Shown here: one piece after another, positions 1 to 64,000 of the stretch
Layout: each line of letters opens with the position of its first letter
Numbering within the stretch: position 1 is the stretch's first letter
Program-made: the position numbers and the translations under genes
From: an uncultured bacterium
GTDB taxonomy: Bacteria; Fidelibacterota; Marinisomatia; Marinisomatales; UBA1611
NCBI GenBank assembly: GCA_943788175.1
Contig: CALSPG010000005.1
Coordinates: forward strand, 192,001-256,000
DNA: 64,000 nucleotides
Direction: 5' to 3'
Notes under the pieces: model-generated
What the model saw: the letters and a program-made list of their open reading frames with translations, nothing else
The model's database searches: none
Told to the model about the DNA's origin: nothing

Positions 1-1
1 T

Positions 2-1904
2 GCAGAAATTCAACTTAACTGTGATCAAGCAAGCGATTGGGATCACACAGGCGCACTTGGTACCTATCGTTTATTTAATTATTACTCTGGTGATTGTGAT
101 GATGGGGTATTGATTGTAAGTGCTAATGGTTATGAAACAAGTGTTCAATCTGCTAGTGATATAGCGTTTGAAGTAGGGTCTTCCCATGAAATGGATATTA
201 CTTTAATGCAAGGTGATGATCCTGATCCTGGTATGATTTCCGGGACAGTATTTTCAAATATTGATCAAAGTACAATAGGCTCCGCTACTATCAACGCTTA
301 CAATGTTAACACTACACAGTTGTTTTCAATTGAAACATCAGAAGAGGGTTCTTATCAATTATTTTTACCTGAATCAGAATACTATATATCTATTACTGCT
401 AATAATCATGAAGAACATTTTGACACATTATCAGTTGTTTCTGGGCAATCATTTACTCGCGATTTTTATTTAGACGAAGTCTATCTCAATACAGTTTCTG
501 GAATTGTTGCTGGCCCGAGCGGAAATGGTCTGTTTGATATAGAAGTATTTGTATCTCCGGAAGGGGAAAGATATACGATTGCAAGCACCTTCACAAATGA
601 ATCTGGTGAATATACGTTACAAGTTCCAAACGGTCGTTATGATTTTGGAGCTGGTAATACAAACTATTATATGACTTTTGAATATAGTGTTGAGCTTTCT
701 GGTAGCGATCAAAACATTGATTTTACCCTTACTCCAGTTGCTCAATTTGATGGGGGATTCGCAGGTTTAGTCCATTTAAATGAAGGAGATAACTCAACGG
801 TTTGGTTAAATATTTGGAATTCAGATTTAACTTATCAAGCGTACATATCTTCCGATGAAAATGGAGCGTACACGCTTGCATTAATAAATGGGACATATAG
901 TTTATATGCTTGGGTACCTGGTTCAAATTATCAATCTGTCTATGTGCCGAATGCATTTACGATTGAAGATAATGTCATTAATTATGATATTTATTTTGTA
1001 GCGCCAGACGCTCCGGAACCGCCTACGGTTGTATTTTTAGAAGACGTTCCAAATGATCAAGGTGGGCAATTAGAATTAGCTTGGACGCCTGGTGATCCTC
1101 GCGAGTATGAAATCTTTCCTCAATATAGTATTTGGAGAATGGACGAAGAATGGAACTTGATTTCAACGGTTCCATATAGAGGTTCTGATGTGTATAGTAT
1201 GGTTGTTCCAACCTTAGGTGATTCAACTCAAGAAGGTATTTTTGAAAGTACATTTATGGTGACAGCGCACACGATTAATCAAAATATCTTTTTTGATTCA
1301 GACTCCAGTCACAAGTTACTCTATTGATAATATTTTTCCAGGAATACCTCAGCAGCTTGTTGCAAGTTTCTCTGGAGAAGTTGTTGATCTCGATTGGGTT
1401 CATTCTGAAGCAGAAGATTTAAGTCACTACAACTTATATAGACAAAATGTTATCGCAGGTGGATCTGCTACTATTATTTCAACGGAAACCAATTTCTACT
1501 CAGATAATGTTAATCAATCTGGTGAATTTGAATATTGGGTGACAGCTGTTGATGTAAGTGGAAATGAAAGCGATCCATCTAATGCTGCTATGGTGACGCT
1601 TGGAGTTGAAGAAGAAATGATACCGATGGAATTTGCACTACTTCAAAATTATCCAAACCCTTTTAACCCAAGCACTCAGATCATGTACACACTTCCTAAA
1701 ACTAGTGCTGTAGAAATTGTGATCTATGACATGCTAGGTTCTAAGGTTCGTACGTTATTTAGTGGTTCGCAAGATGCTGGATATAAAAACGTATTATGGA
1801 ATGCTACTAATGAAAAAGGTGATCCTGTTTCAGCTGGTATGTATATCTATACAATTGAAGCAAGCGGCTTTTTTGCTTCAAAGAAAATGATTTTATTAAA
1901 ATAG
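2..1904 (+). CDS. Secreted multidomain protein (carboxypeptidase-regulatory-like beta-sandwich repeats, FN3-like domain, C-terminal T9SS/FlgD-Ig-type sorting domain); 5'-truncated by the window, with a frameshift near 1300-1304
   Basis: The frame is open from position 2 (AEIQLNCDQ...) into ORF 110..1327. The motif DVPNDQGG...FFDS(D)/PVTSYSIDN continues into ORF 1293..1904, which ends with LLQNYPNPFNP...IYDMLG...WNATN...SAGMYIY...KKMILLK. Confidence 0.8.
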
Positions 1905-1974
1905 AATCAAATCATCATTTATTAAATCATAATATCTTCTTATTTTCATTTCTCTTTTTGAATAAGATTTTCCT

Positions 1975-4881
1975 ATGATTAATTATAAAAAATATAATTT
2001 ATTTTTATTAGCAGCTGCGCTTTTATCTTCATGCTCAATTGAGCCTGATCTGGACAAATTACCTATTATTCAACCTGAATTAGGATTTTCCGTTTATCAA
2101 GAATCGATTACGCTAAATGATGTTGATATCTTAACAGGTGATTCAAGCATCACAAAAGAGTCATATGGTTTAAGCGATTCAATATTTGTGTTTAATAAAA
2201 CAGTAAATATTGAAAAGCAAGAAGTTGGGGACAAGCTTTCTATTGAAGATATCAATAAACAGTTTTCTCAGAATGTTGACAATGTGACAATTGAAGATTC
2301 AGAAGTGGAAGAAAAAATTGGATTTGATCCCGTTGGTATTGATGCTGTTGAAAATAAAGTAGTTTCAGAGGTAGGGTTAATTACGCTAGATAACATCGAA
2401 CCTCAATCAACAGAACCCTATTTATTTTCATCTATCTATCCAAGCGTTTCAGACATTCCAAATGGGAACACGGTTACTATCCCCTCTTTTGACTTAGAGC
2501 CTGTTACAAATAGTTTTAGTTTCAATGACTTCTCTGAAGCCGCATTTAATTCAGGCTCTCTTTCTATTACAATTATAAATAATCTTGTTATCCCTCTTGG
2601 TGATGTGGACGTTAAATTAAAAAAGTCAGACGGATCAGATATAACAGGCGGAACAACAACTATTCAAGGACCAATTAATAGTAGTTCGCAGCAGTCAGCT
2701 CTTTTAGATTTATCTGGACTTACACTTCCGGGTAATATCATTGTTGAGGTCACAGGAAGTAGTCCAGGTGAAGCCAATGTATTGATTAATGAGGCCGCAA
2801 AAATTTCTTCATTTTCTGTAGAGATATCTGGAAGCGGATTAGAGGTTACTTCAGCGAATGCAAAAATACCTGCTCAAACCATTTCAGAATCCAGTTCAAT
2901 AAGTTTAGCAGCAGATTCAAACAAGGTTGTGCTGGCAACAATTAGTGGTGGAAAATTATCAATAGATATTGATAATTATATGAGCGTTGCTAGTAATATG
3001 ATTTTATCTATACCGTCTTTAAAAGCTGCAAATGGTAATAATTTTCAGACGAATATCAATATATCTGCAAACTCAGAAAATATTTTAAATGAAACTGATA
3101 TTTCTGGCTACACGCTTTCAATGGCGATTGATAATCAGTCCGTTATTTATTCATATGACGTTACAACAAATGATTCGGGCGATGATTTTGTTGAGATTAA
3201 ATCCATAGATAGTATAATAGTTAATATTGTTTTAGAAGGTTCAGTTGAAGGCCAGCAGTTATTATTTTCAAACTTTGAAGGAATGGTAACGCCTCAAGAT
3301 CTTGGTTTTGAGGGAGAAATAAATATTGAAAGTGATTCTGATATTCTTGAGGCAAACTTAAATAGTGGAAGCCTCATTCTGGATGTCGCTAATAGTATTA
3401 ACACTAGTTCTGAAGGTGCGCCAACAGCAGTGATTACTATAAATGAAATTATAAATGTCTCAAGCAATGAACCTTTAGTTATAAACACAGGTGCAATGTT
3501 TGGAGTTTTAGACCCGATAGAAGTTGATTTAAATGGATATAAAATTGTTATGCCTCGAGATAGCCAATCTCTTAACTATACCGCTGATGTCCAGACGGTG
3601 TATGAGGTAGGGACTTACAGCTTATTAGATTCTATGGATATTGATATTACTGTTACAGGTTTAGGGTTCTCGACGGTTCGAGGGTTTTTTGCGCAAGATG
3701 CAATGTCAGATTCAAACTCGATATCGTTAGATGATTCAACGATCGTTCACAATGCACTTTTAAAATCAGGCGAGCTTTCGCTGTCAATTAATAATAGTAT
3801 TGGGGTCGTTGCTGATGTGTTTTTTCAAATTACTGAATTTTATAAGAACTCTATTTCGCTAGACACTACTTTTACAATTAACTCAGGAATATCTGAGGTC
3901 CAGATAGATTTAAGTGGTTATAATTTAGTTTTACCCTCAGACGTTGATACTCAAAAAGTAAACTATGTCTCAAATATTTCATTGCCTTCAGATCAAGAAA
4001 TGACTTTGTCTTTGAGTGACTCTATTTCTATCTCTGTAAATATGACTGATATGGCTTTCCAATCTGTTACTGGTCAAATTAATCCAGTTTTCATTGATAT
4101 TGATCCTGTTGAACAAACCATTGATGCTCTTCCAGAAGAACTTGATGGGTTTGATTTTAATGATGTTGAGATGTTTCTTGATTTTAATTCTAGTATTGAT
4201 CTTCCTGTTTACTTAAATCTAAGTATCACTGCGTATAATGATACAAACGGTGATTCAATAACTAGAATGGTTAACCAAAATATCCATGCAAATCCTAACA
4301 TTGAAATCTCAAATGCATCTGAACTTATTAATATTAGACCTGACCGCATCGTAGCAAGAGGTTCAGCGAAGGTTGGAGACTTAGACTCTGTTGGTACAGT
4401 CGCAAGTGATGATTCTCTTTCTGGCGTTATGTCTGTTAGAGCCCCATTAATGTTCTTGGTAGATGATGGTGCATTGATAAGTCCAGACCCGGTTGAATTT
4501 GTTGAACAAGGAGATAGTCTAGGTATTCCTGATGGAATTATTGATGCAGCGCTTGTTATGACAATCAATAATCAATGGGAATTTGGTGCAAGCGTATCCG
4601 TCCTTTTAGGTCCTGATTCACTAGCTATCGAAAATGGAGAAGTTGATACGTTATTATCTGGGTTTACCTTTTCTCCTGATGCGAGTATTGTTGATACTAT
4701 ATATTTAGATGAAGACGCATTTCAGTTATTGAAACGATCTCCTAGTTGGATACAGCCACAAATCAGTGTCATTTCAAATGAAGGTACACCCGTAAAATTT
4801 TTGAGTACAGACACACTTAAAATAACAATTGATGGTGTATCATCTTCAATTGATTTATCTACATTGGCGGACGAAGAATAA
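1975..4881 (+). CDS. Large acidic, beta-rich lipoprotein with about four internal repeats
   Basis: Lipobox-like LLSSC after a hydrophobic N-terminus. A motif recurs: AAFNSGSLSITIIN / ATISGGKLSIDIDN / ANLNSGSLILDVAN / ALLKSGELSLSINN. Confidence 0.7.
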   Translation: MINYKKYNLFLLAAALLSSCSIEPDLDKLPIIQPELGFSVYQESITLNDVDILTGDSSITKESYGLSDSIFVFNKTVNIEKQEVGDKLSIEDINKQFSQNVDNVTIEDSEVEEKIGFDPVGIDAVENKVVSEVGLITLDNIEPQSTEPYLFSSIYPSVSDIPNGNTVTIPSFDLEPVTNSFSFNDFSEAAFNSGSLSITIINNLVIPLGDVDVKLKKSDGSDITGGTTTIQGPINSSSQQSALLDLSGLTLPGNIIVEVTGSSPGEANVLINEAAKISSFSVEISGSGLEVTSANAKIPAQTISESSSISLAADSNKVVLATISGGKLSIDIDNYMSVASNMILSIPSLKAANGNNFQTNINISANSENILNETDISGYTLSMAIDNQSVIYSYDVTTNDSGDDFVEIKSIDSIIVNIVLEGSVEGQQLLFSNFEGMVTPQDLGFEGEINIESDSDILEANLNSGSLILDVANSINTSSEGAPTAVITINEIINVSSNEPLVINTGAMFGVLDPIEVDLNGYKIVMPRDSQSLNYTADVQTVYEVGTYSLLDSMDIDITVTGLGFSTVRGFFAQDAMSDSNSISLDDSTIVHNALLKSGELSLSINNSIGVVADVFFQITEFYKNSISLDTTFTINSGISEVQIDLSGYNLVLPSDVDTQKVNYVSNISLPSDQEMTLSLSDSISISVNMTDMAFQSVTGQINPVFIDIDPVEQTIDALPEELDGFDFNDVEMFLDFNSSIDLPVYLNLSITAYNDTNGDSITRMVNQNIHANPNIEISNASELINIRPDRIVARGSAKVGDLDSVGTVASDDSLSGVMSVRAPLMFLVDDGALISPDPVEFVEQGDSLGIPDGIIDAALVMTINNQWEFGASVSVLLGPDSLAIENGEVDTLLSGFTFSPDASIVDTIYLDEDAFQLLKRSPSWIQPQISVISNEGTPVKFLSTDTLKITIDGVSSSIDLSTLADEE

Positions 4882-4882
4882 A

Positions 4883-6392
4883 ATGAAAAATTTAATTAAA
4901 TTTTCTTTAGTATTGTCTTTCATCTTTTGTCAAACTAGTCCAGTAGATATAGCGACCTCAGGTGCTAATAAATTAAGAATGCATGGGCAATTGAATGTTT
5001 TTCATAACCCTGCTACTTTAGGGTATAAAGCAGCTCAATTAGATAGTGAAGCCACAGTTAATAATCTGCCATTAGAAGAATCGGGTGAGTTAGTTAATGC
5101 ATTTCAAGATATAAACACCACGGATAGTGATAGCCTAGATAATGAGTTTTCAGAATTTGAAAGTGCTGATGAAGGTGGTCCTGATTCCCTTTCAATAAAA
5201 ATAGAAGATATCATTGCATCCGCGGACTCATTGCTAGCGGATTCATTAGATCTCTGAATCTAATTTTAGTATGAGTCTTTTTAACGTGTCCTTTGGTTTG
5301 GGGAGTGGTTCAATTACACCGAATTGGATTAGTAATCAATTATTTGGTGGAAAAGATTTAAGGAATGCACAAGAAAGAAAAGACTTTTTAAAAGGTATCT
5401 CTAATGATATTAATATTCAAGTTCCTGTTTTCTCTAGTCTCCCATTAATAAATTTTAGTTTTGGATCAAATGTGGTAAGCCTTGGACAAGTAGTTAGCTA
5501 TACTTCTGTAAACATTCCAAGCGGGCTTGCTCAAGTTCCATTTATAGGATTAGAAAAAGGAAAAGAATTAAATATTAGCTCTTTAGAAATGGAGCACATT
5601 ACTTACTTGCCGATATCTTATTCAAAAGGGTTTATACTTAAACCAGGTATTATTCCATTTGGGCAGAAAAGTTATGCTGGCTTAAGATCTAACCTGCTTA
5701 TTGGCCTTGCGGAAGTACATACAGCAAGCGTTAATGGAAAAATCCAAGGAACCGATGCCAATACTCTAATTGATGCTGATATAGAATTAGGTGCATCGCT
5801 TCCAGTTTCCATAGATGATTCTATTCCAAAAGGTTCTTTTCCAATTGGGATTGGTTTTGATCTAGGTATTATAACAGAAATTGATGAGAAACTAACTATT
5901 GGTGCTAGCATCGATAATATTTTTGCTTCATTTAAGTGGAGTGGTGCAACCGTATATACAGCTAGTGTATTAGGAGAGCTTACACCGGAAGATATAGCGG
6001 AAGCAGATTCTATAACAAATCTTTTAAATCAATCTGAAGTAAAAGAGAGTTCTAGCTATAAAACAAGTTTACCAACTTCTATAAATATTAGCGGTACCTA
6101 TAAAGCGGTAGAATGGGTGACCTTAGATGCAAATATTCGAATTGATTTTGGGAAAAGTTATTGGGCCAGCAGTACGCCACTCATATCTTTAGGATCAGAA
6201 TTTTATCCTAACTCTAAATCTCCAATCTATTTCGGATTATCATTCGGAGGCGAAAATAGTTTTGGATGGGGGACTGGAATGAGCCTTAAAATGGGCTCAG
6301 TAATTTTCGATATCAGTGGAGGTCAGTTAGGTGGAATATTTAATAACGCGACCGGCATGCAACTTGGATTTGGATTAAGGATACAAAAATAA
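4883..6392 (+). CDS. Outer-membrane beta-barrel protein (DUF5723/PorV-FadL-like superfamily), split by a frameshift near 5250
   Basis: Start MKNLIKF at 4883 with a signal peptide and an NPATLG motif. The frame switch at gat-ctctgaatct joins it to ORF 5271..6392, which has GIGFDLG, LPTSINISG and a terminal amphipathic strand MQLGFGLRIQK. Confidence 0.65.
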
Positions 6393-6396
6393 TTAT

Positions 6397-6855
6397 TTAT
6401 TTTGCAGCGTAAGCTTTTGCCCATTTTGACTCTGGAGCAAGAGTAATCAGTTCTTGTTCTTTAGCTCTAGCGGTTTTCTCATCACCTAGCTTCCGATATA
6501 TTTGAATCATATAATGCCTAACTTCAGGAATTTTAGCATGGTCCTTATTTTTTTTCTCTAACCTGCTAAGTGTTTTCATAAGTTTTCCTAAAGCCGACTG
6601 CAGTTCCATTTTATTAGGGCCTTTCATGGATTTTCTATAATAAAGATGATGTAGAGCTTCATCCTCAGCTTCAGCTCCGCGAACACCAGCCACAGTTATT
6701 ACTTGTTCAACTTCCCCTTCAACTTCATTTATTTCTTCGATTTCTTCCCAAACGGTAGTGTCCCAAAGATCATCCATGTTGATGTCTTCTTCGTCTTCTT
6801 GAGCAGTTACTAGAGAAAAGAATAATATAGGTAATATATAATAGAACTTTTTCAT
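6397..6855 (-). CDS. Exported hypothetical protein with an acidic N-terminal half, a VAGVRG motif and a C-terminal TPR-like helix pair
   Basis: Signal peptide, TVAGVRGAEA, and a TPR-like end (YMIQIYRKLGDEKTA...LAPESKWA). Confidence 0.55.
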   Translation of the reverse strand: MKKFYYILPILFFSLVTAQEDEEDINMDDLWDTTVWEEIEEINEVEGEVEQVITVAGVRGAEAEDEALHHLYYRKSMKGPNKMELQSALGKLMKTLSRLEKKNKDHAKIPEVRHYMIQIYRKLGDEKTARAKEQELITLAPESKWAKAYAAK

Positions 6856-6880
6856 TATTTAAATATTACGACATTGTGCA

Positions 6881-9622
6881 CTATGAATCAAATTTTTTGT
6901 ATTTAGATGGTTTTTCGCCCATACTTTCTATAAAGCTCACTTGCCCCACCAATTCTGGACTCTTCAGTTTGACTTCTTCAAAAAGTTGGAAAGCGCTATC
7001 GTAGCTTCGGATGCGGTATAAGGCTACAGCTAGATTGATTTTGTATTCATCATTTTCCGGATCTTTGTCCATCGCTTTTCTAAAATAATCTACTGCCATT
7101 GCATTATTTCCAATTTGCGCAAAGGTAATTCCAACGGCATTATCACTCTTTGCTCTGCGAGCTCTATATGAAGCACGTTGGACAGCTTCTGGCTCAAGCT
7201 TAGGAGCGGAGTCTTTTAGTTCATTTAATCCTTTTGAAGATTCTGCATCAAGATCCGCCTCCAGATCCGCAGATAGACTAATTGTATTTGAGCTGGCCAT
7301 TGGTCCCATTGATGCTTTTGCTGCGCCAAGAATATCCTCTAGTTTACCTGAAAAGGAAGGAGCAATCTGAACAACCTCATCATAGGTCTGTTTTGCTAAT
7401 CCTTTATTTCCTAGCATGAACTGTGAAATTGCAATATTTAACATAAAGCCAGGATGGTTTGATTGTTGCTCTAAGGCTTTATTATAAAATTCGATAGATT
7501 TTTCATATTCTTCCTGCTTCGTATAGCAAACACCTAAGGTATTTAATGCATCAGGGAAATTTGGTGTGATATTCATTGCCGTATTTAGATTGTCAATTGC
7601 GCTCTGGTATCTTCCAAACTCCATATAAAGAACAGCCACATCATAATAATCATCAGCCGTTTCTAATTTGCCTTCAATACCTTTTGCCACTACTTGATCA
7701 AGCCACTTTATGTATTGTCTAATATCTTCTTCAAGAAGCTCACTAACCCCTGTTGGGTCAGGTATATAAACTTCCTCAGGAGCAATGGAGCCAGGCAAAT
7801 ATTTTGCCATGGCTTTTGTCATGTTTATTTCATTTACAAATTGATCTGCTTTCATTTGAGAATATTTTAGTGCTCCTTGTTTCCAGGCACTAAAAAATGG
7901 TTTGCCGACCAAGGTAGCTTCAACAGGAATCCATACCTTATCATCAAATACCGCAACTTCATTTCTATCTAAAAATAATCGATCAACATCATCTGGGTCG
8001 ACGCCACTATCAAACATTAAAAAAACATGACCTTCCCCAGGTTTAAAGACATCAAGCCACATAGTTTCAATACCAATATTATTTAATAAAGTACTATATA
8101 GAGTAGCAAGGTCATCACAATCACCAATTTTATCGTCTAAAAGTTCCCAGGGGTATTTAACAGTATCAAAAGCTGATTTATCATCAGATATTTGAAGGAA
8201 GGGAGTAGAAGGGTCGACATTATAAACTAAGCCAAATGTTCCCAAAGCATCATACAAAATGATAGCTCTTCCTAAATTCGTTTTTCCAAAATATTTTTTT
8301 AGGACTTCAGAATATGCTTGAATATTTGTTCTAGCAAATTTATCTACGACAACATCTTGGGTTGTAAAATAGGAAGCAATCATTTCAGGATCACTCCAAG
8401 TTAATTTTCCTTTTCCAAGAACATAGGATGATTCTAATTTTTTCTGAGCAAGTTTTTCTTCGCCGTCTTGTTTGTAAGTGACTTTTATATCAGGCTGAAC
8501 AAGATTATCAAATGAAGCTTTTGCTGATGTTAAAACGTCTGAAGAAAAAGAGACACCCAGATTATACGTTTCATCAGATTTTGGCGGAAGAGTAATTGAT
8601 TCAGTATGTGGGTTCTCCATCATCGTAGGGATGAAAAACGAAATATCAACAGGGAGTTCAGCATCTGAAATGTTTTTGATATTTGTTTTCACAAAAGGAG
8701 TTCCTTCATAATATCTATGTAAAGATCTAAATATAGGATTATGATTTATTTTTGCTGAATTGATACTGACAACAGCTGGACTCAACTGTAATGATAATGA
8801 ATATCTGTATGTTGGTTCTAAATAAGGATGTGATTCGTATCCGTATTCAAAAACGATACTTTTAAATTTTAAGGTAATACCCGCAGAAGGGATTAATAGT
8901 TTTTCTTCTCCATTAAGATCTTGTTGAAAACCCGCTCTGAATCCAATTCGATTTTTTACAAAATATTCTCCACCAACATGAGCCCTATCATTATCTATAT
9001 CCATCGCAAGCGTTAAACCATCTATTGGGAAATAGGCGATACCAAGTTTAAATGCTTGCCCTAAGAGTTGTTCATCTACTTTATTTTGTTTGTAGGTAAC
9101 ATCTGTGCCACCAAGATCATAAACACCGAGACCAAATCGCAATTTTTTGTGTGGAGAAACTAGAAGTCCCAAATCATATCCAATTCCAGTTGACTTTCCG
9201 TATGACGTTCCATCAAGACCCATATCTCTGGATATATATTTAAATGTTCCACCAATTGAAACAAGTTTAAACGGTTGATATCCTATGGAGAAGTTTAATT
9301 TATTTTCACTATAGTTAAGCTCTTGATCATCATAACCAATATTAGACCAATCAAACCCTACGGCAACACGGTCACCAAATGGCCAAACGATACCGGTATA
9401 TGAATGTGTAATATCCATAGCATAAAGGTCAGCATAGCTTGATGTAAATTCTTTTCTTCGCAAGCGAGGAAGTCCCGCAGGGTTCCAGGTAATTGTATTA
9501 CCATCATCAGCTACAGCGATGAAAGCACCACCCATTCCTAGTGGCCGCGTTCCAACGAATATTTGTTCTTGGGATAAGAGCGCTGAAGAAATAACAAAAA
9601 AAGTAAAAATTAATTTTTTCAT
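6881..9622 (-). CDS. Fusion of a PorV/UPF0164-like beta-barrel, a transglutaminase-like domain and TPR repeats
   Basis: N-terminal GTRPLGMGGAFIAVADD...WNPAGL. Central GDCDD...GHVFL...WIPVEAT. C-terminal TPRs (ALNTLGVCY, FMLNIAISQ, YKINLAVALY). Confidence 0.75.
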   Translation of the reverse strand: MKKLIFTFFVISSALLSQEQIFVGTRPLGMGGAFIAVADDGNTITWNPAGLPRLRRKEFTSSYADLYAMDITHSYTGIVWPFGDRVAVGFDWSNIGYDDQELNYSENKLNFSIGYQPFKLVSIGGTFKYISRDMGLDGTSYGKSTGIGYDLGLLVSPHKKLRFGLGVYDLGGTDVTYKQNKVDEQLLGQAFKLGIAYFPIDGLTLAMDIDNDRAHVGGEYFVKNRIGFRAGFQQDLNGEEKLLIPSAGITLKFKSIVFEYGYESHPYLEPTYRYSLSLQLSPAVVSINSAKINHNPIFRSLHRYYEGTPFVKTNIKNISDAELPVDISFFIPTMMENPHTESITLPPKSDETYNLGVSFSSDVLTSAKASFDNLVQPDIKVTYKQDGEEKLAQKKLESSYVLGKGKLTWSDPEMIASYFTTQDVVVDKFARTNIQAYSEVLKKYFGKTNLGRAIILYDALGTFGLVYNVDPSTPFLQISDDKSAFDTVKYPWELLDDKIGDCDDLATLYSTLLNNIGIETMWLDVFKPGEGHVFLMFDSGVDPDDVDRLFLDRNEVAVFDDKVWIPVEATLVGKPFFSAWKQGALKYSQMKADQFVNEINMTKAMAKYLPGSIAPEEVYIPDPTGVSELLEEDIRQYIKWLDQVVAKGIEGKLETADDYYDVAVLYMEFGRYQSAIDNLNTAMNITPNFPDALNTLGVCYTKQEEYEKSIEFYNKALEQQSNHPGFMLNIAISQFMLGNKGLAKQTYDEVVQIAPSFSGKLEDILGAAKASMGPMASSNTISLSADLEADLDAESSKGLNELKDSAPKLEPEAVQRASYRARRAKSDNAVGITFAQIGNNAMAVDYFRKAMDKDPENDEYKINLAVALYRIRSYDSAFQLFEEVKLKSPELVGQVSFIESMGEKPSKYKKFDS

Positions 9623-12600
9623 CGATTCAGGACCCCGACAGTAGTTCTGAATATCGATTCAGAAGATTCAAGAGTCACAATATATAAACCGCTAGGTACC
9701 ACGCTACCATCAAAGTCTTTACCGTCCCAGACAATCACATTGCTTCCAGGCCCTAATTTCTGTTCAGGCTTTAATGTCCTCTTTATCTTTCCAGAAACAT
9801 TGAATATTCTTGCAGTTACATTATCTGAACTAGGTAGATCAAATAAAATATTTGTATGTGGAAACTCAAATACAGAGCCCGCAGGAGAGAATATCCTTGG
9901 TTGACATATTATCTTATCCGTTTTTAGTGAATCAACACTGATTGTACTATCAGATTTGAACGCTGCAAAAACGCCTAACTGTGATAATTGCGATTGTAAG
10001 TATGGAGTTCCATTTACACTTATGATTGACCCGCCTATAGTTGTTTTTTCTCCAGTTATTGTATTTAACCTTCCAATATGTAAGTTTTGATTTTGTTGAC
10101 TGCCGTCTATTTCATTAGCAGGAACTGCTATTCTTATTATAGTTGGTTTTTTTAATTCTAAATCAGAGGGTGATATTGTATAAAAATTTGATATAAGATT
10201 TGTGTCGATGGCTGCTATTTCAATTAATGGATTTATTGAAATAGAAACATCTTCATTCACAGCATTTTGAGGAAATAAAATTGAAACATTCCCGTCTGAG
10301 CTTACAACACTTCCTCCTGCCTGTGATATGATTTTTTGAGGAGTTTTAAAGTATACAGAATGCTTCATGATATTTCCACGCATATCTTTCGCATTTGAGA
10401 TATGTAATTTTATTGATTTTCCAATATAATTATCTGGAAGGCTAAGGAGCCCGGTCCATACAGTGGCACTATAACTTTGTTTAACCACAACTAAAGTATC
10501 GCTTATCTGGTCACCATCAATATCATTCATATCTGGATGTACGGCATAGATAAATGGTTCAGCTTCTGAAGAATTATTCATTTCAAATTCTTCTTTAAAA
10601 TTGACGATAATAATTATTTGACCACCAACACCATAATTAACTTGAATTGTATCAACTTCTGGAGGGGTTTGGTCAATATAGTAATAATCCCAATTAGACC
10701 ATTCTGAGGAACCTAAACTGTGGTCAATAGACCTCACTCTCCATTGATACCTGCCTTCTGGTAAGCTATTTATTACATGGTTTGTCCCTGATCTAGAACC
10801 CATTCTCCCCGTTCCATATTTTCCTGAGATTATTGAATGAGTATTTCCTGCAAGGCTATAATTTTGGTCTTCGCCCATTTGCAATTGATATTTCAAAGCG
10901 ATATCAGAAGTTCTTCCTGATCCACTTTGATTATCAGTATCGATACCACCCTGCCAACTGATGTAAACAGAATCTATATTTACGTCACTTAAAAGCATTA
11001 TTGGTTTTGTGGGTTTATTGTTAGGGTTTGTAAAGCCTTCTAAATTTTCATAGACTCTAGTAATAAGCTCTTTTTCTTCTGTCTCTCCAGTTACTAATAA
11101 GTCGAGATCTCCATCATTATCATAGTCACCCCATTGGGTAGAAGAGAGGCCGACGCTGTCTAGCATATATAATGAAGAGTCTAATATAAATTGGCCATTT
11201 TCATTTTGTTGATAAATGTTTGTTATAGGATTGATATACTCTGTTTGCCCTAAGTCAGTAATTAATGTTCCGGTATACCCACTGCTTACTAAGTCAAGAT
11301 CGCCATCATTGTCATAGTCACCCCAGTCTAAGCTTGAATAGGTTGCTCCTTCGAGCTCTTGTTGAAGCGTGAATCTTGTTCCATTCTCGTTAGTATAAAT
11401 GTTTGTATGCATATTTGAACCATCAAGGTGTGCGACGGCGATATCATCAAAGCTATCATTATTATAATCTCCTACAGAAATAGCATGCAATGTAGAGGGA
11501 ATTGAAAATGGTTGTTCTGATGATAGCGTTAAATTTCCTGTGCTATCATTAATATACATGTGCGAAATGCCGTCAGAGCCTAGCCGTCCCAAAGCCAACA
11601 AGTCTAAATGATTGTCACGATTTATATCAATCCACACAACTGCGGAGGGGAATAAGGGCACCAAATCAGTTTGTGTTGTATCAATTGATAATAGTCCATT
11701 TGAATTGTTAAATACGTTTAGATAATTAGTATTGTCAAAAATACTTATACCTCCACTAACTAAATCGAGGTCTCCATCATTATCATAGTCACCCCAATCG
11801 TGGTTGTATTGACCGCCCCAATACCCGCTGGAAGCAGATAGCTGATTCTCTTGCTCATCTAACACGAAGTTTCCGTTTTCATATTTATATAGCAGAAGAG
11901 CTGTAAATGTTGAAAAGTTTATTGTGGCAATCCCTGTCATGGAGATATCCAAAAACCCATCATTGTTATAATCAACAAAGCTTAGGTGACCGCCATAGAC
12001 ATTTGCCATGCGAGGCTGGAGGTTATCAACATTTAAAATTCCATCATCATTTAAATATATTTGTGTTTTACTCGACCCTGTATAAAGGTTCCCTGTTATG
12101 GCTAAATCTAAAAGTTCATCATCATTAATATCGCTCCACCTAGAAATACCATAAGAGTAACCAGGAATAGATTGAAAGGATTTTACTAATCGAGGTATGA
12201 ATAGTTCTTTTTCTTCAGACCAATCAGAAATAACACCTGATGGATCAATAGTTTGAACCTTCCAATTGTAATTACCCCATGGGATATTGGTAAACTCCCT
12301 TATGAGTCTAGTCCCGACGTTAGAATTATTATAAGCAACAATCTCTGGAATTAGTGCCTTGGTTTCATTTCCATCTAATACTCTTGCGATCGAAAGGTTA
12401 TAGTGGAGAGTCTGGGCAGGTGCGATGTCATCACTGCCAGCACCCCAATTAAAAATAGCTCTATTACTAATTGCGAATGACTCTAAAATTGTTGGGGGTG
12501 TTGGCTTATTATTTGAACCAACCGAAACATTTAACAGAACCGATACAAAAGAGCTATCACTATCTCCAACCTCAGTAGTTCCAGAAGCAATAATATCCGG

Positions 12601-13890
12601 TTTTTTATCTTGGTTAACATCAACAAAGGAGATAGTTCGAGCACCTTCAATTGTTTGAATATCATTGAATTCAAGTTCACCATTACCACTATTTAAAAAT
12701 ATTTTTCCTTCTAATGCCCAAACACTATCTCTCGGGTTAAGCAAAAGCACCGTAGTATCTGCTTCTAAAACATCGCCTTGTTCACTCATTTGAAGTGTGT
12801 CAATTAGATATATACTATCATAATTAATACTATGTTGAACAGCTCCACTTATCGCAATATCTTTAAATCCATCCATGTTAATATCGATTGCTTTAATAGA
12901 ACCAAATATGGTTCCAAAATTAATTTGTTCATCAGCTAGTCTAAAGTTTCCCGTGGGTTCATTAATATATATCAATGTCTTTAATGAAGAATCTATAGGA
13001 CTATAACCAGAAATAATTAAATCTGAATCTGTGTCATTGTCTAAATCTGAAAAACAAATTGCTGTTCCTTTTAATGCTGCAATTTCTTGATTTGTATCTT
13101 CGCCTAATCTTCCTAGGGGGTCATTTAGGTATAATTTAGTTACGCCAGATTCAACAGTAAGTTGTTGCCCACTTGTAAGCAGATCAAGATCTCCATCTAA
13201 ATCTATATCTTCCCAAGCAAGTGCCCCATTACGTAGGTCAGGCATTACAATCGAATTATCAAACGCCCAATTTGTATTCCCTTCAAAATCTATTTGATTA
13301 AGAAGAAGCTTATTTGTTATTGTTGTTCTTCCATTTTTTAATCCCATCCAAAAAAGATCAAGATCTCCATCATTATCAACATCGCCCCATTGCAAAGAGC
13401 TCTCGCCTAAACTTTCACTAAAGTCACCAGGCATATAATTATTTGTAGATAGGTTACCACCTAAGTTTCGTGTCAAAAGCATAAACTCAGCGCCATGGAT
13501 TAATACATCAATTAGTCCATCTCTATCATAATCGCCAAGTGATAATCCACCATCCCCGCCTATATATTTTGATGAATGGTTTTCAGGGATGTAAGTAAAA
13601 TAATTACTAAGTAGGTTCATCTGAAGTGTGTCGATTACACCTGTAGATGAAATACTGTAGGTATTTAAAAATAACCCTTCTTGATTTCCAATTTTATTAT
13701 AACCAGAAAGTATAATGTCATTAACACCATCATTATTTAAATCTGCAATACCAATATCTGAGGATATTATATTTTGTAATATGGAGCTACGGTCAGCATC
13801 TATCTCGAATACCTCTTCACTAAAAACTGCTCTTTGAACGAGAAGGATTAAAAAAGATATTTTAAAGAAAAAATTTCTATTTAGGAACAT
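9619..13890 (-). CDS. Large secreted FG-GAP/VCBS beta-propeller repeat protein with FN3-like domains and a C-terminal FlgD-Ig sorting domain
   Basis: Many WGDYDNDGDLDL repeats. Two FN3-like segments (YNWKVQTID, YQWRVRSID). C-terminus PRIFSP...WDGKDFDGSVVPSGLYIV. Likely ATG at 13890 (MFLNRNFF), 4 bp after the cyclase stop. Confidence 0.85.
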   Translation of the reverse strand: MFLNRNFFFKISFLILLVQRAVFSEEVFEIDADRSSILQNIISSDIGIADLNNDGVNDIILSGYNKIGNQEGLFLNTYSISSTGVIDTLQMNLLSNYFTYIPENHSSKYIGGDGGLSLGDYDRDGLIDVLIHGAEFMLLTRNLGGNLSTNNYMPGDFSESLGESSLQWGDVDNDGDLDLFWMGLKNGRTTITNKLLLNQIDFEGNTNWAFDNSIVMPDLRNGALAWEDIDLDGDLDLLTSGQQLTVESGVTKLYLNDPLGRLGEDTNQEIAALKGTAICFSDLDNDTDSDLIISGYSPIDSSLKTLIYINEPTGNFRLADEQINFGTIFGSIKAIDINMDGFKDIAISGAVQHSINYDSIYLIDTLQMSEQGDVLEADTTVLLLNPRDSVWALEGKIFLNSGNGELEFNDIQTIEGARTISFVDVNQDKKPDIIASGTTEVGDSDSSFVSVLLNVSVGSNNKPTPPTILESFAISNRAIFNWGAGSDDIAPAQTLHYNLSIARVLDGNETKALIPEIVAYNNSNVGTRLIREFTNIPWGNYNWKVQTIDPSGVISDWSEEKELFIPRLVKSFQSIPGYSYGISRWSDINDDELLDLAITGNLYTGSSKTQIYLNDDGILNVDNLQPRMANVYGGHLSFVDYNNDGFLDISMTGIATINFSTFTALLLYKYENGNFVLDEQENQLSASSGYWGGQYNHDWGDYDNDGDLDLVSGGISIFDNTNYLNVFNNSNGLLSIDTTQTDLVPLFPSAVVWIDINRDNHLDLLALGRLGSDGISHMYINDSTGNLTLSSEQPFSIPSTLHAISVGDYNNDSFDDIAVAHLDGSNMHTNIYTNENGTRFTLQQELEGATYSSLDWGDYDNDGDLDLVSSGYTGTLITDLGQTEYINPITNIYQQNENGQFILDSSLYMLDSVGLSSTQWGDYDNDGDLDLLVTGETEEKELITRVYENLEGFTNPNNKPTKPIMLLSDVNIDSVYISWQGGIDTDNQSGSGRTSDIALKYQLQMGEDQNYSLAGNTHSIISGKYGTGRMGSRSGTNHVINSLPEGRYQWRVRSIDHSLGSSEWSNWDYYYIDQTPPEVDTIQVNYGVGGQIIIIVNFKEEFEMNNSSEAEPFIYAVHPDMNDIDGDQISDTLVVVKQSYSATVWTGLLSLPDNYIGKSIKLHISNAKDMRGNIMKHSVYFKTPQKIISQAGGSVVSSDGNVSILFPQNAVNEDVSISINPLIEIAAIDTNLISNFYTISPSDLELKKPTIIRIAVPANEIDGSQQNQNLHIGRLNTITGEKTTIGGSIISVNGTPYLQSQLSQLGVFAAFKSDSTISVDSLKTDKIICQPRIFSPAGSVFEFPHTNILFDLPSSDNVTARIFNVSGKIKRTLKPEQKLGPGSNVIVWDGKDFDGSVVPSGLYIVTLESSESIFRTTVGVLNR

Positions 13891-13894
13891 AGAC

Positions 13895-16798
13895 CTATTT
13901 AGAGGTTTGAGTCCAGACACCGTCCCAATCATCTCCAGGGGGATTCGCTTTAAAATTCTGACAGCGAGGAATATATATTCTGCTAGGATTCGTTTTTCTT
14001 CCTGGAAACATTTCTTCTAATTCATCAGCTGTTTTAAACGCTTCAATTGCTTTGTCCCAATCTTGTTTGAAATAATTTTCTAAGCCCTCATGAAATATTG
14101 GAAGAATTTTTTTGTATGGTTCTGGTTCTTGTCCTTTTTCAGAGATTAATTCAAAGACCTTTACGGGTTCTGTTTTACCCATGACTCTTACGAAATCAAG
14201 GGCTCGAACAACCACTTGATCTTTTACTGCTTCATAGGTACTGTCAGATAGCTGTATATAAACTCCATATTGCTTTGCTGAGCTTTCAAGCCTTGCAGCA
14301 AGATTTACAGTATCACCCATCATTGTATAATTCATTCTTGATTCAGAACCCATATTTCCAGTCACCATTTTGCCTGTATTTATACCTATCCGATTTTGCA
14401 TATGATGAACTATTTCTGGCCAACGGTCACCTTCTTCTTGCCATTGCTGTCTTAATACAGCTAAGCGTTCTTGCATTTTTATTGCAGTCCTGCAAGCCAT
14501 CAGTTCATGGTTTTTTAAATCAAGTGGAGCGCCATAAAAGGCTACGATAGCGTCCCCAATATATTTATCTAATGTTCCGTTATTCTCCATTAGGATGTCA
14601 GTCATTTCTGTTAGGTAATCATTTAATAAACTGACTAAGTCACTTGCAGAAAGTTTTTCAGAAAAGGCCGAGAAACTTTGAATATCGGTAAAGAATGCGG
14701 TGTGATAACCTTCTTCTCCACCGAGTTCAGGCTCTTTCCCACTTTCATACATTTCATCAATTAGCTCAGGAGATATATATGTTCCAAATGAGGATTTTAA
14801 GAATTGTTTATTTTTTTCTTCTTGGATATAGTTGTAGACCGTTATTCCTAGATAACCAAGTCCTATGGTCGCAATTGGAGCAAATAAATCTAACCATAAG
14901 TAATAATTTGAAAATGCCCAAAAAGCTGATGCAGTATATGTTATTATAAGTCCTAAAACAGCGATTCCACCAATTGCAGGGCTAAGTCTTTGAATTCCAA
15001 ATGCTAATAACGCCGCTAAAAACAATAGGATTATTGAAACAATAATCTTTGAAGTCCTGGTTATAAAAATATCAGATAAGATTGTATTTAAAGCGTTTGC
15101 GTGAAGTCCAACCATAGGATAACTACCATTAAATGGTTGTGAACCAAGATCTGATGTACCAGCAGCTGTTAAACCATACAATAATTTTTTCTTATAAAAT
15201 TCAAAAGGTACAATTCTACGAGCTGTATTTTTTTTAATATTCCCAACTGTGATTCTGTCCTTGTTTTGGAAAAAATATAGAGGTCTTTGTTGATCAGTAA
15301 TACTGTGCTTGTTCAGATTTTGAACGATTAAAAAATTTCTTTCAAGCTGGGATATTTCTACAAGGGATTTTTTTAAGGTCTTTTTATAATTTTTATCTTT
15401 AGTTGTCTTCGATAAAGAGCTGACATCTTTTTTAAGTTTGTCAAAGCTACTTATGCTGTATCCTTTAATAGGTGCTTCAAATACGATTTTTTTTGATGTT
15501 AAAAGATCATTGAGACTGATATTTGAATCTGATAATAGTTCTTTGGAAATGATATTTGCATTCTTTATTTCATTATACATTTTTATCATTTGAGGTTTCG
15601 CTTTTCGGCCCATGCTTTCAAAAAACTGTTCACCCGTATTTAAATTATTTGTTTTTTGTATGTATGATTCCATTTGACCAGCCATTGCTAGCTGTTTCAC
15701 TGCCTTAATCACATCTTTTTTACTCGCAAATTTTGCTTTAAATGCTGCACGCATTAGAGCTTTTAAATTTTTTGCCCCTTGAAGAGTTGAATCAGAGAAG
15801 GCTATTTTCTTCACATTAGCCATTACAAAATTATCATACTCAGTTTCTCTGAATTTTTTTAAAACCCAATAAGGGTAGTGCGTAAAATCAAAGTTTCCAT
15901 TTTCATCTTCCCATTGACCAGCCCAGTTAACTTGCATTAGACCTCGTTTATCAATAGGAATTTCGATAGCATCTCGGCCGTGTTCATCCTGATAAGGTAG
16001 GGGGATGGATAAATGTTTTCCTGGAATGATTTCAACATCATTAAAATTGACATTATAATGATCGAGCGCTAAAGCTAATCCAGCATTAGGAAATAGTCCA
16101 TCTTCATATTTACCAAATAAGGGATATTTTCTACTTACTCCGTCATCTTCAGCAACAGTTTGAAAAAAGTAAGTGCCTTTGCTTGATTTTATTAGTTCAT
16201 CAACAGGAGGGTCAATATCATAAAAATCATTTACTGTTTTATATTCGTTTGGAGAAATTTGTCGATAGAATTTTCTTTCTTTTAAAATTTGTAAGCGTTT
16301 TTCTTTATCGTTTGTTCGCTTTTTGATGGACATTTTCTTTGAAGGTTGAGGGAAAAAAGTGTATCCAAAATAAATATTACCAGCATCTTCAGCGGCATTT
16401 GCTACCTCAATATCAGGATCAGGGAAAAGGTTTTTAACTTCTTTTAGAGTTAGTACACTATCATTTATTGTTGAAATATCTTCAAATTCCAACTTTCTTT
16501 CTTGTCTTTCAATAAAAAAAATATCAAAAGCTAAGGCATCCATTCCATGCTCTTTTGCAGCTAAGATTGAAGGAATATGTTTCTCTCTACTCCATGGCCA
16601 CCTTCCAGTTACTTGTAAACTCTTCGCATCCATGTCCAAAGTTGCAATATCACTTCTAGTCTCAATTTTCCCTCTATTTAAAAACCTTAGGTCTAGAAGT
16701 TTGTTTTCAAGCCCTTCGCCAAGCCCAAATAGAGTTAAAAGAATGAAAACAACAGCAACGCTAAAAGAAATAATAATATATGGATAATCTTTTTGCAT
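13895..16798 (-). CDS. CHASE2-domain class III adenylate cyclase
   Basis: GRWPWSRE and FDIFF of CHASE2, three transmembrane helices, and cyclase motifs FFTDIQSFSAFSE, TLDKYIGDAI, RIGINTG and YTMMGDTVNLAARLE. Confidence 0.9.
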   Translation of the reverse strand: MQKDYPYIIISFSVAVVFILLTLFGLGEGLENKLLDLRFLNRGKIETRSDIATLDMDAKSLQVTGRWPWSREKHIPSILAAKEHGMDALAFDIFFIERQERKLEFEDISTINDSVLTLKEVKNLFPDPDIEVANAAEDAGNIYFGYTFFPQPSKKMSIKKRTNDKEKRLQILKERKFYRQISPNEYKTVNDFYDIDPPVDELIKSSKGTYFFQTVAEDDGVSRKYPLFGKYEDGLFPNAGLALALDHYNVNFNDVEIIPGKHLSIPLPYQDEHGRDAIEIPIDKRGLMQVNWAGQWEDENGNFDFTHYPYWVLKKFRETEYDNFVMANVKKIAFSDSTLQGAKNLKALMRAAFKAKFASKKDVIKAVKQLAMAGQMESYIQKTNNLNTGEQFFESMGRKAKPQMIKMYNEIKNANIISKELLSDSNISLNDLLTSKKIVFEAPIKGYSISSFDKLKKDVSSLSKTTKDKNYKKTLKKSLVEISQLERNFLIVQNLNKHSITDQQRPLYFFQNKDRITVGNIKKNTARRIVPFEFYKKKLLYGLTAAGTSDLGSQPFNGSYPMVGLHANALNTILSDIFITRTSKIIVSIILLFLAALLAFGIQRLSPAIGGIAVLGLIITYTASAFWAFSNYYLWLDLFAPIATIGLGYLGITVYNYIQEEKNKQFLKSSFGTYISPELIDEMYESGKEPELGGEEGYHTAFFTDIQSFSAFSEKLSASDLVSLLNDYLTEMTDILMENNGTLDKYIGDAIVAFYGAPLDLKNHELMACRTAIKMQERLAVLRQQWQEEGDRWPEIVHHMQNRIGINTGKMVTGNMGSESRMNYTMMGDTVNLAARLESSAKQYGVYIQLSDSTYEAVKDQVVVRALDFVRVMGKTEPVKVFELISEKGQEPEPYKKILPIFHEGLENYFKQDWDKAIEAFKTADELEEMFPGRKTNPSRIYIPRCQNFKANPPGDDWDGVWTQTSK

Positions 16799-16809
16799 AA
16801 TGATTCTAT

Positions 16810-18129
16810 CTAATCGTAAATAGTTGGAGTGATGAACATAAGCAACTCGCGTTGCTCTTTCTGAACAGAAGTAGTTTTAAAAAAATAACCTACAATAGGT
16901 ATAGCACTAAGAATCGGAACATATTTTTTATTCCTAATAATATTATCGGCAATGAGTCCACCAATTATAACAGTTTCTCCGTTAAAGACTGAAACTTGTG
17001 TAGTTACAGTTCTCTTTGTTGAACGCGGCTTATCCGTAGAAATTTCTGCGGCCGAAAGTAAAGCTTCTACGGTTGCATCTACTAAAAGGGTAATTATGTT
17101 ATTTTCATTGATTCTTGGAGTTACTTGTAATTTTATACCAATATCTTTTTCTTGGACTGTTGTTGTATTCCCATAGAGTGATAAACCTTGGACACCACCT
17201 ACAGCATTTCCTTGATTGTTTCCCCCGCTATTGTTTCCACCAGAGTTTAGCCCTTCGATGTAGACAGTTGTAGAAACTTCCGTTGTGGCTTGATGATTAT
17301 CAAGTGTCGTTACTTGAGGACTTGATAATAATTTGCTTCGTCCTCTAGCTTGCATGATCTTCAGAGCGGAAGCAAACTGGGTTGGATTAAGCGTTGCAAT
17401 GGTAATATTGCTAAGGTTTATTGGGAAATTAACTGTATCATCAGGGCTACCACCTAATTGTATCGGGCTATTAGTCCAATCAACGCCGTAAGCTTTAGAG
17501 GTATCCATTTGTGTTTCAATAAATTTGACAGCAATGTTTATATTTTTTATAGGCTTATCCAACTGTTTAACCATGCTCAAAACCCTTGGGATGTTCTCTT
17601 GAACATCGGATACAATTGCCATATTAGGAGGACCTGTTTGGCCCGCCATCGAGGCAACGGGGAGGAAGGATTGGACCGTTCCTCTTGATGTTAAAATAGT
17701 TGAAAGTGGCGCCTGGAGGTCATTTGAATTGATATATTTAAGTCTAATGACGACAGATTCTAGTTCACCAATTAACTGAGTATCCAAGTCTTTAACAATT
17801 ATGATATTATCTTGAACAAAATAGCTGTAGTTATTTGGCTTTAAAATAGCATCTAAGGCTGCTTTTACAGTAACGTTTTCCAAGTTTGCGGTGATGGTAT
17901 CTTGAATATTGGGACTGATAACAATATTTAATCCCGTAAGTTCACCAATCATAGTTAAAACATTCCTAATGTCTGACTCTTTTAGATTGATAGACATTTT
18001 ATCCATTAATTTATAGCGTTCATTTTCCTGATCACTCTGCGTAATCCTTGAATAAGCGGGGTCGTCCCATTGAGACATCGCCAAAGCTTGCATAATAATT
18101 AGAATAAGTAAATATTTATTTCTTATCAT
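16810..18129 (-). CDS. pilQ: Secretin (PilQ/GspD family)
   Basis: MSINLKESDIRNVL N0 domain, LLSSPQVTTLDN, GIKLQVTPRI, GETVIIGGLI, VPILSAIPIVGYFF, ELLMFITPTI. Confidence 0.9.
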   Translation of the reverse strand: MIRNKYLLILIIMQALAMSQWDDPAYSRITQSDQENERYKLMDKMSINLKESDIRNVLTMIGELTGLNIVISPNIQDTITANLENVTVKAALDAILKPNNYSYFVQDNIIIVKDLDTQLIGELESVVIRLKYINSNDLQAPLSTILTSRGTVQSFLPVASMAGQTGPPNMAIVSDVQENIPRVLSMVKQLDKPIKNINIAVKFIETQMDTSKAYGVDWTNSPIQLGGSPDDTVNFPINLSNITIATLNPTQFASALKIMQARGRSKLLSSPQVTTLDNHQATTEVSTTVYIEGLNSGGNNSGGNNQGNAVGGVQGLSLYGNTTTVQEKDIGIKLQVTPRINENNIITLLVDATVEALLSAAEISTDKPRSTKRTVTTQVSVFNGETVIIGGLIADNIIRNKKYVPILSAIPIVGYFFKTTSVQKEQRELLMFITPTIYD

Positions 18130-18672
18130 TTAGTTTCCAACATTTCTAGTAACAGTTGTACTACCATTTCGAAAAGTAATTTGATCATTTTCAATTCTAT
18201 CAATTAGTATTTCATCGTTTAGGTATTCACCTTGCCTGAACCTTCGACTATCAATCAATACGATTTTCTCATTATTAAACTCAGCAACGATTTCGACATT
18301 ATACCGCTCAAGATTTTTCAAAAGAATTGATTTTTCAATATCTTTTTCTTGCTCCGAACTAATTGATGAACCATCAATGTCAGCCTCGCTATTTATGGCG
18401 ACAGTATTAAAAGGGTTTCTTTGCCAGCCAACAAGCTGAGAAGACCGATTAGACCTTTTTCGGATATTGGTGATAGAAGCAATATTTTTAGAACTGGGCG
18501 CACTATTAGCCTGTACAGATTTTTGCACAACTACCTTTTTAGGCTTTCTAGTTTTTGCTTGTTTCGAAGCGTTAGAACTGCTGGATCCAGATGACTGGTT
18601 AAAATGATCAAAAATCATGATCGCCACTGAAATCCCCAATCCAATTAACAGGTTTCTAAGTCTAGGGGTCAT
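18130..18672 (-). CDS. PilP/GspC-like alignment protein
   Basis: Lies between pilO and the secretin. N-terminal TM, RNPF motif, and a C-terminal beta domain (IVLIDSRRFRQGEYL...IDRIENDQITF). Confidence 0.6.
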   Translation of the reverse strand: MTPRLRNLLIGLGISVAIMIFDHFNQSSGSSSSNASKQAKTRKPKKVVVQKSVQANSAPSSKNIASITNIRKRSNRSSQLVGWQRNPFNTVAINSEADIDGSSISSEQEKDIEKSILLKNLERYNVEIVAEFNNEKIVLIDSRRFRQGEYLNDEILIDRIENDQITFRNGSTTVTRNVGN

Positions 18673-18754
18673 GTCGACTATTAATTTAAACTAAATAGAG
18701 GTTTAACTAACGGAAAATCTTACAAAAGCTAAAAATTGAAAAAATAGTAATTAC

Positions 18755-19567
18755 CTATAAGTTTTTAAGCCTTTTTTGAAGCAAAGATAATACAAGATTC
18801 TCATCAATGTCTTTTCCTGAGTTGTCTTTAATATGTTTTATTATCTTAACAATATCAACCAAACTGGTAGCTCCAGTAGTTTGTATTGCTTCTGTGATAA
18901 GGTCTTCTTCGGATTGATCTGTTAAACCAGAGTTATTCTGAACCTTGTTGGAAGTACTTGCGTAGTTTTGGTCATTTTGGATTAGGCTAATGTCATTGCT
19001 ACTGTTTTTTGTATAAATGTAAGATATGAAAGATATTTTTTGTTCGCCTTCCGAATACTGGTTTTGTGATATTTGGATATTTCCTATTGTTAGATAATAA
19101 TTTGAAAAAGCTAGTTGATCTAAAAAGTTGCCAAAGTTGATAAAACTTCCTCTCAATTCAACATCAATTGGATATTTCTCGACTAAAATCATTTCTTGAG
19201 TCTCAGGACTTATAATTTGTTTTTCGTCGAGTGGTGCAAGAGAAGGGTTAAAGTTATCAATCGCGAGTTTATTTTTTTCTAAAAGGCTAAATAGCATTTT
19301 AGTGACGTTATCGAATTGTGAATCTGTTGGAATTTTATTGATTAGAGCAGTTAGTTCTTTTTTAAGGTCCTTCCATTCTTTCTCAATCGTGGGGAACTTA
19401 TTTTTTATTTGAGAATATTTATTTTTTTCATTTTGTAGTTGCTTATAATTATTGCTCATTGATTCTAGTGATTTATTTAGTTCACTGAAATACATGAAAT
19501 ACCAAACTCCACATGATAAAATGACGAAAGCTATGGTTCCTATAAAAAGATTTTTTTGCTTATCCAT
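18755..19567 (-). CDS. pilO: Type IV pilus assembly protein PilO with a C-terminal helical extension
   Basis: N-terminal TM, coiled coil, KIPTDSQ, and YPIDVELRGSFINFGNFLDQL. Confidence 0.8.
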   Translation of the reverse strand: MDKQKNLFIGTIAFVILSCGVWYFMYFSELNKSLESMSNNYKQLQNEKNKYSQIKNKFPTIEKEWKDLKKELTALINKIPTDSQFDNVTKMLFSLLEKNKLAIDNFNPSLAPLDEKQIISPETQEMILVEKYPIDVELRGSFINFGNFLDQLAFSNYYLTIGNIQISQNQYSEGEQKISFISYIYTKNSSNDISLIQNDQNYASTSNKVQNNSGLTDQSEEDLITEAIQTTGATSLVDIVKIIKHIKDNSGKDIDENLVLSLLQKRLKNL

Positions 19568-19572
19568 ACTAA

Positions 19573-22452
19573 TTATAATTCACACTTTAGTTCAAATGTC
19601 ATATTGTCAATATCCATACCGCTTGTAGTTTTTTTATTAATGACATCAATTTTTTTAAAAAGACCAGAATTCTCAACTTGAGTAATGAAGTTTGAAAAGT
19701 ATCTTTCTTTTAATGCCGGGTTAGCGGTGATTGCCCCAGCAACTTTTGCAAAATCTTTATTTTCATCAACAATGGTAATTACTTTTTCAAGCGAATTCCC
19801 AACATGGATCCAGTCTCCACGTTCCCAGCCGCGTTGAAAAGAAATCATATCTAATGTTATTTCTTTTGGCGTATTGTAGCTAAAAAATCGCATGACACTA
19901 ATAGATAAATTGGAAAGTTTCGATTCTTTTAGAAGTACATCGAGCTGTTTCACAATAGTATTCTTTTCAGAGGAAACTTTTTCATATTTATTTTTTATTG
20001 GAGCAATACTTGAAGCTTGAGATCTCATCGAATTGAGCTTCGAGCGCATATCATCATGGTTTACTGATGTCCAACCCGATAAAGAAATAACTCCAAAGAA
20101 AATTGCCGCAGCTGCAGGAATACTAAACTTATTACCCAGTCTAAATTTTTCAGACTCTTTAAACATATCTGGTAGAAGACTTATAGATTTATCAAGATTA
20201 AGAGCGGCCCCAACAGCAGTGGTAAGAGCTGTTTTTGAAAAATCAAAATTTTCTCTCTCTTCTTCATCAGGAAAAAATGCTATATTTTTAAAAGGGTCCA
20301 AATATTCGACGGTTACGTCTAATTGATTGTGCAGGTACTCATCAAGAAACAACACTTCTTCTGCGCAGCCACTTAAGAAAATTTCAGAAATGTTATCAAC
20401 AGGAAAAGATTGCGCCATGCTATTTAACGCTCTTTCAAGCTCTTGATCCCAACCTTCAATTACAGGACGCATTGCATCGTCTTGCGGTTTTTTCTGTTTA
20501 TTTGTAGAATTATCTTTTATTTCAGATTTTAAAATTGACGGAGGGACTCTACAGTAATCTCTTTTATCCCATTTTGCTTTAGATGCGGTAGAACGATATT
20601 TCCATGCATCTGTAAGGTTCTGAATACCAAGGTCTAGTGGAACGATTGCGTCTGGGTACCCTTGATTATAACCTAGTAAAAAACTTTCAATTTCTCCAAT
20701 ATGAAAAATTAAAATGATATCGTGTTTTTTCCCAGGGTAGTTCCAGCGAAATGAATTTAAAACGGTTTGAGCTGCAGGAGGCCAAAAGCGAACATCCCAC
20801 TTTTTTTCTGATAAAGTTTGTGCGGGGGCATCTATGTATTCGGCATTTGCAACACCAATGATGTTTTTGCCCTGCTCTAATTCAACCGAGTCAAAAATAA
20901 TATCATCTGAATTGAAAGGAAGATTTTTTTTCGCATCATACTCAATAATCATCTTCCGCTCTTTTTTATTTTCTTGAGGGACAAGAACAGTTTTTAATAA
21001 GCTTGAAGTATTGTTAATTGTAAAAGCTATCGGTACTCCGGCATGAAGTTTTTTAGTAATACTTCGCGGAACTTTACTTCCTTTTTTTTCAAGCTTTGTT
21101 GTTAATTGTTCATACGCTTTTCCTAAAGCAACAGAAAACCCGGTTGGGTTTCTTTTTGGATCTAACTTTGCTTTAGTTGCAGAAAAAATATCAGCCCCAA
21201 TGAGTGATTTAATACCGCCTTTATCTTGCACTAATGCTGAGTATATATGTCCTTGATCCATTGCAATGCCTAAAAGCAATTTTTCTTTCTTAAGAGCAGG
21301 AGGATTTATGTTTGCAGGATAAGCACCAATGTTCTTTTTTAATCTTTGTTTACGCCGTTGGAACCATTTGCTTTCTTCTTCTTCTTCAACGATTTCCTCT
21401 TCTAATTCGTCATCTTCATCATCTTCATCAGTTTCGCCATATAGATCGCCAATGATATCGTCTTCAGATACTGATTCTCCAATTTTACCGCTACCGCTAT
21501 CTTTTTTCCCGCTCTTTCTTAAAATATCAAAGAGTTTATTTGCGGCAACATCTTTCTTTTCTTCAGGCTCTTCTTCTTTTTCCTCTTTTATGGCTACTAC
21601 TTCTTCAGGCTCTTCTTGATCTATAAGTCCATCAGGCACTTTTCCACCAATTGTATTTTCAACAATTCCGAGGGATACCATCTCAGCTTTCTCACTCATC
21701 ATATTTAGCAGCAGCTGATGGCATAACTTATTAATCTTTCTTGGATAGCCTTGGGTTTGATTATGTATCGCACGAATAGCATCGGTAGTGAAATACTCAC
21801 GGCCACCACCACCTTTTTCAGTTAATCGATGTTTTATTATACCTTCCACAGATTCAAAATCAAGTGGACCAAGTTCAAAATTAAATGTAATTCTGTCTTC
21901 AAAATTTGGATACTCATGAATGATAGAAGTCATTTCAGGTTGGCCAAAAATCACTAATTGAAGCAGTTTGAAATCATCTGTTTCAAAATTTAATAATGTT
22001 CTGAAAACATCTAAAAATTCACCTTTTAAATTTTGACCTTCGTCGATTACTAGGACTAGTACTCGACCATCTTCTACGCCTGCTTTGATAAGATGGTGTT
22101 CAATTTGATTCCTACATTCGATTACAGCTGAGCCGGCATCCTCTTCAATTCCGAATAAGTCTACTAGATGTTGTAAAAGAACTAGTTCAGATTCAAATTT
22201 TGGATCTAGAACTGGATAAAATTCAAATTTGACATCTTCATCTGATGAGAAGTTTTGGATTAGTTTTCTACTTATTGTCGTCTTTCCAGTTCCGATACCT
22301 CCTCTAACGACGGATAATCCTCTGCGCATTCTAATTGCGAGCTCAAGGCCTTCGAGACATTGTTTATGCTCTTTTGCAGGAAAAAATAAATCAGGGTTTG
22401 GGGAGGTTGTAAATGGATCGGCTTTAAGACCAATTGATTCAAATAATTCCAA
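19573..22452 (-). CDS. ExeA/MshM-type AAA ATPase fused to PilM-like and PilN-like domains
   Basis: DPFTTSPNPDLFF, Walker A GGIGTGKTT, Walker B VLVIDEGQNL, TQGYPRKINKLC, then an acidic linker. PilM-like ILIFHIGE, IFLSGC and VEYLDPF...AVGAAL follow, then PilN-like ISLLP, a TM, a coiled coil and TFELKCEL. TTG start. Confidence 0.8.
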   Translation of the reverse strand: MELFESIGLKADPFTTSPNPDLFFPAKEHKQCLEGLELAIRMRRGLSVVRGGIGTGKTTISRKLIQNFSSDEDVKFEFYPVLDPKFESELVLLQHLVDLFGIEEDAGSAVIECRNQIEHHLIKAGVEDGRVLVLVIDEGQNLKGEFLDVFRTLLNFETDDFKLLQLVIFGQPEMTSIIHEYPNFEDRITFNFELGPLDFESVEGIIKHRLTEKGGGGREYFTTDAIRAIHNQTQGYPRKINKLCHQLLLNMMSEKAEMVSLGIVENTIGGKVPDGLIDQEEPEEVVAIKEEKEEEPEEKKDVAANKLFDILRKSGKKDSGSGKIGESVSEDDIIGDLYGETDEDDEDDELEEEIVEEEEESKWFQRRKQRLKKNIGAYPANINPPALKKEKLLLGIAMDQGHIYSALVQDKGGIKSLIGADIFSATKAKLDPKRNPTGFSVALGKAYEQLTTKLEKKGSKVPRSITKKLHAGVPIAFTINNTSSLLKTVLVPQENKKERKMIIEYDAKKNLPFNSDDIIFDSVELEQGKNIIGVANAEYIDAPAQTLSEKKWDVRFWPPAAQTVLNSFRWNYPGKKHDIILIFHIGEIESFLLGYNQGYPDAIVPLDLGIQNLTDAWKYRSTASKAKWDKRDYCRVPPSILKSEIKDNSTNKQKKPQDDAMRPVIEGWDQELERALNSMAQSFPVDNISEIFLSGCAEEVLFLDEYLHNQLDVTVEYLDPFKNIAFFPDEEERENFDFSKTALTTAVGAALNLDKSISLLPDMFKESEKFRLGNKFSIPAAAAIFFGVISLSGWTSVNHDDMRSKLNSMRSQASSIAPIKNKYEKVSSEKNTIVKQLDVLLKESKLSNLSISVMRFFSYNTPKEITLDMISFQRGWERGDWIHVGNSLEKVITIVDENKDFAKVAGAITANPALKERYFSNFITQVENSGLFKKIDVINKKTTSGMDIDNMTFELKCEL

Positions 22453-22473
22453 GGCTAAATTGACCCTTTTATT

Positions 22474-22884
22474 TTAAAAATAACCAATGCTTGAATATAT
22501 CATGAAAGCTCCAGATAAAAGCAAAAAGATACCAAAAGGCACACGATATTTCATAAATGTTGGGTCTGTCATATAGACCCTATTAGCTTGCCTTTCTAGA
22601 GAAAATATTGCTTTTGGAGTTAGCAACAACATCAAGCTGAAAATTAGGGCTAAGACTCCAATGATTATCAAGTATTCTGTAGATTCATTAATTAAAGAAT
22701 AAATAATAAATATAGAGGCAGCAAAAAGACCGACCCCAAACGGCACTCGATACTGCATGAAAGTTGGATCTGTCATGTATATCTTATTAGCTCTTCTTTC
22801 GATAGATAAAATAGTATTTGGGGCAGCTAAAAGTAGGAACCCAAAAAAAACTGAAATACTTCCAATGCTAAGTATGTATATCAT
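22474..22884 (-). CDS. Small 4-TM membrane protein made of two tandem ~60 aa repeats
   Basis: LLLAAPNTILSIERRANKIYMTDPTFMQYRVPFG versus LLLTPKAIFSLERQANRVYMTDPTFMKYRVPFG. Confidence 0.65.
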   Translation of the reverse strand: MIYILSIGSISVFFGFLLLAAPNTILSIERRANKIYMTDPTFMQYRVPFGVGLFAASIFIIYSLINESTEYLIIIGVLALIFSLMLLLTPKAIFSLERQANRVYMTDPTFMKYRVPFGIFLLLSGAFMIYSSIGYF

Positions 22885-22967
22885 AAAATAATTTAGTTAA
22901 AATTTTTCAATTTAAGTTAGCTATAATAGTATTTTATACCTCATAGCAATTTCCATAAAAATAAATA

Positions 22968-23330
22968 TTATTCTAAGCCAAGAATTGAGTTTAATATCAT
23001 CGGATCAACTTGCCCTTGAGCTTGAATAGAAATTGTATTACCATCTATTAATTGATTCATAATTGAAGGCTCCGTTACACACATTTCTATTATTGGGTCT
23101 AATTTTTTTAGAAGGGTTTCTCTTTGGTCGTCTTCAAAATTATGTTTTGTATTTAAATAGTCAAAAACACCATTTATTATTGCCTGCTTTAAACAAAGGT
23201 CTACAGCTTCATAAATACCAACTCCATTACCTTGTGTAAGAGTATGACTACCTTCAACTCTAACTGTAGGGGATTGTGCTGAGACTATGTTTATAATGAT
23301 TAAAGGTATGATAAGTTTAATGTATGTCAT
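22968..23330 (-). CDS. Exported hypothetical protein (weak FlgT-N/LPP20-like pattern)
   Basis: Signal peptide, RBS (aggag), and VRVEG...EAVDLCLKQAIINGV. Confidence 0.5.
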   Translation of the reverse strand: MTYIKLIIPLIIINIVSAQSPTVRVEGSHTLTQGNGVGIYEAVDLCLKQAIINGVFDYLNTKHNFEDDQRETLLKKLDPIIEMCVTEPSIMNQLIDGNTISIQAQGQVDPMILNSILGLE

Positions 23331-23339
23331 AATTACTCC

Positions 23340-25793
23340 TTAGTATTCTAGGTAGCTTCCTGGGATTACGGAACTATTTAATCCAATGTTCTTTCCATAA
23401 AATGAAGGAAGATTTCCTTTTGTTATGCTTGAGCTATTATCCATTGCAACAAGATAGTTAGAAACGATAGAACCTACGATACTTGTATTGTTACTTAGTA
23501 TGAAATTAGAACTATAATTCAATATTGCTCCATTAATACTTGAATTATTTATTGTAAGGGTACCAGAGTTATTTGAATCATTATTAATTATAAGACCTGA
23601 TATATTATTTGAATTAGATATTAGACCTCCATTTTCGATATATATAATTACAGGACCGCTAGAACTATTAAATAAAGATGGCTCTCCCATTGAAACATCA
23701 ATGATTTCAATATCATTTGCAATGAAAGTAACGCCTCCACCAACTGTGCTGTTTTGATTTATAGTTATTTTCCCAGTCGCCACTATAATTCCAGAACCTG
23801 ATATATCTGTATCATTAAAAATTATATTTTGGTTTACTGCAATTTTATTATTCACGCAAATAGATGTATGGTCAGATCCACAATTTGGAGAATTGAGGTT
23901 TAACTGAGTGCCAGAATTAAAAACTAGAGGACCAATTTGTGATTGTGTATGACTTCCAGTATTCCATGTTGCTCCATAGTTTGTCCCATTTTTCCCATTT
24001 CCACTATTATCAGATAGGGATGAGCCAGCACCATCATTGAATTTCCAATAGCCTCTTAAATTATTTTCCGAAATGTAATCTCCTGAATTTGAAGATGCGT
24101 CTAATCCTGCTCCATTATTATACAAAGCTAATATTTCAGAATTTGCTAAAGCCTTATTCCAAACAGCCACTTCATCTATCCCCCCCCGAAAATAGTTTCT
24201 AAAAGAAGATCCATTATTCGTCGTTTCTCCACCGATAAAAAGTTCACTTATTTGAGTATTAAATCCATTCAGTGTCGTTTCTTCCCAAACGCCATTAACA
24301 AATGCTCGAACTTTACTTCCATTATATGTCACAGCAATAAATGACCATTGATCTTTCGGAATGGTTAGATTTGAGGCCCAGTCTTTGCATCCTCCCCAAA
24401 AAAACAACTTTCCTCCGCTTCTTCCAATGGCGAACATTTTCCCTGTGCAATCGCCTGTTCCAGAAGTTAAGATTCCACCACCAGTATTGTGATCATCAGA
24501 AGGTTTGACCCATGCGACAAATGTTCTATTCTCATTAAATTTTGGTAGAGTGGTCGTTGTTGTACTCGTCGTAACAGGAGTCGTCGTCGTTGTCGTTGTC
24601 GACGGGCTAGTTTTTGTCCAGCGGAAGTTATCAAATGCTACATGGTTACCGCTGTTCGAAAAAATAATTTTATCTACATCATAAAAATCACAGGTTAATT
24701 TTTGTCTAGTCGTTTTATAAATAGTGAACGATTTATTATATTTTTGAGAACCATTTTTATAGCCTCTTACGTAAAGAGTTTGGCTATTATACCATGCAGA
24801 TGCACAATAAAAATCTCGGAAATCAAATTCTGAACCATTACTTGATTCAAAATAAACATTTTGCTCATTCCAAGCATTATAGGCAACTTGAGTTCCTGAA
24901 GTTACCGCTGTTTGATATCCAGAGTTACCATACCCAGAACCATTTAATACGTAGAGTCTTCCATGCCAATTCATACCCATGTAACCACTTCCACCTAAAG
25001 AGCCGCTTCTACCCTCAAAAGTAGCTGTGTAATTTGTTGTTGTTCCTGGTATGGTTGTGGTTGTAGTCTCATAAGTGGTTGTGGTTGTGGTATTTGAATA
25101 GATCACTTTTACGTAGTCGTTCCCATCAAAATTTAAAAACTTATTATTTGGGTTATTTCCTGGGTTCGACGAATTGATTTCTACATTATTTTGAGTCCAA
25201 ATGATTTCATCATCATACATGTTATTAAATTGAGGCATACCTTCTTTTATACCTTCCATATTTATCTGAGTACCATTATGGAAAAAGTTTCCATTCTTTT
25301 TTATAAGGTGACCGCCATTTATAATACCACCATCAAAAGATTGGTCGGATATGTTTTCACCATAAAATGCTGGATTGAATCCGCTTGGAAACGAAGAAAG
25401 AAATATTCTGGTTTTTCTTTGGGAATCACTGATTTCAGCATCAGATTTCAGCATCGTATAATGAGAATAGGGTAGAGGATCTCCTATCTCATCAGCTACC
25501 CCATCGTATGAAATAGCATAGTTACCATTATTGAGATTACCAGTTTGTGAAGTAATATTTCTTAAATTTCCAAATTGAAAAATTCCTCGACCCATAGCAG
25601 AATGTGCAAGATTTCTTGTTTTAATATCTAAAGCATGATATAAAGACATATTGTTTTCTTTTACAACTAGCTTCATTAGAAAGAATGTAAAAATACTTAT
25701 AATCACGAAAATACCTAAAGACATAGAAATTAAGATGACACCATCACTTGTTTTTTTTAGAGTATTAAAAGAAATAGTTTTCACCTTACTCAT
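23340..25793 (-). CDS. PilX/GspK-like minor pilin carrying a LamG domain with an inserted extra domain
   Basis: G|VILISMSLG leader without E5, typical of PilX/GspK. LamG motifs LNFDGNDYV, FVAWVKP, WSFIAVTY, FRGGIDEVAVWN, GYWKFNDG. Likely ATG at 25793, overlapping the upstream stop. Confidence 0.75.
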   Translation of the reverse strand: MSKVKTISFNTLKKTSDGVILISMSLGIFVIISIFTFFLMKLVVKENNMSLYHALDIKTRNLAHSAMGRGIFQFGNLRNITSQTGNLNNGNYAISYDGVADEIGDPLPYSHYTMLKSDAEISDSQRKTRIFLSSFPSGFNPAFYGENISDQSFDGGIINGGHLIKKNGNFFHNGTQINMEGIKEGMPQFNNMYDDEIIWTQNNVEINSSNPGNNPNNKFLNFDGNDYVKVIYSNTTTTTTYETTTTTIPGTTTNYTATFEGRSGSLGGSGYMGMNWHGRLYVLNGSGYGNSGYQTAVTSGTQVAYNAWNEQNVYFESSNGSEFDFRDFYCASAWYNSQTLYVRGYKNGSQKYNKSFTIYKTTRQKLTCDFYDVDKIIFSNSGNHVAFDNFRWTKTSPSTTTTTTTPVTTSTTTTTLPKFNENRTFVAWVKPSDDHNTGGGILTSGTGDCTGKMFAIGRSGGKLFFWGGCKDWASNLTIPKDQWSFIAVTYNGSKVRAFVNGVWEETTLNGFNTQISELFIGGETTNNGSSFRNYFRGGIDEVAVWNKALANSEILALYNNGAGLDASSNSGDYISENNLRGYWKFNDGAGSSLSDNSGNGKNGTNYGATWNTGSHTQSQIGPLVFNSGTQLNLNSPNCGSDHTSICVNNKIAVNQNIIFNDTDISGSGIIVATGKITINQNSTVGGGVTFIANDIEIIDVSMGEPSLFNSSSGPVIIYIENGGLISNSNNISGLIINNDSNNSGTLTINNSSINGAILNYSSNFILSNNTSIVGSIVSNYLVAMDNSSSITKGNLPSFYGKNIGLNSSVIPGSYLEY

Positions 25794-26361
25794 GATAGTC
25801 CATTGGTTTCCCAAACTGATAATTATAAGGAGAAATATAACTTTCAAAATTCATTAGATATCCATCACCTGAACTATTAAATAAAATATTTATTTTGTTT
25901 AAAGTAATATTATCAGAGTACAAGTCATCAATAATGAAATTATTTTGAGCATCATAATAGAAAATGTTTGACGAATTAAAGTCTGTAATTGTGGATAAGG
26001 TTTGTGAAGTAGGCTCTAAATTAGGATGTTGATAAATACTAAAACGAAGCTCACTATTACTTAAAAAACTATATTGTAATCGAGTATTATTTGCACTTTT
26101 GATATCAATTGTTTTTGAATTTATAATATTGTCATTAGTAGGCCACGTTTGCAAACTTAGATTCCTATTTAGTTGAAAAAAAGATGATCTTGCCTCAGAG
26201 ACAAATTTTTGTTTTTTTAAAGTCTCTGAATATATTTTTGAAGCATTTGCTAAGATATTTGCAGTAATCCCTCCGAATATACCGATTGCAACCACTGTGA
26301 TAATTAATTCAATAAGAGTAAAGCCTTTTGATGTGATTTTAATATGTTTGTTATTATTCAT
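25786..26361 (-). CDS. Minor pilin, PilW/GspJ-like
   Basis: KG|FTLIELII; position in the fimT-pilV-pilW-pilX gene order. Confidence 0.75.
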   Translation of the reverse strand: MNNNKHIKITSKGFTLIELIITVVAIGIFGGITANILANASKIYSETLKKQKFVSEARSSFFQLNRNLSLQTWPTNDNIINSKTIDIKSANNTRLQYSFLSNSELRFSIYQHPNLEPTSQTLSTITDFNSSNIFYYDAQNNFIIDDLYSDNITLNKINILFNSSGDGYLMNFESYISPYNYQFGKPMDYHE

Positions 26362-26375
26362 TCATCCTTCACTAT

Positions 26376-26786
26376 CTAAATAATATTACTGACAACAAAA
26401 GTATCGCTCAAGATTGGAGCCACCTCTTGAGCTGGTCCATGTCTGATTTCTATAGTGATTAATTTAAAATCTGTTGTCATATTATCGTATATTGTTGTAA
26501 AGGTTTGATCAGTGTGCTTTACACTAACTTTATAAAAATAACCAGGGTTGCTTTCAAATTCTAAAAAGTTATTTATAGAAGCAATAGCAATGAATTGAGT
26601 ATTGCGGATTTGGTTTATTTTACTATTTAAAAGAACGGTCTGAATTGTTTTTACTTCAGATTTAACTTGCATTTTTTTAGTATGGTTTAGAGCCTCGATA
26701 AAAACAATAAAAGCACCGCCGAGAAGCAGAGCGACAACTACAATTTCTACCAAAGCAAAACCGGAAATAGTTTTTTTGATAATCAT
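26376..26786 (-). CDS. Minor pilin, PilV/GspI-like
   Basis: SG|FALVEIVV; ATG at 26786 forms an ATGA overlap with the upstream stop; C-terminal FKLITIEIRH strand. Confidence 0.75.
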   Translation of the reverse strand: MIIKKTISGFALVEIVVVALLLGGAFIVFIEALNHTKKMQVKSEVKTIQTVLLNSKINQIRNTQFIAIASINNFLEFESNPGYFYKVSVKHTDQTFTTIYDNMTTDFKLITIEIRHGPAQEVAPILSDTFVVSNII

Positions 26787-27280
26787 AAATTTTTTATTTC
26801 CCAAAAACCCGTGATTTTTTTCACATGAATTTCTTTATATTGATTTAGTATAATTGTCCCTCCTTGGAGACATGTTCCCCATTTATCAAAAGTTAAAATA
26901 TTTGTACCATTTAAATTCACGGAAGTAATGTCTACACCAGAATTATTGGTTTCGGACAGGCTAACTACACCATTAAGGCTTCCTGGGTAATCAGTAAATA
27001 AATTATTTTCTTCATAAATAGTATATGTCTCATTATTTTGATTAAATACAAATTTTATTTGTTTTCTACGACCCATAGACATGCTTTTTGCTTGGTCAAT
27101 ATCTGAAGTTATTTGATTGGCAGCAGAGTTAATTCTAACATTAACTGTGATGTCGCGTAACCTAGATGAAGAAGCTGCTATGATGATACCTAGAATTATC
27201 ATAACTATAACTAGTTCAATTAAAGAAAAACCTTTTGAGGATAATAATGAAGATTGTTTTGTGTGTTTTATTATTTTCAT
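26783..27280 (-). CDS. Minor pilin, FimT/FimU/GspH-like
   Basis: KG|FSLIELVI; SAANQITSDIDQAKSMSM; LTFDKWGT...GTIIL...TG. Confidence 0.8.
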   Translation of the reverse strand: MKIIKHTKQSSLLSSKGFSLIELVIVMIILGIIIAASSSRLRDITVNVRINSAANQITSDIDQAKSMSMGRRKQIKFVFNQNNETYTIYEENNLFTDYPGSLNGVVSLSETNNSGVDITSVNLNGTNILTFDKWGTCLQGGTIILNQYKEIHVKKITGFWEIKNL

Positions 27281-27320
27281 ACCCTAATTAAATCTAAGGC
27301 TTGATATAAAAAAACAATAG

Positions 27321-27791
27321 TTAGATTGTAAATAAAAGAAATTCACCATAGGATGGACTGTCTGCGTCACTATCCTTAATCAGAATCTTTCTTTTTTGTC
27401 TGCCATCAATTTCTGTATCAATCCAACTGCGATAAACAAAAGGAACATGATTTGAGTTCTTTGGTATTTCACCTGTACCAAATAGTTCATTTGGCGTTTT
27501 AAAATTAATTGAAGAGTCCATTGGCGTATTACACCAAACATCTGTCATTAAACTATCGACAGGGGGAGGAGGGACTTGAGGCGCGCCGATTGCATACGTG
27601 GTATAGTAATGGTTTAAAAATGCTTCTTGAATAATTTTCATATTTGATAAATTTCTACTGACTTGTGATTTATGTTGAAGTTGACTGAACATAGGAACAA
27701 CGGTAACTGCAAGGATACCCATGATCGCTAATACAATCACGAGTTCTATCATAGTAACGCCAGAATTTGATTTTAATTTTTTAAACAACAT
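27321..27791 (-). CDS. Type IV pilin-like protein (array member 19)
   Basis: SG|VTMIELVIVLAIMGILAVTVVPMF. Confidence 0.85.
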   Translation of the reverse strand: MLFKKLKSNSGVTMIELVIVLAIMGILAVTVVPMFSQLQHKSQVSRNLSNMKIIQEAFLNHYYTTYAIGAPQVPPPPVDSLMTDVWCNTPMDSSINFKTPNELFGTGEIPKNSNHVPFVYRSWIDTEIDGRQKRKILIKDSDADSPSYGEFLLFTI

Positions 27792-27808
27792 TTACTCCAA
27801 AAATTACA

Positions 27809-27836
27809 AAGGCTTCGCTATTATTAACGAAGCCTT
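27809..27836 (-). terminator. Hairpin, probably a weak terminator or attenuator after pilin unit 4
   Basis: AAGGCTTCG-N10-CGAAGCCTT, with only a short U-tract on the minus strand. Confidence 0.55.
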
Positions 27837-27871
27837 AAATGATAATATCAATAAAATTGAATTTTTATTTA

Positions 27872-28366
27872 TTATTGAAAACGTACTTCAGACCCCGCTG
27901 TACCAAGCTCGGTTCTAATATAAAGAGTACCGGTTACATCTTTGTCTGTTCCGTGATTAATACCCGCATTGTAAGACCACTGCCATCTTGTGTTGTCAGC
28001 TCTCTGATGCGTAATCCTTCCAGAAACGCCTCCAGAATTTTCATCGCCAGAATACCAATTTACAAATGTCCACTCATTATCAGTATCGCTGTCGTTACCG
28101 TCAGTGGTATACGTCTGAGGTAACGTTTCTAAAGCTTCGAATGGGTTTTCCGGCCAGTATCGTCTTCCTTTAGTTAGCATTTTATGCTGAGCATAATTCT
28201 CAAGAGCAGCACAGAGTTTATCTATTACAGCATCTTCTGCTGTGATCTCAGATTTTTGTATGGTTTCTAAGTATCTTGGAATAGCCACTGCAGACAAAAT
28301 ACCCAAGATGATCATAACCATTATTAATTCAATTAAGGTAAAACCATTTTTATTATTTTTCTTCAT
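27872..28366 (-). CDS. Type IV pilin (class C, YLETIQKSE)
   Basis: NG|FTLIELIMVMIILGILSAVAIPRY; WPENPF; HQRADN. Confidence 0.9.
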   Translation of the reverse strand: MKKNNKNGFTLIELIMVMIILGILSAVAIPRYLETIQKSEITAEDAVIDKLCAALENYAQHKMLTKGRRYWPENPFEALETLPQTYTTDGNDSDTDNEWTFVNWYSGDENSGGVSGRITHQRADNTRWQWSYNAGINHGTDKDVTGTLYIRTELGTAGSEVRFQ

Positions 28367-28394
28367 GATAATAATTCCTTATTTATAAATATTT

Positions 28395-28877
28395 CTAATT
28401 ACCGCCAGTACCATTCACTCTATGAACGATGTTGATAGGACCAAATGGAGCGCCATTATGTTCAATTTTTCCATCGTTAGGATTGTATTTCCAAACCGCA
28501 ATGCTATCAGATTTTCTTAAATGGGCTATTGCAAGGTTGTAGGTAGGGTTGTTTCCTTCGCCTGTAAAAATCCAGTCCCTATCTTTCATTTGAGATAGTA
28601 CAAAAAGGTCAGCATCATAATCTGGTGGAAGTTTAGATAGTGCTACGAATGGATTTTCTGGCCAGGAACGAACACCGTTCGCAATGTATTGCTCACGAGC
28701 ATAGGTCTCCAAACCATCATAGATAGTATTCAATATTCGTTGTTCTACAGCAACTTCACTTTCAATTACAATATCTTGAAACCGTGGAATAGCGACTGCC
28801 GCTAAAACTCCGATTATGATCATGACCATGATAAGCTCTATTATCGTAAATCCGTTTTTATTTTTCATATGTTGCAT
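28395..28877 (-). CDS. Type IV pilin (class E)
   Basis: NG|FTIIELIMV...IPRF; WPENPF. Confidence 0.9.
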   Translation of the reverse strand: MQHMKNKNGFTIIELIMVMIIIGVLAAVAIPRFQDIVIESEVAVEQRILNTIYDGLETYAREQYIANGVRSWPENPFVALSKLPPDYDADLFVLSQMKDRDWIFTGEGNNPTYNLAIAHLRKSDSIAVWKYNPNDGKIEHNGAPFGPINIVHRVNGTGGN

Positions 28878-28906
28878 TTAATTGCCTCATTCTTATTTTG
28901 TTAAAT

Positions 28907-29326
28907 TTAATTTATTTCCCCGTTACTAGAGTTATAGCTCCAAAAATAACTTGTGCCATTTCTCCTATGATAAACTTTATCTGCTGAAAACCACCATGCA
29001 TCTTCTTGACCAGAATCAGTACCATTTGTGTAACCTGATGGCGTTTTCTCTAACTCGTTAAAAGGATTCGAAGGATATGTTTTATACCCTGTTAATAAAA
29101 CATTGTCCAATGCTTTGATCTCCGCAGCAGATTCTAGCTGGGCAAGTATAGCATTTTCAGCAGCTTCAGCGGATTGAGATATAATGTTACCCATTTTTGG
29201 TACTGCGACTGCTGCCATAATTCCTAGGATAACCATTACAATAATTAGCTCAACTAGCGTAAAACCTTCACGCAATTTTTTTGATGCGACCATTTTAAAA
29301 CTTTCTTTTTGTTGTAATAAATTCAT
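28907..29326 (-). CDS. Type IV pilin (class D)
   Basis: EG|FTLVELIIV...VPKMGN; YPSNPF. Confidence 0.9.
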   Translation of the reverse strand: MNLLQQKESFKMVASKKLREGFTLVELIIVMVILGIMAAVAVPKMGNIISQSAEAAENAILAQLESAAEIKALDNVLLTGYKTYPSNPFNELEKTPSGYTNGTDSGQEDAWWFSADKVYHRRNGTSYFWSYNSSNGEIN

Positions 29327-29343
29327 AAAAATCTCTATCGAGT

Positions 29344-29745
29344 TTAGTAATCAACTCTAGCTCCAAATAAACCAGTGCTTACATCATAATACCATTTGTG
29401 CCGAGTGTTGTCATTTCTTTGGTGAGCAATGTAATTATCAGATGTAAATATCCATTCACCATCTGCATCAAGGTAGCCATCATTCGTGTAACCTTCTGGC
29501 AATTTATCAAGCTCGTCAAAAGGATTGTACGGATAGCTTTTATTTGAGTTTTTGACCACTTGGTCCATTGCATAGACTTCAACAGCAGTTCGAAGAGAAG
29601 CTAAAACCGTATTTTCAGCAGCTTCTTCAGACGATGCAATTGTGTTACCCATTCTAGGGACAGCAACTGCTGCTAAAATTCCAAGTACTACCATGATGAT
29701 TACTAATTCAATCAGTGTGAATCCTTCGTTAAACAATTTTTTCAT
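29344..29745 (-). CDS. Type IV pilin (class D)
   Basis: EG|FTLIELVII...VPRMGNT; TGATG overlap with the upstream pilin. Confidence 0.9.
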   Translation of the reverse strand: MKKLFNEGFTLIELVIIMVVLGILAAVAVPRMGNTIASSEEAAENTVLASLRTAVEVYAMDQVVKNSNKSYPYNPFDELDKLPEGYTNDGYLDADGEWIFTSDNYIAHQRNDNTRHKWYYDVSTGLFGARVDY

Positions 29746-30113
29746 CAATTAATCTCTCCAGTTGATGTATTGTATCCCCAGGTTAATTCACTGCCATCAT
29801 TTCTAGTATGTCGAATATTCCCGTTGCTAAACCACCAGCCTTTTGAAAATAGAAGATCATTTTTACTTTTTGTATCTAATGCATCAAACGGGTTTAACGG
29901 GTAACTCTTTACTGAGTTTAAAACTACTTGATCCATTGCGTAAACTTCTATAGCTGAGCTGAGACTTCCAATGACTGCTTCTTCAGCAGCTTCTTCAGAA
30001 GAATCAATTGTATTCCCTAACCTTGGAACTGCTACGGCAGCTAAGACACCTAAGATTACCATGATAATTACTAATTCTATTAGCGTAAAACCGCTGTTTA
30101 AGTTTTTCTTCAT
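29745..30113 (-). CDS. Type IV pilin (class D)
   Basis: MKKNLNSG|FTLIELVII...VPRLGNTIDSSE; TAATG overlap. Confidence 0.9.
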   Translation of the reverse strand: MKKNLNSGFTLIELVIIMVILGVLAAVAVPRLGNTIDSSEEAAEEAVIGSLSSAIEVYAMDQVVLNSVKSYPLNPFDALDTKSKNDLLFSKGWWFSNGNIRHTRNDGSELTWGYNTSTGEIN

Positions 30114-30502
30114 TATTGCGTGTATCCGAACTGAATTTCGCCATTATCAGAGTTATAGCTCCAGAATGATCTCGATCCATCATTTCTGACATGATTTATG
30201 CCGTCATTACCAAATCCGCCTATTTGCCAATTATTGTTATATAAATCATTTTTGCTCTTATCGTCAAGTGCCTCAAATGGGTTATCAGGATAACTTTTGT
30301 TTGAATTATTTACAACTTGGTCCATTGCATAGACTTCTAAAGCAGATCTTAGGTTTCCAATGACTGCTTCTTCAGCTGATTGTTCAGAAGAATCAATTGT
30401 ATTCCCTAACCTTGGAACTGCTACAGCAGCTAAAACACCTAAGATTACCATGATTATTACTAGTTCTATTAGTGTAAAACCACTATTTAAATTTTTCTTC
30501 AT
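30113..30502 (-). CDS. Type IV pilin (class D)
   Basis: MKKNLNSG|FTLIELVII...VPRLGNTIDSSE. Confidence 0.9.
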   Translation of the reverse strand: MKKNLNSGFTLIELVIIMVILGVLAAVAVPRLGNTIDSSEQSAEEAVIGNLRSALEVYAMDQVVNNSNKSYPDNPFEALDDKSKNDLYNNNWQIGGFGNDGINHVRNDGSRSFWSYNSDNGEIQFGYTQ

Positions 30503-30529
30503 TTTTAAATCTTATTATGTAGTTTTTAA

Positions 30530-30994
30530 TTATAATTCTTGTCTGTTTCCAAGAGAACCAATACTAGCATTGTCACCAGCCTGAACCCCTCTATCATAAT
30601 TCCAAAAATATCTAGAATTATCAGCACGTTGATGCGTTATTCTAGAGTTATTCATATCGAAAGTCCACTCACCATCCTGATCAGCAACACCATCAAGTTG
30701 CCCTATCTCAGATTCGTTTCCATTGTCGTTCGAATCATACCCAACTGGCAACTCTGAAAGAGCATCAAAAGGGTTTGTCGGCCAAATGGCTCTACCTTCA
30801 CTATATAGCTTATTATTTGCATATTGCTTTAAGCCAGATTTTATGCTGCTTATTACAGCATTTTCTGCAGATTCTTCTGCATTAGAAATACTATCTAGGT
30901 ATCTTGGAACCGCTACGGCCGCCATGATTCCAAGAATAACCATTACAATGATTAACTCGATCAGTGTAAAACCTTTATTATACTTGTTCTTCAT
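30530..30994 (-). CDS. Type IV pilin (class B, YLDSISNAE)
   Basis: KG|FTLIELIIV...VPRYLDSISNAE; WPTNPF; HQRADNSR. Confidence 0.9.
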   Translation of the reverse strand: MKNKYNKGFTLIELIIVMVILGIMAAVAVPRYLDSISNAEESAENAVISSIKSGLKQYANNKLYSEGRAIWPTNPFDALSELPVGYDSNDNGNESEIGQLDGVADQDGEWTFDMNNSRITHQRADNSRYFWNYDRGVQAGDNASIGSLGNRQEL

Positions 30995-31019
30995 AATCAG
31001 ACTCCTTTTTAAACTCTAT

Positions 31020-31508
31020 TTATTGGGCTAAATCGCCTTTAAATATTTTAGTGAAAGGTAAATAGGGTGAATCTCCATGACTTATAGCACCATTAGCGGG
31101 GTCATAAATCCAAACAGATAGACTATCTTCAACACGCCTGTGCACAATTGCATTTGCTAAAGATATGTTGCCAAATGTTCTTTCTGTCTGGCCTGTAAAA
31201 ATCCATTCACCACCAACCAAACTAGTCATGTCAGTATTGGTACTATCGTATTCAAAAGAGATAGATGTTAGTACGCTGAAAGGGTTCTCAGGCCAAGATT
31301 TAATTCCTGTATCCATAAACTCTTCCATTGCCCATGTTTCTAAACCTTCGACAACTTGTGTTATAATACCTTGCTCAGATGCTGCTTCGCCCTGCCTAAT
31401 GACAACAGCAAACCTAGGTATTGAAACTGCTGCTAGAATACCAATAATGATAATAACCATTATTAATTCTATTAAAGTAAAACCATTTTTATTTGTTGAA
31501 TTCATCAT
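31020..31508 (-). CDS. Type IV pilin (class E)
   Basis: NG|FTLIELIMV...IPRF; WPENPF. Confidence 0.9.
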   Translation of the reverse strand: MMNSTNKNGFTLIELIMVIIIIGILAAVSIPRFAVVIRQGEAASEQGIITQVVEGLETWAMEEFMDTGIKSWPENPFSVLTSISFEYDSTNTDMTSLVGGEWIFTGQTERTFGNISLANAIVHRRVEDSLSVWIYDPANGAISHGDSPYLPFTKIFKGDLAQ

Positions 31509-31533
31509 TTACTCCTATTAATTCTTATAGTTT

Positions 31534-31971
31534 TTATTGCGCAATTGCAGTTCTATTACCCAGCGTACCAATTTTAGCGTCATCTCCGCCACCTTGTGTA
31601 CCTGGCTCATAAGACCACTCAAATCTGCTATTATCCGCTCTCTGATGTGTGATCCTGCCACTACTAAAAGTCCATTCGCCATCAGTATCTGCATCAGTTA
31701 CGTCTGTTGAGTAACCAGCTGGTTTTTCTGAAAGAGCATCAAAAGGGTTCGTAGGCCACTCTGCTCTACCGCTCTCATATAGAGAGTTATTAGCATATTG
31801 TGCAAGGCCTGATCTGACACTAGAGATCATAGCGTCTTCTGCAGATTCTTCTGCATTAGAGATGCTGTCTAAATATCTTGGTACAGCTACTGCTGCCATG
31901 ATTCCGAGTATGACCATTACAATGATTAACTCAATTAATGTAAAACCGTTGTGCGATGTTACTTTTTTCAT
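31534..31971 (-). CDS. Type IV pilin (class B), first gene of unit 4
   Basis: NG|FTLIELIIV...YLDSISNAE; the mature part is nearly identical to 34855..35310. Confidence 0.9.
   Translation of the reverse strand: MKKVTSHNGFTLIELIIVMVILGIMAAVAVPRYLDSISNAEESAEDAMISSVRSGLAQYANNSLYESGRAEWPTNPFDALSEKPAGYSTDVTDADTDGEWTFSSGRITHQRADNSRFEWSYEPGTQGGGDDAKIGTLGNRTAIAQ
31544..31947. repeat. ~404 bp near-identical direct repeat of 34883..35286
   Basis: Direct comparison at offset 3339; I saw three mismatches, and the flanks differ. Confidence 0.85.
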
Positions 31972-32113
31972 ATTATTACCACTTTCTTTTATTTTATTAC
32001 CACATTCATTTTAGAAATATGGAACTGTTTAATTTTCAATTCTTATTTTTTGAGGTGCCTCTAGTCGAGAGAAACTTCAAAACCTGTAAACTTTTTAACT
32101 AACACTCTAATAA

Positions 32114-32129
32114 TACAACTACTGTGCCA
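32114..32129 (-). promoter_or_regulatory. Sigma-54 (-24/-12) promoter of pilin unit 4
   Basis: The minus strand reads TGGCACAGTAGTTGTA versus the consensus TGGCACG-N4-TTGCW. Confidence 0.75.
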
Positions 32130-32216
32130 AACCACTAAACAATTAAAATTTTTATTTACAACCCTCTGAAAATAATTTTTTACGATGTTTATAATTTTTA
32201 ACTGTAACATTATGAA

Positions 32217-32253
32217 TGTCCATTTTTGTTACACTGTGTAAAGTTTGATGACA
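32217..32253. promoter_or_regulatory. Two TGT-N11-ACA putative enhancer (bEBP) sites
   Basis: TGTCCATTTTTGTTACA (32217-32233) and TGTAAAGTTTGATGACA (32237-32253), starting 88 and 108 bp from the promoter edge. Confidence 0.7.
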
Positions 32254-32274
32254 CCGCTTTTAACCTATAAACGT

Positions 32275-32309
32275 AAAAACGGGTGAATCTTTTTAGACCC
32301 GCCCGTTCT
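32275..32309 (-). terminator. Probable intrinsic terminator of pilin unit 3
   Basis: Imperfect hairpin AAAAACGGGTG...CGCCCGTT, with a T-run on the minus strand. Confidence 0.55.
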
Positions 32310-32346
32310 ATACACGATGTAAATATGCCTTTAAATAACTATTTTA

Positions 32347-32862
32347 TTACTGTGAGCAATCGCATTCCTCAACTGGATATTCAGAGGACCACCACCCGTC
32401 TGGGATGTTTTCAAAAGAACCATATTGATTAAGATCATAACAATAAGAAGCACACCAATCATGATCAACATAAACGGGAGCACTACTAACACCACCAGAA
32501 CTTAATTCCCCAGTTGTTGAGTTATAGGTCCAGTTAGCCGAACTGTTATTATTTCTAAGGTGGAATATTGATGTCCCGTCATAACTCCAGGATGTTCCAG
32601 TAAGTTTTATCCTACTTTTATTGTCCAGAGCATCAAAAGGATTAGTAGGGTAGCTTTTATTTGAATTAGTAACAACTTGGTCCATTGCATAGACTTCTAA
32701 AGCAGACCTTAAGTTTCCTATTACTGCATCTTCAGCTGATTGCTCAGAAGAGTCAATTGTATTTCCTAATCTTGGAACCGCTACGGCTGCTAAAACGCCT
32801 AAGATTACCATGATTATTACAAGTTCTATAAGCGTAAAACCACTGTTTAAGTTTTTCTTCAT
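32347..32862 (-). CDS. Type IV pilin (class D) with a Cys-rich C-terminal extension
   Basis: MKKNLNSG|FTLIEL...; tail WCASYC...EECDCSQ. Confidence 0.9.
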   Translation of the reverse strand: MKKNLNSGFTLIELVIIMVILGVLAAVAVPRLGNTIDSSEQSAEDAVIGNLRSALEVYAMDQVVTNSNKSYPTNPFDALDNKSRIKLTGTSWSYDGTSIFHLRNNNSSANWTYNSTTGELSSGGVSSAPVYVDHDWCASYCYDLNQYGSFENIPDGWWSSEYPVEECDCSQ

Positions 32863-32887
32863 AGTCGAACCCTAATGTCTACTTTTT

Positions 32888-33334
32888 TTATTCAAGTTCT
32901 TGTCTTGGCTCTAAATATCCAGGCACTGCATTGTCGCCAACCTGTGTCCCAGCCATATAATTCCAGTTATACCTACTATTATCTGCTCTTTGGTGTGTAA
33001 TTTGTCCATTAACTTCATCATAACTAATAAAAGTCCATTCGCCATCAGTGTCCGCTATATCTCCATCTTCAGTATAGCCAGCTGGCTTTTCTGATAATGC
33101 ATCAAAAGGGTTTGAAGGCCAACTTGCCCTGCCGTTAGTATATAATGAGTCATTAGCGGCTTGCTTAAGCCCTGATCTAATTGCTGAGATCACAGCATCT
33201 TCTGCAGATTTTTCTGCATTAGAGATGCTGTCTAAATATCTTGGTACAGCTACTGCTGCCATGATTCCGAGTATGACCATTACAATGATTAACTCAATTA
33301 ATGTAAAACCATTCTTTTTGTTCATTCTCTTCAT
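32888..33334 (-). CDS. Type IV pilin (class B), apparently chimeric
   Basis: The 5' part is near-identical in DNA to 34855..35310; the 3' part diverges. Confidence 0.9.
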   Translation of the reverse strand: MKRMNKKNGFTLIELIIVMVILGIMAAVAVPRYLDSISNAEKSAEDAVISAIRSGLKQAANDSLYTNGRASWPSNPFDALSEKPAGYTEDGDIADTDGEWTFISYDEVNGQITHQRADNSRYNWNYMAGTQVGDNAVPGYLEPRQELE

Positions 33335-33848
33335 GATGTTTCCTTTTTTTAATTGTTATAAATTTTATTTAAAAAGTATTTCAGAACCGCCAGTTCCTAG
33401 ATCTGAACGCTCATAGAGTGTTCCTGTTACGTCATTGTCAGTACCTGTATTTATACCTTTATTATAACTCCATTGAAAACGAGAGTTATCCGCTCTTTGA
33501 TGTGAGATGTAACCGGTAAAAGCGCCATCACTCGCGTCAACAACAAAAGTCCATTCGTTATCTTCATCACATGGCGTACCATCTTGTGAGTACGACTGTG
33601 GTTTTGTAACTAAGGCATCAAAAGGGTTGCTCGGCCAATAGCGTCTACCTTCAGACAACATTTTATTTTGAGCATAATTTTCTAACGCAACAACTATAGT
33701 GTTAACAACAGCATCTTCAGATGCAACTTCTGATTTTTGAATTGTCTCAAGATATCTTGGGATCGCTACTGCAGCCATAATTCCTAAGATAATCATGACC
33801 ATGATCAATTCGATTAATGTAAATCCGTTCTTTTTATTTGTTTTCATT
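33198..33848. repeat. ~650 bp near-identical direct repeat of 35174..35824
   Basis: Offset 1976; a few SNPs, including a cluster near 33695-33710 (NTIVV versus NNIVV). Confidence 0.85.
33365..33847 (-). CDS. Type IV pilin (class C)
   Basis: MKTNKKNG|FTLIELIMV...YLETIQKSE; differs from 35341..35823 by one residue. Confidence 0.9.
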   Translation of the reverse strand: MKTNKKNGFTLIELIMVMIILGIMAAVAIPRYLETIQKSEVASEDAVVNTIVVALENYAQNKMLSEGRRYWPSNPFDALVTKPQSYSQDGTPCDEDNEWTFVVDASDGAFTGYISHQRADNSRFQWSYNKGINTGTDNDVTGTLYERSDLGTGGSEILFK

Positions 33849-33872
33849 TTGTACTCCTATTAATTCTTGTAT

Positions 33873-34604
33873 TTAGTTAAAGCTCTTTATTGTGTGGTAT
33901 TTTGATGGATTGTACGCATCTGCGATAACCATAATGGGGCCACAATCATTACACTGTCTTGTTTTTAAAGAACCATCAACGTCATCGTAATAATATTTTG
34001 TACCACCAGGGATAACAGCAAAAACGTAATGTCCTTGTCTATAGGGGCTTTTAATTGCGCCCTCATCCTTTGATAAATATGCTTTAAACTCATCATGGGC
34101 AAACTGTGTACCTAAGTTTTCATCTGTAACACCACCTAGATAGTTATCGTCGACAACATTTGTCCCAAAAACAGATCTCCATTTAGGTCCAGGGTGACCA
34201 GCGCCGCTAGCGCCTGAATAAGCAGCCCAGCGACTGTAAGACGCCTCTGTCTGAACGCTGCCATCATCTGAATAGACAGGTGTTAAATCCGCCATTAATT
34301 CATCTAAATTGGAATAGCCACCTACTTGAACATCATACTTTGCTTGTCCCGGTAAGCGACCTTGACCTTCTCCAAGACGATTTGTAGTGGAGTAAGGTGC
34401 AGAAGTATTCATAAAAAACTGATTGACCATGCCACCGATTTTGTCCAGGTTTTGCTTTGTTTGATTTGCTTTACCAGCATCACCTACACCAGAAAAACGA
34501 GGGGCAGCTGTTGTGGCAAGTGTCGCCATCATTGCTGCAGTGACAGCAAACTCAGCAAGTGAGTTGCCTTTGTTGTTTCTTAGCTTATTAAACAATCGTT
34601 TCAT
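33873..34604 (-). CDS. Atypical long type IV pilin (class A, G|NSLAE)
   Basis: KG|NSLAEFAVTAAMMATLATTAAPRF with E5 and P22 conserved. ATG 34604 has an RBS; the ORF track starts at 34631. Confidence 0.8.
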   Translation of the reverse strand: MKRLFNKLRNNKGNSLAEFAVTAAMMATLATTAAPRFSGVGDAGKANQTKQNLDKIGGMVNQFFMNTSAPYSTTNRLGEGQGRLPGQAKYDVQVGGYSNLDELMADLTPVYSDDGSVQTEASYSRWAAYSGASGAGHPGPKWRSVFGTNVVDDNYLGGVTDENLGTQFAHDEFKAYLSKDEGAIKSPYRQGHYVFAVIPGGTKYYYDDVDGSLKTRQCNDCGPIMVIADAYNPSKYHTIKSFN

Positions 34605-34645
34605 TTTAATTACCTTGTTAAATTTTTTCATAGTTACTTATATAT

Positions 34646-34661
34646 AACAAACGGCGTGCCA
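34646..34661 (-). promoter_or_regulatory. Sigma-54 promoter of pilin unit 3
   Basis: Minus strand TGGCACGCCGTTTGTT. Confidence 0.75.
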
Positions 34662-34749
34662 AAAATGACAAAAAATCAAAAAATAATGTTTTTATAGAGG
34701 ATAAATAATTTTAAATAAATTTAGAAGGGAAGAGGGGGAGAAGCAAAAA

Positions 34750-34786
34750 AGTGAAGATTGTTTACAAATTGTAAACTTTTGTTACA
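34750..34786. promoter_or_regulatory. TGT-N11-ACA putative enhancer pair
   Basis: AGTGAAGATTGTTTACA (34750, degenerate) and TGTAAACTTTTGTTACA (34770), 89 and 109 bp from the promoter edge. Confidence 0.7.
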
Positions 34787-34796
34787 GAGTGTACAT

Positions 34797-34830
34797 AAAA
34801 GAGCATCCTTAATTAAGTGGATGCTCTTTT
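34797..34830 (-). terminator. Intrinsic terminator of pilin unit 2
   Basis: AAAAGAGCATCC-N10-GGATGCTCTTTT. Confidence 0.8.
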
Positions 34831-34854
34831 ATTAACTATGAATGAATAATTGCT

Positions 34855-35310
34855 TTATTCTGGTTGTTGTCCCTGTTGTCCTATTGCAGTTCTATTACCC
34901 AGCGTACCAATTTTAGCGTCATCTCCGCCACCTTGTGTACCTGGCTCATAAGACCACTCAAATCTGCTATTATCGGCTCTCTGATGTGTGATCCTGCCAC
35001 TACTAAAAGTCCATTCGCCATCAGTATCTGCATCAGTTACGTCTGTTGAGTAACCAGCTGGTTTTTCTGAAAGAGCATCAAAAGGGTTCGTAGGCCACTC
35101 TGCTCTACCGCTATCATATAGAGAGTTGTTAGCATATTGTGCAAGGCCTGATCTGACACTAGAGATCATAGCGTCTTCTGCAGATTCTTCTGCATTAGAG
35201 ATGCTGTCTAAATATCTTGGTACAGCTACTGCTGCCATGATTCCGAGTATGACCATTACAATGATTAACTCAATTAATGTAAAACCATTCTTTTTGTTCA
35301 TTTTCTTCAT
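34855..35310 (-). CDS. Type IV pilin (class B)
   Basis: NG|FTLIELIIV...YLDSISNAE. Confidence 0.9.
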   Translation of the reverse strand: MKKMNKKNGFTLIELIIVMVILGIMAAVAVPRYLDSISNAEESAEDAMISSVRSGLAQYANNSLYDSGRAEWPTNPFDALSEKPAGYSTDVTDADTDGEWTFSSGRITHQRADNSRFEWSYEPGTQGGGDDAKIGTLGNRTAIGQQGQQPE

Positions 35311-35340
35311 GATGTTTCCTTTTTTTAATTGTTATAAATT

Positions 35341-35823
35341 TTATTTAAAAAGTATTTCAGAACCGCCAGTTCCTAGATCTGAACGCTCATAGAGTGTTCC
35401 TGTTACGTCATTGTCAGTACCTGTATTTATACCTTTATTATAACTCCATTGAAAACGAGAGTTATCCGCTCTTTGATGTGAGATGTAACCGGTAAAAGCG
35501 CCATCACTCGCGTCAACAACAAAAGTCCATTCGTTATCTTCATCACATGGCGTACCATCTTGTGAGTACGACTGTGGTTTTGTAACTAAGGCATCAAAAG
35601 GGTTGCTCGGCCAATAGCGTCTACCTTCAGACAACATTTTATTTTGAGCATAATTTTCTAACGCAACAACAATGTTATTGACGACAGCATCTTCAGATGC
35701 AACTTCTGATTTTTGAATTGTCTCAAGATATCTTGGGATCGCTACTGCAGCCATAATTCCTAAGATAATCATGACCATGATCAATTCGATTAATGTAAAT
35801 CCGTTCTTTTTATTTGTTTTCAT
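35341..35823 (-). CDS. Type IV pilin (class C)
   Basis: MKTNKKNG|FTLIEL; ATG 35823 follows the RBS ggaggaag. Confidence 0.9.
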   Translation of the reverse strand: MKTNKKNGFTLIELIMVMIILGIMAAVAIPRYLETIQKSEVASEDAVVNNIVVALENYAQNKMLSEGRRYWPSNPFDALVTKPQSYSQDGTPCDEDNEWTFVVDASDGAFTGYISHQRADNSRFQWSYNKGINTGTDNDVTGTLYERSDLGTGGSEILFK

Positions 35824-35864
35824 TACTTCCTCCAAAAGGCTTTTATTCTATTAAATGTTAAATA

Positions 35865-36329
35865 TTATAATTCTTGACGATTGCTAAGAGTTCCAACAGC
35901 AGCTGCATCGCCAGTTTGCTGACCTTTATCGTAAGCCCAATAAAAGCGAGAGTTGTCAGCGCGCTGATGCGTAATTCGAGAATTACCATAATCAAAAGTC
36001 CATTCACCATCGTCATCTGCTATTCCATCAAGCTGTTCAACTCCTGATTCCATACCATTATCATTAGCATTATATCCTGCAGGTGCTTCACTTAAAACCT
36101 CAAAAGGGTTATCAGGCCAGGTAGCTCTTCCTTCTTTAAAAAGTGAATTACTAGCGTGTTGCTTTAAACCATTTTTTATGGCAGTTATTACTGCATCCTC
36201 AGAAGATTGTTCTGCATTAGAAATGCTATCAAGGTATTTTGGTACAGCTACTGCAGACATTACACCTAAAATGACCATAACGATGATCAATTCGATTAAT
36301 GTAAATCCGTTCTTTTTATTTGTTTTCAT
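35865..36329 (-). CDS. Type IV pilin (class B)
   Basis: MKTNKKNG|FTLIELIIV...KYLDSISNAE. Confidence 0.9.
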   Translation of the reverse strand: MKTNKKNGFTLIELIIVMVILGVMSAVAVPKYLDSISNAEQSSEDAVITAIKNGLKQHASNSLFKEGRATWPDNPFEVLSEAPAGYNANDNGMESGVEQLDGIADDDGEWTFDYGNSRITHQRADNSRFYWAYDKGQQTGDAAAVGTLSNRQEL

Positions 36330-36354
36330 TTTGTACTCCTATTAATTCTTGTAT

Positions 36355-37086
36355 TTAGTTAAAGCTCTTTATTGTGTGGTATTTTGATGGATTGTACGCA
36401 TCTGCGATAACCATAATGGGGCCACAATCATTACACTGTCTTGTTTTTAAAGAACCATCAACGTCATCGTAATAATATTTTGTACCACCAGGGATAACAG
36501 CAAAAACGTAATGTCCTTGTCTATAGGGGCTTTTAATTGCGCCCTCATCCTTTGATAAATATGCTTTAAACTCATCATGGGCAAACTGTGTACCTAAGTT
36601 TTCATCTGTAACACCACCTAGATAGTTATCGTCGACAACATTTGTCCCAAAAACAGATCTCCATTTAGGTCCAGGGTGACCAGCGCCGCTAGCGCCTGAA
36701 TAAGCAGCCCAGCGACTGTAAGACGCCTCTGTCTGAACGCTGCCATCATCTGAATAGACAGGTGTTAAATCCGCCATTAATTCATCTAAATTGGAATAGC
36801 CACCTACTTGAACATCATACTTTGCTTGTCCCGGTAAGCGACCTTGACCTTCTCCAAGACGATTTGTAGTGGAGTAAGGTGCAGAAGTATTCATAAAAAA
36901 CTGATTGACCATGCCACCGATTTTGTCCAGGTTTTGCTTTGTTTGATTTGCTTTACCAGCATCACCTACACCAGAAAAACGAGGGGCAGCTGTTGTGGCA
37001 AGTGTCGCCATCATTGCTGCAGTGACAGCAAACTCAGCAAGTGAGTTGCCTTTGTTGTTTCTTAGCTTATTAAACAATCGTTTCAT
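36355..37086 (-). CDS. Atypical long type IV pilin (class A), identical to 33873..34604
   Basis: Identical translation; the ORF track starts at 37113. Confidence 0.8.
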   Translation of the reverse strand: MKRLFNKLRNNKGNSLAEFAVTAAMMATLATTAAPRFSGVGDAGKANQTKQNLDKIGGMVNQFFMNTSAPYSTTNRLGEGQGRLPGQAKYDVQVGGYSNLDELMADLTPVYSDDGSVQTEASYSRWAAYSGASGAGHPGPKWRSVFGTNVVDDNYLGGVTDENLGTQFAHDEFKAYLSKDEGAIKSPYRQGHYVFAVIPGGTKYYYDDVDGSLKTRQCNDCGPIMVIADAYNPSKYHTIKSFN

Positions 37087-37127
37087 TTTAATTACCTTGT
37101 TAAATTTTTTCATAGTTACTTATATAT

Positions 37128-37143
37128 AACAAACGGCGTGCCA
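37128..37143 (-). promoter_or_regulatory. Sigma-54 promoter of pilin unit 2
   Basis: Minus strand TGGCACGCCGTTTGTT. Confidence 0.75.
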
Positions 37144-37231
37144 AAAATGACAAAAAATCAAAAAATAATGTTTTTATAGAGGATAAATAATTTTAAATAA
37201 ATTTAGAAGGGAAGAGGGGGAGAAGCAAAAA

Positions 37232-37294
37232 AGTGAAGATTGTTTACAAATTGTAAACTTTTGTTACAGAGTGTACATGTAATTTTTTGATACA
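37232..37294. promoter_or_regulatory. Three TGT-N11-ACA-like putative enhancer sites
   Basis: A degenerate site at 37232, TGTAAACTTTTGTTACA at 37252 and TGTAATTTTTTGATACA at 37278. Confidence 0.7.
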
Positions 37295-37315
37295 AATTAA
37301 TAAGTTATATACAAT

Positions 37316-37342
37316 AAAAAAGCCCTGACTCATCAGGGCTTT
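37316..37342 (-). terminator. Intrinsic terminator of pilin unit 1
   Basis: AAAGCCCTGA-CTCA-TCAGGGCTTT, with a T6 run on the minus strand. Confidence 0.8.
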
Positions 37343-37366
37343 AAAATAATATTATTGATTAATAAA

Positions 37367-38032
37367 CTATGGTTGGTATTTCTTAAATAGTTTAGATGGA
37401 TTCTCGTTATCCGCAACATATAAAATGGGTGAACATTCTAAACATTGCACGGCAACATAAGTCCCATCACCGTCAGGATCAACATAATCAACTCCACCAG
37501 GAAGAACTATATATATATAGTGACCATCCTGGTAAGGACTTTTAATTGCGTTGTTTGCAAATTCAGCCATGTACTCCACGTGTCCTTGTGTTCCTTGATC
37601 ATCAGTAATAGTGCTCTCTATCGCCTTGTTAGCTCCAGAAGCAGTTGTCCCAAATATAGATCTCCATTTGGCACCTTCACTATGGTCGTATGTATTAAAG
37701 GCGGTTGATTCGTCAGCATCTTCACCAATTGCTGATAGAAGCATTATTTCGCTGTCATATCCACCTACAGCAACATTATATTTCTCTTGCCCGGGAAATC
37801 TTCCACGGCCCTCAACAGTAACTCTATTGTTAAAAAAGTTTGAAGAAGCAATAACAATTTTGTCAATTTCAGCTAACGTTTTTTTCTCTTTAGCGCCTTC
37901 TCCAATTCCTGAGAATCTTGGAGCAGCTGTTGTGGCTAGAGTCGCCATCATTGCTGTTGTAACTGCGAATTCAGCTAATGAGTTTCCACTTATACTTTTT
38001 ATTTTTTTTTTAATACTTTTTAATTTTATCAT
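37367..38032 (-). CDS. Atypical long type IV pilin (class A), monocistronic
   Basis: SG|NSLAEFAVTTAMMATLATTAAPRF; homologous to the duplicated long pilin (GRFPGQEKY, KWRSIFG, IKSPYQDGHY, CxxC). Confidence 0.8.
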   Translation of the reverse strand: MIKLKSIKKKIKSISGNSLAEFAVTTAMMATLATTAAPRFSGIGEGAKEKKTLAEIDKIVIASSNFFNNRVTVEGRGRFPGQEKYNVAVGGYDSEIMLLSAIGEDADESTAFNTYDHSEGAKWRSIFGTTASGANKAIESTITDDQGTQGHVEYMAEFANNAIKSPYQDGHYIYIVLPGGVDYVDPDGDGTYVAVQCLECSPILYVADNENPSKLFKKYQP

Positions 38033-38076
38033 AATTTAGTTTCCTAACTGAATGTTTTGTGCACTGTAAATATAAC

Positions 38077-38092
38077 AGCAATATCTATGCCG
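38077..38092 (-). promoter_or_regulatory. Sigma-54 promoter of pilin unit 1
   Basis: Minus strand CGGCATAGATATTGCT, with canonical GG-N10-GC spacing. Confidence 0.75.
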
Positions 38093-38199
38093 GAAATAGG
38101 TTTTTATCTTATAAATATTGTTTTTCCTCTTAAAATAATATTTAACTGAAAATAGACTGCTCTATTATTTAATTTTTTTAACAGCATATTAATACATAT

Positions 38200-38216
38200 T
38201 GTAACACTATGTTACA
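38200..38216. promoter_or_regulatory. Palindromic TGT-N11-ACA putative enhancer site
   Basis: TGTAACA-CTA-TGTTACA, 108 bp from the promoter edge. Confidence 0.75.
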
Positions 38217-38240
38217 GCTGGTACAATTGGTACATGCTCA

Positions 38241-39251
38241 TTAATCTAAATCCGATGCAATGGTCCAGAATGATTTCAATGGTATTTCGCCAATAATATA
38301 ATTATCTAAATCTTGATAATGTGATAATACTTGATCAATTAAGTCATTTTGGTTCCAAAGTCGAACTTTAAAAAACTCATTTGATCTTTCTTGCTCTACA
38401 TTGCTCTTAAAACCTCCCCACGCTACCAATAATCCGTAATTCGCCCCGACGTCATTCATTGTGCCTAGAAATTTATCTAGTGTAGCAACGGGAACGTCAT
38501 CAGCTCTAACTTGAATACATATCCTTGCATCATCGTCAAAGCCCATTCCGCCTTTGGCAGCAAGAATGTCTAAATCAGAGCCGGACTCATCCGATGAGCC
38601 CATATGGGTGGTATAACCTTTTGCTTCCATAACCGCTTTTACAAGCTTAGCCAATCGATGCCCTTTAAATTTTGTTCTAATTAGCTGAGCGATTTGATCC
38701 CTTGATATTTCTTGGAGCAATGCCACGAGTTCATTCATTTGGTCGTAACTAGTATCGTCATCCTTTGTTGGCGCCCAATCGTTATCCGCCATGGTGTGGA
38801 ATACTTTTTCTACACCATCAGCATTAAACACATCTTTAAAACCACCTAATTGATAAAGAATATCTGTTGGGAAATACCCTCTGGGAATGTCTTTTTCTAT
38901 CCATTTAATTTCTCTAGAATGGTAATAAGGGTCTACACCGCCTTTTTCATAAACGTATCCACCTGTTACCTCGCCAACATGCAATACGGGGCTTAGTTTA
39001 CTAGGAACAATAACCCAATCTTTTTGTTGTACTTCATGCGCAAATGACCATATCTGATCAGACCAACTTGAAAGTTTTGAGGATGGTAGCGTAGGGTAAA
39101 ATTCATCTAGAGAAATTCGAAGCGCTGCTTGTTCTGCGATTTTGTTAAGGTCTGTTTTAAAACCATCCCTTGTTAAATATACTTTACTTTCTTGAAGAAA
39201 ACGGTTTTCATATTCTCCAAATTTTCCACCTCTAACAACCCAAATTGACAT
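38241..39251 (-). CDS. Mrr-like (type IV) restriction endonuclease family protein
   Basis: MSIWVVRGGKFGEYE N-terminus; C-terminal Mrr_cat-like LVKAVMEAKGY...DILA...ICIQVR...GLLVAWGGF...VRLWNQ. Confidence 0.75.
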   Translation of the reverse strand: MSIWVVRGGKFGEYENRFLQESKVYLTRDGFKTDLNKIAEQAALRISLDEFYPTLPSSKLSSWSDQIWSFAHEVQQKDWVIVPSKLSPVLHVGEVTGGYVYEKGGVDPYYHSREIKWIEKDIPRGYFPTDILYQLGGFKDVFNADGVEKVFHTMADNDWAPTKDDDTSYDQMNELVALLQEISRDQIAQLIRTKFKGHRLAKLVKAVMEAKGYTTHMGSSDESGSDLDILAAKGGMGFDDDARICIQVRADDVPVATLDKFLGTMNDVGANYGLLVAWGGFKSNVEQERSNEFFKVRLWNQNDLIDQVLSHYQDLDNYIIGEIPLKSFWTIASDLD

Positions 39252-39345
39252 ACTTATTCCTTTTTATCTTTATATACTTTGTTAAAATAATTTAATACAA
39301 AACAATGTTATCTATCACGTTTATTTAGTTTTGTAGTCATGCCAT

Positions 39346-40599
39346 TTAGTTGTTGGCAAGAGATTCATACATGTCCCATATTGGTAAAAATATAGAAAGA
39401 GCTAAGACTAAAATCATTGCGCCCATTATTACAGTAATAATAGGCTCTAAAGTAGAGGTAAGCGTGCGCACTCTTGTCTGAGTTTCGTTATCAACCATTA
39501 ATGCGATTTCGACTAGCATATCATCCAAGGAAGCTGCTTCTTCTCCAACTTGAATCATTTTTATTTGTTGTGCTTCAAAAATGTCCGAACCATATTTATC
39601 CAGGGACTTAGCAATTTTATGACCAAGCCCAACATCTGATTTAGTATTTGCGAGTTTGTGTTGTACGTAACTATTTCCAGTACTTCTCGAAGAAATTGTT
39701 AGAGATTCTAAAATTGGGACACCTGTTCTATTTAGCGTTTCAAGTACGTGGCAAAATCTTGAAATAGCCATATTCTTAAAGATTTTTCCAAAAACAGGAG
39801 CGTTAATTTTAAACCTATCCCAAACAATTGCGCCTTTTTTGGTTCTTTTAAAATGAAAAAATAATCCTGCGAGTATTGCAATACCTGTAATAAGATAGAA
39901 AGAATAATTTTGTAAAAAAGTATCAATTCCAAGTAAAATTCTTGTTGGTAGTGGCAATTCAATACCTGTTTGGCTAAAAAGAACAGAAAATCGAGGCAGA
40001 ATAAATGCAACAGCGTAAAAACCAACTGTCACGGTTATTCCGATAACAATCATTGGATATCTTATTGCTTGTTTAATTCCATTCGTCAATTGTAAATCGT
40101 AACTGATAAAATCTGCAAGTTTAAAAAGAACAGTTTCTAAAACGCCTGAGCTTTCTCCAGCTCTGATAATATTAATATACATTGTATCAAAGACTTTTGG
40201 ATGTTTTTCCAATGAATTTGACAGGGTGGCTCCAGCAGAAATATCTTCAATAATTTTTTTAATGGTTTTATTTAAAAGTGGATTAATCGTTTTTGAAAGC
40301 ATTGATTCTAAAGCATCAATAAGAGGTACACCCGCCTTAAGCATTACGGATAATTGTCTAGAAAAATTATATATTGAATCAGGTGGAACGCTGTCGAATA
40401 CGTTTACATCAAGCTTTTCAAAGACGGAGACCTTTTTAACTGTGATTGATATTGGGTCCAGCCCCATTTTCTTGAGTTGCTCTAAAACAATTCTTTCCTC
40501 AATTGCTTTAATTTCACCTTTCACCACAGATGCTTTTTGATCTCTTGCGATGTAGGAAAATATTTCTACAGCATTTTTACTCTTTGCCGCGGAGGCCAT
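39346..40599 (-). CDS. pilC: Type IV pilus platform protein PilC (GspF family)
   Basis: FSRQLSVMLKAGVPL, HPKVF, RAGESSG, YPMIV, LEPIITV. Confidence 0.92.
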   Translation of the reverse strand: MASAAKSKNAVEIFSYIARDQKASVVKGEIKAIEERIVLEQLKKMGLDPISITVKKVSVFEKLDVNVFDSVPPDSIYNFSRQLSVMLKAGVPLIDALESMLSKTINPLLNKTIKKIIEDISAGATLSNSLEKHPKVFDTMYINIIRAGESSGVLETVLFKLADFISYDLQLTNGIKQAIRYPMIVIGITVTVGFYAVAFILPRFSVLFSQTGIELPLPTRILLGIDTFLQNYSFYLITGIAILAGLFFHFKRTKKGAIVWDRFKINAPVFGKIFKNMAISRFCHVLETLNRTGVPILESLTISSRSTGNSYVQHKLANTKSDVGLGHKIAKSLDKYGSDIFEAQQIKMIQVGEEAASLDDMLVEIALMVDNETQTRVRTLTSTLEPIITVIMGAMILVLALSIFLPIWDMYESLANN

Positions 40600-42031
40600 A
40601 TTGTTCCAATTTTCTATAAAGTGTCATTCTACTAATACCCAATTCTTCTGCTGTTGAAGTCATGTTCCATTTATTTCTTTCAACACTTGATTTGATTGCT
40701 TCCATTTCAATTTCTTTGAGAGTCGCAATTTTAAGTACAGGGTTTGAATCTGTTATTGTTCCTATAACTAGATCGCTATTTGGAGAAGAACCTTTTTCTG
40801 GTTTTTTTTCTAATTCAGGTTCAATCGTGTCTGGTGCTTTTTGAGCTTCAATAATTGTTTCTTTTTCATCTAATACCGAACCTAAATCTTTTTCAGTTAA
40901 GTATTTATTACTGCAAATCAAAAGAGCCCTCTCTAAAGTATTTTCAAGCTCTCGAACATTTCCTGGCCATGAATAGTCAATTAATCTATCAATTGCTTTT
41001 GGTTCGATGTAGGCAACATTAAGATTATGCTTCTTTTTAAGAGATTTAAAGATAGCATAAGTTAAAAGAGGAATATCAACTTTTCGTTCTCTTAAAGGAG
41101 GAAGAGTGACAGGGAAAACATTTATACGATGAAATAGGTCCTCTCTAAACTCCCCATCTTTAATCTTCTCATTTAGGTCTTGGTTTGTTGCAGAAATAAC
41201 TCGCACATCTACTGTATGAGTCTCCGCTCCACCAACCCTTTCTATTTCACCACTTTCCAAGACTCTTAATATTTTTGCCTGAAGAGAAGTACTCATATCT
41301 CCTATCTCATCTAAGAAAATAGTTCCACCATTAGCAACCAAAAATTTTCCATCTTTTTTCTCATCTGCCCCAGTGAAAGAACCTTTTTCATGTCCGAATA
41401 ATTCACTTTCAAGAAGTTCTGAAGGAATGGCTGGACAGTTAACCGACACTAACGACTTTTTACTTCTTTTGCTGGTGTCATGCATAAATTTTGCAGTTAA
41501 ATTTTTTCCTGTTCCACTTTCACCATAAAGAATTGTTATAACATCTTTTTCTTGAATTTGAAGAAGTAATGTATAAATTTTTTGCATGGAATCTGAAACA
41601 CCCAAAATAGTGCTTAAGCCATGCGAGTTTATTTGTTTTCGCTGATTTTTATTTAACCCTCTGCTAAAATTGATAAACGTGGAGCAATTATCAATTAGTT
41701 CATTAAAGTGTTCAACCGAAGAACCTTTTGGTTCAAACCAACCAGACAAACCATTGTCAAAATCAGTTAAAATTTCAGATCTTCTTTTATCGGACCTCAC
41801 AATTGCGATAATAGGTGTTTTGCTATAATGCTCTAATTGTTTAATCAAATTACTTGGGTCCATTAAAGGTAGTTGGTCTTCAATAATTACAGCGCTATAT
41901 CTATTCTCGCTATCAGCCAAGGCATTTAATGCGATCATTCCATTTTGTACTGCATCGATTTTTTTATCAGAATCATTCAATATCTGTTTAACATCAAATG
42001 AGTCACCTACATATAAAATTGGGTCTATCAT
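40577..42031 (-). CDS. Sigma-54-dependent transcriptional activator (PilR/NtrC-like) with a degenerate receiver domain
   Basis: GESGTGK, ESELFGHEKGSFTGA, FLDEIG, FREDLF, WPGNVREL, and a Fis HTH (TAEELGISRMTLYRKL). TGATG overlap with pilB. Confidence 0.9.
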   Translation of the reverse strand: MIDPILYVGDSFDVKQILNDSDKKIDAVQNGMIALNALADSENRYSAVIIEDQLPLMDPSNLIKQLEHYSKTPIIAIVRSDKRRSEILTDFDNGLSGWFEPKGSSVEHFNELIDNCSTFINFSRGLNKNQRKQINSHGLSTILGVSDSMQKIYTLLLQIQEKDVITILYGESGTGKNLTAKFMHDTSKRSKKSLVSVNCPAIPSELLESELFGHEKGSFTGADEKKDGKFLVANGGTIFLDEIGDMSTSLQAKILRVLESGEIERVGGAETHTVDVRVISATNQDLNEKIKDGEFREDLFHRINVFPVTLPPLRERKVDIPLLTYAIFKSLKKKHNLNVAYIEPKAIDRLIDYSWPGNVRELENTLERALLICSNKYLTEKDLGSVLDEKETIIEAQKAPDTIEPELEKKPEKGSSPNSDLVIGTITDSNPVLKIATLKEIEMEAIKSSVERNKWNMTSTAEELGISRMTLYRKLEQYGLRGKE

Positions 42032-43686
42032 CAAATAGTATCCGTTCCAAGTGTTTCTACAATTTCTTGTAAGGATGTTTCTCCACGTTGTGCTTTTATT
42101 AAGCCATCATGTAGTAGCGAAAACATTCCATACTCTATTGCTTTTTGTCTTATAACATGACCCGGTTTTTGTTCCATTACTAAATCAGCAATGTCATTAT
42201 TCATTCTAATGAGCTCAAAAAGCCCAACCCTACCTTGATATCCTGTATTTCTACAGCTCAAACAACCAACGCCTTTGTAAAACTCAATTGGTTCATCGAC
42301 TTCGAGACCAAATTTTATTAGCTCTGAAGGTTCAACCATATGTTTTTCGCGACATTCTTTGCATAATTTTCTAACGAGCCTTTGGGATAATATTCCTTTT
42401 ACTGTAGAAGTAATCAAAAAAGGTTCCATTCCCCAGTTTAATAGTCGAGTGAATCCCGAGGCTGAATCATTTGTGTGTATTGTACTAAATACTAGATGGC
42501 CAGTTAAGGCAGCTCTAATAGCAAGTTCTACCGTTTCTTCATCTCGAACCTCCCCTACCATGATTATGTCAGGATCTTGTCTCAAAATTGCTCTTAATGC
42601 TGAGGCAAAAGTGACACCTGATCTACGGTTTACTTGCGCCTGATTTATGTTATCTAGATCATATTCAATAGGGTCTTCGATTGTTACAATATTTACATCT
42701 GGGTTATCCATCTTATTTAAGGTGGAATAAAGAGTTGTCGTTTTCCCACTACCTGTTGGTCCTGAAACGAGAATGATTCCCTCTCCTCCAATAAGCATAT
42801 CTTCAAATCGGTTAAGGATGTCTTTTTCAAATCCTAAGCCATCAAGGTCGTGCATCGCATCGGATATGTTTAATAGTCGAAGTACTGACTTTTCTCCATA
42901 AAGAGTTGGGTATGTTGAAACACGAAGGTCGAGCCTATCATTATTCATATCAAATAATATTCTACCATCCTGTGGCCTTCTTGATTCTGCAATATCCATA
43001 TTGCCCATGATTTTTATTCTAGATGTTAATGGCGTGGCAATGGAAACAGGGAGTGTTTGAAAGTCTACTAGTTTTCCATCTATCCTGAATCTCACTCGAA
43101 TATCCGTTTCTCTAGTTTCTATGTGTATATCACTGGCTCGGTATTTCGCACTGTTTTCAATGATGCTATCGACCAGTTGAACAATTCGTGTATCATCAAT
43201 ATCATCAATACTAATATTTTCATCTTCAAAACCACTCATGGTTGACATGCCATAATAAATATCTATAGCAGCCTGCAGTTCGTTTGCAGTCACTATTATT
43301 GGCTCAGCTTTAAGGCCAGATGCATTTCTAGCTGCATTTATTGGGTCAGGATCTATTGGGTCGAGAATAGCAACATTTATTGTATTATTAAGATTAAAGA
43401 TTGGTAAAACGTTGTATTCTCTAACTATCCTTTCAGGTATCATGCCTAAGACTGATTTATCAACTTCAAAATGCCCAAGTTCAACAGCTGGGATATGGAG
43501 TTGTTGGCTTAAAAATCGATTTCTTGTTTTTTCATCAATAAGCCCAGCACCGATTAAAACTTCACCAATGTAGCCACTATTTACTTCTTTAGCTTGTTTG
43601 AGTAAGGCTTGTTCAAGCTGCTCAGGTTCAATTATACCTGCTTCGATCAACAAGAGCCCTAGATTCTTTTTTCTAGTAATAGCCAT
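42031..43686 (-). CDS. pilB: Type IV pilus assembly ATPase PilB (GspE family)
   Basis: GPTGSGKTTTLY, TIEDPIE, LRQDPD, GEVRD, TGHLVFSTIHTN, and tetracysteine CKEC/CLSC. ATG 43686 forms a TAATG overlap with pilD. Confidence 0.93.
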   Translation of the reverse strand: MAITRKKNLGLLLIEAGIIEPEQLEQALLKQAKEVNSGYIGEVLIGAGLIDEKTRNRFLSQQLHIPAVELGHFEVDKSVLGMIPERIVREYNVLPIFNLNNTINVAILDPIDPDPINAARNASGLKAEPIIVTANELQAAIDIYYGMSTMSGFEDENISIDDIDDTRIVQLVDSIIENSAKYRASDIHIETRETDIRVRFRIDGKLVDFQTLPVSIATPLTSRIKIMGNMDIAESRRPQDGRILFDMNNDRLDLRVSTYPTLYGEKSVLRLLNISDAMHDLDGLGFEKDILNRFEDMLIGGEGIILVSGPTGSGKTTTLYSTLNKMDNPDVNIVTIEDPIEYDLDNINQAQVNRRSGVTFASALRAILRQDPDIIMVGEVRDEETVELAIRAALTGHLVFSTIHTNDSASGFTRLLNWGMEPFLITSTVKGILSQRLVRKLCKECREKHMVEPSELIKFGLEVDEPIEFYKGVGCLSCRNTGYQGRVGLFELIRMNNDIADLVMEQKPGHVIRQKAIEYGMFSLLHDGLIKAQRGETSLQEIVETLGTDTI

Positions 43687-44507
43687 TAAAAGAAATACTC
43701 TCCGTTCCACATATTTGTGAAATACCAATTAATAATATAATTTCCACCACCAACAGTTTTTGTGAGAATTGTTAGGAGGGTCCCGGCGGCGATTGCTGGG
43801 CCAAATGGAACCATGTGATCATCGCTTACTTCTTTAGCAATTAATAGAATTAAACTCATAAACCCGCCAAAAACAAAGCTAAGAAACAAGGCTAAAAGAG
43901 ACAACTCTGAACCAAGAAAAGAGCCTAATACAAACCCAAGTTTTACATCTCCAAAACCCATTGCCTCTTTTTTAAAAATAAAGGTACCCATTGCACCCAT
44001 TATAAATAAAGTCCCCCCAAACGTAAGGAAACCGTATATGCCATCCATTATTGATATGGGTAATAAATTAAATGTGTGAGAGATTATAGAAATTATAAAT
44101 CCAAAAATGATAAACTCATTTGGAATAACAAAGTGATCTACGTCAATGAATGTTATAGCGATTAACATGAAACACAATAATACAACCACCAAAAATTCAT
44201 ACGATGGGCCATAAATATTTAACAACATTAATGCCATCATTCCACAAATGAATTCAACTAAAGGATATCTAATGCTAATTGGCGATTTACAATTTCTACA
44301 TTTAGCTAAAAGTGCTATATAGCTCAATACTGGAATATTATCGTACCAGGCAATCTGTTTCCCGCATCCATTACATTTAGAGCGGGGCTTAATAATAGAC
44401 TTATTATTAGGTAGGCGATAAATAATTACGTTTAAAAAACTACCAACCACTAGGCCAACAATAACTGCATATATTTGCATGAACGGATAAAGCTCCTTAG
44501 CTATCAT
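43686..44507 (-). CDS. pilD: Prepilin peptidase/N-methyltransferase PilD
   Basis: GSFLNVIIYRLP, RSKCNGC, KCRNC, FIDVDH, AMGFGDVKL, VPFGPAI. Confidence 0.93.
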   Translation of the reverse strand: MIAKELYPFMQIYAVIVGLVVGSFLNVIIYRLPNNKSIIKPRSKCNGCGKQIAWYDNIPVLSYIALLAKCRNCKSPISIRYPLVEFICGMMALMLLNIYGPSYEFLVVVLLCFMLIAITFIDVDHFVIPNEFIIFGFIISIISHTFNLLPISIMDGIYGFLTFGGTLFIMGAMGTFIFKKEAMGFGDVKLGFVLGSFLGSELSLLALFLSFVFGGFMSLILLIAKEVSDDHMVPFGPAIAAGTLLTILTKTVGGGNYIINWYFTNMWNGEYFF

Positions 44508-44892
44508 GTCCGATATCCTCATTATTTTTTTCCAGCAATGTAATTATATCTTTTAGCTGAAAAGGTTTTTCAATCATATTATCTGCATTGCTTTGCTTAA
44601 ACATTTTATCAATTGCCGGGCCAGTAGTATTACTCATTATGATAATTTTTGTATCAGTATGTCTATCGTCACTTTTAATTAATTTAGATAGTTTAAATCC
44701 GCTTACGTAAGGAAGAAGGTCATTAACAATTATGACTTTAGGAGCTTCATTTTTTGCTCGAACGTAACCGTCGTAACCATCTGGCGCTGTTATGACTAAA
44801 AAGCCTTTATCCTTCAGTCCAGAAGATATATGGTCAATCGACTGTTCGTCACTATCAACAATTAGGATTGGTTGTGGCAATGATTCAGGCAT
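44497..44892 (-). CDS. Single-domain response regulator (probable pseudo-receiver)
   Basis: ILIVDSDE, IIVNDLLP, IEKPF. Confidence 0.8.
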   Translation of the reverse strand: MPESLPQPILIVDSDEQSIDHISSGLKDKGFLVITAPDGYDGYVRAKNEAPKVIIVNDLLPYVSGFKLSKLIKSDDRHTDTKIIIMSNTTGPAIDKMFKQSNADNMIEKPFQLKDIITLLEKNNEDIGHDS

Positions 44893-45005
44893 AATAACTT
44901 AACCCGTCTTTATTTTATTTTGTTTTTGCGCATAGTTCCGCTACTATGCTACTTACCTCGGTTACCTTGAATATAATCACAAAATGATACATGGCAACAA
45001 CAAAA

Positions 45006-45064
45006 TGTATCATTTTATTACACCCTTAATTTTGTAACATAATTAGATGTTACATAATGTTACA
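45006..45064. promoter_or_regulatory. TGT-N11-ACA sites upstream of the receiver-pilD-pilB-activator-pilC operon
   Basis: TGTATCATTTTATTACA (45006-45022), TGTTACATAATGTTACA (45048-45064), and an extra TGTAACA at 45033. Confidence 0.6.
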
Positions 45065-45341
45065 TTCAACATTTAATCGACTTAAAACTATAATAATATT
45101 TTATGAATTTTATTTTTTGATAAATAAATTTGTTACAAATAAACTATGTATATATTTTTAATAAGAGCCCCTGATTTAAATAAGAGAGTTTTAAAAGGTA
45201 CAGTTTTAAGGCTATATAAAAAGAGCATAAGTGTAACGTTTTTAGACAATGGTATAAGTCAACTTTAAATAATTGTGATAGTACCAAATATTATGATATT
45301 CGATAATATATTATATGAATGGTTTAACGAACTATTAGAAC

Positions 45342-49825
<4,484 letters not shown>

Positions 49826-49839
49826 AAAGAGGCATTAGT

Positions 49840-51435
49840 ATGAACACAATTTCATTAGTTACATTTTTTGTAGCAACAATATCCGTAGCAATTTTTACTT
49901 ATTATATAGTTTCAAAAATGAAAAAATCAGATAACGAAACTGAAGAATATTTTACAGGTGGAAGAGCTTTGGGATGGCCCGTAGTTGCTGGTTCATTATT
50001 GTTAACAAACCTTTCTACAGAACAATTAGTGGGCTTAAATGGTGATGTTTTTGGAGATAAGGCGCTTGTTGGGATTGCATGGGAGGCCTTGGCTGCTTTT
50101 GCAATGATTGCTACGGCACTATTATTTTTGCCTACTTATTTAGCGAGTGGGTTTACAACTACACCAGCTTTTTTAGAAAAACGGTTTGATAAAATGACTA
50201 GAAGTATGGTCTCAGGGTTATTTTTATTTGGTTATATAACAGTTTTATTGCCTGTGGTTCTTTATACTGGCTCACTAGCATTAATAACAATGTTTGATTT
50301 AGCGCTTCCTATTTGGGTTGTTGCTGTAGCAATAGGTCTTTTGGGCAGCTCATATGCAATTTTTGGAGGACTTAAATCTGTGGCGGTTAGTGATACTTTA
50401 AATGGGATAGGATTATTGATAGGAGGCCTAATGATTCCAGTGCTAGCATTAATAGCATTGGGAAATGGTTCTTTTTTTGAAGGAATATCTATTCTTGGTA
50501 CTGAGAAACCAGAGTATTTAAAGGTATTAACCCAGCAAAACTTGGATGGAAAACAAGTCTCGGTTCCTTGGCCAACTCTTTTAACGGGTATGATGTTCAT
50601 ACAAATATTTTATTGGTCAACTAATCAGGTAATCGTGCAAAGAGCAATGGCGGCAAAAAGTCTAGCGGAAGGCCAAAAAGGTGTTCTTTTTGCCTCCGCA
50701 ATGAAATTAGTAGGGCCGCTTATGCTATGTCTACCAGGGATAATTGCTTTGCATATGCCTGATTTATTAATTGAAAAGCAAGATCAAGTGTATGGCGCAG
50801 TAGTAAGGCATGTTCTGCCAGATTGGTCATTAGGTCTTTTTGCTGCAGTACTGATGGGCTCTATTTTAAGTTCTTTCAATAGCGCTCTGAATAGTGCTTC
50901 GACATTGTTTTCTTTACAGTTTTATAAAGGGTATATCAATAAAAAAGCAAAGGGCTTTGAGATTGTTTCTGTAGGAAAAAAGTTTGGGATAGCTCTTGCA
51001 TTAATATCAATGTTAATTGCGCCCCTACTTTCGCAATTGGATTCTGTTTTTCAATACCTTCAAAAAGTAAATGGTATTTACAGCGTTCCAATTATTGCTA
51101 TCTTTTTATTAGGTATACTAACAAAACATATCCCTGCGATTGGTGCAAAGTTTGGTATGCTTGTTGGGTTTGTTTCATATGCTTATTTTGTATTTTTTCC
51201 TGTAGAGGGCTTACATTGGCTCCATATGTACTTTATCAGTTTTACATGGTCGGTTATGGTGATGTTACTTATTGGTTATTTAAGACCTAAAACACAAAAA
51301 GAAATTGAAAAAAGTGATGAGCGTGATCCTGCACCGGTGGATATGACACCTTGGCCAAGAGCAAAAGAGGCTTCTGTTGGAATATTATCAACTACTGTAA
51401 TTATTTACTTACTGCTGTCCTTAGCATCTGCTTAA
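49840..51435 (+). CDS. Sodium:solute symporter (SSS family, YidK-like sugar transporter)
   Basis: YFTGGR, SLLLTNLSTEQLVGLNG, GGLKSVAVSD, YWSTNQVIVQR. Confidence 0.88.
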   Translation: MNTISLVTFFVATISVAIFTYYIVSKMKKSDNETEEYFTGGRALGWPVVAGSLLLTNLSTEQLVGLNGDVFGDKALVGIAWEALAAFAMIATALLFLPTYLASGFTTTPAFLEKRFDKMTRSMVSGLFLFGYITVLLPVVLYTGSLALITMFDLALPIWVVAVAIGLLGSSYAIFGGLKSVAVSDTLNGIGLLIGGLMIPVLALIALGNGSFFEGISILGTEKPEYLKVLTQQNLDGKQVSVPWPTLLTGMMFIQIFYWSTNQVIVQRAMAAKSLAEGQKGVLFASAMKLVGPLMLCLPGIIALHMPDLLIEKQDQVYGAVVRHVLPDWSLGLFAAVLMGSILSSFNSALNSASTLFSLQFYKGYINKKAKGFEIVSVGKKFGIALALISMLIAPLLSQLDSVFQYLQKVNGIYSVPIIAIFLLGILTKHIPAIGAKFGMLVGFVSYAYFVFFPVEGLHWLHMYFISFTWSVMVMLLIGYLRPKTQKEIEKSDERDPAPVDMTPWPRAKEASVGILSTTVIIYLLLSLASA

Positions 51436-51442
51436 TTATATA

Positions 51443-52486
51443 ATGATTAATTTCTCAAAAATATCAAGTTGGGAACCATCAAAAGATGTTCTAGAAATCA
51501 AGACAATTGATGCGCATACCGAAGGGGAACCACTTAGAGTCGTAATTAAGGGTTTTCCAAGTTTAAAAGGGAATACAATTTTAGAAAAACGTAATCATAT
51601 CATAAAAAATTATGATCATATTAGAAAAGCAATAATGTTAGAACCTCGTGGTCATGCTGATATGTATGGCGCTGTAATAACAGAACCCGAAAAAAAGAGT
51701 TCTGACTTTGGGGTTATTTTTATGCATAATGATGGCTATTCTACAGGTTGTGGGCACGCAGTTATAGCTATTTCAAAAATTCTTGCAGAAACTGGCGCTA
51801 TTAAAATAACTGAGCCTGAGACTGAAATAAATATGGATGTTCCTTCTGGGACAATTAAGTCTTTTGTAGAAATAAGAAACAAAGTTGCTCATTCGATTAG
51901 GTTTATCAATGTTCCTTCATTCGTTGAAAAAATGAATGCAAAAATTTTAATCCCTAATTTAGGTGATATTAATTATGATTTGGCATTCGGGGGTGCATAT
52001 TACGCTATTGTTAACGCTGATGAAGTTGGCTTAGATAGCCAAGATTTAAAAACTAGCAGTGTTATCGATTTAGGAATGAAAATTAAAAATGCAATAGCTA
52101 AAGAAGTAAAAATTAAACATCCAAACATAGTCGAAATGAATTTTTTATATGGAACCATATTTACGTTTCCTCCAATCAATAAAAAAAATCATAGCAAAAA
52201 TATTTGTGTGTTTGCTAACGGCGAAGTTGATAGAAGTCCAACTGGAACTGGAGTAAGCGCTAGGGCCGCTGTACATTTTGCGAAAAATGAAATAAAGCTT
52301 AATGAGACAATTAAAATTGAGAGTATTATTGGTTCTACTTTTGAGGTTAAGGTAATTGAAAAAATAAAAATTGGTCCATTGAATGGAGTCATACCAGAAG
52401 TAAAAGGGACCGCGAATATCACGGGTAAAAATACTTTTTGGATTGATTCATCAGATACTATAGGAGAAGGGTTCATGTTAAGGTAA
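51443..52486 (+). CDS. Proline racemase family protein, probable trans-3-hydroxy-L-proline dehydratase
   Basis: DAHTEGEP, EPRGHADMYG, STGCGH (Cys), and DRSPTGTG with Thr in place of the second Cys. Confidence 0.8.
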   Translation: MINFSKISSWEPSKDVLEIKTIDAHTEGEPLRVVIKGFPSLKGNTILEKRNHIIKNYDHIRKAIMLEPRGHADMYGAVITEPEKKSSDFGVIFMHNDGYSTGCGHAVIAISKILAETGAIKITEPETEINMDVPSGTIKSFVEIRNKVAHSIRFINVPSFVEKMNAKILIPNLGDINYDLAFGGAYYAIVNADEVGLDSQDLKTSSVIDLGMKIKNAIAKEVKIKHPNIVEMNFLYGTIFTFPPINKKNHSKNICVFANGEVDRSPTGTGVSARAAVHFAKNEIKLNETIKIESIIGSTFEVKVIEKIKIGPLNGVIPEVKGTANITGKNTFWIDSSDTIGEGFMLR

Positions 52487-52491
52487 TTATT

Positions 52492-53859
52492 TTGTCTGCA
52501 AAAAAAATAAATCGTAGAAATTTTATTAAAAAATCTGCTTTGGTAGGAGCATCGACTGCTTTTCTTTCGTCTCGAAAACTTGGTGCTAGCCAAAAGACTT
52601 CAAACTTAAGCTTGGGCATTATTGGAACAGGCTTAAGAGGGCAGTGGATTTCAAATTTATGCTTAAAGAGAAGAGATGTTGATATAAAAGCTATTTGTGA
52701 TATTGATTCTGGAATGATTAATAACACGCTAAACATAATTAAAAAAGCAGGTGGTAAGCCTCCAGACGTTTATAAAAATGGGCAGCATGATTTCTTAAAC
52801 TTGCTTCAAAGAGATGATTTAGATGCTGTTTATATTGCTACTCCTTGGGAATGGCATCACCCAATGGCAGTCGAGGCGATGAAGCAAGGCATGCATGTAG
52901 GTGTTGAATGTCCTGCTGCTCTAAAAGTCTCTGAACTCTGGGATTTAGTAAAGACCAGTGAAAAAACAAATAAGCACTGCATGCTTATGGAAAATGTTTG
53001 CTATCGACGAGATATGATGGCTGTTTTAAATATGGTTCGGAAAGGTTTATTCGGAGAACTTTTGCACTGCCAAGGTGGTTATCAACATGACCTGCGAGAT
53101 GTAAAGTTTAATAATGGACGGCAACCATATGGGGGGGGAGTTGAATTTAATAATAAGGGCTTCAGTGAAGCTAAATGGAGAACGCAACATTCTGTTGACA
53201 GAAATGGAGATTTATATCCAACGCATGGAGTAGGCCCAATAAGTGCAATGTTAAATATAAATAGAGGGAATAGATTCCTTCATATGACTTCTACGTCTTC
53301 TCAATCAAGGGGCTTGCATAAGCATATTGTTGATCAAGGAGGCATACATCACCAAAATGCTGACATAAACTTTAACCTTGGTGACATTGTAACATCTGTT
53401 ATTAAATGTTCCAACGGTGAGACCATAGTATTGAACCACGATACGAGCTCGCCTCGCCCTTACAGTTTGAATTTTCGAGTCCAGGGTACAGAGGGTTTAT
53501 GGATGGTTGATAATAATTCTATATATATACAAGGTTTAAGTAAGGAAGAACATCAATGGGAGTCCGATGCAGAATACTTAAAAAAATATGATCATCCAAT
53601 ATGGAAAAAGTATGAAAATCAAGCAGCTGGCTCTGGGCATGGAGGTATGGATTTTTTCATTTTAAATGCTTTTATTGAACCTTTAAAAAAGGGCCTTGCT
53701 CCTCCAATAGATGTTTACGATGCGGCTAGCATGAGTGTTATTAGTCCCCTTTCTGAAAAATCAATTAAACTTGGAAGTGCTCCCGTTAAATTTCCTGACT
53801 TTACGAGGGGAAGATGGGAAAAGAACCAACCGATTTTTGGTGTAAATGAAAACTATTAA
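52492..53859 (+). CDS. Tat-exported GH109 (Gfo/Idh/MocA) glycoside hydrolase, alpha-N-acetylgalactosaminidase-like
   Basis: RRNFIK twin-arginine signal, ATPWEWH, MLMENVCY, YPTHG, GHGGMD. TTG start. Confidence 0.85.
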   Translation: MSAKKINRRNFIKKSALVGASTAFLSSRKLGASQKTSNLSLGIIGTGLRGQWISNLCLKRRDVDIKAICDIDSGMINNTLNIIKKAGGKPPDVYKNGQHDFLNLLQRDDLDAVYIATPWEWHHPMAVEAMKQGMHVGVECPAALKVSELWDLVKTSEKTNKHCMLMENVCYRRDMMAVLNMVRKGLFGELLHCQGGYQHDLRDVKFNNGRQPYGGGVEFNNKGFSEAKWRTQHSVDRNGDLYPTHGVGPISAMLNINRGNRFLHMTSTSSQSRGLHKHIVDQGGIHHQNADINFNLGDIVTSVIKCSNGETIVLNHDTSSPRPYSLNFRVQGTEGLWMVDNNSIYIQGLSKEEHQWESDAEYLKKYDHPIWKKYENQAAGSGHGGMDFFILNAFIEPLKKGLAPPIDVYDAASMSVISPLSEKSIKLGSAPVKFPDFTRGRWEKNQPIFGVNENY

Positions 53860-53941
53860 AAAATGATTAATCGTGATTTCGTTTTACCTCTTTTAGGTCT
53901 TTTTATTAAAAATTTATAAGATAAATAATTATAAAAAATAA

Positions 53942-55012
53942 ATGGAAATAAAAACGCCAGGAAGAATCTGTCTTTTTGGTGAGCATCAAGATTACCTTGG
54001 GCTTCCAGTAATCGCTCTTGCGATTTCTAGGCATTCAAAAATAGTTGGATTTGCAAGGTCAGATGCTATGGTTGTTATTAACAAACCGGACTTAAATGAA
54101 GTTGAAAAATTTCACATAAATGATAATCAATACACCTCAAATTTTGATTTATTTAAAAGCGGGTTAAATGTTTGCAAACATTATGGCTTTAAATTTTCTA
54201 AGGGTTTTGATGTTGTTTTATCTAGCAATATTCCAATAAAAGCTGGTGCAAGTAGTTCATCTTCAATTTTAGTAGGATGGATTAACTTTTTAAGTAATAA
54301 TGCTGAAAATCCAAGACAGTTGTCGAATCAAAAATTAGCTAGATTAGCTTTTGAGGCAGAAGTTTTAGAATTTAATTCGCCTGGAGGAATGATGGATCAA
54401 TACTCTACTGCAATAGGTGGGCTAATTTATTTAGAAACATCACCAGAATTATCAATGACTAAAATAAATCATGATTTAGGTACGTTTGTTATTGGTGATT
54501 CAATGAATCAAAAAGATACAGTCGGCATTTTATCAAGATGTAAAAATCAGCGTATCGCTATTTTAAATAAAATTAAAAATTATGAATCAGATATTAACTT
54601 TAGTTCAATTTCAAAAGACCAAGTGAAAAAGTTTAAGATTACTGATCATGAAAGAGCTCTATTACTTGGCACTATTAAAAATCGAGATATTTTAATTAAA
54701 GGTAAAAATGAACTAGTTAAAAAACATATTGATAAGCATTACCTAGGTCAATTGATGATTGAGCATCATAAAATTTTAAGTAAAGTTTTAAAAGTAAGTA
54801 CATCTAAGATTGATTTAATGTTAAAATCTGCACTTGACGCAGGCGCATATGGCGGTAAAATAAATGGATCTGGCGGCGGCGGGTGTATGTTCGCCTACTG
54901 CCCTGAAAATCCATTCAAAATTAAACGTGCTATCGAGGATGTGGGGGGGCAAGCTTATGTCGTTCAATCCTCTTTGGGAACAATGATAAATAGTAAGGAA
55001 AAACATTTATGA
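53942..55012 (+). CDS. GHMP kinase, galactokinase-like
   Basis: PGRICLFGEHQDY, IPIKAGASSSS, GMMDQ, GGKINGSGGGG. Confidence 0.82.
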   Translation: MEIKTPGRICLFGEHQDYLGLPVIALAISRHSKIVGFARSDAMVVINKPDLNEVEKFHINDNQYTSNFDLFKSGLNVCKHYGFKFSKGFDVVLSSNIPIKAGASSSSSILVGWINFLSNNAENPRQLSNQKLARLAFEAEVLEFNSPGGMMDQYSTAIGGLIYLETSPELSMTKINHDLGTFVIGDSMNQKDTVGILSRCKNQRIAILNKIKNYESDINFSSISKDQVKKFKITDHERALLLGTIKNRDILIKGKNELVKKHIDKHYLGQLMIEHHKILSKVLKVSTSKIDLMLKSALDAGAYGGKINGSGGGGCMFAYCPENPFKIKRAIEDVGGQAYVVQSSLGTMINSKEKHL

Positions 55013-55890
55013 AAAATATTACACTTCTTGTTATGGCTGCTGGTATGGGCTCAAGATATGGAGGGCTTAAACAACTTGATGAGGTTGGGCCTAACGGAGA
55101 GACAATTATTGATTTCTCCGTTTTTGATGCAATACACGCTGGGTTTAGTAAAGTCGTTTTTATTATCAGAGAAGATTTTAAGGATCAATTTAAAGAAAAA
55201 GTCTCAAATAAATATGCCAATATGATTGAAGTCGAAATTGTATATCAAGACCTGAAAGATTTACCTTCTGGATATAGTAGCCCTGAAAAAAGATCAAAAC
55301 CTTGGGGTACGGGACATGCTATCTTATCTGCTAGGAATGCTATAACTGGCCCTTTTGCTGCAATTAACGGAGATGATTTTTATGGCAAGGATTCCTTTAA
55401 AATTATTGCAGATTATTATTCTAGCGAAGGGAATCAATTTACAATGGCAGCCTTTCAGCTGGATAAAACTTTATCAGACCATGGGTCAGTATCGCGTGGA
55501 ATTTGTGAACAGAAGCTAGATGAATTAATTACAGTAATTGAAACCCATGATATAAAGAGAGCTCGAGATAAAATAACGTGTGACCGTGATATTAATCTGT
55601 CCGGGAAGGAATTGGTTAGTATGAATATGTGGGGATTTACACCATTAATATTTAGTCATTTAGAAAGTATGTTCAGCAAATTCTTAAATGACAATATCCA
55701 TGATTTAAAGAGTGAGTTTTTGATTCCTTCCGTTGTCAATGCTTTGATAAAAAAGAAAATTGAAGTTGTTAATGTTTTGAAAACTAATTCTAAGTGGTTT
55801 GGTGTTACGTATATTGAGGACAAACCTTTTGTGAAAACTCAAATCAAAAATTTGGTAGAAAAAGATGAATATCCAAAAAAATTATTTTAA
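55009..55890 (+). CDS. Sugar-phosphate nucleotidyltransferase
   Basis: MAAGMGSRYGGLKQ, KPWGTGHA, INGDDFY, SMNMWGF. Confidence 0.85.
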   Translation: MKNITLLVMAAGMGSRYGGLKQLDEVGPNGETIIDFSVFDAIHAGFSKVVFIIREDFKDQFKEKVSNKYANMIEVEIVYQDLKDLPSGYSSPEKRSKPWGTGHAILSARNAITGPFAAINGDDFYGKDSFKIIADYYSSEGNQFTMAAFQLDKTLSDHGSVSRGICEQKLDELITVIETHDIKRARDKITCDRDINLSGKELVSMNMWGFTPLIFSHLESMFSKFLNDNIHDLKSEFLIPSVVNALIKKKIEVVNVLKTNSKWFGVTYIEDKPFVKTQIKNLVEKDEYPKKLF

Positions 55891-55908
55891 AATAGTAAGA
55901 TAAGTAAT

Positions 55909-56226
55909 ATGGCTGAAAATAATAGTTTTAAAAAAATTGCATTAAAAGAAGCAAAAAGTCTAATTAAAGATGAAGATCTTTTATTATTTGATATCAGAGA
56001 TAAAAACTCTTTTGATCAATCCCACATTAAAAATGCTATAAATTTGAACAATCATAATATCGACGATATAGTTAAAAAAACTGAGCATAAAAAAAGCATC
56101 CTTATTTACTGCTATAAAGGAATAAGTAGTCAAAATGTAGCTCAACATTTTTGTAATCTTGGGTTTGAGAATGTTTATAGTCTTGATGGTGGTTATGAGA
56201 GTTTTTTTGAAGACGAGAAGCGATAA
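55909..56226 (+). CDS. glpE: Single-domain rhodanese (GlpE-like sulfurtransferase)
   Basis: DIRD...HIKNA, YCYKGISS, VYSLDGGY. Confidence 0.8.
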   Translation: MAENNSFKKIALKEAKSLIKDEDLLLFDIRDKNSFDQSHIKNAINLNNHNIDDIVKKTEHKKSILIYCYKGISSQNVAQHFCNLGFENVYSLDGGYESFFEDEKR

Positions 56227-56237
56227 CTTTATTTTTA

Positions 56238-57176
56238 ATGTTATCGGTTAAGGATCATGAAATAAGGTCACTCGTTTCGATGAGCGATGTTATTAATTGT
56301 ATGGAGCAGAGTTTTTCAGATTTCTATGATGGCCTTTTTACAATGCCTCAACGTTCTACAATGGAAGTTGAGGGGGGTACAGTTTTATCCATGCCTTGTT
56401 ACAGAAAAAAGGGCAAGTACTTTACAATAAAAGTTGTTTCTGTTTTTCAATCGTTAACAAAAATCCAATCTAAAATGATTCAATCATCAATATTTATCTT
56501 TAATTCACAGGATGGTAGCTTAAAAGCATGCTTCGATGGTGATGAAATTACAGCAATGAGAACTGGCGCAGCCTCTGGAGTAGCTACGAAGTTTTTTGCT
56601 GCTCCAAAAAGTAAGTCTCTTGCAATTTTTGGAACAGGGGCTCAAGCTTTTACTCAAGTTGAAGCAATGATGTGTGTAAGACCAATCGGAAAAATCTTTG
56701 TTTTTAGTAAAAACTTAAAGTCATCAAAAACTTTTTCAAATTCTGTATCAGAAATTTTAACAGTTAATGCAACTCCGGGGATACTTAAAAACCTGAAAGA
56801 AGTAGATATTATTTGCACTGCAACACCTTCAAAAAAAGAATTATTCAATCTAAGTAACTTAAGAGAAGGCGTTCATATCAATGCAATCGGCTCATTCAAG
56901 TCAGATATGATAGAAATTTCAAGTGATATTATCAAAAATTCAAAAATAATTGTTGATTCAGTAATATCTTCTAAAAAAGAGGCAGGAGATTTAATTCAAG
57001 CTGAGAAAAATTCTAGCTGGGAGTATGAAAATATTTTTGCGGAGCTTGGCAGCATTACTAAAAACAAAAAATACCATAAAGAGTACATTGAACAAAACTC
57101 GCTTTTTAAATCTGTAGGTTTAGGTTTTCAAGATTTGGCGTTAACTGAACTACTTTTAAAAAGAATAGATAAATGA
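56238..57176 (+). CDS. Ornithine cyclodeaminase/mu-crystallin family protein (possible Delta1-pyrroline-2-carboxylate reductase)
   Basis: ITAMRTGAASG, GTGAQA, HINAIGS, EAGDL, FKSVGLGFQD. Confidence 0.82.
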   Translation: MLSVKDHEIRSLVSMSDVINCMEQSFSDFYDGLFTMPQRSTMEVEGGTVLSMPCYRKKGKYFTIKVVSVFQSLTKIQSKMIQSSIFIFNSQDGSLKACFDGDEITAMRTGAASGVATKFFAAPKSKSLAIFGTGAQAFTQVEAMMCVRPIGKIFVFSKNLKSSKTFSNSVSEILTVNATPGILKNLKEVDIICTATPSKKELFNLSNLREGVHINAIGSFKSDMIEISSDIIKNSKIIVDSVISSKKEAGDLIQAEKNSSWEYENIFAELGSITKNKKYHKEYIEQNSLFKSVGLGFQDLALTELLLKRIDK

Positions 57177-57195
57177 TTATTGCTCGCTCTTAATT

Positions 57196-58026
57196 ATGAA
57201 CATATCTGTAATAATTCCGACCCATAATAGAATTCTTTTTTTAAAGAGATCTATTGATTCTGTTTTAGCTCAAATTCTGCAACCTTACGAAATTATTATT
57301 GTCGATGATGGGTCTTCTGACGGGACATCGGCAATGATAAAAAAAAACTATCCAAATCTCAAATTAATTTATCAAGAAAACAAAGGCGTCAGTGCAGCTA
57401 GAAACATCGGGGTTAAAGCTTCTTCTGGTGATTGGGTTTGTTTTTTAGACTCTGATGACGAATGGAAAAAAAATAAATTAAGTGAGCAGCATATGGCACT
57501 TGAAAAAAATGCTACTTACTCATTTTGCCATTCAAATGAAGAATGGATAAAAAATGGCAAAAAAATTAATCAAAAGAAAAAACATAAAAAGTACGGTGGA
57601 AATATTTTTAAACAGTGTCTTGATATGTGTAGGATTTCTCCTTCTTCTGTTATGATAAATAAAAACGTATTTAAGGATATTGGTCTATTCAATGAAAATC
57701 TTATTATTTGTGAGGATTATGAATTATGGCTAAGAATTTGCTCTCATTATAAAGTCTTATTTATTGACGAACCTCTGATTATAAAGTATGGCGGGCATGA
57801 AGACCAGCTTTCTAGTTCATATGAACCTATTGAGTATTATAGAATTAAGGCTTTAGAATATTTATTATTGACAAAAATGACAGATAATAATAAAAAGGAA
57901 GCGGTAAAAATGTTGCTTTTTAAACTCAATATTTATTTAAATGGTCTTAAAAAAAGGGATAAAAAATCGGATATTATTAAATATGATAAAAAAATAAAGC
58001 TTTGGAATAAGGTTATGTTTGAGTAG
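57196..58026 (+). CDS. GT2 (GT-A fold) glycosyltransferase
   Basis: SVIIPTHNR, IVDDGS, FLDSDD, CEDYELWLR. Confidence 0.88.
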   Translation: MNISVIIPTHNRILFLKRSIDSVLAQILQPYEIIIVDDGSSDGTSAMIKKNYPNLKLIYQENKGVSAARNIGVKASSGDWVCFLDSDDEWKKNKLSEQHMALEKNATYSFCHSNEEWIKNGKKINQKKKHKKYGGNIFKQCLDMCRISPSSVMINKNVFKDIGLFNENLIICEDYELWLRICSHYKVLFIDEPLIIKYGGHEDQLSSSYEPIEYYRIKALEYLLLTKMTDNNKKEAVKMLLFKLNIYLNGLKKRDKKSDIIKYDKKIKLWNKVMFE

Positions 58027-58054
58027 TAAGTTGAGAGTTAACGTATATATTAAT

Positions 58055-61000
58055 ATGATAAAAAATTTCTTAATAATAGTCGTTCTATTTGCATCAAGCA
58101 TACTTTCTGCAAAACAATGGGTTGAAGTCTACTCTGATAGTCCAGTAGAATCATCTTTTTCCTACGAATCAGATGGTTTAGCCTCAACTAGAATTACGTT
58201 TAAACTTTCTGGTTACTTTAAAGATAATTCGAAAAATGGTTTGAAGATTACTTCGCCTGGGTCAGTTTCTCTTCTTGAAAAAGGCGCACCAGATCTTCCA
58301 ATATTTTCCACATCAATTCAGGTGCCAGATTTAGCTGAGATGGAACTTGAAATCATTGAAAGTGATTTTGTTGAAATCAATATAAATGATATTATTCCAT
58401 CTAAAGGTAACGTTACCAGAGATGTTAACATAAGTAGTCTACCTTTTGAAAAAGGATATAGATATGGACAGAATATTTTATACCCAGCAGAAATTTCTTT
58501 CTTAAGGCGTCCTCATATTATTAGGTCAGTAAGGGGGCAAGCAGTCGTTTTTCAGCCTTTTCAATATAATCCTGAGCTAGGCGTTTTACGAATTTATACA
58601 GATATTATAATAGCGATTAAGCAAAATGGTTTAAGCGCTGATAATCCTTTAACGAGGCATCCATCAAAGAAAAGAGGCGTTAAAGAAATGGAAAATATTT
58701 ACAAAAACCATTTCCCTAATTATATGCCGATTAACGATCGGTATACTCCTCTGGATGAAAATGGTTCTATGCTCATAATATGTCATGCTCCATTTATCGA
58801 AGCAATGCAGCCATTTATTGACTGGAAAGTCAAAAAAGGGATTGAAACAACTTTAGTTGATGTTAGCACTTTAGGTGGTGCTGATGACATAAAGGCATTT
58901 GTTGAAGAATATTATTATAACCATGGGATTAATTTTTTACTTCTTGTTGGAGATATAGATCAGATTCCATCACCTCGCTTTTCAGAAGGTGCTGGGTCTA
59001 ATAGTCCTTCAGACACATATTACGGCTTCATACCGACTGAAGATTATTACCCTGATGTATTTGTTGGGAGATTCTCCGCTGAAACTGAGGAGCACGTTAA
59101 CACTATGGTTAATCGAACTATCTCATATGAAAGATATCCTGATACAGAGGATGGTTCTTGGTACGTTGAAGGTGCAGGTTTTGCTTCAAACGAAGGTCCC
59201 GGAGATGATGGTGAATATGATTATGAGCATATGGATATTATCAGGCAAAAACTCCTTGATTACAATTATAATAATGTTGAACAAGTTTACGACCCAAGCG
59301 GGACAGTTGCTGAGGGTGAATTCGCTATTAATGATGGTTTATCTATAATTAATTACACTGGGCATGGCTCCAATGGTTCATGGGGTAATGGTTGCCCAAT
59401 GAACAATACAGATGTAAATAGCTTAACAAACAATGGTATGTGGCCATGGATTTGGTCCGTTGCCTGTGTGAATGGTGAGTTTCACATTGGGACCTGTTTT
59501 GCTGAGACATGGCTTAGAGCAACAGATGTTTCTGGTAATCCCACTGGAGCAATTGCTACCTTAATGTCTACTGTTAACCAAGCTTGGAATCCGCCAATGA
59601 ATGGTCAAGACGAGATGGTAGATATTTTCATTGAATCCTATGAAAATAATATTAAACGTACTTTTGGTGGTTTATCCTACAATGGTTGTATGGAGATGAA
59701 TGATAATTATGGAAGTGAAGGTGAGGCAGAAACTTTATACTGGACAACATTTGGAGATCCTTCTTTCGTTGTTAGATCGAGTTCTCCTGAAGAAATTGTT
59801 GCAACGCATAGTGGGGTAATAATTCTTGGAGGTTCTCAACTTAATGTCCAAACAAATAGTAATGGTTCAGTTGCTGCTTTGAGTAAAAATGGTGTGATAT
59901 TAAGTGTTGCAACAGCAAACGAAGATGGCCTTTGTCAATTAAACCTTGATACACCAATTGATACGCCTGGTACTATAGATTTAGTAGTTACTTCATATAA
60001 TCATGTTCCGTATGAAACTGAAATAAATATAATTGCGCCAGAAGGATCTTATATGCTGTTGAATCATTTTTCTCTCTCATCAGAAAATAGTGAAACAGTT
60101 GACTTTTCTCAGCCAGGGTTTTTATCCGTTTCCTTAGAAAATGTTGGGACTGAAAGTTCTGGCCCAGTTTATGTTTCAGTAACCCCGCAAACAAATAACG
60201 TAAATATTTTAACTGCTCCGATGTACTCTGATTCTGTTTTTGCCGGAGATTTAGTTGAAGTAGGTCCGTTTGAATTTGATGTTTTTATTAATTCACTGAA
60301 CCAAGATGAAGTATTGCTTAATTTGGTCTTAGTGGATGGTATCAACTCGTGGCAGTATCCGATATCATTAAGAGTAAACGCTCCAGCATATAATATTGTT
60401 TCTTCCGCTATTTTTGATGGTGGCAATAACGCTCTAGACCCAGGAGAAAATGTCACTATGAGAATAGTAGTTGAGAATAGTGGGAGTGCTCCGTTGAACT
60501 ATCCAACTTTTGATATTTTTGAGAATGATAATCATATTATAATTGAAGAACTTAGTGCAGACAATGCTTACTATTGGGATGTTGGTTCTTCGGTTGTCTT
60601 AAATGCTGTGGTTTCAATTTCTGAGGATGCTCCTATTGGGCACACTGCAATTGCGTGGATTGATATAGGAAGTCTAAATACTAATTATGAATCCATGATT
60701 TCAATGCCACTAAACATTGGCATGTTGATGGATAATTTTGAAACGGAAGACTTCTCAAACCATGATTGGAACTTCGATGGTCAGAGTGAATGGTTCATTC
60801 AAAGTGAACAAGTGTTTGATGGCAATTATGCTGTCAGAAGTGGTTCTATTACGAATAACCAATTCTCAGAATTATCCGTTGAGTATAATGTGTTAAATCA
60901 AGGTTATATTAAGTTTAATGCAAAAGTTTCTAGTGAGCAAGGCAGCTCTGGTACTATCTATGATTATCTGAGTTTTTATATAGATGATGAACAGTTAGTC

Positions 61001-61351
61001 TTCGTCGGTGGCGAGTCCGATTGGACTGAATATTCGTATTTAGTCAATCCGGGGCAACACATTTTTAAATGGGTCTATGAGAAAGACAATGCAGGATTAT
61101 CTGGAGACGACTGTGCCTGGATTGACAATGTTATTTTCCCGCCTGGGTCTATACCTCCTTTAAACATTGATTTTGGAGATTTAAATCAAGATGAAAATAT
61201 TAATGTTCTTGATGTTGTTTTGACCGTTTCATCTGTTTTAGGATACGGAGTACTAAGCGAAGATCAGAAATTAGCAGCCGATATTAATATGGATGGTGTA
61301 GTAAATATTGTAGATGTTACGCTGATCATTGATATGTTGTTTGCTAATTAA
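58055..61351 (+). CDS. C25 (gingipain-like) cysteine peptidase with a propeptide, beta-sandwich domains and a C-terminal dockerin-like domain
   Basis: GAPDLP propeptide, LLLVGD, VGRFSA, catalytic YTGHG and SVACVNG, FGDPS. Tail GDLNQDENINVLD...ADINMDGVVNIVD. Likely ATG at 58055. Confidence 0.88.
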   Translation: MIKNFLIIVVLFASSILSAKQWVEVYSDSPVESSFSYESDGLASTRITFKLSGYFKDNSKNGLKITSPGSVSLLEKGAPDLPIFSTSIQVPDLAEMELEIIESDFVEININDIIPSKGNVTRDVNISSLPFEKGYRYGQNILYPAEISFLRRPHIIRSVRGQAVVFQPFQYNPELGVLRIYTDIIIAIKQNGLSADNPLTRHPSKKRGVKEMENIYKNHFPNYMPINDRYTPLDENGSMLIICHAPFIEAMQPFIDWKVKKGIETTLVDVSTLGGADDIKAFVEEYYYNHGINFLLLVGDIDQIPSPRFSEGAGSNSPSDTYYGFIPTEDYYPDVFVGRFSAETEEHVNTMVNRTISYERYPDTEDGSWYVEGAGFASNEGPGDDGEYDYEHMDIIRQKLLDYNYNNVEQVYDPSGTVAEGEFAINDGLSIINYTGHGSNGSWGNGCPMNNTDVNSLTNNGMWPWIWSVACVNGEFHIGTCFAETWLRATDVSGNPTGAIATLMSTVNQAWNPPMNGQDEMVDIFIESYENNIKRTFGGLSYNGCMEMNDNYGSEGEAETLYWTTFGDPSFVVRSSSPEEIVATHSGVIILGGSQLNVQTNSNGSVAALSKNGVILSVATANEDGLCQLNLDTPIDTPGTIDLVVTSYNHVPYETEINIIAPEGSYMLLNHFSLSSENSETVDFSQPGFLSVSLENVGTESSGPVYVSVTPQTNNVNILTAPMYSDSVFAGDLVEVGPFEFDVFINSLNQDEVLLNLVLVDGINSWQYPISLRVNAPAYNIVSSAIFDGGNNALDPGENVTMRIVVENSGSAPLNYPTFDIFENDNHIIIEELSADNAYYWDVGSSVVLNAVVSISEDAPIGHTAIAWIDIGSLNTNYESMISMPLNIGMLMDNFETEDFSNHDWNFDGQSEWFIQSEQVFDGNYAVRSGSITNNQFSELSVEYNVLNQGYIKFNAKVSSEQGSSGTIYDYLSFYIDDEQLVFVGGESDWTEYSYLVNPGQHIFKWVYEKDNAGLSGDDCAWIDNVIFPPGSIPPLNIDFGDLNQDENINVLDVVLTVSSVLGYGVLSEDQKLAADINMDGVVNIVDVTLIIDMLFAN

Positions 61352-61424
61352 TTAGCATAACCTATACTATTTAATTTAAATGTCATTTAGCTAAGCTAGC
61401 TGCCTGAGTCCTCTCTTTTTTCTA

Positions 61425-63628
61425 ATGAAATTTTTTTCCACAATTCTAGATCACCCCAAAAAAGTAATTTTCTTTCATTATCATAATCACTTTTATGATG
61501 AGTTATTCTATTCTCAACCTATCATACGATTTTACCATTGAGCAGCTTTTTGCAAAAAACAAACAAGAGACCGAACAATATTTTGAATTTCAAAAAGAAT
61601 TTTCAAGAGAAGATAACGTTTTTTTATTGGTTCATAAAAATGCATCGGATTTTAATCCTCAGTTTTTGGACTCTCTTGAAAATTTAGTAATTCAAATTAA
61701 AGATAGTCCTTACTTTTTAGATGCAATTTCATTAATAGACATAAAAAGTAATTTTTATGATGACGAAAAGAGAAAAGAATCCAATCAGATTTCGTCAAGA
61801 TTATTAAATATGCTTTCTTCAGACTCTACGTATGGTGCAATCTGGCTAAAGTTAAAAGATAGCTCACAATACTTTTGATAAACGATCAATCGTTATCAAA
61901 TTTTTAAAAACAATCACCAAAAAATATGATTGGGATTGGACATTCTCAGGACTACCGATTGTTCGTAATACATATGTTGATTATATGATTCAGGATAATA
62001 TAAAATTTATTCCCCCGGTTGGGCTTATTTTAATAATAGCATTAGCCTTTTTATTTCGGAGGTGGGTATATGTTGTGCTCCCATTAATAACCGTATTAAT
62101 AACCGCTATTTGGATTCTTGGGATTATGTCGATTAGTGGCAAGGGATTAAATGTAATGACTTACATGGTTCCAACTTTATTATTTATTATTGGGGTTAGT
62201 GATTCAATACATTTTCTTTCCAGATTCAACATTTACTTTGATAAAGGAATTGAGTTGAAAAAATCTTTGCGCCTATCAATGGATGACATGGGGATTGCTT
62301 TATTTCTAACTAGTTTGACAACAGCAATAGGGTTCTTGGCCTTGTTATATTCATCAATTGCAATAGTGCAAGAATTTGGAGTCTTTATTGCAAGTGGTGT
62401 TTTCATTGCTTATTTATTGACATTGACTTTTATCCCAAGTATGATGATGATTTTAAAGAGCAGTATAAAGAGTGCGGATAAATCAGAAGAAACTAAAAGA
62501 TTTAAATTATTGAAAAAGTTTTCGACGATTGTAAAGAATAGACCAAAACAAGTTGTGGCATTTTCTTTAATGCTTACAACTTTATTTTTAGGTGGCGCCC
62601 TAAAGGTAAATACCGGTAGTTCTTTATTGTCTGATTTGCATCCTCAAAGTTCACTATACATAGATTTAAAAAATGTTGAAAATTGGTTTGGTGGTATTTT
62701 GCCAATGGAAATTATCATTTCAAAGAACGACTCTGTAGAGAAACCCATGCATGATAAAGATATAATGCGTCATGTGAAAAACCTTCAAAATAAGCTAACA
62801 AATATGTTCCCGAAATCCAATTGGATATCTATGCAGAGAGTTTTAGAAGAAGTTTTATATGAGATGAATCCAACATTAGACTTTCCACCAGATCAAGAGA
62901 CTTTAGATCAATTATATATGATTACACAAGATCAGATAGAAACATTAATTAATTTTGAAGAAAATAAGATTAGAATATCGGGTATGTTACCTGATTTGAA
63001 TTCTGATGAGCTAAAAATTGTTGAAGACACGCTAGAAACATTTATAAAAAATAAATTTCCCAAATGGCTCTCGGTTGTTATAACGGGGACTATGCCAGTG
63101 GCTTTAAATACAAATAATTATCTAGTTTTAGATCTTTTTAGCGGTTTTGGATTGGCATTTATTTTTATAAGTATCATAATGAGCTTGTTGTTTTTATCGT
63201 TTCGTATTGGTTTGATAAGTATGCTGCCAAACTTAATACCCATAATTTTTGCGGCTGGTTATCTTGGTTTTATGGGCATACCAATAAGGCCACCAATCGC
63301 CATAACTTTTTCGATTTGCTTGGGTATTGCTGTTGATGACTCATTGCATTTCCTCTTTAGGTTTTGGCAGGAGCGTAAAAACAATTCTAATTTAGAAACA
63401 GCGATATCAAACACTATTGAAACAACGGGTCTGGCAATGCTGACTTCTACAATTGTGCTTGTATCAGGATTCTTAGTTATAACTGTATCTAATTTTATAC
63501 CGACTTCTCAATTTGGAGTTATATCTGCGATTACTTTAACTGTTGCTTTTATTACTGATGTAACTCTTTTGCCTTCACTATTATATTTGTTCCCTATCAA
63601 ATCATCGAAAAAAAATAACAATGATTAG
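61425..63628 (+). CDS. MMPL/RND-family exporter, split by two frameshifts (near 61470 and 61865)
   Basis: ATG 61425 (MKFFSTILDHPKKV). The fragments join through ...WTFSGLPIVR into ORF 61985 (GVSDSIH, TSLTTAIGF, GIAVDDSLH). Confidence 0.8.
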
Positions 63629-64000
63629 GTGGCTCAAAGGGCTATATCATCCCGAAGCTTTTCATGGGGTACGGTCGCGTTCGCCATATTTTGAAGGTTG
63701 GTATCATAAAATTGTTTCAAAAGATAAAAGGTCCATTGTTATTATACCTGGCATGTACAGGAGTGGAGTCGTTAAAAACGAGTTTTCTTTTATTATGGTT
63801 TTTGAAGGTGCTACTGGGCATGTGCATTTTGAGAGGTTTCCCATTTCTGAATTTTCATCAGAAATTGATAAATATGATACTAGGATTGGGAAAAACCACT
63901 TCTTTGAAAATGGAATTGACTTAAATATTAAAACCTCGAATTTCTCATTAAAGGGCTCTATCAATTTTGAAAATCAAAATCCTTGGCCTGTAACATTCAC
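63621..64000 (+). CDS. Tocopherol-cyclase-like (carotenoid hydratase/AttH fold) protein, 3'-truncated by the window
   Basis: Open frame from ATG 63621: MIRWLKGLYHPEAFHG...PYFEGWYHKIVS...IIPG. Absent from the ORF track because there is no stop in the window. Confidence 0.65.
   Translation, partial: MIRWLKGLYHPEAFHGVRSRSPYFEGWYHKIVSKDKRSIVIIPGMYRSGVVKNEFSFIMVFEGATGHVHFERFPISEFSSEIDKYDTRIGKNHFFENGIDLNIKTSNFSLKGSINFENQNPWPVTF

What the first reader, a model, noticed from the sequence alone, without database searches (positions are those of the whole stretch)
27321..38032. Array of 19 full-length type IV pilin genes in at least six sequence classes
Seen: 19 consecutive co-oriented genes with prepilin leaders, plus 4 separate minor pilins. 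Classes: A = 33873, 36355, 37367; B = 30530, 31534, 32888, 34855, 35865; C = 27872, 33365, 35341; D = 28907, 29344, 29745, 30113, 32347; E = 28395, 31020; F = 27321. Classes B-E share the core [WY]PxNPF..L...W.F...H.R....W.Y....G and lack the usual C-terminal disulfide loop. Established: most T4aP loci have one major pilin, and Neisseria pilS copies are silent and 5'-truncated. Here every copy has a start codon and leader, and some are translationally coupled (TAATG, TGATG). Inference: this is an expressed pilin repertoire that builds heteropolymeric or switchable pili, perhaps for phage-receptor evasion or varied particle binding.
Basis: partly seen in the sequence, partly recalled or inferred. 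Interest (0 to 1): 0.9.

Follow-up and report, generated by a model that had tools for sequence, protein, structure and literature searches.

The report
Nineteen-gene pilin array in SAR406
A small uncultured ocean bacterium (Marinimicrobia/SAR406) carries 19 intact pilus-subunit genes in a row, arranged as four separately switched operons inside one pilus-assembly locus, which suggests that its pili are built from many different subunits rather than one.

Summary
Window 27321-38032 (minus strand) carries 19 intact genes, each with a prepilin leader (Gly-1, Glu+5, Pro+22). Sixteen match TIGR02532/PF07963. Three "class A" genes match no family model but are homologous to pilins in the N-terminal helix. 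The array sits inside a complete type IV pilus locus.

New here: four sigma-54 boxes, each with TGTAACA-type palindromes upstream and a terminator hairpin before them, split the array into four transcription units. A fifth unit holds class F and the minor pilins.

A core of about 11 paralogues keeps the same order in sister species and is under strong purifying selection (dN/dS 0.00-0.18). These are therefore not silent cassettes or fast antigenic variants. This genome adds two extra units (7 genes) by duplication. Independent metagenomes carry the same DNA.

Contigs of one RNA library lie on genes of all four units. I found no inversion or repeat-tract switch.

Best reading: co-transcribed subunits that give mixed pili or several pilus types. 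Co-assembly is inferred, not shown.

In passing: T4-like ocean phages carry homologous pilin cassettes with the same promoter architecture. Earlier notes of this scan had already reported that on other DNA.

Verdict: new variant of a known kind.

The parts
43686..44522 (-). prepilin peptidase (PilD-type)
   Evidence: PF06750 at 7.5e-34 and PF01478 at 8.4e-18
42031..43728 (-). assembly ATPase (PilB/MshE-type)
   Evidence: T2SSE at 4e-126 and MshEN at 1.6e-14
40577..42034 (-). sigma-54 enhancer-binding protein with a Fis-type HTH; candidate activator of the four pilin promoters
   Evidence: Sigma54_activat at 8.5e-66 and HTH_8 at 3.5e-13
39346..40599 (-). platform protein (PilC-type)
   Evidence: T2SSF at 8.1e-55, two stretches
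38033..38240 (-). promoter region P1: TGTAACA/TGTTACA pair at 38200-38216 and a sigma-54-like box CGGCATAGATATTGCT at 38077-38092
37367..38032 (-). class A pilin A1 (221 aa), the only gene of unit 1
   Evidence: orthologue in G004 at 80% identity
37319..37342 (-). terminator hairpin after unit 1
   Evidence: fold z-score -3.5
37114..37366 (-). promoter region P2: sigma-54 box TGGCACGCCGTTTGTT at 37128-37143 and TGTAACA at 37262-37268
34855..37113 (-). unit 2: A2 (36355-37113), B (35865-36329), C (35341-35823) and B (34855-35310)
34795..34832 (-). terminator hairpin after unit 2
   Evidence: fold -21.8 kcal/mol, z-score -6.3
34632..34854 (-). promoter region P3: a near-copy of P2, with the sigma-54 box at 34646-34661 and TGTAACA at 34780-34786
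32347..34631 (-). unit 3: A2 copy (33873-34631, identical protein to 36355), C (33365-33847), B (32888-33334) and D with a Cys-rich tail (32347-32862)
32276..32309 (-). terminator hairpin after unit 3
   Evidence: fold -19.6 kcal/mol, z-score -3.7
31972..32346 (-). promoter region P4: TGTAACA/TGTTACA at 32203-32233, sigma-54 box TGGCACAGTAGTTGTA at 32114-32129, and a 142-nt leader
   Evidence: no Rfam match
27872..31971 (-). unit 4, the conserved core: B1 31534, E1 31020, B2 30530, Dc 30113, Dc 29745, Da 29344, Db 28907, E2 28395 and C 27872
   Evidence: same order in G001, G002, G004, G006 and G007; orthologue groups; dN/dS
27809..27836 (-). terminator hairpin after unit 4
   Evidence: fold z-score -4.1
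27321..27791 (-). class F pilin (Val+1), first gene of the minor-pilin unit
   Evidence: protein identical in G001, with dN 0 and dS 0.32
25786..27280 (-). three minor pilins (26783-27280, 26376-26804, 25786-26361)
   Evidence: two of the three hit TIGR02532
23340..25847 (-). 835-aa protein with a pilin-like N-terminus lacking Glu5 and a LamG/ConA-like lectin domain; candidate tip adhesin
   Evidence: Laminin_G_3 at 2.9e-18; sequence
16810..22452 (-). envelope parts: AAA_22-PilM fusion (19573-22452), PilO (18755-19567) and secretin (16810-18129)

Best explanation
This is a real, paralogue-expanded array of functional type IV pilin genes inside one pilus-assembly locus of a Marinimicrobia (SAR406) bacterium.

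Shown by sequence:
- The array is split into four units: [A1], [A2-B-C-B], [A2-C-B-D] and [B-E-B-D-D-D-D-E-C].
- Each unit begins with a sigma-54 -24/-12 box, has TGTAACA-type palindromes upstream of the box, and ends in a hairpin terminator.
- A fifth unit carries class F, three minor pilins and a lectin-bearing pilin-like protein.

Inferred mechanism:
- The enhancer-binding protein encoded in the locus (40577-42034) binds the palindromes and switches on all four units together.
- The locus's peptidase cleaves every product at Gly-1.
- Classes B-E have nearly the same N-terminal helix and the same beta-sheet core, but differ in the alpha-beta loop and the tail. They enter the same assembly machine and give pili of mixed composition, or several pilus types made side by side. 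This diversifies the pilus surface for attachment to varied particles and varies what pilus-binding phages see.

History:
- The roughly 11-gene core is old and fixed in the genus.
- The two middle units (7 genes) are a recent duplication and recombination product specific to this genome.
For: Pilin identity:
- 19 of 19 have Gly-1, Glu+5 and Pro+22.
- 16 of 19 score above the TIGR02532 cut-off.
- AlphaFold models show a long N-terminal helix plus a beta-sheet for class B (pLDDT 83) and class A (pLDDT 80).
- The best PDB fold matches of class B are gonococcal, meningococcal, S. sanguinis, PAK and Thermus pilins.

Machinery in the locus.

Promoters:
- TGGCAC-N5-TTG[CT] occurs only 6 times in the 2.27-Mb genome. 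Three of the 6 lie in the array, each in a long gap on the coding strand. A fourth, looser box lies upstream of gene 37367.
- rpoN is present in the genome.
- The same box and palindromes precede class A genes in three other genomes from three genera.
- Six of the window's 18 TGTWACA sites lie in these four gaps.
- Terminator hairpins.

Conservation:
- The gene order B-E-(B)-D..-E-C-F recurs in 5 sister species.
- Orthologue groups are well supported.
- dN/dS against G001 is 0.00-0.18 in 9 of 9 pairs, in the globular part as well.

Reality of the DNA:
- 14 DNA runs from 6 studies hold 95-97% of the sampled words.
- Contigs of two such runs match with 0-6 differences per listed piece and break only in repeated parts.
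- The contigs over the duplicated class A and class C segments have about twice the depth of their neighbours.

RNA: contigs of RNA library X18 lie on genes of classes A, B, D and E in all four units (records 17-24).

No switch devices were found.
Against: - No protein-level data exist. Co-assembly is inference.
- The RNA evidence is the presence of contigs in one library, without strand, starts or reliable levels. A second 'RNA' run (X15) looks like DNA, with a 12.8-kb contig of flat depth.
- The fixed order and strong purifying selection of the core would equally fit a set of specialised low-abundance pilins.
- Four of the five class D genes lack a recognisable Shine-Dalgarno sequence or overlap the preceding stop codon. 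This fits low output.
- The fold matches have weak E-values (best 0.024). Class A has no significant PDB fold match.
- No independent contig spans the duplicated units, so their order rests on the source assembly.
- The locus has no PilT-like ATPase. The only PilT-like gene lies in a second pilus locus on contig C1.
Confidence: 0.55

Rival explanations
1. There is one major pilin and many specialised minor pilins. A single gene supplies the filament: either class A, which sits next to the promoter, or one class B gene. The other conserved paralogues are low-abundance subunits with fixed roles such as priming, tip or adhesion, like an enlarged FimU-PilVWXE or GspH-K set.
For: - The order is fixed, with one orthologue per species for most groups.
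- dN/dS is very low.
- Class A is first behind three of the four promoters here. It is first in other genera and in 80 of 80 phage cassettes.
- Class D genes are short and poorly equipped for translation.
Against: - A separate conventional minor-pilin set with a large lectin-bearing pilin-like protein already follows the array.
- Classes B, C and E carry the leader, size and helix typical of major pilins. Their profile matches only major-pilin helices and GspG in the PDB.
- This genome duplicated B and C genes together with a promoter, which is unusual for minor pilins.
Confidence: 0.25
2. It is a switchable or recombining repertoire. Cells express different units at different times, or shuffle segments between copies, to vary the pilus surface against phages or grazers.
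For: - Near-identical tracts link non-adjacent copies with mosaic borders: 99% over 407 nt, 97% over 1089 nt and 90% over 914 nt.
- In the pair 32888/34855, dS is 0.15 in the 5' part and 2.6 in the rest, as gene conversion would give.
- More than 860 distinct class B globular-domain variants exist in metagenomes.
- Copy number differs between species: 19 genes here against 11 in G004.
Against: - No inverted repeats flank the promoters.
- There are no slippage tracts in the coding 5' ends.
- P2 and P3 share identical sigma-54 boxes and near-identical sequence, and all four promoter regions share one architecture, so differential control is not evident.
- Orthologues are under purifying, not diversifying, selection.
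Confidence: 0.1
3. The extra units are an assembly artefact. Units 2 and 3 would be strain variants of one unit, stitched in tandem when the genome was assembled from a mixed population.
For: - The genome is in 12 contigs at 92% completeness, so it was probably assembled from environmental data.
- The one sister genome with a contiguous locus has 11 pilin genes and no extra units.
- No independent contig spans the repeats.
Against: - Contigs from independent studies bridge unique junctions: 31918-32701 joins unit 3 to unit 4, 32677-33241 lies within unit 3, 37249-39500 joins unit 1 to unit 2 (DNA runs X7 and X12), and 34883-35806 and 35795-36312 lie within unit 2 (run X15). Each has 0-1 differences.
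- Contigs on the duplicated class A segment have about twice the neighbours' depth in X7, X12 and X15; the duplicated class C segment does so in X12 and X15. The tool warns that depth is not a copy number.
- The B genes of units 2 and 3 differ from each other and from the core.
Confidence: 0.05
4. The products are not filament subunits. Classes A-E would be pilin-like exported or surface-anchored proteins, or a type II secretion pseudopilus, that merely use the prepilin leader.
For: - The N-terminal halves give sub-threshold GspG hits (best 48.7 bits against a cut-off of 88.85).
- Class A is large, has Asn+1 and matches no pilin family model.
Against: - No GspC, GspL or GspM were found among the window's ORFs that I scanned.
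- A minor-pilin set and a candidate tip adhesin typical of adhesive pili are present.
- The fold and helix match pilins.
Confidence: 0.05

Closest known systems
Streptococcus sanguinis heteropolymeric type IV pilus (PilE1/PilE2); PMC10628169, abstract and section headings seen; PMC9934059, search listing only
   Same: More than one major-type pilin gene lies in tandem in the pil locus. The products are arranged stochastically in one filament. There is a modular minor pilin with a lectin module. PDB 8pfb is among the fold and sequence matches of class B.
   Different: S. sanguinis has two major pilins; this locus has at least 15 B-E genes plus 3 class A genes. It is a monoderm host. Four sigma-54 units are not described there. 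Co-assembly is shown there and only inferred here.
Archaeal pilin and archaellin paralogue sets, such as the six PilA pilins of Haloferax volcanii; PMC4858521, passages seen
   Same: Several major-pilin paralogues share a conserved hydrophobic N-terminus. Any one of them, or a combination, can build adhesive pili. The paper notes that major pilins are 'prone to tandem duplications' and reports up to nine archaellin paralogues.
   Different: These are archaeal systems, and the genes are mostly scattered singletons or short tandems. The regulation is different.
Neisseria pilE/pilS antigenic variation (recalled, no call)
   Same: Many pilin-related copies lie near each other, with signs of gene conversion between copies.
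   Different: pilS copies are silent and 5'-truncated. Here 19 of 19 copies are full-length with a leader and lie in promoter-driven units.
Thermus thermophilus wide (PilA4) and narrow (PilA5) pili made by one machinery (the biology is recalled; PDB 6xxd, 6xxe and 8qqj appear)
   Same: One assembly system makes different filaments from different major pilins.
   Different: Thermus has two pilins in different loci and no large array.
Sigma-54/PilR-dependent pilA promoters of Pseudomonas, Myxococcus and Geobacter (recalled)
   Same: A -24/-12 promoter with upstream activator sites lies in front of the pilin gene, and the activator is encoded near the pilus genes.
   Different: Here the module is present four times in one array. 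No PilS-like kinase was identified in the window.
Myxobacterial pilA multiplicity; PMC6060248, passages seen
   Same: Genomes carry one to seven pilA homologues, and tandem pilA genes occur within a T4aP cluster.
   Different: The paper calls the tandem pair 'unusual'. The homologues are mostly dispersed, and the cluster copies keep the C-terminal Cys pair.
Phage-encoded pilins P-FimU and P-PilA; PMC12952977, abstract and section 17 read
   Same: Phage genomes carry pilus subunits that enter the host pilus and block other phages. This is relevant to the homologous cassettes found here in T4-like phage contigs.
   Different: Those are single genes in Pseudomonas and Xylella phages. Here cassettes of 2-5 pilins with the host-type sigma-54 promoter occur in uncultured marine phages.

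Membership tests
Type IV pilin superfamily (prepilin-type N-terminal cleavage/methylation domain) | Short basic leader ending in Gly, followed by a hydrophobic helix with Glu at +5 | tested here: met
   19 of 19 proteins; Pro+22 is also present in 19 of 19
Type IV pilin superfamily (prepilin-type N-terminal cleavage/methylation domain) | Score above the curated cut-off of TIGR02532 / PF07963 | tested here: met
   16 of 19 by TIGR02532. 8 of the 10 proteins submitted hit PF07963. Not met for the 3 class A proteins, which are linked by hhalign at 93.5% and by PDB helix matches.
Type IV pilin superfamily (prepilin-type N-terminal cleavage/methylation domain) | Fold: a long N-terminal helix packed on an antiparallel beta-sheet | tested here: met
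   AlphaFold models of class B (helix 11-66, strands 110-134) and class A (helix 25-77, five strands 202-250). Only class B finds pilins in the PDB, with weak E-values. Class A finds none.
Type IV pilin superfamily (prepilin-type N-terminal cleavage/methylation domain) | A dedicated prepilin peptidase, assembly ATPase and platform protein are available | tested here: met
   All three are encoded upstream in the same strand run
Classical T4a major pilin (PilA/PilE type) | C-terminal disulfide-bonded loop (D-region) | tested here: not met
   12 of 19 proteins have no Cys. No class B-E protein has a C-terminal Cys pair except 32347, which has four Cys in an extension. Class A has a CxxC.
Type II secretion major pseudopilin GspG (TIGR01710) | Score above the equivalog cut-off of 88.85 bits | tested here: not met
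   Best score 48.7 bits, covering mainly the N-terminal part (7 of the 19 array proteins were tested)
Neisseria-type pilE/pilS silent-cassette system | The extra copies lack a promoter, start codon and leader | tested here: not met
   All 19 have a start codon and leader, and all lie in units with a promoter
Flp/Tad pilins or TadE-like pseudopilins (considered for class A because of its G/xxxxEF N-terminus) | Match to the Flp or TadE family models, and a short mature protein | tested here: not met
   No Pfam or NCBIfam family at E<=0.01. The mature length is 205-230 aa. Tad machinery in the genome was not searched.
MSHA-type pilus | The Msh gene set (MshA-D pilins; MshE, G, I-N) | tested here: inconclusive
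   An AAA_22 (MshM/ExeA-like) domain is fused to PilM, and the ATPase has an MshEN domain. MshEN is also on the second locus's ATPase. No Msh-specific models were run.
Sigma-54-dependent, enhancer-activated pilin promoter | A GG-N10-GC type -24/-12 element, upstream activator sites, an activator, and rpoN in the genome | tested here: met
   and conservation in relatives. Activity itself is not testable with these tools.

The most novel reading that the evidence does not exclude
One pilus machine of this SAR406 lineage builds mosaic filaments from eight or more conserved major-type pilin families plus the unmodelled class A pilin. All are driven by a repeated sigma-54 enhancer-promoter module. 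Whole pilin cassettes, promoter and activator sites included, move between these bacteria and their T4-like phages. On this reading the array is the host side of an arms race fought on the pilus surface.
Probability: 0.25. Interest if true: 0.85.

Novelty: new variant of a known kind. Interest (0 to 1): 0.62.

Why it matters
SAR406/Marinimicrobia are abundant and uncultured, and they are thought to live on sinking and suspended organic matter. How they attach to it is unknown.

This 2.27-Mb genome spends about 11 kb on pilus subunits. It had 20 matches to the pilin-leader model; only one of the 150 other genomes sampled from the phylum had more, and that one is a 4.4-Mb genome. Such investment points to the pilus surface as a major interface with particles and with phages.

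The locus offers a natural test of how many different subunits a type IV machine can polymerise. It also defines a repeated sigma-54 control module.

Together with the phage-borne cassettes, it links a widespread group of uncultured T4-like phages to a likely host.

Three searches of the paper library for Marinimicrobia or SAR406 with pilin or pilus terms found nothing on this (8, 1 and 4 papers). In the two papers where I read the passages, the pilus remarks concerned other taxa.

Tried and rejected
- Complex prediction on mature class A with mature class B returned 'no answer'. It is neither for nor against binding.
- Rfam scan of 26000-45500 at E<=1 gave no match, so there is no known riboswitch or leader RNA, including in the 142-nt P4 leader.
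- The PDB fold search with the class A model gave nothing at E<=0.001.
- tblastn of class A (gene 37367) against 50,697 GenBank phage records gave no match. The phage homologues are only in IMG/VR contigs.
- The ESM Atlas look-up for class A gave only unnamed or 'GspG C-terminal' clusters labelled viral. I used it as a lead only.
- The strict box TGGCA[CT]-N5-TTG[CT] was found upstream of class A in only 5 of 75 phage loci. Allowing TGGTAC raised this to 66 of 75.
- RNA run X15 has a 12.8-kb contig and depths like the DNA runs. I do not count it as expression evidence.
- In RNA run X18 the bins 26500-28235, 34746-35179, 36916-37349 and 39086-39500 have no cover, and 38218-39085 has about 2. 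Missing cover proves nothing, so I draw no conclusion about class F, gene 27872 or the flanks, and I do not use it as a control for DNA carry-over.
- The sigma-70-type promoter scan found fewer sites than shuffles did (41 against 48.3). It is uninformative for this phylum.
- I considered an origin of the extra copies from phages. In the tree the window's extra B, C and D genes group with host genes, not with phage genes (quick method).
- One search failed because regions and files were given together. I repeated it.

Full report
**1. What is there**

Between 27321 and 38032 the minus strand carries 19 consecutive ORFs of 122-252 aa. Fourteen of the 18 gaps between them are 41 nt or less. Two pairs share one base between stop and start: TAATG at 30113 and TGATG at 29745. 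The four longer gaps are 80, 223, 253 and 375 nt.

All 19 products have Gly-1, Glu+5 and Pro+22. Fifteen start with Phe after the cleavage site. Class F starts with Val, and the three class A proteins start with Asn.

TIGR02532 scores above its cut-off on 16 of the 19 genes and on two of the downstream minor pilins. PF07963 hit 8 of the 10 array proteins I submitted; the two misses were class A.

Class A (33873, 36355, 37367) has no Pfam or NCBIfam family. Three results still mark it as a pilin:
- Its profile aligns with the class B-E profile over the leader, the helix and the following GR..P motif (hhalign 93.5%, E 2.4e-7, 69 columns).
- It matches the N-terminal helix of solved Geobacter, Myxococcus and MshA pilins.
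- AlphaFold gives a 53-residue helix followed by a five-stranded sheet (pLDDT 79.6).

Class B folds the same way (pLDDT 83.3). Its best PDB matches are gonococcal pilin (probability 0.98, E 0.024), meningococcal pilin, the S. sanguinis heteropolymeric pilus, PAK pilin and Thermus PilA5. None reaches E<=0.001.

P72, N74, P75, F76, L79, W110, H121, R123, W131 and Y133 are invariant in 15 of 15 class B-E proteins. In the model they lie at the end of the helix and in the strands.

Twelve of the 19 proteins have no cysteine. Only gene 32347 (four Cys in a C-terminal extension) and class A (CxxC) have Cys pairs.

**2. Context**

The array lies inside one co-oriented pilus locus. In order, the locus encodes:
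- a receiver protein
- a prepilin peptidase
- a PilB/MshE-type ATPase
- a sigma-54 enhancer-binding protein
- PilC
- an Mrr-like nuclease
- the array
- three minor pilins
- an 835-aa LamG-domain protein with a pilin-like N-terminus that lacks Glu5
- an AAA_22-PilM fusion
- PilO
- a secretin
- a CHASE2-cyclase
- a 1437-aa FG-GAP protein
- a TPR protein

The genome is 2.27 Mb in 12 contigs at 92% completeness. Relatives found with class A are titled Marinimicrobia or Neomarinimicrobiota.

A second, conventional pilus locus lies on contig C1. It has one pilin, a PilT-like ATPase, PilM, PilN, a secretin and PilB.

**3. Transcription units (new)**

Three of the four long gaps share the same three elements: a strong hairpin followed by a T-run, then TGTAACA/TGTTACA-type palindromes, then a sigma-54 -24/-12 box on the coding strand. 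The fourth, the gap upstream of 37367, follows the Mrr-like gene and has the palindromes and a box but no such hairpin.

| Box | Position |
|---|---|
| TGGCACAGTAGTTGTA | 32114-32129 |
| TGGCACGCCGTTTGTT | 34646-34661 |
| TGGCACGCCGTTTGTT | 37128-37143 |
| CGGCATAGATATTGCT (looser) | 38077-38092 |

The exact pattern TGGCAC-N5-TTG[CT] occurs 6 times in the whole genome, against 3.6 expected from composition. Three of the 6 are these boxes.

Six of the window's 18 TGTWACA sites lie in the four gaps. Four more cluster at 45033-45137, upstream of the whole locus. rpoN is present in the genome.

The same box-plus-palindrome arrangement precedes class A genes in G004, G019 and G021.

The array is therefore four units:
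- [A1]
- [A2-B-C-B]
- [A2-C-B-D]
- [B-E-B-D-D-D-D-E-C]

A hairpin at 27809-27836 separates the last unit from the class F and minor-pilin unit.

In genes 33873 and 36355 the box ends 14 nt before the annotated ATG. The true start is therefore probably the second Met, ten codons in. This is an inference.

**4. Comparison with relatives**

A profile of classes B-E found 5-12 matches in six of the eight sister genomes of the genus and 1 in the other two. In 16 genomes of other genera of the family it found 1-4 matches.

G004 has a contiguous locus: PilD, PilB, activator, PilC, Mrr, then A, A, B, E, D, D, D, D, E, C, F, then the minor pilins. That is 11 pilin genes.

In G001, G002, G006 and G007 the contig begins inside the array, and the order from there on is the same. 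The upstream part of those arrays is therefore unknown.

A careful maximum-likelihood tree of 56 class B-E proteins resolves these groups:

| Group | Support (ultrafast bootstrap / SH-aLRT) |
|---|---|
| C | 100/98 |
| E1 | 100/97 |
| E2 | 100/98 |
| B, with two subgroups | 99/99 |
| D | 99/99 |
| Db, within D | 100/99 |
| Dc, within D | 98/97 |

Da (the 29344 type) is the third D lineage; it is only weakly supported as a group (86/44 without its G004 member). The groups mostly have one member per species. I left out class A, class F, the G003 fragments and the truncated first gene of G006.

The paralogues therefore predate the genus. dN/dS between this genome and G001 is 0.00-0.18 in 9 of 9 orthologue pairs, in the helix and in the globular part alike. 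Against G004 it is 0.04-0.18 in the 6 of 9 pilin pairs where dS was not saturated, and 0.02 for PilC.

Other genera expand class A instead, with four or five copies, several in tandem, in G019, G021, G183, G185 and G187. Lineage-specific pilin amplification is thus a trait of the family.

In a sample of 151 genomes of the phylum this genome has 20 TIGR02532 matches. Only one genome has more (21), and it is 4.4 Mb. The maximum within the same order is 13.

**5. The extra units**

Seven genes have no positional counterpart in G004: 35865, 35341, 34855, one of the two A2 copies, 33365, 32888 and 32347.

Self-comparison of the DNA shows three long near-identical tracts:

| Tract 1 | Tract 2 | Identity | Length |
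|---|---|---|---|
| 33708-34796 | 36190-37278 | 97.3% | 1089 nt |
| 31544-31950 | 34883-35289 | 99% | 407 nt |
| 32935-33848 | 34926-35824 | 89.7% | 914 nt |

The two A2 proteins are identical. The two extra C proteins differ with dS 0.05. The pair 32888/34855 has dS 0.15 in the first 55 codons and 2.6 in the rest, as a conversion tract would give.

**6. Is the DNA real, and is it in RNA?**

Fourteen DNA runs from six studies hold 95-97% of the sampled words of 28200-38150. Six RNA-labelled runs from four studies hold 54-93%.

Contigs of two DNA runs from studies other than the possible source (X7, X12) match with 0-6 differences per listed piece. They break only inside repeated segments. Together with X15 they bridge junctions 31918-32701, 32677-33241, 34883-35806, 35795-36312 and 37249 onward.

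Contigs on the duplicated class A segment (in X7, X12 and X15) and class C segment (in X12 and X15) have about twice the depth of their neighbours. For class A in X12 this is 32.9 against 13-18, and in X7 it is 55.9 against 30-36. The tool warns that depth is not a copy number, so I take this only as consistent with two copies.

RNA run X18 has short contigs on genes of classes A, B, D and E in all four units (records 17-24). This shows presence in an RNA library. It does not show strand, starts or levels. Run X15 looks like DNA, and I set it aside.

**7. Mechanism**

Shown by sequence:
- intact pilins
- one machine encoded in the locus
- four sigma-54 units
- conservation under purifying selection

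Inferred:
- The locus's activator binds the palindromes and turns all units on.
- Genes within a unit are made together.
- Classes B-E share an almost identical first 22 residues and the same sheet core, so they can enter one filament. Their variable alpha-beta loops and tails would diversify its surface.

I found no inversion-type repeats and no slippage tracts in the coding 5' ends, so I rank co-expression above switching.

The main rival is that one gene supplies the filament and the rest are specialised minor subunits. The fixed order and the poor translation signals of class D fit that reading.

**8. Phage link (in passing)**

Class A relatives occur in 192 IMG/VR contigs, of which the best 80 were kept.
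- In 75 of the 80, the class A gene is followed by B- or C-like pilin genes, and often by F-, D- or E-like ones.
- Twelve carry the set A, C-like (54-67% identical to the window's class C), E-like and B-like.
- Of five of these records searched, two hold a Gp23 capsid gene (E about 1e-76) and two hold a terminase. Two hold neither. CheckV completeness is 47-72% at 93-131 kb.
- Neighbouring genes hit phage families, including cobS- and cobT-like ones.
- 66 of 75 loci have a TGG[CT]A[CT]-N5-TTG[CT] box within 400 nt upstream, and 61 of those also have TGTWACA sites. The background rate is 0.038 per 400 nt.
- In a quick tree, phage C-like genes are sister to host class C (SH-aLRT 98), and phage E-like genes lie inside class E (SH-aLRT 100). 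The 21 phage rows came from 11 loci that I chose.

Earlier notes of this scan had reported such phage cassettes on other DNA. My checks agree with them.

A laboratory precedent for phage pilins entering host pili is P-FimU (PMC12952977, abstract and section 17 read).

**9. Comparison and novelty**

Multiple major pilins are known in several systems:
- S. sanguinis PilE1/PilE2 in one filament (PMC10628169, abstract and section headings)
- six PilA pilins in Haloferax, and tandem-prone archaeal pilins (PMC4858521, passages)
- one to seven pilA homologues in myxobacteria, where a tandem pair is called unusual (PMC6060248, passages)

What is new here:
- the scale: 19 genes in about 11 lineages in a 2.27-Mb genome
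- the unmodelled class A family: 75 representative clusters at E<=1e-30 among 1.84 billion proteins, and 38 clusters in the word-based search, none named beyond 'hypothetical' or 'PulG'
- the fourfold sigma-54 module
- the shared gene pool with phages

The array is a new variant of a known kind.

Noticed in passing
L041-L120 (IMG/VR contigs): T4-like phage contigs carry cassettes of 2-5 pilin genes, with class A first, followed by B/C-, E-, F- or D-like genes. They have the same sigma-54 box and TGTWACA sites as the host locus. 192 loci were found. Gp23 or terminase was found in 3 of the 5 records searched. Earlier scan notes describe the same on other DNA.
   Followed up: partly
G000:C1:78000-97900 (L121): A second, conventional type IV pilus locus has one pilin, a PilT-like ATPase, PilM, PilN, a secretin and PilB. 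The array's own locus has no PilT-like gene.
   Followed up: partly
window 38241-39251 (-): An Mrr_cat restriction-endonuclease-like gene sits between pilC and the first pilin. It is kept at that place in G004 at 91% identity. Its role is unknown.
   Followed up: no
window 45033-45137: A cluster of four TGTWACA sites lies in the gap upstream of the first gene of the pilus locus. This suggests that the same activator also acts there. I saw no clear sigma-54 box.
   Followed up: partly
G187:C5:43711-47174, G185:C12:25262-28867, and G019, G021, G183: Other genera of the family carry 4-5 class A genes, several in tandem, but only one class B gene. Different lineages amplify different pilin classes.
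   Followed up: partly
window 32347-32862 (-): This class D pilin has a roughly 45-aa C-terminal extension with four cysteines. The extension is absent from its paralogues.
   Followed up: no
window 6881-16798 (-): Downstream in the same strand run lie a CHASE2-adenylate/guanylate cyclase, a 1437-aa FG-GAP protein with a FlgD_ig-like end, and a 913-aa TPR protein. They are possibly signalling and surface partners of the pilus.
   Followed up: no
window 31961-32013: A 21-nt unit is repeated 2.5 times across the start of gene 31534, at the end of the 142-nt P4 leader. There is no Rfam match in the leader.
   Followed up: no
run X15: A run labelled metatranscriptomic gives a 12.8-kb contig and depths like the DNA runs over this locus. 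It probably contains DNA.
   Followed up: no
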